Source of the DNA: Marsupella aquatica
Lineage: Eukaryota; Plantae; Marchantiophyta
Direction: 5' to 3'
DNA: 64,000 bases
Assembly (NCBI GenBank): GCA_973895155.1
Contig: OZ316891.1
Location: 9,611,875-9,675,874 of the forward strand
Positions 1-64,000 of the stretch are shown here, one piece after another. The notes beneath the pieces were generated by a model. That model ran no database searches and had not been told where the DNA came from. It saw only the letters and a program-made list of their open reading frames with translations. The number at the start of each line of letters is the position of its first letter. The first letter of the stretch is position 1. The translations under genes and the position numbers were made by a program.

Positions 1-11042: not shown

Positions 11043-12093
11043 TTGCTGATCTTGAGCGCAGATCAAAATATTCTCATACATTCATTTCCTCTTAAGTAAT
11101 GATCTACAAGAGCATGTATTACATACGTCAATTCATTTGATCACGAACCAAGAAATCATTTAAAGTAGCTGCTCTTTGCGCATTCTCAGCAGGAAATAAA
11201 AGAATGCGAGCTTGGTTGTCCACTCTGTCCATTAGCAGCCAGAGAAGACAGACACTACAAACATTCTCAGCTGTTGATACTTCCGGTAAGCAATCGCACA
11301 AAGTTGAGCACGACTATGGTAGTCTCACTATTTCTCCAGCTTACGATCTTAAAACTTCTTAAACATGCCCAGAGTTGGATAACAAAGATATGGTAAATTA
11401 AAGTGAGAATCTAAAGTGGGTGCTTTCATCCAGGTCCGATTCCGAGAACGATAGTACGCATGAAGTGAACTGATCCCTGCAGCACAGAATTAGCACTAGA
11501 AAAATATTGCTTTGCACTGCGACAAATGAACCGTGTCCAAATCTAAAAGCGAATTCCGAACTTCAGTACACGATCATATCCCGGGGTTTTTGGAGAAATT
11601 CAAAGGAGACTTATAAAATTCAATAAGGGTTACAATTGCTCAATGGAGTGAAAACTAGATCACGTCAATTGTGCGTATCGAGCGGAGGGCTACCCGTTCA
11701 AGACATCAAAAATTAACCAGATGGTTTTCCATCTGAAATAAGAATCCCTTAAAAATCTACCTCTGAAAGCGACCAAGGCTATCCCGTCCCTCCATAAGTA
11801 GGTGACTTATACGTTTACAAGTTTCCCGAAAATATCTATTCAGAGGAATTATAACACAATGGCTGTCAATCAGACAGCTTTTCTACATATACAACACAGC
11901 TTGACGAGTTTAGATACAGTGCTACAATGCTGTATTACCTCATTAAACCTATTGGCCAGAAAATCGAGTATTCATGTCTGATAATACAAAATCACCTCCA
12001 TCGTTCAACACACCTGCTCTGTGCCATTCAAATGATGGATGATGAGAAGTTTTCAATGGTGAAAATCAAGGTTTGAATAATGGTCCAAGTTCT

Positions 12094-15000
12094 TTATGCG
12101 GCATGCCGATTTACAGGTGCGGCGCCTAAAACCTGCAATCAGATCAAAGAGACGCAAGTTAGATATCATATTGAAATGGGCTGATAACTCGTACCCGAGA
12201 TATGGTTATCCGGATGCTCACATGAGTCTGCCAGTAGATAATGATGTGGCAGATGTGATAGGCTACTCGAGAGCCGAAGTATATCACAAGAGACCACCAT
12301 ACACCGGTCAGACCCCAGCCTGCTCTGTGGATTGAAATGGTGGCAAATATCATCCCTACCAGATTCACCAGTTGCATACGACTCAAATAAGCCAGATCTC
12401 CTGCAACCATCAACGAATGCAACACATCAAAACGTGAAAATCGCAATGTTCCCGATGTAAAACCAACATTGAGTTTGAAGATTGTCTAGAAAATGTAGTA
12501 TACGAATACTAATAATAATCAGAGCCTAGCAAATCTATCAGAAATGGACTGATGCTTCCCGAGTAATGCCCTTAGATGACAGAAAGCGAATATCTGCGAC
12601 CAAGAAGGCCATTTGGAGCCGTTTGCCTTATAGAATGATCAGATCAGATACGCATCGTATATCAAGAGAAGTCAAGTTATTCACCTGATGCAATGGAAAT
12701 ACCCTCAATCACAACCGCCACGGCACACAGAAACGAACAAAGCATGCTTTGGTTTGTAACAGACATCACCAGCCTAGCAACTGTTTCATCTGCCGTTAGC
12801 CATGAGATACCAAAATAATGAATTAATGCAACAATTGCAGATAAACCAAATCCAAAACCCAGCGATAGACGGAGCAGCAACCGTGCCACCGCGTGCGCCC
12901 TCTGCACGCAGTTGGGAGACTTTTAGTACCGGTTGTGAAGGAGCATTAGTTGGGACTGCACAGAATCGTTCAACAAAGTTGCATACAAATTCGCAGATTT
13001 GACGGTGCAGAAATTGACAATAAACCGTATTGACTTTAAGAAAAACATGTCGAGCAAATCATTTACATAATAGGTGAAGAGAAAGTACTGCATCTAACAG
13101 TAGGAAGCAATGACACACCTCTGGGTTTATTTTCACATCACGTGCTATAAGTGATTGAGCAGATATTGAAAGAGCCTCTGGAAAGAAGCTGAGAAACCAA
13201 AACACCTGCAAGAAGTCTTTCCCCGTTGAGATTGAATATTATCAAATGGCTACCTCCAGGACATGCTTCGCTGCTGAACTTCTGAAATAGGTCTAGCACA
13301 AGGGCAGCACGGGGACAGAAATGCATCGAAGCTTCTTATATGCGGCACTACGACTTCCAGAGAGTTGTTGCCTCTATCTTTACCTGCATTGCTACTTGAT
13401 GAGCAGCTAATGAAAGTGTATTAGTTCTTGCTACAACTTGTCCGACCGATGTGTAGATTACCTGCATTCAAAGTAAGCTTCATATTTGAGTTCAGTGGTC
13501 CACAGTTACTAGTCGTTCCGAGTCATTGTGCAAGATTTCCAAACTGTCCTACAGTGGCGATAAAATAAAGTTTACAGACGTAGTCAGCATCGCATCAAGT
13601 CACCCATTTACGTGATCCAACTACCTTCATAGCGTCATGTAAATATTTATTCCTATGTGACGGCATTTGCAATAGATAAGGAGGAGATGGCCGTGAACTG
13701 AAAATCCATGTAGACGCGTACCATGCCAAGGACGCATCTCAGCACCAGAGAACCTGCCATGTCTTGAAATTCTCCAAGTACTTTCGGCGATGGGAAGCCA
13801 AACCAAGTAATCTTGAGGGGGATTGGACTCGAGGACAATGACCTCACGGAACCCACTTTAGAGTGTTCAAAAGTGCTATCGTCTGGTTTAGCCATCAAAG
13901 CCCTGAGTAGTAGTATAACAGCAACGTACTGGGAAAAAACCGTTGCCCATGCTGCCCCAGCTACTCCCCTGCTTGAAACCATCAGCCAATATGTCCAGCA
14001 TGGATGCATACTTCAAGGTGCAATTGATGCTTTGCGGATCTACAAAAAAGATAGAGCTATTTTCTGACTGCGACTGGCTATATGCAAACGTCGCTCACGA
14101 CATTTGAAGTACTGGAAAAAAAAAACATTAGTTTTCAAACATGAATAAGAGGACAAGCCGAGTGGAGCGTACCATTTAGCCGAGAGGGTGAGTACCAGAT
14201 CCCCCACCAGATTGATAGCAGCAGCCACAAAGTTGACGAAAAGAGGGGTCTTGGCGTCTTGGCGTCCCAAACAAGCACCATGTCCTACGAGGATGATCAG
14301 GACAGCAGGGACTGCATACATGTTGACACCCAAATCATAGATCAGAGGTCAAGTGTAAAACGTCGTACTCATCCACACATCATTTCGGGCTAACTAATTC
14401 TCATGGCTGACGAAGAATTGCAATCCTACAATGCAGCCGATCCAGTGCACAAACTAATATTGATATTTAAAATTTCTTCAGAAGTTCCGGCTTTGCATTT
14501 AGATGTCACCACTGAATCGTGTGGCAAAATGCACTCAGACGTCAACAGATTAAGAATGATCAAGAATAGATCGGACGTCTCAGGAAATGTGGTTGTGCAA
14601 CAAAATCCCCACCAGAGAGAGCACGGATGTGTAAATACGTTAAGGCTGGCGTCATGTAATCAGAGGTGGCTCCCATCAATAACAGCAGCTGAGGAGCGAA
14701 GGCCTCCATGAGGCATCCGATTGCGATGCCAAGAAAGCCAGCCAAAAACAGAGCTTGACTGAGCACACGAGATGCCTGTCATCAAATCAAGAGGGTTGTG
14801 AGAACTAACTAGAAAAGGTGTTGCATAAACCAATTTCTTGAGGAAAAAGAGCTGCGTGGATCTTTCCCGTGTAAATCTGCAAAATGCATGTTTGGAATGT
14901 TTTTCACAGACCTTCATTTGGATCCTCTCTTGTTCTTGTGGATTGGTGAACCTGCGATTGGTCGTGGCCATGAAGTTGCACGTCGTAGTTCCGAGAAACC

Positions 15001-16175
15001 CAAAAACCTAACGCACATCCCTTTTCAGAACGTGACTCCTTCCACTTGAACCAAGATCACGAGAAAGCAAATCTCCCTGTGAAAATGCAGGGAAGCACCA
15101 CAGTCTAGGCCCTCACATCGCACAGCACCGTCTTATCAAACTTCATAAAAGGAAAGAGTCAATATATTTTTTAAATGGCCGGAATCGTTTTGTTTTTACC
15201 TGGAAGACAAAATTAAAAATCAATGTGTTGGGGCCCAGAGAAGCTAATTGAATGGAACTGATCTGACCCACGCAGCCAGTGTCAATCAAACTCATCAAGG
15301 GATCAGAAAGCCTGCACCACGACACAAAAAAAACCAATTTTTCATCCAGCCAAACCACAAGCTACCTAAGAACAGAAGTCCAGTGGCAATTTAAAATAAC
15401 AAGGATGGCCGAACCCTGTTCTAAAGAATTCGGAGGCAGCAGTAATTGCCTGCTGACTGAAGTCCGTCATCGTGGACAACATCAGAATAATTGGCGTGTC
15501 TTCGACCCGACAGAATGGTCAATTTGTTATGTTAAAATACTCACACAATTCCCAGACCTGGAAGAGACAGCTTCAAGATGCTCCACCGAATGTCCTCCAT
15601 TTTCTCCTCGTGTTCAATTCCAAAACTCTCCACAGTCGCTGAAAGAGAGTCTTCTCTTCCAAAACTCTCGGTACTTGCTGGAAGAGCGATTGCGAGACTG
15701 AGTGAGTGCACTCCAATTCAGATGAATAATGAGAAAACCCAACCAGAACGTCCTGCTAGCTCATCTATAATCATCTACTAAATCAACACCCAATAATGAA
15801 GAAATTCGGGCAGAACATTATTCTCCGAAGCCTGGACAAATAGTGGTGGAAAAGAAGGAACGTACAAGTAAGCGCCGAAGTTCTCCCGCTTCTCCGCTCT
15901 CCATGCCCGGCAGCAGCAGAAGCTGTTCCATGACTCGTCCCTACTTCCCTGAAACCCAATTGATGCCCAGAATTCACACACGAAAGTCCTCTCCTCGTAC
16001 CAGGCCGTTGCGAGGAGAGTCGGAATTCGTACCGCATTGGCCTGGTGCGAGGGATAGGAGCCGACAGATCACAAGCCGTAGAAAGTCTCAGGGGATCGTG
16101 ATAGCATTGTGCTGCAATATTCATGTGAGCTGACGCCGCCGCTGCTGCTGCATAGGAACTGAGGGACAACATCAT
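12094..16175 (-). CDS. MATE (DinF-like, EDS5/DTX46-like) transporter, probably plastid-targeted; 12 exons, ~599 aa
   Basis: Phase-consistent GT-AG exons: 16175-15866, 15677-15545, 15311-15200, 15007-14912, 14775-14613, 14311-14173, 13968-13722, 13461-13384, 13205-13119, 12901-12685, 12400-12222, 12132-12094 (sum 1800 nt). Motifs: LSDPLMSLIDTGCVGQ..QLASLGP, YLHIRALS, GACLGRQDAKTPL, GVAGAAWATVFSQY, LAAHQV. The Ser/Ala/Arg-rich N-terminus resembles a transit peptide. Confidence 0.88.
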
Positions 16176-19100
16176 TCTGTTCCTCTTGTCCGTCCGGAAT
16201 CTATACGACAGCAGCCTTCCGGGACGACTGCTTCATGCAAAGACCCTCTGCGAGAGTCTCCTGCACTCCGCTAATTTACTTATTGGAGCGACCCTACTTC
16301 TTCATTAGCAGATGTGGTTCTTCCTCTGCTGCCTGCTCAATTGAGCAAATTCTCCTGTTCCACCTTCAGCTTCTTCGTTGGAATGAAGGATTGGACCAGT
16401 TTTTCTTCCTCTATTGCCTTCTGAATTGGGTCATTTCTCCTGATCTGCGTTCAGATTCTTCGTGTGATTCACGAGAGATGGATAGTGCAGGATTGCACTC
16501 TCGCTGGTGGCAACTCGAGTGTTCAAACTTAGTCTCCTAGTTTCATCTTTTTGGTTTTTGTGGCCCTCTTTTCAACGGAAGAAGGCACCTTACGTTTCCA
16601 CGTGGGGTCGGATCTAGGGCACGGATCTAGCCAGGTGGAATGCCGGATGGCTCTCTCGTTCCTCGTCCGTCGATCTCGTCTCTTCATTATGTCAGTGGAT
16701 CGCTTCCTAGTTTCTGTAAATGTAACTTTATCGAGCACGGCTAATGAAAAGGCGACACGCGTTTTTCCGTTTCACTAAAAGCGAATGCGGAATGTGTGCT
16801 GTCGCTTCCAAACGAAACGAGTCCAATCTTGAAATCTGCCGTTTGAAAGGATTGGACCACTTATTTAATTTATTACAGTACCTTTATACTTTGATAGTGG
16901 ACAGTGTTTGTACTCCCAAATCTACTCTAGTAGGATGTGAATCATTTTCTAGCCACACCTTCATCCCTCCCAAGGCCTCCTACTGTAGCATTATGGAATC
17001 CGTGATCTCTTTTTATATTTAGCATCTTAAACCCTCCTCGTGAATCTCTTGTTGTATTTTCATAGAGGTTTATGGACCAGGTGAGTCCTGGCCAGGTTGT
17101 GTTAGAAATGTACCCCTTGTTTGTTACTTATTTGTTATTTATGATTAAAAACTTAGATATCTTTGATTTGGACATCTTGCTTTGCCTGCAGTTTCCCCCT
17201 TCAGGCTTTTTGTTTCTTCTTGCACACAAATGGACATTGTACTTTATTAGGCCCTTTCTGTGTAATATTTATCTCATTTCACAAACAACACTGTTTGTTC
17301 CTCTAAAGCCCTCACTTCACTCAGGAATAATCCTGGTTCAGGGATTCCTACTGATGCAGATCAACGTATCTGCTCTTTGAGGGCAGTAGCCCTCAGGGAT
17401 AACACCCATAAGCCCCTCCAGGGGATGGGGGATGGGTTACAGTAAACATTTTTCTGAAATCATGGAAGAGGCAGGCATCCTAGTGGAGGGCATCAACTGT
17501 CTGTGAAAAAAGAGGGAACGTTTGGAGTCAACACTGGTTGACTCACTTTGCATTTTGAGGGGATATGTCTCCTTGTCCCATTGTAGGTACGTTGGTTTCC
17601 TTATATTACATGACAATAATTTGAGAAAATACTCCTTGAAGGCCTTAGAAACACTTTCTGTCCTGATAGACCAAAAAGTTTCAGTCCTCTCCCAATAGAC
17701 CTTTGGGCTCCCCATGGTACCATTTTGTGTGTTCTTTTAACTTGATTGTTCAGTCTTTATAACATGAGAATTCATCTTAGAACCTAGGATCATCTACCAC
17801 AGATGGGTATCCAAGTGCATTATTGAACATAGTTGATTACGAGTGCAGTGTTGAAATAGTCTTTTGCCATGCATCACAAGGCAAAAACGGTGTGTTGCAG
17901 TTTAGTTTTTTATACAGTGACCACAATGTTTATCATATTGAGAACTGTGATAGAAGTTCCTGCCAAACCTCACGTGTAGGGTGTAAAACCAAAATGGATA
18001 ATTATGCAAATATTATGAATATATTGAACTGAAGACATCATGAATAATGTATTCTTGCTCAGCTGAAGCTGAACCGCCAACACACTTACATGCTACAAAA
18101 TGCTCACAAAATTCTATCTCATCACACTAGGTTTTTCTGATGTGCATCCTTGTTGTGTGAGGTTTTTGTAAGTATGACCTTGAATACATTGTGCACAATG
18201 TATATCTGACACAGATGCTTTTCTACTCACTCACAATTTTGTCCATTTGGGCTGGCTAATTTGACGCCGAGCAACTTTGTTTGAACAAGTAGCAGTTGTG
18301 AGCTTTAAATACATTGTCCACCATATATTTATTTATTTATTGGGAAGACTTGTTTGACCATTTTGACATGCTTTAGTCCATGAGTTGGATTGGTCCTGGG
18401 ATTGGCCCAATGATGTTGTGTAGGTGCTCCTTCATTGCAATTTGCACATCTTCACAGGTAGCCATAGGGTATCTTCCACAGGAACAGGAAGTAGGCAGCA
18501 CAAGAAAACCTAGATGAGATGAAAACACTATGGGAAACCAAACTGAATCCCAATGGATTTCATGAAGGGCAGGCACATTTGAATTCCAAATTTCCTTTGT
18601 AGTGTGTATATGATATGCACAATGTATTACACAAGCAAGAAGGCCAAGGCACTACGATGCTCCAGTGCGGTCACTAACTTCTTGAACTGCATCCTTCACC
18701 ACCTTACTACACATTACCAACCATGTTGATCTGAGGCTACATGGTAACTAAGCCCAACAACTATGTGATAGAGCACCTCACATGCAATAACATGGTTGTA
18801 TGGAGTGTCGGGCCCAGAGCTAGATCTACTTAGAGGAGAGAATATGAATAGTTGGGCCACTAAGAGATACTCTGAAACATTTGGTCCAGCAGGAGAGGAA
18901 GTCTTTCCCAGAGGTCTGCTACTTATATCTCTTCTCCCGCAATTTTCATCTCTTAGTGATTCACACCTATTTTATACAATTTTCATCAGCTCTCCCTGAT
19001 CCATATATGCAGCAACAACTGCTACTTCAGTGATCATACTTAAATAAATGAAACAAGTGTTTAAAATTTTTTTAAAAGTGTACTCCAATCCAAGGACCTA

Positions 19101-20645
19101 TTCACTGAGATCCGAAGATAAGATTCCTAAGCTTGCATGCATGGAATCTACATGCATGTTAGCTAGGGAGGCATGATTGGATCTAGAGTATATATATAAA
19201 GGGGCCCGGAGAAGTGAACCAAAAACATTTATTAAATAAACATTTTGTTATCCTATCTGAGTTCAAAGCTTTGGATGGATATCTCACATAGCTGCTCACC
19301 TTGGCTTAGAGCATCTCCAACCCAATGGGGTTTGGCTCATTCAATACATCAAATATCATCTAACCATGTACTTTCATTCAACGGTGTACATATCTATCAC
19401 GACCAACCAGAAAGCAACCTAACCTTGCTAATGGGTAATTTCCCTGGGGTTCTCATTTCTTTTCTTCCAACCCATCACATGCCAATAAGTTAGATTTTTT
19501 TTAATCCAATTGGGCAAAGAATTTTAGAATTTTTGATAAAGAACATTAGGGGTGTCTTAATCCAATTTTATTTATTTCTGGTGAAGGGCTGATGCCCAGG
19601 AAAGTTTATTCCATGGAACCAGGGAATACACTGCCTGAGAAGAGGAGGCAGGAAGAAAAAGGCAACAATTAAGGGGGGCTAGGAGAAGGAGCACCCCCAG
19701 AGAAAAAAAGAAAAGGGGGCCCTATTAACTGGTCTGCCAAAAGGAGCAGAATGGGAAGGAAGGAGGAGCCCCAGAAAACCGACATCCGACAATAATCTCC
19801 TTCGACAGAGATGCATGCATCCAAGAACAGCAAACAAATTAAGCAAGGAACACCCTGGAATGGGTCGGGGTATTTGCCACTCTCCATTAACCACTGCCAG
19901 TCAAACCCTCGATCCACCTGCTCCCAAGACACCCATATAAGCCAAAACATAGTCGATAGGCGTCTCCCTTACTATATCGCAAATGAACCCTACACCAGGA
20001 TTCTAGCTTCCTTTGTTCAGTTGAGCCAACCCAAGCAACCAAATTGTGAGTAGGAGGGAAAATAGTCTCTTTGTCAGGATCCTCAGAACAAACTCATCAA
20101 CTCTGGAAATCAGCAGTTGATGGTTCCCAGCACATACTTGGACATCCACCACTGAAGGAACTTACAAAGACGAGGACTGTTACAAAATAGCATCCCTAGG
20201 CGTCATTCAACAATTCACCTTGAGAGAAGAAGAGTTATATATGTCTGCCCAGAAATCCAAGGAATAATAATCAAAACCGAAAGCCATTGGGAAATCTGTA
20301 TGCCTCACATTAATCCCGTGAGTGACAAGGAGGGAGCAATGATCATGGTGAACAGACTAATACCCACTGGCCAGAATATCCGGGTTCCGATGGCCAAATA
20401 TATCTAACAAACAGGAGCCCCCATTGGAGAAGAAAATGCCCCACCAAAAAATAGTCAGAGAGAGGGCCCATCAACCATGTCCAGCCCCACAATTCCTCCA
20501 GTCAGGCCAGGCAGCCTAGCCAGTGGTGAATGGAGAGAACAAATTACCCAGCCAACCAAGATAATTACAAGCCCTGAATATCTCTTATGGATCAGAAAAG
20601 AGAGAACTCCATCAAGAATGAGGGAGCTAAGAGCCGGCGCAATTA

Positions 20646-20682
20646 ATCCTATCCTGTCCTATCCTATCCTATCCTATCCTAT
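20646..20682 (+). repeat. (ATCCT)7 microsatellite
   Basis: atcctatcctgtcctatcctatcctatcctatcctat is directly visible. Confidence 0.9.
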
Positions 20683-21915
20683 AGATAGACTAAAAAAATT
20701 GTATTAGTGTCATATGGAGTATCCACAAAAACAAAGGAAGGCTATATCTTTTACTAGCTAGCACCTATATACAATGTCGTATGCTATCAAAAGCAAATAT
20801 CATCGAATATATGCTAAAAACTCGGTGTTCGTTTCCGTGGAAGAACAAGAATGGGATGAAAAGATGTTTTAAAGTGTTTTGAGTGGTTTAGAGATGGTAC
20901 TCAACATCTATAAGAAAAATAGAATCTTAAACAAAACACAATGAATTAATAAAATAAGAACAAAGTGACATTTGCTGGATAACAGAATCTTAGAGCTTTT
21001 AGAGGTATAGTTTAGCAATATTTAACTCAGTCACCATGTCTTAAGAAAGAGCTATGGCATTATTTGAGACGTTGATAAGTCAAACATAACCTTGGTATAA
21101 CTGCTCTCTAGGTTTCTATCATAAATCTAAGTTTAAGAAGTGTCTATGCTCACAAAATCCAAGATAAGTTTCAGATTGTGTGTATAGTAGTGTGTCATTA
21201 AAATGCCGGCAACATGTTTTCTTCTTCAGCGATGCGCAATTCCAAAGAAAAACTAATGCACATTCAGTATACCACAATGGTACTTCAAATCCGTGAATTA
21301 AGAATGTCGCTACTTCTTAATCATATAGATTTTTATTTCTTGATTTCATGCAATACTTATCTTCCAAAGATAAGTCCTTCATGTAAATACAGAATTGGAC
21401 AACAAATGTTGTAGTTTGGATTAGGCACCGACCAACGGATCTTCCAATACATTCCACAAACTGTATTTTTATGGGTTTTACTTCTTACGGTAATTGCAAC
21501 ATGCATTACCATACGAAGGAGGGGTAGACTCCTAGCACAAGTAATCAAATTCCAAGGTATGCAAATCTTCCTTGCAAAATTGCATTACACGTACAAGGGA
21601 CAAAACTCCAAGATGAGGAGATGCAAATAACTATCCACACTGTCTCAAAATGAGACTGGTATCACAATAAGTACATGAGATCGCCCACGGGCTAAGGAGA
21701 ATGAAGAGACATGCCTCTTCATTTCCTAAGTCTAAACTAAGTAAAGTAAAAGTCAACTTTGACTAAGGGATAGTCAAATGGTCAAAGCTAAGTAAAAGTC
21801 TACAAAATAAAATACTAATCTCATACTGTAATAGGAGGAGGGTCGACTACAAGTAGAGGGAGGCGAGCTACATAATCAAGGGCTATCTTCCCTTTGTCCT
21901 CTGTCCCTTCAAATA

Positions 21916-21989
21916 CTATCGACGGAAAAGGTCCTCACGGTAACGAATCAAATGAGGCTCACTGGTCTTCCGGATGGGATGTCCATCCG
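21916..21989 (-). pseudogene. Detached native 3' end of the TE-associated ORF that starts at 30367 (cut off by the copia insertion)
   Basis: Removing the copia element and one TSD copy continues ...SDYFVWIG in frame as PDGHPIRKTSEPHLIRYREDLFRR*. Confidence 0.75.
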
Positions 21990-21994
21990 GTCCG

Positions 21995-22338
21995 TGTTAG
22001 ATATTGCTCTAGTCTTGTGACTCTTGTGCTAACCACAGTTAGGCTAACTCGGGTTAGGACCTAGCTAAGGTTAGCGGTAGTGTTGTTGTGCATATAGCCA
22101 GGGCTGATGCCAGACCCTGGTGGAACTTAGGCTCATTGTTACAGAGCTAGTTGAGAGATAGGGAGAGCTTGTGCTGTGGATGCTTGGTATGGCCGGTCGG
22201 CCTAGAGTGCAGTAAAGCTCTTGTGTGTTCCCGTGGACGTAGCCTCATGTGGAGGTGAACCACGTATCTCTTTGTGTCAACTATTGTGCGTTGGATGGTT
22301 CATGGGCTTGCCGTTGCGAATGTCGTCTATGCTCAACA
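21995..22338 (+). repeat. 5' LTR of the copia element
   Basis: TGTTAGATATTG...GCTCAACA. I count 5 substitutions relative to the 3' LTR. Confidence 0.96.
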
Positions 22339-22340
22339 AG

Positions 22341-22352
22341 TGGTATCAGAGC
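22341..22352 (+). other. Primer-binding site complementary to the initiator tRNA-Met 3' end
   Basis: TGGTATCAGAGC, 2 nt after the 5' LTR. Confidence 0.93.
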
Positions 22353-23868
22353 ATGCCTGGGAGGTGACGAGGTTTTTTCGCGACAGGTTTTTCCAGCGTT
22401 CATTGTCGATGGTACATTCAGAGTTTCGTCACATGAAACTTGATTGTGTGTGGCTGAGCGGATAGGTTAGTGAGAGGGCATTCTAACGGTGGTTAGAGCT
22501 CGCTGATCGGTATCCGTGGTGCAGAGGAATTGAAGTTTGCATCGTTCAGGGTTTATTCGTGTTCGACGGTATTTCGGGGGAGAAACCAGAGATCGTTTCT
22601 TCAACGGTGTGAGCTGTGCAGTGTGCGGGGCGTCGCATGTGATAGTTCAAGTTGAAGGTTGGAGCGTGCTGGTCGTTTTGGTATCTAGTTTGTTGACGTT
22701 TGCGAAACGAGTGCGTCGTGATGAGTGAAGGAGGCGTTCTGGTTTTTTGACAAGCTATGGTGCTTGTTTTTCCCTGAACCGGACTACTCATCGTGACGCT
22801 TGACTCGGAGGAAGAAACGCGAAGTGCTGAGGCTCAACGGAGAGATTGTGGCGAGACGGTCGTTTTGAGTCCGGGATTGGCACTTGACGCGGAGTGAAGG
22901 CGACGCAACTGAAGTTCTTTCTCTGGTGGAGCTTCAGACGTGCCGGTGCAATTCGGAAACATTTTCATGTCGGCGGTCATCACTTTTCTCATTGGAAACC
23001 AAAGCGGAGGCGGCTGAGGTTTGTAACACGGCCTTTGTGTCATTTTGGGCACATTTTTAAGGTTAGTTTAGGGCATTTTTTGCCCCAATACGGCCCCAAT
23101 ACCCGACAAACCAGGTTTGCCATACGCCCCGGGGCGCACACCGGCCTCCCACACCCCTTTAAGCGCAAAACCATGCTTTTTTGGGCCCAAATACGGCCAA
23201 AAATGCCCATATATGGCCCAAAAATGCAAAAATACGCACGTTTTCACCCCTTTAAACCCGTTTTTTTTCACGTTTTTTGCTGTTTGTACGCGATTCTGGC
23301 CGCAAATAAGCGCACGTTTCCGCAAATACGCACGCCTTTGCCAGGGGCTTTAAGACCCCTTTAGAGTGTGTTTTTCTGAATTTTTTTTCTCTCCTCCTCC
23401 CCATTGGTTGTGCCTCATCCCGGGCCCTGTGACCCTCCGTTTTAATCGCTCTGACAGGGGGAACGGCCCCCTGTGAGCCCTGTTGGACTGTGCGGGAATA
23501 TTCCCAAAAAACAGAGAGCTGGTTTTTGGCCATCACACAAAGATTCCGTCCGCCGCACGGTAACTTTTTTGGTTCTTTTTTGGTGAGGACGTTGCCACTG
23601 GAGTTAGCAACGCGGTGCACCCATCACATCGCGATTCCGACGACAGGTTGTACTTGGTATTTCGGTTATTCTCCGAGGTGGTCAAAACGGGGGAGTTTCC
23701 CAAGGTTTTACCCACCCCGACCGAAATTTGAATAACTTTTCCGTCAAATTTTGATTTTGATTTCGGATTTCAGTATTGGACTCCTAGCTTTGTGGGCTAC
23801 ACGGCGGTGTTGAGTTTTGAGTTTTATGAGAAGTTTTGAAAAAAGACGTTTTTTCGTGATTGTTTCAT

Positions 23869-24922
23869 ATGAGTGACTCGGAGAATACTAGAAGAATTGG
23901 CATCGGTGGAGCTTCAGGATCGCGACGGTCAGACGGAGAGTCTGAGGAGGAGCTGCTACCGTTTGAGGAGGAACTTATAACACCGGTACGATCACTGGTG
24001 CGGCGTGCAGTGGAGGAAGCTGTGTTACTACCAGAGCTGTCGGTAGTAGGGAAGAAGAGGGAGATGGCTAGATTTGGAGGAGTGAAGTTTGAGGTGGAGA
24101 AGTACGATGGTCGTACTGATTACTTGCTCTGGGAGAAGCAAGTGAAAGGTGTTCTACGGGCCATGGGCTTAGCTCATCTGCTTTCATCGCGAGAGCAGTA
24201 TGATGGAGAGGAGGAGATTTCAGTGAGGCAATGGAGACAGGAGCAGGTGATTGCTGTCAATGCAGTGATGCTATATCTCAAGCCGCACATCATCAAGCAG
24301 TTGGATGATTATGCGGATTGCGCGTCACTGTTCAAGGCTCTAAGAGAGAAGTACTACCGGGAAGATGCGTCAGACCGACTGTACAAGAAGTCTCTTGATG
24401 AGCCTCAGGCTCAAGGAAGGGAGCAAGATGCAGGATCACCTGGATGAGTTTGACAGTCTAGCGGTTGATCTGTCAAACCTGGGAAAAGGAGTTGAAGATG
24501 AGGATAAGGCCTTGCTTCTGCTAAGCTCCTTACCGCCGTCATATCAGGGCTTGAAACAGGTGCTCTTGTACAGAGATCTGAAGTCCATTTCGTATAATGA
24601 GGTGGTAAGCTCTTTACTGTCTGATGATGCTCAGAAGAAGCTGGGTCAATCACAGACAGCATCTTCTTCTGGCACTGCGCTCAATGTGAACAGGGGCAGA
24701 GCAACGCAGCGCACGAATGGGCAGAACAGGTTTAGATCAACATCACGGGGGAGATCTAAATCCAGAGGAAAATCGCAAGAGAAGAAGCCTCTTGCATGTT
24801 GGAATTGTGGCAAGCCAGACCACATGAAAAGGGATTGTCGAGTAAAGGTCCCTACTGCCTCTGCTAACGCAGCATCGAGCTCGCATGAGGTAGATTTACT
24901 CGATGATGATGACATATTGTGA
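23869..24922 (+). pseudogene. gag: Copia gag (UBN2-type capsid plus CCHC zinc knuckle), frameshifted near 24385-24395
   Basis: KFEVEKYDGRTDYLLW, DEDKALLLLSSLPPSY and CWNCGKPDHMKRDC. Split over two reading frames; ends at TGA 24920-24922. Confidence 0.88.
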
Positions 24923-27900
24923 TGTCAAGGTTATGCTCTCAACGTAGTGTCAAATCCAGGTAGTGATGACTGGATTCTAGATAGTGCATGTACTTTTCAC
25001 ATTTGCTCTAGAAGAGATTATTTCAGTTCTTACACAGTTTCCAACGGGTCAGTGTTGATGGGAAATGGAATCCCATATCAAGTTGTTGGACTTGGATCTG
25101 TACGATTTCAGATGTTTGATGGTGCTGTGAGAACATTGAGGAATGTGAGACATATTCCCAGCATGATGAAAAATCTCATTTCACTTGGAGTTTTAGAGGC
25201 AAATGGCCATCAGTGGAGTTCTGCTAATGGTGTCCTTCAGGTTTCAATTGGTACTAAAGTTGTATTGAAGGGAAACAGACATTGCAATCTATACGTTATG
25301 GAGGGCAGTGTAGTCTATGATGAAGCCAATGTAACCTTATCTCATGAGGAGACGGCCCGGCTGTGGCACTTCTGTTTGGGCCACATGAGTGAAAAAGGTT
25401 TGGTTATTCTTCAGAAGAAAGGATTACTTTCTAATTTGCAATCTTGTAAGTTGGAATTTTGTGAGCACTGTGTGCTAGGGAAGCAGCACAGGAAACCCTT
25501 CGGAGTTGGAACTCACACCAGCAAGGAGGTACTTGAGTATGTACATAGTGATGTGTGGGGTCCCGCCCCTACTCCCTCACATTCTGGACGGTTACACTAT
25601 GTCACGTTCATTGACGATTACTCAAGGTATGTGTGGATATACTTTCTACACAATAAATCTGATGTTTTTGCCACTTTTAAGGAGTGGAAAGCCCAAGTTG
25701 AAAATCAGACTGGTAATAAGGTGAGATATCTTCGATCGGATAACGGCAGTGAATACAGTTCCGGTGAATTTGGAACGTATTGTAAGGAGCAGGGGATTAC
25801 CCGCCATCTCACAACAAGCTATACTCCTCAGCAGAATGGTGTTTCTGAGAGACTCAACCGAACACTATTGGACCGCTCGAGGAGTATGTTGAGTCAATCA
25901 TGCTTACCACATGAGTTTTGGGCTGAAGCTGTCAACACTGCAGCTTATTTGGTAAATTTTTCTCCATCCAGTTCTATTGGATTCAAGACGCCATTTGAAA
26001 TGAGGTACGGGCGTCCAGCAGATTACTCACATCTGAGGATTTTTGGATGTGATGCTTATGTGCTTACACCTTCCGAGCTTCGATCCAAGCTAGACTCCAA
26101 GTCGAAGAAGTGCATTTTCCTTGGTTATCAGAAAGGTGTGAAGGGTTATAGGTTATGGGATCCAGTAACCTGTAAGCTAATTGTCAGTAGAGATGTGTCC
26201 TTTAATGAATCCAGATCATCAAAGGAGGGGGAGAGTTCTCAGGATTCCCATACTGACAAGGGGAAATCTCCCATCCCAGACCGGGTTGAGGGGGAGATTA
26301 GTCATGATGCAGTTCATGACAGAAGAGATGGAGAAGCTCCGAGCTTGGAGCTGGTTCCTGTGATGGAACAAGAGGAGCAAATTTTTGCTAGGGTACCTCA
26401 AATTCAACCAACAGCAATAACAGATTAGCCTGAGTCATCTACTAGAAGAACTTCCAGTCGTTCTACTAGAGCTCCTACCAGGTATGGTCAATGGGCAGAC
26501 TCATCTAAGCTAGATGATATTGACATTGCACCTGATGAAGATGATATGGCTTTGATGTTGGAAGAAGGAGAGCCTTCTTCGTATAGTGAGGCTTGTGCTT
26601 CAGAGCAGAAGCATGAGTGGAATGCAGCAATGCAGAGGGAGTTGCAATCTTTGAGTGACAATAAGACATGGGAGCTGGTGGAGCTTCCAAGAGGTCAACA
26701 AGTGGTGGATACCAAGTGGATTTACAAGTTGAAGGACAATCCTTCAGAGGGTGGAGATAAGATCTACAAGGCAAGGCTTGTTGCCAAGGGGTTCACTCAG
26801 GAGAAAGGAGTCGATTACAATGAGGTCTTTTCACCGGTGGCTAAGTATTCCACAATTCGGATCTTGTGTCAGCTTGTTGTGTTTTTTAATCTGGTGATGG
26901 ATCAGATGGATGTTGTTACTGCTTTTCTCTATGGCAATTTGGAAGAGATGATCTTCATGAGACAGCCACTAGGCTTTATGAAGAAGGGCCAAGAGAACTT
27001 AGTTTGCAGATTGCTCAAATCCTTGTATGGATTGAAGCAGTCTCCCAGACAGTGGAACAAGCGGTTTGATGATTTCATGCTTGCTCAAGGTTTTACAAGG
27101 ATGGTGTATGATCCTTGTGTGTATAAAAAATCAGTCAAGAATGATGTATTTGGTTTCATCATTCTGGTAATCTATGTGGATGACATGCTAATTGTGGCTA
27201 AAGATCAATCTGAGGTTGACAGTCTCAAGGCGAAATTGAGCGCTGAATTCAGGATGAAGGATCTTGGTAAGGCCAAGAGGATCTTAGGGATGGAGATTTT
27301 TAGGAACTCTGAGACTGGACAGTTGTGCTTGAGTCAAGGCCAGTATGCGAGGAAAGTACTTGCACGATTCAACATGGAGAACTGTAAGCCAGTGAGTATT
27401 CCTTTAGCTTCACATTTCAAGTTATCATCAGTTTTCTCTCCTACGGATGCTGTGGAGAAAGGTCTGATGGCTAAGAATCCTTATGAGAAGGCAGTAGGCA
27501 GTCTGATGTATTTGATGACTTGTACTAGGCCTGACTTGGCCCTAGCGATGGGCAAGGTTAGCAGATTCATGTCAAATCCAGGGAAGGTACATTGGGAAGC
27601 TGTGAAATGGATTCTCAGGTATGTGAAGGGAACACAGGACTATGGATTACTATTTGATAACAGATCAAATAGAACGTTAGTTGGCTATGTAGATTCTGAC
27701 TATGGAGGCTGTCTGGATACAAGGAGATCTACAACTGGGTTTGTATACACTCTTGGAGGAGGATGTATCAGTTGGAAATCTACCTTGCAGAAGTGCATAT
27801 CTCAGTCTACTACAGAAGCAGAGTATGTTGCAGCAGCAGAAGCTGCAAAGGAAGCAATTTGGTTGGATAAGTTGATCGCGGAGATGGGTTTAGAGCATGG

Positions 27901-28141
27901 AAAAATGACTCTAAACTGTGATAGTCAGAGTGCTCTTCACTTGGCTGCTAACCAGGTGATGGATAGCAGGGTGAAGCACATTGATATCAGGTACCATTTT
28001 ATCAGGCAAGCAGTGTCTGATAAAACTTTTGAGCTAGTCAAGATTGATGGAAAGCTCAATCCCGCTGATGCCTTTACCAAAGTGATTCCTTTGGAGAGTT
28101 TCTCAAGACACCGTGCTACTTTGCAGGTTTTGCAGTTGTAG
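24923..28141 (+). pseudogene. pol: Copia pol: protease, integrase, reverse transcriptase and RNase H, with one in-frame TAG at 26426-26428
   Basis: WILDSAC (protease); WHxxLGH...CEHC, VHSDVWG, LRSDNGSEY and NGVSER (integrase); YKARLVAKG, SLYGLKQSPR and YVDD (RT); GYVDSD, TEAEY and ADAFTK (RNase H). The 24947 and 26546 ORFs are in the same frame. Confidence 0.93.
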
Positions 28142-28348
28142 TGCAAGTAGAGTTATTTAGCAATGTGTGACTATTTGTATATGGATTACTCATTCCTGTT
28201 AGGCTACGGCTTAGTTCTAGTTAACCCTTAGTTAACCCTTGTGGTTTTTAGGGGGAGACCTGGTTTGGTGATTGTCTAGAACTTCCCGCTGAGGATTCCA
28301 TATGATAGCATTTAGTCCAGTCCCCAAGACAAGAGTCAATGGGGAGTT

Positions 28349-28692
28349 TGTTAGATATTGCTCTAGTCTTGTGACTCTTGTGCTAACCACAGTTAGGCTA
28401 ACTTGGGTTAGGACCTAGCTAAGGTTAGCGGTAGTGTTGTTGTGCATATAGCCAGGGCTGATGCCAGACCCTGGTGGAACTTAGGCTCATTGTTACGGAG
28501 CTAGTTGAGAGATAGGGAGAGCTTGTGCTGTGGATGCTTGGTATGGCCGGTCGGCCTAGAGTGCAGTAAAGCTCTTGTGTGTTCCCGTGGATGTAGCCTC
28601 ATGTGGAGGTGAACCACGTATCTCTCTGTGTCGACTATTGTGCGTTGGATGGTTCATGGGCTTGCCGTTGCGAATGTCGTCTATGCTCAACA
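28349..28692 (+). repeat. 3' LTR of the copia element
   Basis: Direct repeat of 21995-22338, preceded by the purine-rich PPT (AAGAGTCAATGGGGAG) and followed by TSD GTCCG. Confidence 0.96.
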
Positions 28693-30367
28693 GTCCGATC
28701 CAAACAAAGTAATCTGATGGCCATGGAATGTCTGGAGCTGGAAGAGGGAAAGGTGCTATGACCTTTCTACAATGATAAACCCAACTCCAAAGGTCAGGAG
28801 TCTCAATCGTGGGTAATCTCAACTTGTCGATAGGTAGCCATAGAATACCACGAGAAATTGGAACCATGTCGTAGGTGTGTGGAAAAGGAAAAGACTCACG
28901 ACCAAACATAAGTGGAGGTAAAGGAGGTGCAAGAGGAGTGCGTGCGTCGATGAGTGACGTAATCATCCTATCAAACTGGGCGGGAAAGACAAAAAGAGGC
29001 TCAATGTCGGCAACAGAAGAGACAATAGGAGGCTGAGACATCAAAGGAGTAGGAGCTATAAATGGTACACTAGGGGGCTCTATAGTCTCAGGCTCAGTCT
29101 CAGGAATAGCCTCAGGAATAGGTTCATCTCCTTCCATGGTAGGAGAGGGAAATGAATCATCAAGGGGTGATAGGGTGGTATCCTCAATAGAGGAAAATGG
29201 ATCTGGAGGGGGTACTGGTGAAGGGGGTAAAGGCTCAGGGGTAGGAGATGGAGGGTGCTCAGGTGAAAATGTAGGAGGGATAGGGGAAAGAATGGGATCA
29301 GGTAGAGGGGGTGTAGGTGAGGATGGAGGAGGAAGTGAAGGGTCAGCAATAGGTAGCTCCGGCTCATCCACATCCATAGGGTGATCAGGCTGTGGTGAAG
29401 GTGCAAGGGGTGAAACATGAGGGGGTGGGACGGTATGAGACTCGGAAAGCAAAGCACAAATACAGTCAAGTAACTGTAGAGGGGTACAACTCAAGAGTCT
29501 AGTGGCCTCATCTACCAAATGTTGGTTGAAACCAGCCACACTAGCTAGTCGCTCAGCATCACCAACAAAATCAGTCCATGACGGATAAAAAGTGGAAGCA
29601 ACAAAAGAGGGAGAAGTCATCCCTGGTAGATCTGGTGCTGTCGTTTGCTCCACTGGAGGGGGTCTCGGAGATGTCGTCGGTGGTGGAGTCAACTCTCTCG
29701 CTAACTCTGGCTGAGGTAGCTCAAAGTGTCTCGCTCTCCTCCTCCAATCGCTCAGCTCCACTGGTAAAAAGCAGCCTCTCAAAAAGTAAATGTGCGCCAA
29801 GTAGGGTGTCAGATAGGTATCACCGATAGTAGACAAGACAGCCACCTGCTTGGCGATCACCTCCGAAAGAGCTAAGGCCCAGTTGATCCTCCTCTTTCCG
29901 GTCCATGATACAATGATAGAGCTGGTCAAGTAAACCATAGCCCTGGTGGGTTTGGTCGGATGAAAGATAGGTACAAGGAATTGGAGTAGATGAGCTAACT
30001 CCCGGTTCCTGCACTGATCAATCTTCCAACCAGACCTCCGGTCCCTGGTACCTCTAAAATAGGGGATAGTCAAGTCCTCTCCAACAGAGATAAGTCTCTC
30101 TCCCTCCTGGCTCAACTGGTACACCTCAGAAATAACGGCGGTGGTACACACATCAGCTGAACCTCTAGTAGAACTCCGAAAAGTGCCAGCTCGGGGTGGA
30201 CAAAGAAAATCGGCAATGATGGACCCATGCACCATATCCCAAGGAAGAAAAAGTAAGGAACTCAAGCCCATCTCTACCAGGTTACTAAGGAGTCTAAAGT
30301 AAGCCTTAGGACCTAGAAATAAGGTCACCCTAATGGCCTTACTAATTGGTAAGCTTCTGGAGGCCAT
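28693..30367 (-). CDS. Intronless TE-associated ORF (plant-mobile-domain-like N-half, Pro/Ser-rich C-half), interrupted by the copia element
   Basis: Long open frame containing GWKIDQCRNRELAHLLQFLVPIFHPTKPTR...RRINWA...TYLTPYLAHIY. From memory this resembles retrotransposon-associated ORFs in bryophyte genomes (not searched). The ORF now reads on into the LTR to 28556. Confidence 0.6.
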
Positions 30368-30759
30368 AGCTCAAAAAATCTGAGAAGGCTCTAGAGCTCT
30401 CCTCCTAAAAATAGTTAAGCATTGAGGCTCAAGAATGAAATCTCAGGGATCTAAGGTAGTTGCGCTACTATGGGAGAAGGAATGAACTGAAAAGAGATAT
30501 AAATGAAGGAGCTCTGATCAGGCGAAGCTCTCGAAATTGCAATTTCTTCAATTCCAAGAAATCAGAGAGCATCGATGACCCAATACTCCTCAATGTCTCA
30601 TCAATAGCAGTTCAGAATCGGGGTGAACATTCTCTAGGCAGCTGCGCTCCTATAGCAATTGAAATGAGCTCGAATGGTGGTCTATCAAGTGAGCACTGAG
30701 GTCGAAGCTCACGCCCTACTGCTGGCTGCCATGGACGTCCCTCGAAGAAAAGTAGAAAA

Positions 30760-31060
30760 GTGTGATCAGGCCGACGCGGACGTCACATTAGGTTGTGGCG
30801 GAGTGGACGTCCCTACGTGGAGGCCGTCCAAGACGTCCTTGAGTTTTTCATGCGGGCCGGCGCGGAAGTAGTCGGCCGTCCTTGGCAAAAAATGGGTGTC
30901 GTCCCGGTCCCTGTGTAGAAGCCGTCCAAGCCGGCGCCGTCTTTGCCGTCTTTGTGAGGAGGCCGTCCAAGACGGCGCCATCCCGGCCGTCCCTGCGAGG
31001 AGGCCGTCCAGGCCGTCACCTCATTTTTGAAGCTTCTTTCAACTTCTTGCCGTCTTGACG
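30760..31060. repeat. GC-rich array of about ten (G)GCCGTC(C) motifs upstream of the TE-associated ORF
   Basis: ggccgtcc/gccgtc at about 30822, 30874, 30921, 30936, 30945, 30961, 30984, 31002, 31011 and 31049. Confidence 0.7.
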
Positions 31061-34000
31061 TCTAATATGTGAAAACCAGAGTAGCCTTGACGTCTTCCAA
31101 TGGTATCCTTACCCATTTGAGCTTATACTAACTTGATTTTGCTTAAAGGGCCTTTTAAAAACTTAATTTTTTAAAAAAATTTATGGTTTTGATACTTTAA
31201 CTCTCTTTTTGGAATAATCACCTAATTACATACAAGATATCAAGAATTCATCCGATACCATCACCAGGGAAAGATCGGAGGAGACAATAATATATATCTG
31301 TCTGAAATAAACCAGCTAATTTGAGAGGATGGAATGAACATATGTAGTGAGGAGGATCTAATGTGAGTAGCGGTCTTGCCCATTGTCTCCTCCCTCAAAA
31401 TAATTGATCATGAGAAGGATGGCAAGGACAAGATTGGAACTTGATGACAGCAGCCGAACTCCCAAAGAAACGGATAACCCGTTGTTGCAACTACTGTTTC
31501 TACTCCACCATCTGAATGACACTGACCAAAGTCATCCACAATGTAACTGGCCTTGAGCCAAACACACATAGTGACTTGCATATCTCAACAAATGGCCAAC
31601 GTGCGGATAAAAAGAATAAGTTTCCACTCTACTCAGATAAACAGGGGACAATTAGGCAAATGATCTGCGCGCTAGATAGCAGGTCCAGCAAAAGGGACGG
31701 AGGCTTGGGGAGGGGAGTGGAATGAGAACAACAGAGATAGTGGTCTTATACATGGAAATAGATATACAAATGGCAAGAAGACTCCACATACACAAAAGCT
31801 TCACAGAGAATGAATTACTCATGACAAGCACTATTAGCCATTGGACTGGATAGATATTTGTCTGTGTAGTACAAACCCTGTTTCATGTTTTTGAGTCTGA
31901 CCAAATTGCTACCAGGCGAAGATGCAGCTGCAAAAGGCCCTGAAACAGACGGCGTTACAATTTTTGCAGGGAATCCAATTTTGAAAACTATAAGATTCAT
32001 ATGGGTTTTTAGTACTAAACTTAAGACTGTTCCTAGACTTTTCCATAGAGTTAGGGGTTAAAATAGGTTTTAAAACTTAAACTATTATGGCTGACTTTTC
32101 CTTTTCTGTGGGGTTTCACAGATTTCCCCTTAAAATAAATTAAAATAAAAAACAATCCATTACGGTAACACAACCTCCTTGGCCAGGGATGGAGATTAAA
32201 TTGTTGTGACTCCCAATTCGATCTTGCCTGGGAATTTTATGCTCCGCATTTTGATAACTTTATCTCAGATTGCCCTATTGATCTTGGCATCATGGTCTCA
32301 CCCGATCTAGCAATCCCTTCCCTTGGAGGGATGGGAACTTCCCCCCATCCATAAGAGTAGTTATTGGACTCATGACATGATGTTTGTTCATAGGTCGCCA
32401 ACTCTACTGGATCCCCGCCCAAGGCCTAAAATTGGTGACCATGGGGTTGATTTGGGTGATTTCCAGCATGTCCTTTGCCCCATTGGATTTATTTTTGTTT
32501 GTGACCCTACCACTGGTCTTTGCAACAATGGTCTTTGGATACATCAGGCTCACCCCCGGGCTCAGCATCACCTTTAAAAATATATATATTTTAAAATTTC
32601 TCTTACCATGTAGTAAATTGGAATCTTGCCCAGTATTCTACATTATGTACTTGACTCACTACATGATTTTCTTGCTTCATGAACAAAATGGAACCCCTTA
32701 AATAGCTCCAAAAGTTTCTGAACTTGGCTTAGATGGTACATCAAGAAGATCTCTAGAGGGGATTGGGAGAATAGGCCATAGAGAAATGCATTTTCAGCTC
32801 ACTTTGGAGATTAATCTGGTGATATTTTATGTGACTTGAAAGGTCAAGATTATATGAGGAAGATCAAGATTATATGAGGAAGCCGAATAACTAATGGTCT
32901 AGATTGACTTAGTTGTAAGATGCATTCAATGCAAGTAGAACGTGAGGAAGGTATCTCTTTGGTTGTAGCTTCCTTGCACACAAGAGAAACTGAAAATAGC
33001 TATCCTCAACCACCACAATATGAAAAAAAAAAGATTTTCTCTAGAACTACATCTTACTTGCTTAGCTAAAATGAAATTGTGCTTGGGAAATCACACTCTT
33101 TTCATGACTTGTTGATTTCAAAAATAACCAGTACATTTTTGGCGGTTTTCCAATACTCATATTGAGCATAATATTTGACCAAGCTCTGATACATTTGGCT
33201 TTGGACTATATCCAATGTTATATGCTATGTACTTTCCGAGTCATTTTCTATCAAACAATATCTTTATGATGCAATATGTAATGTATCAAGTGTCCAATAG
33301 TATGCATATTGAACCAGGTCCGAGACATATTATATCGGATATTCCCGTTTCACATTTGTGGTATTGTTCCAAAGCTTAGCTCATTGAATATAGTTGTATC
33401 ATGTCCCATTTTATAACTGATGTATACCAAAACAATTTAAATTGAACAATTTTGTCTGTTGTTTGAATTAAAACATTGATATAGCCGGGGATATAGCAAA
33501 GGGATTTGTAATGATGCAATTTGTACTATATTGGACCGGCCCCTTGTTGATGAAGGATGTGAAGGGGTCCGTTAGGAAAGGGATCAAAAAGGTGTTTCTG
33601 ATGCGGTATGCATGGCATGTGGTCCATTTGGGGGAGTATTGGGAGTTAGGTTTTTTTACAACTGGAATGTTTGATGCATATCTGATGGGCCTGGCTTGGG
33701 ATAGTCAATGGGACATAAGGTTTATAGATGTTCTTGGGAATGGTTTTACAAGATTAATTAGGGATACTTAATATTGGTTGATGTTACCCTTAAACCTCAA
33801 ATAACCACCCATAAAACCCTATATTCCACCACCCAAAAAAACCCATCCGTTACATTGTCCGTTTGAACTTGTGTGTGTACATCCATTATAAATCTGTCAC
33901 ATTAGCATCAGACACTTTGCACCATCCCCTCATTAATCTATTGGACCAGATATACGATGTCATTGCTATCGGATGTTGCGTATGTCATCAAGACACAAAG

Positions 34001-35060
34001 TGACTCAACATATTGCATATTGCGTTAGAAAAGTATCAGAATATCGATAGGTTTACAATCACACTACTGCAAATTTAGACTTTGCCTACTTGTTACGTAA
34101 CTATCCAATATGTTACAAATTGGAAATGGTTTTTTAAATATGGTTTAGAAACAGACAATCCATTAGTAAACAAAACGGACGTTCCGATAAGAGTTTGATG
34201 GTTCATATCCAATAGGATTTGTATGGGACTTTGGGAAGTGAATTGCATCAGATATGTGATTTTTATGCATTGAAATTTTGGAAGGGATCCGACGGAATAC
34301 GTATTGGATAACAGCCCAAAAATGTACTAGTGAATGACTTGATCTGCTTTCAAACACGTAACTTCAAACCCGTAACTACAATCTGATAATGGTAAAACTC
34401 CCACTTATTTTGCCTTATTCTCTCACTGTCTTTAAAGTTTGGCGGCTCTTATGATAGCTCTAAAGCACCCTTTGCCCCTTGCTCTGCCCAAAATATGGGC
34501 CAAAAGACTCTGGAAATTAAAGAAATCCCCGATTGATGGGTTTGTTTCTACTTGTGAAAGCCATTTTCTCAAGGTCTTAGGTAGTCTTTGAGGCAACTAG
34601 CCTGACTGCCAAAGCTCTGCTTAGACCCACTGTTGCCTTCCCCACCTATTCCCTCTGGAGCTTCACTCTAGATCAACTCTAAGCTCCAGAGTGTAGCTTA
34701 CAATAGTGAATTATTAGTTAGGTAGAATAACCTTCTCTTCATTCCACTTGAAAGATCAAGTCCAGAAGGTACAAAGACATAATAGTAACCAACAAATTGA
34801 GCTTGTGAATTTATTTAATGTTTTGTATTGAACATGAAGTCAGAAGCAATACATTGAAGTTCTTTAAATTTAATGTTTCCCTAATTGCTTGCATGTGTTT
34901 GGTTAATAGAAAAAAATCAATTGTGATGGTAATAACCACAAGAAGAATAAAGGCTCATATATAGCAACTGTAGCAGTTTTCCTGTTAATTGTTCAATACA
35001 AAACTCATTAGGCAAAAAAAAAAGGCTTTGTATAGTGCGCAAGGCCCAAGTAGACTCAAT

Positions 35061-36824
35061 CTACACATATCTTTCTTGAAAAAAGTTTGTACAAGGAATT
35101 CTTAGCACTTCTACATCACATTCACTTGCAAGGGCCAAAAGCTCTTTGAGATTATCAGTAGTAATTGTTTTGGCAACCTCACGCCCAGCGTCATTCTTTA
35201 GCTCCGCGATTTGGAAGGTGTGGGCAAACTTTAAGACTTCAACCGGCGGCACATCTTCATTGTAAGTAATCTCACCAATGTACATGTAATGTAGCACTGC
35301 CCGCAAGAAAGGAGGAGTCACACCATGTATTTCTATGTGACCCGTGTCTTTCTCCAACTCATCACTCCAGTTCCGTGTTTCAAGCATTTGATAGAAAATG
35401 GGTGATCTGCTACTCTTCACATTGTAAAACACATTATACCTTCTAAGAGATCTGAATGACTGTTTTATTCCATGAGTTGTTTCCATATCTATACTATTCA
35501 ATGAAATTATACACCCAAAACCTCCTCTAATTAATTTGTTTTTTGACTGTCATAATAAGAGCGGGAATAAGAGGTAGTCAAAGTAATCCTTGACATTCAA
35601 GGTCAGTTTCTAAGTTTCTGTTGGGCTTATCCTTTGATCAGTCTATTTTTCTTGGGAACCTGTACTGATGCTTGTCCTTAGGGGTCTTACTTCCACAAAA
35701 CTAACACATCACCTATGACAAAGCATATAGTGTTTTTATTGGTTCTAAAGACGGACTAACAAAAATTTGTGGAATAACATTAGGTTTTGTTTAATCAATT
35801 TTGAGCCTTATAAGAGAAAATAGGATTTAAGAACCATTTTGTGGAAAATTCCAAATTGAGTTGAGGGTGTTTGAAACTAAAAATCATCGCAGGTGATGGG
35901 ATGCTTCACATAGTGAGACCCGGGAGTGAGACCCCCGACCCCTTGTTATAACGTGCTACAACATGTCTATCTATAACTAAGGCTGATTCGTTAAATAGAC
36001 AAGTTCTCCGTAAATTCATTTCACCCAAACAGTCATGGGTGAAAAGAAGTACACAATACCCCAGCCAAAAACAAACTGGAGATGTTAGTTACTTGATGGA
36101 CCCCCAAAATGAAAAGTGTTACTTGATGGACCCCATGAGTGGTCCAGACTGTTGATAGACCTTCAGCCAATGTCCCACAAAACCTCATGGGGTTGGTTGA
36201 AGGGGAGAAAACTTTGGTTTGGGGTTCAATCAAATAAATATCTCAAAAACATGTGAGCAAACAATGCAAGGAGACATGAGGAAAATGAGCCTAGCGGGCT
36301 GAAGCTGCGTTACTCCAAATAGACTGTGGATGAAACTGTTGCAGTACAAGGTTGTGTAGTGGTTGGGTTTAGAGTTTTACTAGAATTAAACGGGTGGCTT
36401 GAATTGGTGGGTCAAATCCGTCCACTCGGTGCTCACATAGCTTACATATCAAGCCTTTGCTTCCCACTATATAGAAATTGATATCTCCATGGAATGATGG
36501 GTTAAGAGGAGTATCATGAAAGTTCTTGAGGTATGCCACCTTTGCTTCAGCAAGCTCTGCTCTAGTTGTGAGGACATTCCTGGTCTCTGCAAGCTTTGCT
36601 TGTGTGGCCTCCAACGATTCAACTAATTTCTTGCGGCAATCATTACACCAACCAGATGTGAACTCTTCTGGACTTTGTTTACTTTTGAAACACTTCCCAC
36701 AACGAGAAATTGTTCTGGGATGAATATTTACAGGAGAAGATGGTCTTGTGAAAAAGGTAGGGCGACTTTGAGTCCCAAATGAGCCAGATTTACACCATCC
36801 AATACCTTTGTTTCGCGGATCCAT
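35061..36824 (-). CDS. BTB/POZ-domain protein (At4g08455-like; CxxC...CxxC, coiled coil, BTB), 2 exons, ~265 aa
   Basis: Joining exons 36824-36381 and 35414-35061 gives ATRLIL|SSRSPIFYQMLE, IEIHGVTPPFLRAVLHYMYIG and VLKFAHTFQIAELK (BTB core). N-terminus has CGKC...CNDC followed by LAEAKVAYL. Confidence 0.82.
35680..35940 (-). repeat. Dispersed repeat copy 2, inside the BTB gene intron
   Basis: Diverged inverted homology to 8360-8660. Confidence 0.65.
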
Positions 36825-39492
36825 GAGGCATCACCTATTGTTCATAGTGTTCAGTGTCCCTTAGTACTATATCAATGAGGAATCTCAAACCTCAAAATTT
36901 TTGAAATGGGGCAATTAAATTGTAGGCAGTGAATTTGTGAGTCTCCTTGGCAAAAACAGGCTACCCATTTCCAAGGTCTTAAGTTCAAATGGAGTGAAAA
37001 CGATCAAGTGTTTTGCAACCCCTCTTTCACAACAAAAGTTGGCAAATTTCCATGTTAGGAGTGGAAATGGAAAATAAATATTCACTAAAGAGTTGGCAAG
37101 TCTGAGTTGGGCAAGAAAGAGCTTTCACCAACCACCTAGGTCAACCCTAATGGTAATTTTGAATCTAGTCAAATGATCAATTGCCTATAGTTGGCCACCC
37201 CTCCCCTTAGCTCAGGTCACTTCCTCCACTTGTCATTATTCTTAGCAGTGGTTGAGGTAAACATTATGTGGAGTGTAATAGTTCATAGACAGTAAGTAAG
37301 GGCTTGAAGTAATGGAGGCATATGGCAAACCAAAGTCATTGTTTTCCCAAATTGATAACACAAGAAGAAGAGTGCATATACAGAGCATTGAAATGTTGAC
37401 TACAAGCACATAACACTAACTGTTATTGCAAATACTACATTCACATAATTATTTGCTTACGGTAGTGATTTTTCACTGAGACTCAATAGACGCTCATAGC
37501 ATGTTCATCCAGGAAGAACATGCTTGAGTTTTTGCCTTGTAGTGATAGTGTAAGTAGGATGATATACTAGAATAGAACTATAGTATATAAGAGTGAGTGG
37601 GATAAAATACAGGATAAATAGAGCGCATGCAAAGAAAAGCACATAATGACACCAATAAGAATTACAGTACAATTCTATGGCACAAAGGTATGAATATCTG
37701 TGCACACATTTGAAATCTAAGAGATAACAAAGATTAAAAATTACAGAGGGTCCCAAAATAAGTACAAAATACTCTAGGATACCAAAAATTAAAGGGGTCA
37801 AAAAATTACTTAAAAATTACATATTACAAATGACGCCCCTTGATAAGGTACATTAAAATAAATATACATTACAAAAAATATAAATAATACAAAATCTGAA
37901 AGGTGTATTCACAATATAGCTATAGCAGCTTCAAAAATGTTGCACTAAGCCGTTAATTTATATAACGGAACACAATTAAATGTTTGAAGAACGTATTTTA
38001 CCTCTAGTTTTGGACTTGTGAAGGATGTTGGACAACTCTTTTTTAGCTGAAAACATGGATACCGGAAATTTCACACACTACTCTAACTGAGACTTTTTAG
38101 TGTGAGATCAATTGTAGCCCTGTAAGTATCCAAAACAAAAGTACCCTTTCAACTAAAACTACCACAAATATGGTGTGGAAGCAATAGTATTTCCCTAGCC
38201 TTTATCTCTTTAGAAATGGACATGCAACACTACTTGTGTAATCAAACTCAATCCTTGGCATGAAGACGAGGGGTACACATAGTGCACGATACCACTTGCA
38301 ATATTCCAGAAAAAGAATATTCTATAAATAATCTTATCCTGAATTTATATGAACTACTTTACTTCATAAACAGTACACAAGAATATTGTCTACTTTTGTG
38401 TAGTAATCACATTTTTACTTTCTATGTTTAGAAAATTTTGGTCAAAATTTGGATGACACATGGTTCCTACATTCGTTTGGAGAACCCTTCAAACTCAAAG
38501 AAGAAAGAAGCGTTTGATGCTCAATCAATTCCTTCACAAATAGAAGGGGAATTATTAACATTTACAAGTGAATTTCAAACAAGAAACGTTTTTGAACTTC
38601 ATGCTCTCTTACCAGGAAGATATGGGACATATAAATCAATTAATTCAAGCAAAAAGTGCTATATGTCTTTCTATCATGAGGCCTAAATTCAAAGCCAATT
38701 GTGAATCCTGTACTGAAATCTACTTAGGAACTATTAAGTTAATATCAAGAGAGAAAAATATATATCAGGTAGAGGATAGTTATAATCATGTTAGGATGTG
38801 CGCACTAGAGAGTTTTTACAATTTAGCGATGAGGCTCAATATAATGAAGGCTTTCAGGCTCTGAGTCACAATCCATTATGTTGACTTTGGTATAAAAAAA
38901 GGAAAACGTATTCTAGAAATTTTTGTACACAAACAAACTTCTTTTCACAACACTCCTCACAATACATTAGCAAATTTGTTGTTGTTTTTCAGCCAGTGTG
39001 ATTGGTGAAGTTAGCAAAGATATTGTAAGTTTGGTGACTAGCTATGTACAAGTAGTGAAGATACTATAGATGGATGAAAATGTGCACCTGTTCAATATGA
39101 CTTTTGGTCATACATCTTTTAAGCAGGATAAAGTCTTCTTATTGTGAAGCAAGAGCAGCCAAATCACTGGTGAAGGAGTATGACGTGACTGAAATGAATA
39201 TCTTGGTGATAAACATAACATGCACAGTGGTCATGGGCATGTTTCTTGGGACATACAATCCATTGCCTTCATGTTTTCTTGCCATCAAAATCATGACACA
39301 GTTCCTAGCTTGTTCAAATTTTTAAATGTGAAGAAAGAAATTTTTGGAAACTATTCATTACTTGTAGGAGATCCAATTTATATTGGGGACAGCTCTTTGC
39401 ACTAGTCTACACCATCAGACCTAATTACGAAATGAGGGGAATGACTTCCATCAGCCTACAAATTGGTTTGGAGTGATCAAGGGGATATAATC

Positions 39493-39546
39493 CACTTTTG
39501 AGTATGCCTTGTGTTTACCTAGCTCTAGGAGGCATACTCAAAAGTG
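39493..39546. repeat. Perfect 17-bp inverted repeat with a 20-nt loop
   Basis: CACTTTTGAGTATGCCT ... AGGCATACTCAAAAGTG. Confidence 0.85.
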
Positions 39547-40670
39547 CGCAACAAACAATCCCTACAATAAGTGATTAGAATTGAATCAATTATTGTCCGT
39601 TTGTTAAGCAATTATCTATAGATCTATGTGATCTTTCGCATGGTTGTCTGTATACACACATACTCAAATAACTAGCCCATTGTCAAGAGACCCTCTTCAA
39701 CCATTCATCCCAAATGTACTCTAAAGCCTGCGCAACAAAAACTACTGCAAACACCTTGACTACAAAATTAAGATGTGCTGGTATGCTCATGATTTCATAT
39801 TCTTCTTTGTGTTTACTTAGCACAAGTGGTTGCTATTAAATTTGTTTAATAGGTGAATTTATGTTCACCAATGTAAAAACAGACAAAAAGCATCTTGTTG
39901 TTTAAATTGTGTTGATGGAGTCCAAGCCTTTCTTTTATGATACGGGTTTCTGGAAAGGCTAGGAACAGCTACAAAACATCACATTTGTTCACGACTTAAA
40001 TAGTTTTGGTCAACATAAATCTAGATTGCTCATCTCTAGTGTTATTATGATCCTTTAATTAGCAAAAGAACTTCCCAGGAACAATGGGTGAACCACAGCA
40101 AGGGGATTTCCCCTTCATGTAGGAGTGGCATATGTGCTAAATTTTTATGGACAATGGCAACCATAGTGAATCAAATTTAGGGGCCAATTGAAGTTAACCC
40201 GCAATATTGGAATGATAATAGGATTATGGCCAACCAAGGAGGCTTAGCTTGGCTGTCCATAGAGTGTTGAGAGGAAAATCCTAATCTTAGATCCAACCAT
40301 GATTACCTTACCATAAGTTGATCTTGATTCAAAGAGTGACATTGTAGTCATTAAATAAAAGTGTGGCATTTTAGTAATTTCATAAGAAACACATGGCAAT
40401 GTAACAAAATCTCAAATAATTGATATCATCAATTTTTTAAATTTTCAATAAAGAAGCAAAAATGCGCCCAAAGTATTCCAAAGACCCCCTGTGACGACGG
40501 GGCACAGAGAAAAAAGCCAAGGGGGCAGAGAACACAACAGCCAAGCATTGCAGAGCCGAAAATTACCCAACGGACCCCAGGGTCATCAAAAGAGCACTTG
40601 CCCGGAGTGGATCACGGCCAGCCACCTATAAACAGACAAGTCATGAGTCCAGTTGCTAATCCAGAGGCTG

Positions 40671-41730
40671 GGGGTCAATTTCCATCCTCACTAATCATGG
40701 GTGTACTAGAAGGGGTCAATTTCCCATTCTCCCTAATCATGGGAGTACTGGAGGTCTGGAGCTAGTGAGTCTCTGGTGTCAGGACAAATTTGGATCGATG
40801 CTATTGTAATGACCCCGGTAACCCGGTTTGTGAAATTGGGCTTGCTCCGTGTCCTCCCATGTTTTCCATAGTCATGCATAGCAACATGATCATCATGTCT
40901 AATCGCCTCCCTATACTGGAGATGGGGCCTACACTGGAGATGGTCCCTATACTCATATACTGGCTAGATCTAGATGACTGGTACCATTCTTGAAATGATT
41001 TCTCGTCGTAGTTATTTTTGTCATGTCACTGATGATTTCAGGTACTCTCTGACTCTACAGCAGATTCTGGCCAGTATAAATTTGGGGTTATGAGACTCGG
41101 AGACAAAAATAGGACTGGTAAACACTCGGTTAGTCGGTTGTATGCTTATTAGTGATCCATGGCCTGGACTTCTGGGGGCTGTAATACTGTAACCCTCTTG
41201 GGTGCTAAAGTATTACAGCCCAGTTCCCCCTCTGGCCAATCATGGGTTATCTTACATGTAACTGACACAAGAAGATGATGAAAAACAACAGGTGACCTTC
41301 GAAGTGAAAGCCACAAGCCCACAAGGGAATAGGAACACCTAAGGATATACTCAGGGAAAATAATGTTGGGACGCAACTCCCCCAGCTTAATGTAAAGTAG
41401 GAAACTGACCAGTCAATGCCCGAAGTGGATGTTTCTAATGTAAAGTAAGGTATGACACTGATGTGTCAATGTGTAACATGATGTTTGAACTGTAAGTGAC
41501 TCGAGAAGATGATGCTAAAAGAATGACTCCCGATTCAAAAAAGAGCAAAGCCCACAGGAACAACTGAGGAAAAACTGGGGAACAACTGAGGAACAACTTA
41601 CTGAGGAAAAACTTCTTGGGACCCCACTACCGTGACTATTGTGAGGTACAACATTGTCAAGTCAATGTTGTCAAAGGATGTTTCTAATGTAGTGTAAGGT
41701 ACAACACTGACATGTCAATCAGCGACTGAT
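40671..41730 (+). repeat. Repeat-rich segment, possibly an LTR-retrotransposon remnant
   Basis: About 41-bp tandem duplication GGGGTCAATTT..CTAATCATGGG (40671, 40712); TGTAATGACCCC LTR-like start at ~40806; duplicated GGATGTTTCTAATGTA..GTAAGGTA (~41428, ~41676); repeated AACAACTGAGGA. Confidence 0.4.
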
Positions 41731-42854
41731 GTGAGAAGATGCATATCAAAGACAGAAGTCGACAAGAAGGAAAAATAATGATGGAAACCGGCGGCCGCCA
41801 TTTTTCTCACAGTGACAGTGAGTCGATACGGAGTACTGTACGTATTTAAGACTGCGCGTCGTTAATCCCCCGCTGTACTGTAGTGTCATCATATTATACC
41901 GTAGATGGACTCGTCTCCCCCGTCAGTTCATAGCGACAATCATCAGCCGAGCAAATTGGAAATTGGACTTCTCTGCTTGTCGAGTCTTCTACTGTAGCTT
42001 AGCGTAGTGGTAATTAGAGAGAAGCAAAAGTATTTTGGGCCCAGCGCAAATGACGTTCTGAAAAGCATTGGGCGGGAAAAGTATGGGGCAAATTTTGGGA
42101 AATGGGAAACTGTAAAATTCTGGACTGGACAGCCTGCAAAAATGTCCAGGTGTTTTCTATGAACAGGCACATGTTTTGGCTAGGTAATAACTTAACGCCG
42201 ACATTATTACAATTGTTTGGTTTGGAAAAATAAAAATGACCACACATGACATTTTGGATGTAAACTGAAACTACAGTAGATCAATGACCACAGCTATGTG
42301 ATCACATTAAGCTAAATTTATATTTTATATGATTTTGACTATAAATACTATAGAGCAATTTTTGGGGCCGTCATAAAACGAAAGTTTAGCAAATAACTTT
42401 TTGAGGTCAAACCACCCGATACTACAGTAGGTGGCAGGGCCATCAGATTTGATTGAACGATTTAAATTGGTTGCAGTTTATCAAAGGGTCTCAATTATGA
42501 AGCGCTGGACAGTCTCTTGGCACTCCAGGTTCAGGTTTGGATTGACTTGGCCAAAAAAATGTGCGGCTCTCCCAGAGACTAGCCCGCTCATTTGTGTCAC
42601 GGTATTTTATGGTTTTCCATTGGTCACTTCTCCCCACCTTGTCTCTACTACTACAAGAACCAAACTAAATGAACTCAAAACATCTGGGCACTAGTCAAGC
42701 TCACTAGCACACATTACTGGCGGGCACTAGCCCTATCCCCCAAAAGAACAAGATGGATGCATTTTTGAAACCCCCTGAAAGACTAAAAATGAAGTAATAT
42801 GATTCCAATACTTTGCTCTGGAACTCTGAAATGATGATGAGTATCACGAAAGGC

Positions 42855-43165
42855 AATTGTAGTCATGGAGGTGTTTGATTGCATAGGCACCGTATTGTAC
42901 CGGGTTTTGTAGGCTCGGCTCCGTCCGCTAATTTCGATGGATGGTATCAAATCAGGTGAAAATGTCATTCGTCTGCGCCGTCGCCCTTGCTACGAAACGG
43001 CGAACCCACTCACGAAATTCAATTGTATTTATGGAGTGGTTGGATTGGATGCGATAGGCACCGTATTTGTCCTGCCTCGAAAATCACATGAATAGGCACC
43101 GTATTGTACAGATTTTGTAGGCTCGGATCCATCCGTCGATTCCGCTTTTGGGCGTGCTTTATATT
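42855..43165 (+). promoter_or_regulatory. Putative promoter of the giant helicase gene, with a triplicated ATAGGCACCGTATT module and a TATA-like box
   Basis: ATAGGCACCGTATT at 42883, 43054 and 43092; two copies extend ~45 bp. TTTATATT at ~43158, then a CT-rich leader and a GTGAGT donor at 43229. Confidence 0.4.
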
Positions 43166-45212
43166 ATTACTCCCAAATTCCCAATCTCGCGCTCTCCAAA
43201 TCTCCAAGCCGCAGTAGCGATGGCGGGAGTGAGTAAAGTCGGGGCGTGACGGTCACGATGGAGTGTGCAACTCACGTCCATTACGTCAGCTTCGATCAAA
43301 GGATTGCGGAATTTGGAACTTCACTACTGGAAAGAAGTCCATCTCTCCATCATTCTCCTGCGAGCGAACGCGCGAGCACTGAAAGACCATCACTACCTGG
43401 ACGGCTCGTCAATTCCAGGAAGGAAAGGTCGGCTGGAAAGAAACTTGTGGATGATGGCTTGAGAGTGAAAATTTGGCGCGATGTTTTGCGATCGTCGGGT
43501 TCGTTTTGAGCAGAGTAATGTAGCATGTCGGCAATTCTTCCGTAGGCCTCCTCGCTTCGGCTCCGCCAACCGATGTACAAAGCAGTACTGTGGTGGTTGC
43601 ACTGTCTGCGACTCTGAGGCATCGTGATTTATTAATTTAAAGGTTCTGTGCCGCGAAGTGAATGCTCTGGTGGCTTTCAAGTGCTCCAATGTGGTGGAGG
43701 CGAACAGCGTAGATTGCTGCCTCGGGTGTGGATGTTGTATGCTACTTGATCATTCAGAGACGATCAGATAGCGCTGGGGTTGTTTTCTAGGAGAACCTGT
43801 CTGCGTACGAGTGGAGTTTGGCGGAAAGCGCTGATGGGATAGAGCTGAATGTTTTCCGGAAGAATTTCCGGCGCTTGCAAGGAGACGCCGAGACGGGCTA
43901 CTTACAGCAGTGAAAGGGCGTTGACTAGTAGAATTTTGTGATCGACGTGCATGAGGTTCGTTGCGTCTTATCACGCTCCCTCTTACGATTTGATAGAAGC
44001 TCTCGATACGCACAGATAGCTTTCAATTAGATTCAAGAGTGTAGACTTGCAGGTCGGTTCTAGTAGGCGAGCTCAACAAGAAATTGTGCGCATTATTGTA
44101 AGCAAGTGCACCGGCGAAGATAGCCTTCAATGCTGGCTTTGTATGTATGTGGTTGTGGTGTGTACGGTAGAGTGTGCGTCCCTTTCCAGGTCAATCATTT
44201 TAGAAATTGGGCAAAGAAGAGATGCGAATGAATAATTTGCCAGGGTGTTCGTGGGCACCTGACATTCTGGGTGGAGTGTACAGCAGGATTTCCTCTTCAA
44301 TTTCTGTCCTGAAAACTCTCATTCTGCAATTGAGTTAGAGGAGTGCTGCTCAGTGTAAGGTAATGGCAAGAAGGTACATGCTGTAGCTGCCGCTTGTCCC
44401 TCTTGCTCGATCATTGTGGTGACCATCCGAAGCCAAGGATCCTCGACCTGCTTCGCTAGTTGGATCCTAGATCCAGGTAACTCACTCTCGAACTCACTAT
44501 GATTGACAAACCAAAAATTATCGTGGTCTCGAGCGCCGGATCTCCGGCACACGGACGAGTCTGCAGGCATGGATTCAATTCGTTACCGGGGTAGCGATAA
44601 GGCCACTAACCAGATAACCGTGGCAAACAAGTTGCCAGTGGTAACAGGCATGAGAAATGTGAATGGAATGCAATGCAAGTCGAATTCATGTTGGTTAGCA
44701 TCTGAAATCCATAGATGCGCCTCAATTCGGATGCATCTGAAATGTCATGAAATTGCGTGCAAACGTACAGCTGCGCCGGAATAGCTGTCGCGAATGTGCT
44801 TCGCAAATCCGGCCTACTCCGCGAAGATGAACGCCTTTGCTCTCTCGAGTTTATTGCCACTATCGAGGTCTGTGCCCGAGTGTCTTCGGCTGTAGTCAAC
44901 CATAGTGCACCTTCCGAGAATCCTTCTCGAAAATTTGTCCTGGCCGTAAGACCGTGATCAAATTCTCCGGACTTCATTAGTTAAATTTTGTTTCTCAAGA
45001 CTGTTTTGCCCTTCTCTGACCTTTGATTCCATCCTTCTGTCATTGAACTATGTCCATACTCTTTTGCTGAGTGTTCTTGAGGCGTAAAAATTGTGCAGTG
45101 CTTTTTCTCACCGGAAAAGTGCGCGTCGCGGTTCTCAGGAGCCGATGCGCTTTTTTGAAATCGCCAGCCACAATTGTTTCAGTATCGAAGCTCAGTAAGA
45201 ATTGATGCAGAA

Positions 45213-48200
45213 ATGCCTCCTTCCAATGACTTACCTGGAGATAGCCCACCCTGCGAAGGTGACGATCCGGAAGGCTCGCAGACTCTGGAAGAATGGATGG
45301 ACCCATCGTCTATCAAATTCACCCAGTCTACCATCAGCGAGATCTTCTCTAAGAAGCCGCTGCAGTCACGGAAAGCCGACGATCCCTCCAGCCGCAGTGG
45401 CGGAACCTACGCTGCAGCACTCAAGGCAGCCCCGGCTCAGTCTCTGGTAGACACGTTGCTACAATTGAAGACAGGATCCGTGACTGTAGAAGACATTCCG
45501 AGGATTCGCGTCTGTAAGCATGATGGTCAATTTTACTCCCTTGACAACAGACGCCTCTGGGTTTTCAAACAGTTTGGCAAGCCCATACCGGTCCAAATGG
45601 AGCAGCCATCAAAGGAGTTCTTTCAGAAATTGACGCGAGAAGGAGATGGAGATTCTGTTCGTTTCTTGGGTCCGCAAGACAAAGAGTCCGGGAAGGACAG
45701 CGACTCTTTCCTGGGCATTGTACTGAAGTGGTCTGTGGAGGACATCATGAATGAGAGAATGTATGTCAACAAGGTGAGCCTTCAGTGTTTCCAAATCACC
45801 AGGTTGTACCATATCAAGCATTGTGGTGTTCTCCTGGTCAATCTCAGCCATTTTCAGTCTTCACTACTGTAGTTGATGTTTTGGCATGCAGCTGTGTTTC
45901 AAAGCCTCATGACTGGTCGTTGTTTTCCAGGTGTATCCTATTCCACTCAGATTCCCCAATAAACAGGCCTATTACAAAGCATTCCATATGCCTACCTTGG
46001 AGAATACTCGCAGTCAAGTCCAACATAGCCTGGAAGTTATTGGTTCGGCTCCCTACATACCACTAAACTCTGTCGAGGAGCTCGGAACTCGCGATCCTAA
46101 GAAGAAAAATCACCTCAGGAATTTGAAACTCACGACTCTCGTGGGAAGTAACTTTGTTGAAAGAAACGCAAAGGATGCCCCTTGGAGGCCCAAACCGACG
46201 GACCTTTTAATCCTTTGTACATTGATTCCACAGGACTTCGAAGATTTGTGGAGGACTGGAGAACACTATACTTTGGCGGAAATCCGTTCTGCAGATGATT
46301 CAAATACCTCGGATGACTTTCTCTTTATCAAGGTCGTAGCTTATCTGCCAGAAGAGTGCCCAGAGTACCTTGAAATTCTTGAGGGCAAGAGAAGTTGGTT
46401 CGCTGTCTCTCTCGGCAATCTGGCAACAGCCATGAGAATATGGGACGCATTGAACCCGGATCCCAATATGCTCGAGTTTGAGGGGACGAGGAGAATACGC
46501 GATGGACTAAATCAAGATCCTACATTGCCGAAGTGTCCACGACAACTTGTGGAAGAAACTTTGTACTCGGAAAATTCGCAGGTAAGATTCTGTTAGTTCG
46601 TTACGGGAGGAATTGAAATTCAAGTACTGCAAGTTCAACAGAGAACAGGAGGATTGAACTCCTTGGAAAACAATGGATCTTATGATCTGTTTCTCTATTT
46701 CCAAAATGACGAGAGGAGAGAGGAGCGCGAGAGAAGGTTGACACATATTAATAGTTTGGCATATAAAATTGGCAATGAAAGACTTAAGCTGTACCGTCCT
46801 GTCCACAAGTGGAAAACTATGGATGGGAAGCCTTTGTTAATTTTCACTTTGGATGGTTCCAATGAAACTGAGCTCTCACATTTTTATGAACGTTTGCAGG
46901 CATGCTCAATCCCAGAAAGTGATCATGACATGGACCATGATTTAGAGAATCTTGTGGAAAAGTACTGCAACTTTCGCCAGCTCAATGAGTCACAAACAGA
47001 TGCTGTTAGGTGTACAGTGATGGAGCTTCTATTAGAAAAAGGTTTCCGGGTGAGACTAGTTCAAGGACCTCCTGGGACAGGCAAAACCAGTACAGTGGTG
47101 ACCTTGTTGTCAATCGTTAGTTGCTTGATGGAGCGGACCCTGGTTTGTGCCCCAACGAACCGTGCAGTTTCTGAGGTTGCCCAGAGGTTTTTGCAACTTT
47201 TACAATCCAGCCTGCTGGATGCTTGCCAGTTTTCTGATTTCACATGTCCTGCTTCAATCGGGATGAGATTTTGCAGACCATTGCAAATGGGTGACGTGTT
47301 GATGGTCGGTAACGAGGATAGACTGGAAACGGATACGATCCTGGGTAAGATATTTCTCCCTCACAGGGTAGAACGACTACTGAAGGCTCTTGCTCCTCAC
47401 TCTGGCTGGAGACACACCGCCCAACAAGTTGTTAACTTTTTGGCAGATACAGACAGCGAATATAAAATGTATGTGGAACTTTGGAAGGAGAACAGGCAAA
47501 GGGAAGCAGGCCTGAAAGAGCAAGGCGAGGCACCCGTCAACGACCAAGGAGAAATACACCTACTCGGATTTCTGCAATTTATAAGGAAAAGATTGAACCT
47601 TATTGGGCCGGACATGATCAGGAATGGTCATGTTATGTGCGAAGATCTTCCTAGCAAAAGGCTCAGTGACCTGCCAAGGAAAAGGATTCACCATTCATGT
47701 ATTCTGTTTGATACACTTATCAAGGCACTGGCAGATGAAAGTCTCACAGACTCAGGAGTAAGAGACTGTTTTAGTGGCGCTTGCGAATATCAAAATATCT
47801 ACAATGGAAACGTTTGCCCGGAATTTTGTTCTGCTAGGCAGAAACTTCTCAAGTTAATGAGCACTCATCCTGGATACGTTCTCAAGGGCTACGACTTAGT
47901 TCCAATGGCTGCGCAGGTGGAACACAATTGCGTCACAGATGCGTGCTTAGTTTTCAGCACCACCTCTTCAGCAGGACGGCGGTGTGTAAAGCAATCGGGC
48001 CTCTTTCAATATGCAGTCATAGATGAGGCCGCACAGCTTGTAGAAGCTGAGACGGCGATTGTGACACAGTTGCCAGGAATCGAGCGGGCACTCTTGGTGG
48101 GCGATCCTCAACAGCTCCAGGCTTTAGTTACCAGTAAGGTTGGTTTACTGTTTTGCTAATTAGAATGAATTACAACTAGACCTGCATACATATTATCTCT

Positions 48201-51200
48201 TTGCACTGACGAAAGGAACTGAACCGATGCCATCAGTAGTCTCTTGAAGGGACTTGTCCTAAGTTATTTCGTCTGCGGGATGGCCGTCCACCTCGTTGTT
48301 GTGTTTCATGTTAAGCTCTAGAATATGGAGACAGTAAAGCTTCGCACTTCCCAATGCTAAGGAAGGTCACTTGTTAATTTGAGCAGCAAACAGTCATCTT
48401 TCACAGAATGTTCATTTCCTCCAGATAAGGTTTGTGCGGCATTATGCGCATTCAGAAGTCGTTTGTGCGTACTTTGAGCTTCTGTAGTGTCGGCTGTGCT
48501 TTTGACAGATTGCCGAGGACAGTGGATATGGCAGAAGCCTGTTTGAGAGACTTCAGACTTTAGGTCATCCCTGCCATATGTTAAATGTACAGTACCGAAT
48601 GCATCCTGCAATCAATAAGTTTCCGAACGAGCAATTTTACCATGGGGGTGTCAATGATGGGTCCAACGTTCTTTCGGAAAAATATAGGAAGTCCTACCAA
48701 GACTGGTTTGGGCCCTATGCTTTTATAGATGTCACAGATGGGATCGAGGAAAGAGAGGAGAAAGAGACCAGCTGGAGAAATCCAGTGGAAGCTGAAGTTG
48801 TGCAGTACCTCATTACCAAGATTCGAGGAGGTGATTGCTACAACTGCGTTCTGGATTAAATTGTTTTCATATACATAAAATGCTACTTGCGGTTCTCTAT
48901 TCTGCAAATGCTTATGTAATAGGGCGGTACGATTCCCTGCACGCAACCAAGACAGAATTCTTACGTAGAGATGTTCTACTTACTCACCGTCTCTTGTTTT
49001 TTCCCAGTTGCTGCAGAGATTTCTGAGAGTCTCGATGTGGGAGTAATCGCTCCATACAAAAGCCAGGTGGAGTTGATTAGGAAGCGCCAGTGCAGTAACA
49101 ATACGATTTTGCCCTGTGGTGCCTGTGTTCAAGTCGATGTGAAAACAGTGGATGGCTTCCAGGGAGGAGAAAAAGATGTTATTCTGTTTTCAGCTGTGCG
49201 GTCTAATGCGGGGGGCCATATTGGATTCGTCGGCAATGCCCGAAGATTGAATGTCGCATTGACGCGTGGAAGGTGTTTTGCTCTTATCTCGCACCATTTA
49301 GATATCCTTATTGTCAAACAATCCTCCAATTAAGATTCATTTGCGCTGAATTTGCTCGACTTTCTCAGCACTTTCTCAAAACTTCCTGCCCGATCTCCAT
49401 GCTCTCACATCGAGCTACAATTCTGTGGTAGTTCAGATTATATATCCATTAGAGGTCGAAGTACGCAATCCGTTTATTTCACTGAGACACAGGAATGAAA
49501 ATTTTCCTAGTGAAGGAAGTCGAGTTGTTGGGATACTTTTCCAATACCATATACACGTTCGCTAGCGTACGCTTGGTAATGTGGGACTTGCTGTGCTTGA
49601 CAGGTATTGTGTTTGGATCGTTGGTAATGCAAAAACCTTAGCTGCTCACGATGAAATGTGGAGGGCACTTATCGTGGATGCAAAGAATAGGAATTGCTAC
49701 CGGAATGCTGGGAATGACCAGGGCCTGAAGAAGGCAATTGTTCGAGTGAAGAAGGAACTTGAGCAGTTTGCGAGTCTGCTGCACCATGATTCAATTCTTT
49801 TCAAAGATACCATTTGGAAGGTTTGGCGACTTCCTATCCTGGTTAATACTTCAGTGGACGAGAAGATACATCAACCATGTTGAATTGAATCCAAGTACAT
49901 ACTCTACCGTGTTAATCGAAGAATGGGTGTCGATTTTTCTACTTCCCTGTATTGGAGTAATAGAGTTTCGTCCTTTGAGCGTCCAATCATGGTTTGTCCT
50001 ATTAGAGGCAGGAGGTGCGGATTTTGCCTAATTCACAGCCAACTATATTTAACTGTGTTTACATTGCAGATTGTATTCAGCAAGGAATTTAAGGACACTA
50101 TAACAAAGATAAAGTCAACACAGAATCGCCAGACGATCCTTAATACCATACTCAATCTTGCAAACGGGCGTCGATCACCCTACCCAACAAATTGCACTGT
50201 TGCGGCGGACCTATACAAGAAAATGATACATGTCCAGCCCACTGCTGGCTTGACTCTAGTTTGGTCAATCGATGTAGAGAAGTTTGATCCAGTAAAGCAG
50301 GTGATCAGAATCTGGAATGTCGTGGAGTCGCATTACGTCCCAGGGCTCATCAGGCGTTTGGAAGCTGGGTTCTCCACATTCACAGGGCCGTACATAGAAC
50401 GTTGCTCAACAGTGAATTTCTTAAACAGGTAATCTTCATGAATCAATCCGTGGTCTTCTTTCCATTCAATCGATTTCTGTTTCTCCTAACTCAGTTCTTA
50501 AATCAAATTGATCCCAAATCTTACAGCAGGACCCTGGTTTCTTAACAGGACAAGAAAAGCGGTTGTACCTGCAGTTTGGAAGCGTGATGAATCATTCAAA
50601 TGGCATGAAGCCTCAGTCGTTGCGAGGAAAGTAGCAGGAGCTGCTTCGCAAGAGAACGAATCAAGCCATCTGGAATCACGGTTGGAGAAGGCGACCGTGG
50701 ATGAAAGCATATTGCTCATGAAATTTTACTCTTTGACATCTGGAATAGCCAGACAGTTACTAACAGCAGGAAATGGGTCGAAGATGGAGTTGCTCTTTGA
50801 GGTTAACGAGGAAGAGGCAGCCATTATACAGTATCCTTTCAGCACATTCATCCTAGGGAGATCTGGAACTGGTAAAATCCCACTTCTGTTCAAATCTGAG
50901 GCATGTATACCCATTCGGTAAAGCTCTCTTTCAGAACCTCGGCATGTCTATGGCTGACAAATATTCTTAAATGATTTCAGGTAAAACTACAGTGATCACA
51001 ACAAGGCTTCTGAAAATGGAGCAGCAATACAGATTAGCTGTCAATGGCTTCGCTGATGAGGATGGTATGGATGCAAAAAGGGTGATCACTTCCCAGGCCA
51101 GTGGAACTGTGTCCCAATCTTCGGGGACAGACTATTTGAGACAGGTTATGGTTACCCTGAGCCCCAAATTGTGCGCGGCAATCAAGCATCACATTGCTAA

Positions 51201-54200
51201 AACTTCCAGGTGCAACATACTTTGCGCATCATCTCACCTATCCGTATGTGCTCTCCTGGTCCTGAAGTGGGTATAAAGATGCAATACGTCGTATGTGACA
51301 TTTGTATGACTGATGAGGGACAACACTCTTCGATAGCTATAGAAGTGTAGTGATTCTTGTGCTTCTTCCTGTTATGAATTGCCCTGTGAGTTTTCTGCCC
51401 ATTGTCGGACTTATTTCTCTGAAATGTCGATGCATCCCTGTGACCTTATGCAAACCATATATATGTCCACCGTTGTCCACATTTGGTTTACCAAATTGTG
51501 ACATTGTCGTGGTTGTGGAATCACAATTGTGGTTCCACAACCATTTAACTGGCCTCATTTAGTCATAAGTACGACCTGGCCTACCGGCGACGAGTTTAGC
51601 TTGCTTATTTATTTTATATGTTGTGCCAGAACCATGCTAGCTGAAGACTCAGCAACAATTACGGATCAAAATGATCAGGAAGAGGACATGATGCTTGACG
51701 AGGAAGAAGAAATAAAGTTGATGGGAGGGATTCCAGACACATTAGTCAATATATCTCCCACTTCTTTTCCTCTCGTCATAACTTTTCGCAAGTTCCTTGC
51801 AATGGTAGATGGGAGTGTATCTTGCCCTTTTTTTGAGCAAGAAGACAGTCAGTTTTGTAGCCCTCCTGGCAAAGCTAGGTTGGAAGATTCTGGAAGCGCT
51901 TTTTCAGATGCAGAAGAGGAACATGAGTCTGACGGCTTCAGCGAAATTGACCAAGAGGAAGGCAAAGAGGAGTTCAAATGTCATGATGAAGACGAAGACG
52001 AGGATTCTGATGATTTCTCATCGGACGAAGATCTAGCCGCCGAGGAGGGAGATCCAATGCCTGAAAAGTCTGGAAGGAAACAGTCGGAAAGCACTCGAAA
52101 GGTGAAAAAAAGAATGACAGAAGTGACATTTGAGCACTTCGTTTCCTTCTATTGGCCGCATTTTAATCAGGACCTTATTAAACAGTTTGATCCATCGGTA
52201 GTGTTCACCGAAATTATATCCTTTATTAAAGGCAGTTTGGAAACTTTGCGTACTGAGAACGGAAGATTGACGAGGGAGCAATATTTGTCATTGGTTGTGA
52301 AAAGAACTTCTACCTTTGATGAGCGACAAAGAACTTCCATCTACCGCATTTTCCAGTTGTATGAAAGGCACAAGGCAAGTAGGAGGGAATATGATATTGC
52401 AGACTATTGCAGTCATTTGTATGCACAGATGAGACTTGGAAATTATGTGGGTCTGAAGTTCCACTATGTCTACGTGGATGAAGTCCAAGATCTGACAATG
52501 GCGCAGATTGCACTCTTCAAGTACGTCTGCTCCAACATAGAAGAGGGCTACGTATTCGCTGGGGATACAGCTCAAACAATTGCTAGAGGGGTGAGTTTCA
52601 GATTCCAAGAGATTCGTCATTTGTTCTACACAGAGTTTCTCGAGAGAGGGGACAGCTCTCTCGAAAGGAGATACAGGACAGGCCAGAGAGCGCTCGAAGA
52701 CCACCAATTTGACAATCACGAAAAATCGTCTGATGAGACAAATTCTAAGCGTGTAAAGGGCACATCAGAGAAAAGTACCCCTCACATGCCCGAGCTTCAC
52801 CATTTGAGCCATAACTTTCGAACGCATGTGGGGATTGTGAATATAGCCAACAGTATTGTGCAGTTATTGTACAACTTCTTCCCGAATACAATTGATAAAT
52901 TAAATCCAGAGTCCAGCTTAATACAGGGCGAGACTCCTATCTTCCTTGAAAGAGAAGATAATCATGAGTTTGTGACAAGCCTGTTTGGACATGGTGGAGC
53001 TGCCGGCGGAGGGGGTTGTGATTTTGGTGCTGAGCAAGTCATTCTCGTACGAGACTTGGCGACAAAGCATTCTATCACGGAGAAGCTGGGTAAAAGAGGT
53101 CTTGTAATGAGCGTGCTTGAATGCAAGGGACTCGAATTTCAGGTATTAATCACTTGGATATATTTTGTCGTGAATAGCTGAAGTTCTAATCGAATTCTAG
53201 ATTTTACTTGCATGCTCTTGACCCAATGGAGTCCTCGAAGCATCATGCAGGCCTTGCTTTTGTTTTCATAAGTTAACATGTGCATTGGCAGGACGTTCTG
53301 CTGTACAACTTTTTTTCGGATTCTGCTTTCGGAAGGACTTGGAGGGTTATTTACGCATATATGGCTGAAAATTTATCGGAGGATCAGAACGGGAGGAGCA
53401 TGTCTTTCCCAAAATTTGACGTCCAGAAACACAACTTGCTGATGAGTGAATTGAAGCAGCTCTATGTCGTTGTAACCCGTGCCAGGCAAAGGCTTTGGAT
53501 ATATGACGAATGTCCAGAACACCACAAGCCAATGCTGGACTTTTGGAATCAATCTGGATTGATTAAAGTGAAGCGTCTGGATGAAGACCTCATCCAAACA
53601 ATCCATGGAAAAAGCACTCCAGAAGACTGGAAGAGGAGGGGAATACAGGTAGTTTTCCACACTTGACCATTCCAACCTTCTGATGCTGAGAAGTTGCGAA
53701 CACTGCTTTGTGGTAGCTACTTACAATGCCCATGGTGATCGTAACGAACAAACGTCTAAAGCGGTTTGACCTTATTATTTTCCTTCTTAAATTGCTGGTC
53801 ATATCTGGCATACATGTCAATTAGGCTACTACTCACATATGGATCTGATTCACAGCCAATCGAATGATTTGTGAGTGCACCTTCTTCCCTTTTTTAAGTT
53901 CTCCATTTGCACAGGCATTTAGAACACCCACAAATGTGACAGGCACTGGCTCCACCCTCGCCGCTTTCATCAATTCAGATGCCTTTTGTCATTAATAACA
54001 TTTCACACACCCTACAATCATGGCGGTCCAGGTAGCCGCATCCCTATCAGACATCTTGTTGAACACACTACGTGCATTCTCCGTGCCCCTACACTTAGGA
54101 TACATATCAATACGGCTGCTCCGTACATAGAGATCTGGGTTCAAAGCCAGTTTCGTTGGTCAGTCTATGGATCCTCCTGCCTTCCTCGAGGCCTTGTAAA

Positions 54201-57200
54201 CCACACGCCTTGAGCACCGGCACAAAGGTGAACTGTCTGGATTTCTCCCCTCTTGTTGCATCTGTTGAAAAAGCTCCCGGGGCTTCACGGCTGCCCATCT
54301 CTCACATATCAGGCCAACTATTTATTCCGGAATACAACCGGTACTTCTACAGTTCCTGGTGCCCTTGCAGCCAGCTACACTTTCACTCGTTAACGGTTTG
54401 AGTTGTCATGGACCCAAAGTGCTTCCCCTGCCTTCTTGTGTTTTAAGTTTGGATATCTCGCACTTGTCTACCCACCAGAAAGTCCGAAGCAAGCTCGGCG
54501 GTTGTTGAATTGTTATACGCTTTCTCCTTGGTGTTGATGGCAACCTCATGGTTCTGACTATACCGTTTTGAACATGCCTCATATTTAGTTGGTTCTTCCT
54601 TGTGCTGGTCCTGTTTCTGAACAGATGTTCAACGACCATCACTATGATATGGCACAACTTAGCTTTGAAAGAGCCGGTGATTTGTATCGTGCCAACTGGG
54701 CTCAAGCTGCTGGCTTGCAGCAAGCTGGAGAACGACTCTTGGGCTCTGACACAAAAGCCGGTGCCCAGTTGTTCAGAGAAGCAGCGACGTTGTACCTATC
54801 ACTAGGGAAAGGAGAGTCCGCGGGCAAATGTTATTTGAAAATTGGAGAGGATAAGAGGGCTGGTAATGTTACTAGATTATCTCTTGACTCTGCGGTCACC
54901 CACCATCGTATCTTTATCGGCTGATGGGAAATGTTGCCTTTTGTGAAGTCTGTGCAACTAGATATATTAGATCTAGTGTGATGCGTTGGCTTCTTTTCCC
55001 AACGACTGAACTTGGAATTTTGAATTGTTTATTTCATTGCATATTCTCTTTTTGTTGGAGCCTCCTGGGTCCTCCTTATATTTAAGAACACATTCCTGGA
55101 AATTTATTGGAAACTGTACAGCCGCCGATGACATTCAAAGCGTACACGGCTAAAATACAGGAAATGCCAATTTTGGAGCTGACCTTTTGTGCACTGTTCT
55201 CACTAAGCATCGCGACTGAATTATTGGGTTTATAGTTTTTGGATATGTTTGCCGAGAACTTACAGGGAATATTCAATTGTATCTGTGATAGGAATCGTCT
55301 TCCGAGACTCCTGCAAACCTCCTCTATTTAAGGACGCAGGAGATTGTTTCATGGATGCAAAATGCTGGAAGGAAGCAGCCGAGGCATATAGCAAATCTTT
55401 CTGTGTTCGCCAATGCCTTCTGGCTTGCTTGAAAGGGAAACTTCTGGATCTAGGCGTTGATTTTCTTGGTGATTGGGAGAAACAGCTGAACAGCAGAAAA
55501 CAGGAAGGGGGAGAGGATACCAGAACCATGCAACCTGTCGACTGTGACGAGCTTGAACCACTGAAGGTAGACTACTTGAAGAAATGCGCTCTACACTATC
55601 ATAAGCAGAGAAACGCCGAGTTGATGATGAAATTTGTCAGACGCTTCCCAAGCGTTACCTCCCAGAAGGTATTTTTGAAACGGAGGGATTATTTTGACCA
55701 GCTCATAGAGGTGGAGGAGGGGGAGGGAAACTTCCTCAGGGCTGCAGACATGGCAGAGCAGAAGGGTGACTTGAAGCATGCTGTCAGGCTACTGGTACGA
55801 GGTGGCTGCCATAAACAAGCTGTGGGGAAATTATTAGATCGTGCTAGGTTTGAAATGCTATGGAGTGGTGGGAAACTAGGATGGCCTCTGATAGCAACAG
55901 CTGAGAGTCAGGATCTCCTGCAAAGGGTCCGAGATATAATTAGCAGTGGTCCTATTGATATCCAAAGCGATATTATGAAAGAACTTCAGCTTCTGCTTGA
56001 TTCAAATAGTGGATTGCAACACTGGGAACAAGTGACAGCTTCGACCAACATTCGTATCCAACTGATTGCTGGTCGGCAAGCTATCGATGAACTCCACGTG
56101 CGGTCTACAGCAAAGAATACCAGCTTGTCTGCATTGGTTCCTGAATTCTTACGAATCTGGGATATGTGGAGTGAGAAGTTGATATCACTTATTCAGGCTA
56201 TCGACAGAGCACAGAGGCGAAGAGATACAGTGGAGGATGAAATTTTCCTGCATAGTTCAAACACATACTTAGGCGTAGAGAAGCACACACAACCTCATTT
56301 GTTTCTTGTAGCTGACGTGTCTGCATCATGGCTGAAGAATGGCCCAATAACTCGTCTGCCTAATCAGGGCCAGAGAGGGCAGGTGTCCTCATCACAATTG
56401 TTCTCCTTATCGGAGACCTTTTGGGCGACACAACTATGGCAGGTTGGTTTAGGAACAATGAAAGTGATCGAAGATGTGCTTTTCAACAGCAGTGATGCAA
56501 GCTTGACGATCACAGAAGCCGCAAGATTTTCTAATGAGTTTTTCCAACCAAGAGTGGACCTGCTACACAAACTGTATTCGATTGCGAAAACTTTGGCAGA
56601 CATCATGAGCAAGAATATCATCCAGGACGAGTATCTGGATCTTCGAAACAGGTTGCAAAGGTATGGAGATATTATATATGACGCCTCCTTCCCTTACTGC
56701 TGCAGTAACAAGAGCTGGGAAAGTGTCTTAACTTTCCGACAAGAGGTAGGGGCAACCTATGACAGCATTGCTACCAGTTTAGTGGAACAAAGCCTAGGAC
56801 AGATTTCTCAACCAGCCCTTCCTGAGATAAGCTTTGAGACTGTCGGAAGGCTACAAATGCTATTACCTTTGTTGAGTAGACAGTGGATCAGAAAGTACGG
56901 TCCTGAAATACAGAAGAGATTAGGACAATCCGACTGGTCGAACATGTGGGTGAAATCCCTCCGCATGTATAGCACTCCGTCCGAACACTCTTGGCAATCG
57001 CCTGAGAATGAATGTGCGAAATGGGTGGATACAACTGAAATTTTCTGCGGGTCCGTGCAGAATGTCTACAAGCGCAATAGGAATACGATCCGTCCCTTTA
57101 TGTTCATGCAATTACTAGAGAGAGGTATAGTTGTGGACTTGGCTTGCAACACTAACCTGCACAGTCTGGTCTTACCTCAAAGCTTGGTGATGGACCACAT

Positions 57201-59349
57201 GACTGGTGACATGAACTTAAAGCTCTATTCGGCTATTCTGAACGTGCCTTGCAAGTGCAAGGGGGACTGCTTCCGGTTCTCAACTATTCGATTCGTCTCA
57301 AGATTGATTCTGGACATGCTGAATTCTTCAAATTATCAGATCGAAAAGTGGTTTGATGAAACGGGAATTGATTGGAGGGAATCTCTCCCCAGTTTAATTT
57401 TGCGTATGTTGGTTTCGGTGTTGACGATCTGCATCAACCTGAAGCCCACCGGCAAGAGCTTTGACAGAGACATTTGGAACCAAGCGATCACGACTTTGAG
57501 GACGGTGTTCAGGAATCAGAGTCCTTTACTAAGAGGCCTACCAACAAAGTTTTATTCGGAGCTCAAAAGGACTTTTACCAGTCCTAACAACCTACAGGAC
57601 GACGATCTACGACTGACATTTAAGAGGGCAATGGCTGCAAGCAATGATCCCCTTCTTGTGTTGAAGCATGGTGGTTATAGAAAGAAGATAGCTAATTGGG
57701 CACACCGAAACAAAGTACGGTATATGATCGTCACCCGGATACGTGAGAAAAGAATAGTATTTGGAACTGATTTTGAGTATAACAAGCAACCGGCTTGCGT
57801 GGCAAAACCCACAATTGAGAGTGAAGGAGCTATCCCTGCTGATTTGCCAAAGCTTGAACCTGTAGAATTCCATTCTGGCAAACAAACGGATGAGAATATC
57901 AGTACACTTCTTAGTGCTGGTCCTGGTGTTGTAGTCAGTGATAACGTAGATGGACAAGAAGAGTTGGCAGATGAAGAAAATCAATCTCCAGATGTATGGG
58001 TTGGTGATGACTCCACTAATGATCCACGTGTCGATTCCCGAACAATCCCTCCAGGACATGTGAGTATTGGAGAAGGTCAGACACTGGCAATTTCCATTAA
58101 AGCTAGATTGCTGCAACTGTTGGAAGACGCCCGACAAAGATTAAAGGAAGAGTTGTCAGCCACTGAAAAGTACCGGCGTGATACTCGGACAACGTTCTGC
58201 AAACTCAATATTCAAAGTAAGGTGTACGTGGAGTTATTTCTTTCTGAGGCGTGCCCCCTGAAGGTACCCATTTTCTTGATCTATACCCGCATGTTTGGCG
58301 ATCGGATGGGTCTGGTATATCTTGCTTCGGTCTTTTCTCCCTTGTATGTTCGTTGTCTGTCCATGTGGAGGCAGTGGTGTATTCTGGCGCAGCGTTAGTC
58401 GTGAACATACAACAGCCCCAGGTTTCGGATACTATCAATGGTTGACAAGGATAAGAGAGTCTTCCGCGGTTCGTTACAAATGTCTGTTGATCAGTTTGAT
58501 TTGACCTGTCAGATGAGACAACTTACAAACATTTGTGTCTTGTGGTTGGAAACACAGGCCACAACAGATGAGTGGCTTCAGGAACTGGAAACTGCTGTCC
58601 AGGCTTTGAAGGATGACGATAATTTTGATGAAATTGCGGATTCTCAAGATGCTTTGCAAAAGTCGGTGGTCATCTTAGATCCAAGGTAAGCCAGGGTTTT
58701 CCGGTTGGAGGAGCTAAGTTTTACGGTGTCGGTTTTTTTTAATCCCCGTCTTAATTTATTAACGATTGATGTTTAAGGTTAGCTACAATAGAGACAGCAA
58801 AGCACAGCTTACACCCCAGATGTCTTTCGTAGAGGAAAACTGGAAAGACAGAAATATAACAGAAAATTAAGATTTCAATTGATAGCAGTTTCGGGGGTCC
58901 TATCTCGAGTGTCCATCAGATGAATTCCTTGTGGAGTTCCTCACCATTTCTGTGCACTTGTTTCCTTTGGTTGTGAACGACTGCATCGATTTGAAGAGTC
59001 TAGGAAATACGGTATCTCCTGTAAAGTTGGTACAGGAACGGTTTTAGCAGGAAATCTCTTCTGTTAACTCGTGGGAACATGTCGATACAGGACGGAGGAG
59101 CACTTAGCCCAGGATTCTAAATCTCTGGAGGAGAAGCTTGCAGAGGTGCGGGGTCTGTTGGAGGCAGGAAAAGCACGATTCCAACAACAAATTCGTATGC
59201 TGGGTATTGGTTGTAAAGATCCTCAACACGGTATCTTGAGGAATATAGTAGAAGGCGAAATCAGCACTCCTGCCGACAAAGAACCGGTAACTAAGTCGCA
59301 GAAGTCAAAGCACAAGCCGAAAAAGAAGAAAAGGAAGAATAAGAAATGA
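45213..59349 (+). CDS. Giant (~3,210 aa, 15 exons) TRANK1-like double helicase: ParB-like domain, Sen1/Upf1-like SF1B helicase, RelE/ParE-like domain, UvrD-like SF1A helicase, TPR-like repeats, helical C-terminus
   Basis: Phase-consistent GT-AG exons: 45213-45773, 45931-46581, 46900-48138, 48509-48830, 49008-49272, 49604-49820, 50070-50428, 50549-50871, 50981-51209, 51630-53142, 53292-53648, 54625-54862, 55292-58263, 58558-58685, 59091-59349 (sum 9633 nt, no internal stop). SF1B motifs: QGPPGTGKT, CAPTNRAV, DEAAQ, GDPQQL, SLFERL, QYRMHP, TVDGFQGGEKD, RLNVALTR. UvrD motifs: GRSGTGKTT, YVDEVQD, AGDTAQTI, NFRTH, KGLEFQDV, LYVVVTRAR. Confidence 0.9.
53800..54345 (-). pseudogene. Decayed PLS-class pentatricopeptide-repeat (PPR) gene fragment, antisense within intron 11 of the helicase gene
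   Basis: Frameshifted minus-strand pieces read LFQQMQQEGRNPD, FTFVPVLKACG..LEEGRRIH, IDMYPKCRGTENARSVFNKMSDRDAATWTAMI, TFVGVLNACANGELKKGKKVHSQI and GCESDPYVSSSLIDMYAR. These are typical P-L-S motifs. Confidence 0.85.
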
Positions 59350-59584
59350 AGCTTTTTCTCTGGAATGATAGGGTATATATTGCGCGCGTACTGAAGGATT
59401 TATGGCCAGCAGAATTGGCTTTCTGGTCAATCCTGATCGGCCATTTTGAAGATTTTGTATATAATACGCTTTTCAGAGGTTCATGGGACTGAAGAGGTTG
59501 TGGAAACATGAGCATCTGGACAGCAGCACGTATCATACGTGGAAATTTTGGAATGCCAGTAACGTTTTTACTGTAACGAACCAT

Positions 59585-59815
59585 GGTTTGTCTTCTTTGT
59601 TGACAACACCATGTCATGTGTACAGGGATAGATAGTATTCAGGGGAAATGAAGCGGTCATTAGGCACATTAGCCCTCATTTTGAACCAAATAAGTAGAGA
59701 GAGGGTCTGCTTTGTCAACATCACCATGTCAGATGTACAGTGAGATGATGTTGGACAAATCTTTTGTACATACAGCAGTTAGGAGGGACGTTTTGCCCCC
59801 ATTTTGAATAAAACA
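59585..59815 (+). repeat. Diverged ~120-bp tandem duplication downstream of the helicase stop codon
   Basis: Two copies of CTTTGT..ACA.CACCATGTCA..TGTACAG...CATTTTGAA. Confidence 0.6.
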
Positions 59816-60769
59816 ACTCGAGGGAGGGGAACCAATACCCGTTTGGTGTTGTACACAAGTGCGGGGATCTTTAAAAGGATTCTCAATTTCAGTGTTGAAA
59901 GCGTGATCGTAGTTTGATGGTCTCGGGATTGAAATCTGAATTCACATGTTCTGGACCAAGGTCCAAGCAGAAGAACGTCTGCACGGGTTGCCTAAGAAGG
60001 GTGGGGTTTCTAAGACGCCGATGCATCATGACAATGCTGGACAAGATTGGGAAGCCAATGAGACAGCCTCTGAAACATGATAGCGCAATATGGATTGAAA
60101 GGCACGAGAACTAGTTATTTGAGAAAACTGTGCAGTCTTGTGACATTTGGTTTAAGAAAACGTCCAGTTTTGAGAATATGTGTATTCTCAGCTCCTCCAT
60201 AAGCTCAGCTTCGAGTTCGGCAGATCTTTTACTGTCAGATGAAGAGTCTTTTCAACGCTGTGCTTCTGAAAGTGTGAACTCCAATTACAGGGGAAAGTAC
60301 CGTTTGCAATCAATGAGGAACGCAATAATAACGCCTAATAGGTTCATCTTGAAGGGATTATCAAAATCAGAATGTGACGGCGTGTACATTAACGCGAATG
60401 CTGCAGTCGCTAACCCGAAAGCAATATTTCTTCTAGAGTGGATAACGAAGTAGTCGTTCACTGCGGTGCTGTAAAAATAATTGTTACTTCACGGTTTAAG
60501 TTTGAATAAACTCCTCTTACGGGGAAAGTCCACAGGCAGACAGACGAGGGACCTTGAATAGAAAATTGGGGAATGCAAGAGGTCATTATCCAGTATCTGC
60601 CATGGTGCGTTCCCCCTAAAAATTACGTAATTGTGGAATCAAGTTTAGTTGGGTGGTTGATGCCAAATTGTTTGCACTGTGGATAGAGCTATTTGCCTTA
60701 AAAACATTGAAGTGACAAATCCCCCTCTCCCCGCAAAGCCCCTTCCCGTGGACGTGGTGAGGACCACAA

Positions 60770-60960
60770 TCATGTCTCCAAGAGTACGACTACAAGAATC
60801 TAGAGGCGATGATGTACGAGTTTGAGAGGGAAATGTCCCATCTTTGACTTGCCAACAGTGTACAAGTCTAAAAGGGGAGTGGGGATGTGATCCACATGAC
60901 TACAAGAATCTAGAGGCTACTGATGGACGAGTAAGACAGCGAAATGTCCCTATCTTTTGC
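60770..60960 (+). repeat. Diverged ~110-bp tandem duplication
   Basis: GACTACAAGAATCTAGAGGC...GAAATGTCCC.ATCTTT at ~60788 and ~60898. Confidence 0.7.
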
Positions 60961-61289
60961 TTTTGCAACAAATGAAGGTTACCTCTCCCGCCTACCTACC
61001 GAACACGATGGCCCATTTTATTAATTTTATTAATGCTTCTGCGTTAACGCCGAACCGTGATGGGGATTAGGTGCCACCCATAGTAAAGGAGAATAACATC
61101 CTTAACCAATCAGACGTCAACGTAAACTGCGGACAATGCAAAGAATCTGCTTAGACATTTAAAAACACTTTCTCTCAATTCCTAGTACTTCACACAACAA
61201 ATTGACAAGTAAGTCCTGTAGAGACAACACCGTGGACAAACTATATCCAGCATGTGCATTGAGATTGTACCAGTACATGGGGGATCGAA

Positions 61290-63471
61290 TCAACTTGTTT
61301 GAAAGACATTTTGTATCATGCCCCTTGGTGCTTCTGCTGCGGCAGACTCTAACCTAGAGACTTCTTGGGAAGTTAAGCGCCAGCCAAGAGCGCCTAGATT
61401 ATCCTTAGCTTGTTTCACATTTTTTACCCCCGGTATAGGAATTGCTCCTTTGCAAATACACCAGTTGATTGCTACCTAAATGCGCACCAAGATACATCGC
61501 AGGTAAGCTGAAAGAAACAAACGAAAGTGGGGAAAGGAACAGAAAGCACTCAAAATGGACCGAGCAAATGCAAAGTGGCCAATTAAGTGGACTTTGCTTA
61601 GTGAGGGAAAATAAACATACCTGTGACACGGTCTTCTTTCTCTTTTCTGCAATTGATTCCATCAACTGGAGGAGAGGTCCTAAACCGGGTAAAATCTGCC
61701 CAAAGAGGAAACCGCTGCAGAGATTTTGGCTTGGGTTAGATTATGGCCAGCAAGCTCTAGTAGACTCCCTCACATCCATGGGGCACGGTTAACTAAACAA
61801 GCTTATTCAATCAGAGAATGCCAATACAGCTCAAATGTGAAGGAATTCCTCACCGTGGGCCTGACGGCAACTTCGAGGCAGAGTATTTTCCAGTGAGCAT
61901 CCCTAGACCAAGCGGGCTATAGGCTATCAATGCGATCCCAAGGTCATCACATATGGCTTTCACTTCTCTCTGATCTGGCCCATAGCTTATGAGGGAAAAT
62001 TGGACCTGTCCAATATGCAAATGTAGCACTCAAATTTTAGACTAGAAGTTCCTTTGTTACATTCTATCGTGAGAACCAATTCGAGAAAGTTGAGATAGAA
62101 ACTATGCAAGATTTTCAACCAACCAACCGCCTAGAAAGACTCGGAATAGACCACAAGTGTTTGACGCATACCTGGAGGGCACTAAGAGGCACTCCCTTCC
62201 TTTCGAGATATCGATGCACACGAATAAGCTGCTTAGGGCCATAATTGCTCACCCCAACAGCCTTTACGAGCCCCTGCAAGTTTTGATTATTGGATGTTAT
62301 CACTTGTCATTAATACAATTATATCCTTATCTAAACGATCGATTTTGGGTATAGTTTTCCCGCGGTGACAATTTTAGTGAAGCTCCACAGCTGGGGAAGA
62401 TTTTAAAATTACTATCAATTAATTTGAATTTTGAAGTATAAAATGAGGTAATGCTGTCAAAAGAATATCTGATTTTGAGGATGCAACAGACATGGAGTGT
62501 TGGTAAACTTTAAACTGTATACCTCTTGGTAAACAGCTGCCAGACCATCCCACAGGGCCCGCTCTTGAAAGGGGGCGTAGTTTGAAGCAGACCAATGTAG
62601 CTGCCCAATGCCCAGTTGATCGATCTCTAGCCTCTCTAATGAAGCCCTTCACATTGTGAGACGTACAGAGGATTGTTAACTTAATTGACGCTCACGAGGA
62701 TGCAATACAGAATTACTGTTCAGTTGAAATCTTTTGAAGAATACATCCATCCAATTTCGACGTTCCTTGAAGAATGATAACGAAATTCGTCAATCGTCAT
62801 ACTTGCATGCGTTGACAACCTGGCCCGGTGTCAGCCGCCATGGATACGCAGCAAATTTTGTTGCAATTGCAATGCGCTTCCTCTTCTGTTCCGCTCCTGT
62901 AGCAACATGTCAACCACACCTCTGTTTAAAATGTAAATTGATCTGTCCATTAGAACCTCTCTGCAACATTATCATCGTCCTCTACATTGTCTGCTGAATT
63001 GGACGAATGACTGGAGACTGAGTGAGCGAGACTACCTGGAAACTCCCGGATAAAGTTGCCCAGCAACAGTTCACTACGCCCATTGAGACGACCCGTGCCA
63101 TACGAATCAGCCGTGTCAAACAGATTGACTCCATTCTCCACCGCCAAGTTGAAAACTTGCTGGAGCTCTGCATCCATTGAGGGTTCGTAGTTCCACAACA
63201 ACGTGTTTCCCCACGCCCAAGTCCCAAACCCCATTGGCGATACTGAAAGAGGCCCCACCTTTACCTGTCAGCCACAGCCAAAACACCATCTCCTGCGCCA
63301 TTAGCCTCATTTTCATTCCCATTTCGCAAATTTTCCCATCGCCCACATTTCCACCCACAAAATCTGTTGCATACTCTGAACACATTCTCTCAAGTTGCCA
63401 AAGTCACAGCTCCTGTCGAAGATCTGAGCAGCGGAACATCGTCATACCTCTCGCTTTTGGAAGGGTAGTTG
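61290..63471 (-). CDS. PLR1: Pyridoxal reductase (aldo-keto reductase), PLR1-like, plastid type; first exon not located (probably beyond the window)
   Basis: Exons: 63471-63448 (tentative micro-exon QLPFQKRE), 63264-63036, 62896-62803, 62646-62523, 62273-62172, 62005-61854, 61714-61621, 61475-61290. Motifs: VGPLSVSPMGFGTWAWGN, FDTADSYG, IATKFAAYPWR, GIGQLHWS, GLVKAVGVSNYGP, IAYSPLGLGMLTGKY, QVAINW, MIQNVFQT. Confidence 0.9.
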
Positions 63472-63942
63472 CTGCAAGAGAGACCCCAGGGATGCCCCTA
63501 ATGTTCCCGCCATAGCCAGGATGCTGCAGAGTCTTCTCTAAGAGAAATTTTGACAGTTGACAGATCAGAATCCCATTCGTGAAGTTGGGATGTTCCACAA
63601 TTTCAGGATACTCCAATCCCTGGTTTGGTTAACTCAATGGTAATTTTTCTGTTCCAGAGCTGGCGGATCGATGAGGCCCCAGAAGCTGATTCCTTCAATC
63701 ACCTCGACTAATCAGGGCCTCGGGTACAGTCCCGTGAGAATTTGTACTCCAACTTCAAGTTAGATGTAGATTCAAATCCCCCTGTCACTCAATCCCTTTT
63801 GCCTGACAATTCCTCACCAAAATGGTAAATTCCCAGCATGCTGGTGATGTTAGTGCAGTGGTCTTTCGCATTCAATCGGGGAGTGGATTCTTCGTGAAGC
63901 ACAATACCACAATCTCCAATCCTAAAGGAGTAATTTGCTTCC

Positions 63943-63987
63943 TGTATTTACAGTGTGACAGTAGCTCAATGTCACACTGTAAATACA
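63943..63987. repeat. Perfect 18-bp inverted repeat with a 9-nt loop
   Basis: TGTATTTACAGTGTGACA-GTAGCTCAA-TGTCACACTGTAAATACA. Confidence 0.88.
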
Positions 63988-64000
63988 TTCCTCTACCTGT

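Follow-up and report, generated by a model that had tools for sequence, protein, structure and literature searches.

Gene Structure and Transcript Support

The window analysed here, 64,000 nucleotides of contig OZ316891.1 of the liverwort Marsupella aquatica, carries on its forward strand one real spliced gene with a single open reading frame (Table 1). As proposed in an earlier note on this DNA, the gene has 15 exons and no internal stop. It runs from an ATG at 45213 to a TGA at 59349; all 14 introns are of the GT-AG type, and the exon-13 donor at 58263 gives a product of 3,210 aa. A second exon-13 donor at 58221, with a product of 3,196 aa, was dropped because the RNA-like contigs of sequencing run X1 use 58263. 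This run comes from a relative about 92-94% alike and is assumed to be RNA, being on record as such nowhere; its contigs contain intron-sized GT-AG joints and behave like spliced RNA. Ten of the 14 introns (3-7 and 10-14) are absent from these contigs, as if spliced, which supports the splice model at those junctions but not at introns 1, 2, 8 and 9, for which no spliced form was found among the X1 contigs.

Table 1. Features of the gene, numbered from the first letter of the window.
Feature	Positions	Strand	Basis
Exon 1	45213-45773	+	
Tox-ParBL1-like domain, ParB/sulfiredoxin fold, aa 28-152	45294-45668	+	AF2 model, VIA, alignment
Exon 2	45931-46581	+	
DUF6469 (PF20073)	46177-46461	+	Pfam E 8e-7, above cut-off
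Exon 3	46900-48138	+	
Sen1/Upf1-type SF1B helicase, exons 3-6	46960-49750	+	motifs, Pfam AAA_11 + AAA_12
SF1B Walker A	47065-47088		motif
SF1B Walker B	near 48022		motif
Exon 4	48509-48830	+	
Exon 5	49008-49272	+	
Exon 6	49604-49820	+	
Exon 7	50070-50428	+	
RelE/ParE (BECR) fold domain, exon 7	50070-50428	+	AlphaFold model, VIA-align, Foldseek, Atlas
Exon 8	50549-50871	+	
UvrD/PcrA-like SF1A helicase with acidic insertion, exons 8-11	50856-53486	+	motifs, Pfam
UvrD-like Walker A, across intron 8	50856-50988		motif
Exon 9	50981-51209	+	
Exon 10	51630-53142	+	
UvrD-like Walker B (DEVQD)	52477-52491		motif
Exon 11	53292-53648	+	
TPR/SNAP-like helical repeats, exon-11 end, exon 12, exon-13 start	53595-56000	+	weakly supported
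Exon 12	54625-54862	+	
Exon 13	55292-58263	+	
Long helical, fast-evolving C-terminal region	56001-58263	+	no Pfam family
Exon 14	58558-58685	+	
Exon 15	59091-59349	+	
Basic tail KPKKKKRKNKK, NLS-like	59314-59346	+	putative NLS

It is highly improbable that the model fuses two or more separate genes, or that it takes in an adjacent ParB-like exon that does not belong to it. Such a view could point to the four introns just named, to one X1 contig that runs into intron 8, and to annotations that divide one copy of the liverwort Calypogeia fissa, the source of the closest proteins, into three proteins and the Klebsormidium copy into two. Against it, a single X1 contig joins exons 5-6-7-8 and links the end of the SF1B helicase to the start of the UvrD-like one, exon 1 holds both the ParB-like domain and aa 175-187, where conservation across the helicase family starts, and the five-part form is annotated as one protein in Ceratodon, two Adiantum species, Selaginella and Closterium. 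Moreover, one BLASTP alignment with a Klebsormidium protein covers aa 175-3141.

Two Helicases of Different Subfamilies

The two complete SF1 motif sets described in the earlier note, Sen1/Upf1-type and then UvrD-type, are confirmed by motifs and by Pfam, where AAA_11, AAA_12 and UvrD-helicase all score above their cut-offs. The first helicase has motifs I-VI (GPPGTGKT, DEAAQ, GDPQQL, QYRMHP, TVDGFQG and NVALTR) together with AAA_11 and AAA_12, and is thus of the SF1B Sen1/Upf1-like group. Motifs I-VI of the second (GRSGTGKT, split by intron 8, DEVQD, GDTAQ, NFRTH, ECKGLEF and LYVVVTRAR), with UvrD-helicase and UvrD_C, place it among the SF1A UvrD/Rep-like enzymes. Across the family, GPPGTGKT is invariant in 41 aligned rows, and GRSGT and DEVQD in 40. 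The best solved relatives of the C. fissa SF1B part are Sen1-type (E 6e-57), and PcrA is that of the UvrD part, at a weak match (E 1e-4). The likeness to Sen1/senataxin and Upf1 lies in the SF1B core, whereas the N-terminal domains of those proteins are missing in the plant protein, which adds four further modules. DUF6469, for which no literature match was found, is likely the stalk/beta-barrel of the Sen1-like helicase and not a module of its own.

The idea of a prokaryotic defence operon fused into one reading frame found no support, the SF1B part being Sen1-type and the UvrD part being without bacterial counterpart in 301 genomes of one phylum. In those genomes the UvrD core as query gave two weak matches, both ordinary PcrA/UvrD-like frames lacking an N-terminal extension, and no bacterial source of a RelE-UvrD module.

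The TPR-like helices proposed downstream are weakly supported. The region is conserved in 121 of 124 proteins; SNAP passes its cut-off in one homologue but not on exon 12 itself (E 0.005). The basic C-terminal tail is present as claimed, and a similar one ends a C. fissa copy (P0003).

A RelE/ParE Fold between the Helicases

The RelE-like domain that the earlier note placed between the motors is borne out by the predicted structure of exon 7 (pLDDT 87), which has the beta-alpha-alpha-beta-beta-beta order of the BECR fold. The 15 best VIA-align rows are all RelE/ParE toxins (Z 7.5-9.1, rmsd 2.3-4.0, 76-99 residues), and the first unrelated fold reaches only Z 4.6; Atlas structure rows are likewise ParE/RelE (TM 0.55-0.57). 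Foldseek ranks HigB2 best (E 4.9e-3), with nothing at E<=0.001. That exon 7 matched no protein of up to 2,000 aa in a word-based search is a false blank.

The fold occurs in 121 of 122 helicase-family proteins. Conserved residues in a 121-row alignment are R1120, D1153, Q1162, W1167 and R1181, and R, D, Q and W are near-invariant across the family. Judged by eye and not by superposition, they appear to sit away from the catalytic K/K/R/R/Y sites of RelE; the strand-2/3 positions, occupied by lysines in angiosperms, hold no basic residue in the Calypogeia copy. Since the usual catalytic register seems absent from the sequence, the exon-7 fold may be non-catalytic. An X1 contig over exon 7 shows 11 silent against 8 amino-acid-changing differences (a hand count on this one contig, with 19 of 20 listed), and the exon is therefore under purifying and not positive selection.

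Whether the RelE fold could nevertheless be the true effector, a ribosome-dependent or free RNase with a non-canonical site to which the ParB-like head adds an optional second effector, has to be considered in this regard. Its near-universal presence with near-invariant residues would suit such a role, under which seed plants would retain the RelE fold yet drop the head. Passages of PMC3710099 describe BECR-fold RNases able to use alternative active sites, and others of PMC11980606 the cleavage of mRNA on eukaryotic ribosomes by bacterial RelE. We nonetheless regard it as quite unlikely: the domain matches none of the catalytic RelE/YoeB/YafQ Pfam families, its identity to solved toxins is just 9-16%, and a C. 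fissa paralogue with ParB-like and SF1B parts gives no RelE-like match.

A Predicted Toxin-Tip-Like Domain at the N-Terminus

The ParB-like domain claimed at the N-terminus is likewise upheld by its predicted structure (pLDDT 87). Among 12 VIA-align rows at Z>=2, Atu1540 is best (Z 8.0, rmsd 2.9, 91 residues aligned), with further rows for sulfiredoxin, a domesticated ParB fold (Z 7.6), SerK (6.4) and KorB (6.1). The top Foldseek rows are Srx, Noc and ParB, but at E>=0.015, with no match at E<=0.001, and single and profile sequence queries against the PDB found none. Neither this domain nor the RelE-like one has a family in Pfam, NCBIfam or PADLOC.

Its motifs are FTQS-TI...F, PxIRV and SLDNRRLWVF, plus an insert, SY..A..A, specific to streptophytes. 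In 110 aligned rows position 37 (T37) is T or S in 96, S40 and D111-N112-R113-R114 are 95-99% conserved and DNRRL 95-100%, and DNRRL is unbroken in every plant fusion. Tox-ParBL1, whose type protein is NGK_2271, is defined, in the ParB section of Zhang et al. 2012 (PMC3482391), by a conserved N-terminal S/T and an [NT][RT][RT] motif replacing DGHHR; its activity is there predicted only. The plant head shares the ParB fold, the N-terminal S/T and the N-R-R motif with that family, whose bacterial members tip HINT, RHS and FilH toxins and which that section also records in eukaryotes including plants. It differs in being N-terminal to a helicase and in its insert, and a helicase fusion goes unmentioned in that section.

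A toxin origin of the head is argued by its homologues: six of 66 scanned carry PT-HINT, RHS or haemagglutinin/PT-TG regions with the ParB-like domain at the C-terminus, and in two of four bacterial loci inspected a DUF7660 frame lies directly downstream of the toxin, in the position of an immunity gene. No Imm-SUKH or Imm44 match was found downstream in these four loci. The PT-HINT and RHS loci with ParB-like tips were located in named genomes, and four aligned toxin-tip domains are 37-39% identical to the M. aquatica domain. The head thus appears to be genuinely related to the tips of bacterial polymorphic toxins.

Distribution and Evolution of the Family

The architecture is not the rarity it had seemed. 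The four-part core (Sen1-like helicase, RelE fold, UvrD-like helicase and TPR-like region) is pan-streptophyte, with 654 proteins at E<=1e-10 from Klebsormidium to wheat, and the five-part form occurs in at least five lineages; what is new is the ParB-like head on non-seed-plant forms. Among the best 120 of the 654 matches, whose architectures were read, five of the six full-length non-seed-plant proteins have the head, and none of the other 113 rows, 112 of them named seed plants. The head occurs in Closterium, a moss, a liverwort, a lycophyte and ferns, and in Klebsormidium the domain lies on an adjoining gene model, the two models being GAQ79822.1 and GAQ79821.1. The architecture is a mosaic assembled in streptophyte algae; land plants probably inherited the five-part form from their ancestor, and in seed plants the head was probably lost and the core multiplied in tandem.

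Plant proteins with the same core in the same order are filed as DUF6469-AAA_11/12-UvrD proteins, under names such as 'UvrD-like helicase ATP-binding domain-containing protein' and 'TPR and ankyrin repeat-containing protein 1', and no RelE or ParB fold is named for them in the databases. No function of this family and no description of the five-module architecture were found among the literature matches listed, and the words helicase, UvrD and TRANK1 are absent from the RelE/ParE survey PMC11980606. The core is a large unstudied family found in most land plants, wheat, barley, citrus and apple among them, and its copies often lie in tandem.

Several copies share one contig in Cryptomeria, Persea, Vaccinium, Citrus, Mikania, Castilleja and Deinandra, and internally duplicated forms of 4,000 aa occur. 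Tandem copies are frequent in many plant families. The annotation of both C. fissa copies shows breaks within exons or a 500-aa gap, and a paralogue in that species consists of ParB-like and SF1B parts only.

Parallels with Defence Systems and Possible Function

Anantharaman and Aravind are said to have described, in 2003, the fusion of RelE with a helicase in eukaryotic proteins of this kind. Animal TRANK1 (KIAA0342/LBA1) has a UvrD-like helicase followed by TPR-like repeats, as in the plant core. Plant homologues bear its name, the putative link coming from database names and not from an alignment. The plant protein differs at its front, which holds the ParB-like domain and the Sen1-like helicase, and it has no ankyrin repeats such as TRANK1 carries with TPR at its N-terminus, Pfam detecting no ankyrin family on any M. 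aquatica exon or on C. fissa P0003. According to part of PMC4505898, TRANK1 is induced by IRF7/interferon alongside OASL and ZNFX1.

Of the defence analogues, TRANK1 stands as a parallel, together with CoCoNuT CnuH, described in sections of PMC11090510 as a UPF1-like helicase joined to a RelE/colicin-D-like domain, and a RelE-helicase fusion that adjoins Tiamat, per a portion of bioRxiv 2026.09.30.754977. CnuH, Mokosh MkoA and Gabija GajB share the coupling of an SF1 helicase to a RelE/colicin-D-like or other nuclease (for CnuH, in the same sections of PMC11090510). Membership in Gabija was not borne out: PADLOC matches on the M. aquatica segments were weak (MkoA E 1e-15, GajB E 8e-8) and limited to generic helicase motifs, and GajA, the OLD-family nuclease, had no match on six segments. 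In contrast to CoCoNuT, Mokosh and Gabija, the plant gene has no McrBC, HEPN, PLD or GajA partner, and joins two helicases in one chain.

The best reading, which we hold tentatively at slightly under an even chance, would be a latent defence enzyme gated by nucleic acid, in which the helicases switch on the ParB-fold toxin. The two motors would engage foreign or aberrant RNA or DNA, the Sen1-like one tracking RNA or RNA:DNA hybrids 5'-3'. Lying between them, the RelE fold would bind RNA or the ribosome and probably does not act by canonical RelE catalysis, and the UvrD-like ATPase with the TPR-like repeats would be the sensor or switch that holds the protein shut. The Tox-ParBL1 domain would be the effector, cleaving a phosphoester in nucleic acid or in a nucleotide such as NTP or NAD. 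Conflict-like turnover is argued by the multiple copies on single contigs, internal duplication, domain loss in seed plants and the C. fissa paralogue. A wider version, somewhat unlikely in our view, is a one-chain antiviral machine of streptophyte-algal origin, put together from a Sen1 motor, a RelE-UvrD-TPR module and the warhead of a bacterial polymorphic toxin, toxin-armed in mosses, liverworts, lycophytes and ferns and rid of its ParB-like toxin in seed plants; if true, the 2,700-aa core of crops would be a so far unrecognised family of nucleic-acid-sensing immune receptors parallel to animal TRANK1/ZNFX1.

With the RelE fold family-wide and a toxin-tip domain on non-seed-plant forms, the family has its first testable hypothesis. 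A 125-aa ParB-like domain with one catalytic motif, combined with moss or liverwort knockouts, makes a tractable system, which would offer the first eukaryotic setting for a Tox-ParBL1 assay and bear on the role of TRANK1.

The chief rival to a defence role is RNA housekeeping. A Sen1 paralogue that, joined to a UvrD-like motor, serves RNA or genome maintenance by resolving R-loops, stalled transcription or stalled ribosomes is a real possibility, well short of an even chance, and we rate no differently the corollary that the toxin folds were domesticated as RNA- or nucleotide-binding modules, like sulfiredoxin. The SF1B part is nearest to Sen1 and both ATPase motif sets are invariant, as housekeeping would have it. 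Retention from Klebsormidium to grasses and the NLS-like tail suit this role as well as defence, while the hand-counted purifying selection on exon 7 and the apparent absence of the RelE catalytic register favour it and weigh against defence. Tandem copies, being usual in many plant families, also count against the defence reading. Housekeeping sits less well with the expansion of copies, internal duplication and domain loss, with the broken or gapped annotation of both C. fissa copies, and with a ParB-like catalytic motif that is as unbroken as in the bacterial toxin tips.

Gene model and splicing

The gene carries a ParB-like head, a Sen1-like SF1B helicase, a RelE fold, a UvrD-like helicase and TPR-like repeats. 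Its 15 exons, joined by 14 GT-AG introns with zero internal stops, uphold the stop-free model of about 3,210 aa proposed in the earlier note. Contigs of X1, a run of presumed RNA (not on record as such) from a relative about 92-94% alike, skip 10 of the 14 introns (3, 4, 5, 6, 7, 10, 11, 12, 13, 14) at the predicted sizes and set the exon-13 donor at 58263, giving exactly 3,210 aa. One contig joins exons 5-6-7-8 and thereby runs from the last part of the first helicase through the RelE-like exon into the beginning of the second. No splicing of introns 1, 2, 8 and 9 was seen in these contigs, one of which enters intron 8 by 46 nt; the four are backed by homology, since models from the liverwort Calypogeia fissa, which has the closest proteins (78% across the first 1,167 aa), cross introns 1-2 (P0001, P0003) and 8-9 (P0005), and one unbroken alignment to a Klebsormidium protein covers aa 175-3141 (34%). 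Given such joints beside the four introns not seen spliced, a model made of separate genes wrongly joined is highly improbable.

In C. fissa, annotation divides one copy into three proteins (P0001, P0004, P0005), interrupting exons 3 and 8, and model aa 1163-1665 and about 2260-2349 are missing from the other (P0003); this reflects damage to both copies or else faulty annotation or assembly. The UvrD-like domain has an acidic insertion in which X1 differs in frame by 33 nt. Intron 11 holds a repetitive insertion, likely a small transposon remnant, where many contigs stop or diverge and where two joints leave out 400 and 569 nt. DNA runs X2 and X5 contain a second genomic version of exons 4-6, introns included, that is about 90% alike and diverges within intron 6; it is a recent partial paralogue.

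Table. Features in the window and in two bacterial loci
Feature	Position	Strand
MFS sugar transporter	1754-3475	-
Ty1/copia gag-pol	23860-28141	+
604-codon frame	28556-30370	-
BTB/POZ exon	35061-35549	-
Gene, ATG to TGA	45213-59349	+
Exons 4-6, second copy in X2, X5	48560-50010	
33-nt difference	51863-51900	
Intron 11 insertion	53700-54520	
Aldo-keto reductase exon	62950-63267	-
DUF7660 ORF, gammaproteobacterium	L001:2775-3068	
DUF7660 ORF, Gracilibacillus	L016:2750-2971	

The helicase core and its RelE fold

Of 7,982 proteins scored in a search with P0003, 654 (1,441-4,585 aa) passed E<=1e-10. Examination covered the best 120 of the 654, which range over Klebsormidium, Closterium, Ceratodon, Selaginella, Adiantum and Cryptomeria up to grasses and contain DUF6469, AAA_11/12 and UvrD; this core family is already annotated in databases. 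Two helicases of different SF1 subfamilies had been claimed, and indeed the structures nearest to the first are Sen1-type and the second belongs, in divergent form, to the UvrD/PcrA type; of the suggested UvrD plus TPR core, UvrD stands and the TPR repeats are weakly supported. Because Walker A of the first motor (41 aligned rows) and GRSGT and DEVQD of the second (40 rows) are invariant, both are likely active ATPases. Look-alike clusters of the second helicase occur in diatoms and bacteria, a lead only.

Exon 7 has no Pfam match, and a homologous segment is present in 121 of 122 family proteins, the exception being a fragment beginning downstream. Its AlphaFold model (28 rows, pLDDT 87) agrees with the RelE-like domain proposed earlier and predicts a RelE/ParE fold: of 48,161 chains, the 15 top-ranked all belong to that superfamily (Z 9.1-7.5), with the first unrelated fold at Z 4.6. 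The Foldseek ranking agrees, yet nothing reaches E<=0.001; ParE/RelE clusters are likewise found with the C. fissa copy as modelled in the Atlas. A hand count of exon 7 differences on one X1 contig (19 of the 20 listed) gave 11 silent against 8 amino-acid-changing, which indicates purifying selection. The conserved residues (W1084, S1089, G1118, R1120, D1153, Q1162, W1167, R1181) have no obvious match to the RelE catalytic set, so the domain may lack catalytic activity. A RelE fold acting as the true effector is unlikely.

The ParB-like head

A search of 1.84 billion representatives with the exon 1 domain (aa 28-152) gave 645 relatives at E<=0.001. Its AlphaFold model (110 rows, pLDDT 87) supports the ParB-like fold that had been claimed, matching ParB/sulfiredoxin-fold chains (Atu1540 Z 8.0, sulfiredoxin 7.6, SerK 6.4, KorB 6.1), and just 12 chains attain Z 2; conservation of the D-N-R-R-L motif is 95-100%. 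PT-HINT, RHS or haemagglutinin/PT-TG domains occur in 6 of 66 scanned relatives, with the ParB-like domain at the extreme end, and in three relatives it directly follows the HINT cleavage site. By fold, motif and the toxin-end position of its bacterial relatives, the domain fits Tox-ParBL1 as defined in PMC3482391, whose ParB section predicts nuclease activity without demonstrating it and records members in plants, with no mention of a fusion to a helicase. A bacterial genome scan gave 29 loci with the domain; four were inspected, and in two of them the ORF directly downstream of the tip is DUF7660 (Table), which makes DUF7660 a candidate immunity protein for Tox-ParBL1.

Within the best 120 of 654, the head occurs in 5 of 6 full-length non-seed-plant proteins (Ceratodon, two Adiantum, Selaginella, Closterium) against 0 of 113 others (3 Cryptomeria, 109 angiosperm, 1 further), which from sequence comparison points to a likely ancestral head lost in seed plants. 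In the 113 the N-terminal extension is short, with a median of 40 aa across all rows versus 173-233 with the head; first exons may instead have been missed in seed-plant annotations. The headless sixth protein, Klebsormidium GAQ79821.1, has its start at model aa 175; GAQ79822.1, a consecutive accession, lies on a contig of equal length and finishes with a ParB-like domain that shares the SY..A..A insert, so that the two are likely one annotation-split gene, or a pre-fusion state. Also found were two further Closterium proteins and a C. fissa pair carrying the ParB-like domain and Sen1-like helicase only.

Proposed role

We tentatively regard the product as a latent nucleic-acid-gated defence enzyme with a putative ParB-like effector, which would be released when the helicase motors engage nucleic acid, while the RelE fold would provide contact to RNA or the ribosome. 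Circumstantial support for the proposal comes from toxin provenance with an intact motif, tandem copies, domain turnover, prokaryotic helicase-RelE analogues and TRANK1 induction. The literature describes, in prokaryotes, CoCoNuT CnuH, a UPF1-like helicase with a RelE/colicin-D-like domain (PMC11090510), and a RelE-helicase fusion adjoining Tiamat (bioRxiv 2026.09.30.754977), and, in animals, TRANK1 interferon-induced alongside OASL and ZNFX1 (PMC4505898). The putative link of the plant core to animal TRANK1 comes from database names. A RelE-helicase fusion in eukaryotes was reportedly described in a 2003 paper.

Considering the broad range of the core family beside the intact toxin motif, a Sen1-like housekeeping helicase with domesticated toxin folds is a real but lesser possibility. 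The image of a prokaryotic defence operon fused into one ORF, put forward in the earlier note, found no support, because the parts differ in origin and no bacterial counterpart of the UvrD part was found in 301 genomes of one phylum. The Tox-ParBL1 head, the five-part architecture and the apparent seed-plant loss are apparently new here, no description having appeared among the matches listed from the main texts of papers outside subscription.

Among the neighbours in the 64-kb window (MFS, BTB/POZ, aldo-keto reductase) there is no sign of a defence cluster. The Ty1/copia LTR retrotransposon (gag, zinc knuckle, integrase, RVT_2) is interrupted by in-frame stops; directly after its pol, on the opposite strand, a stop-free frame of 604 codons that matches no Pfam family may be an additional antisense ORF belonging to the element.
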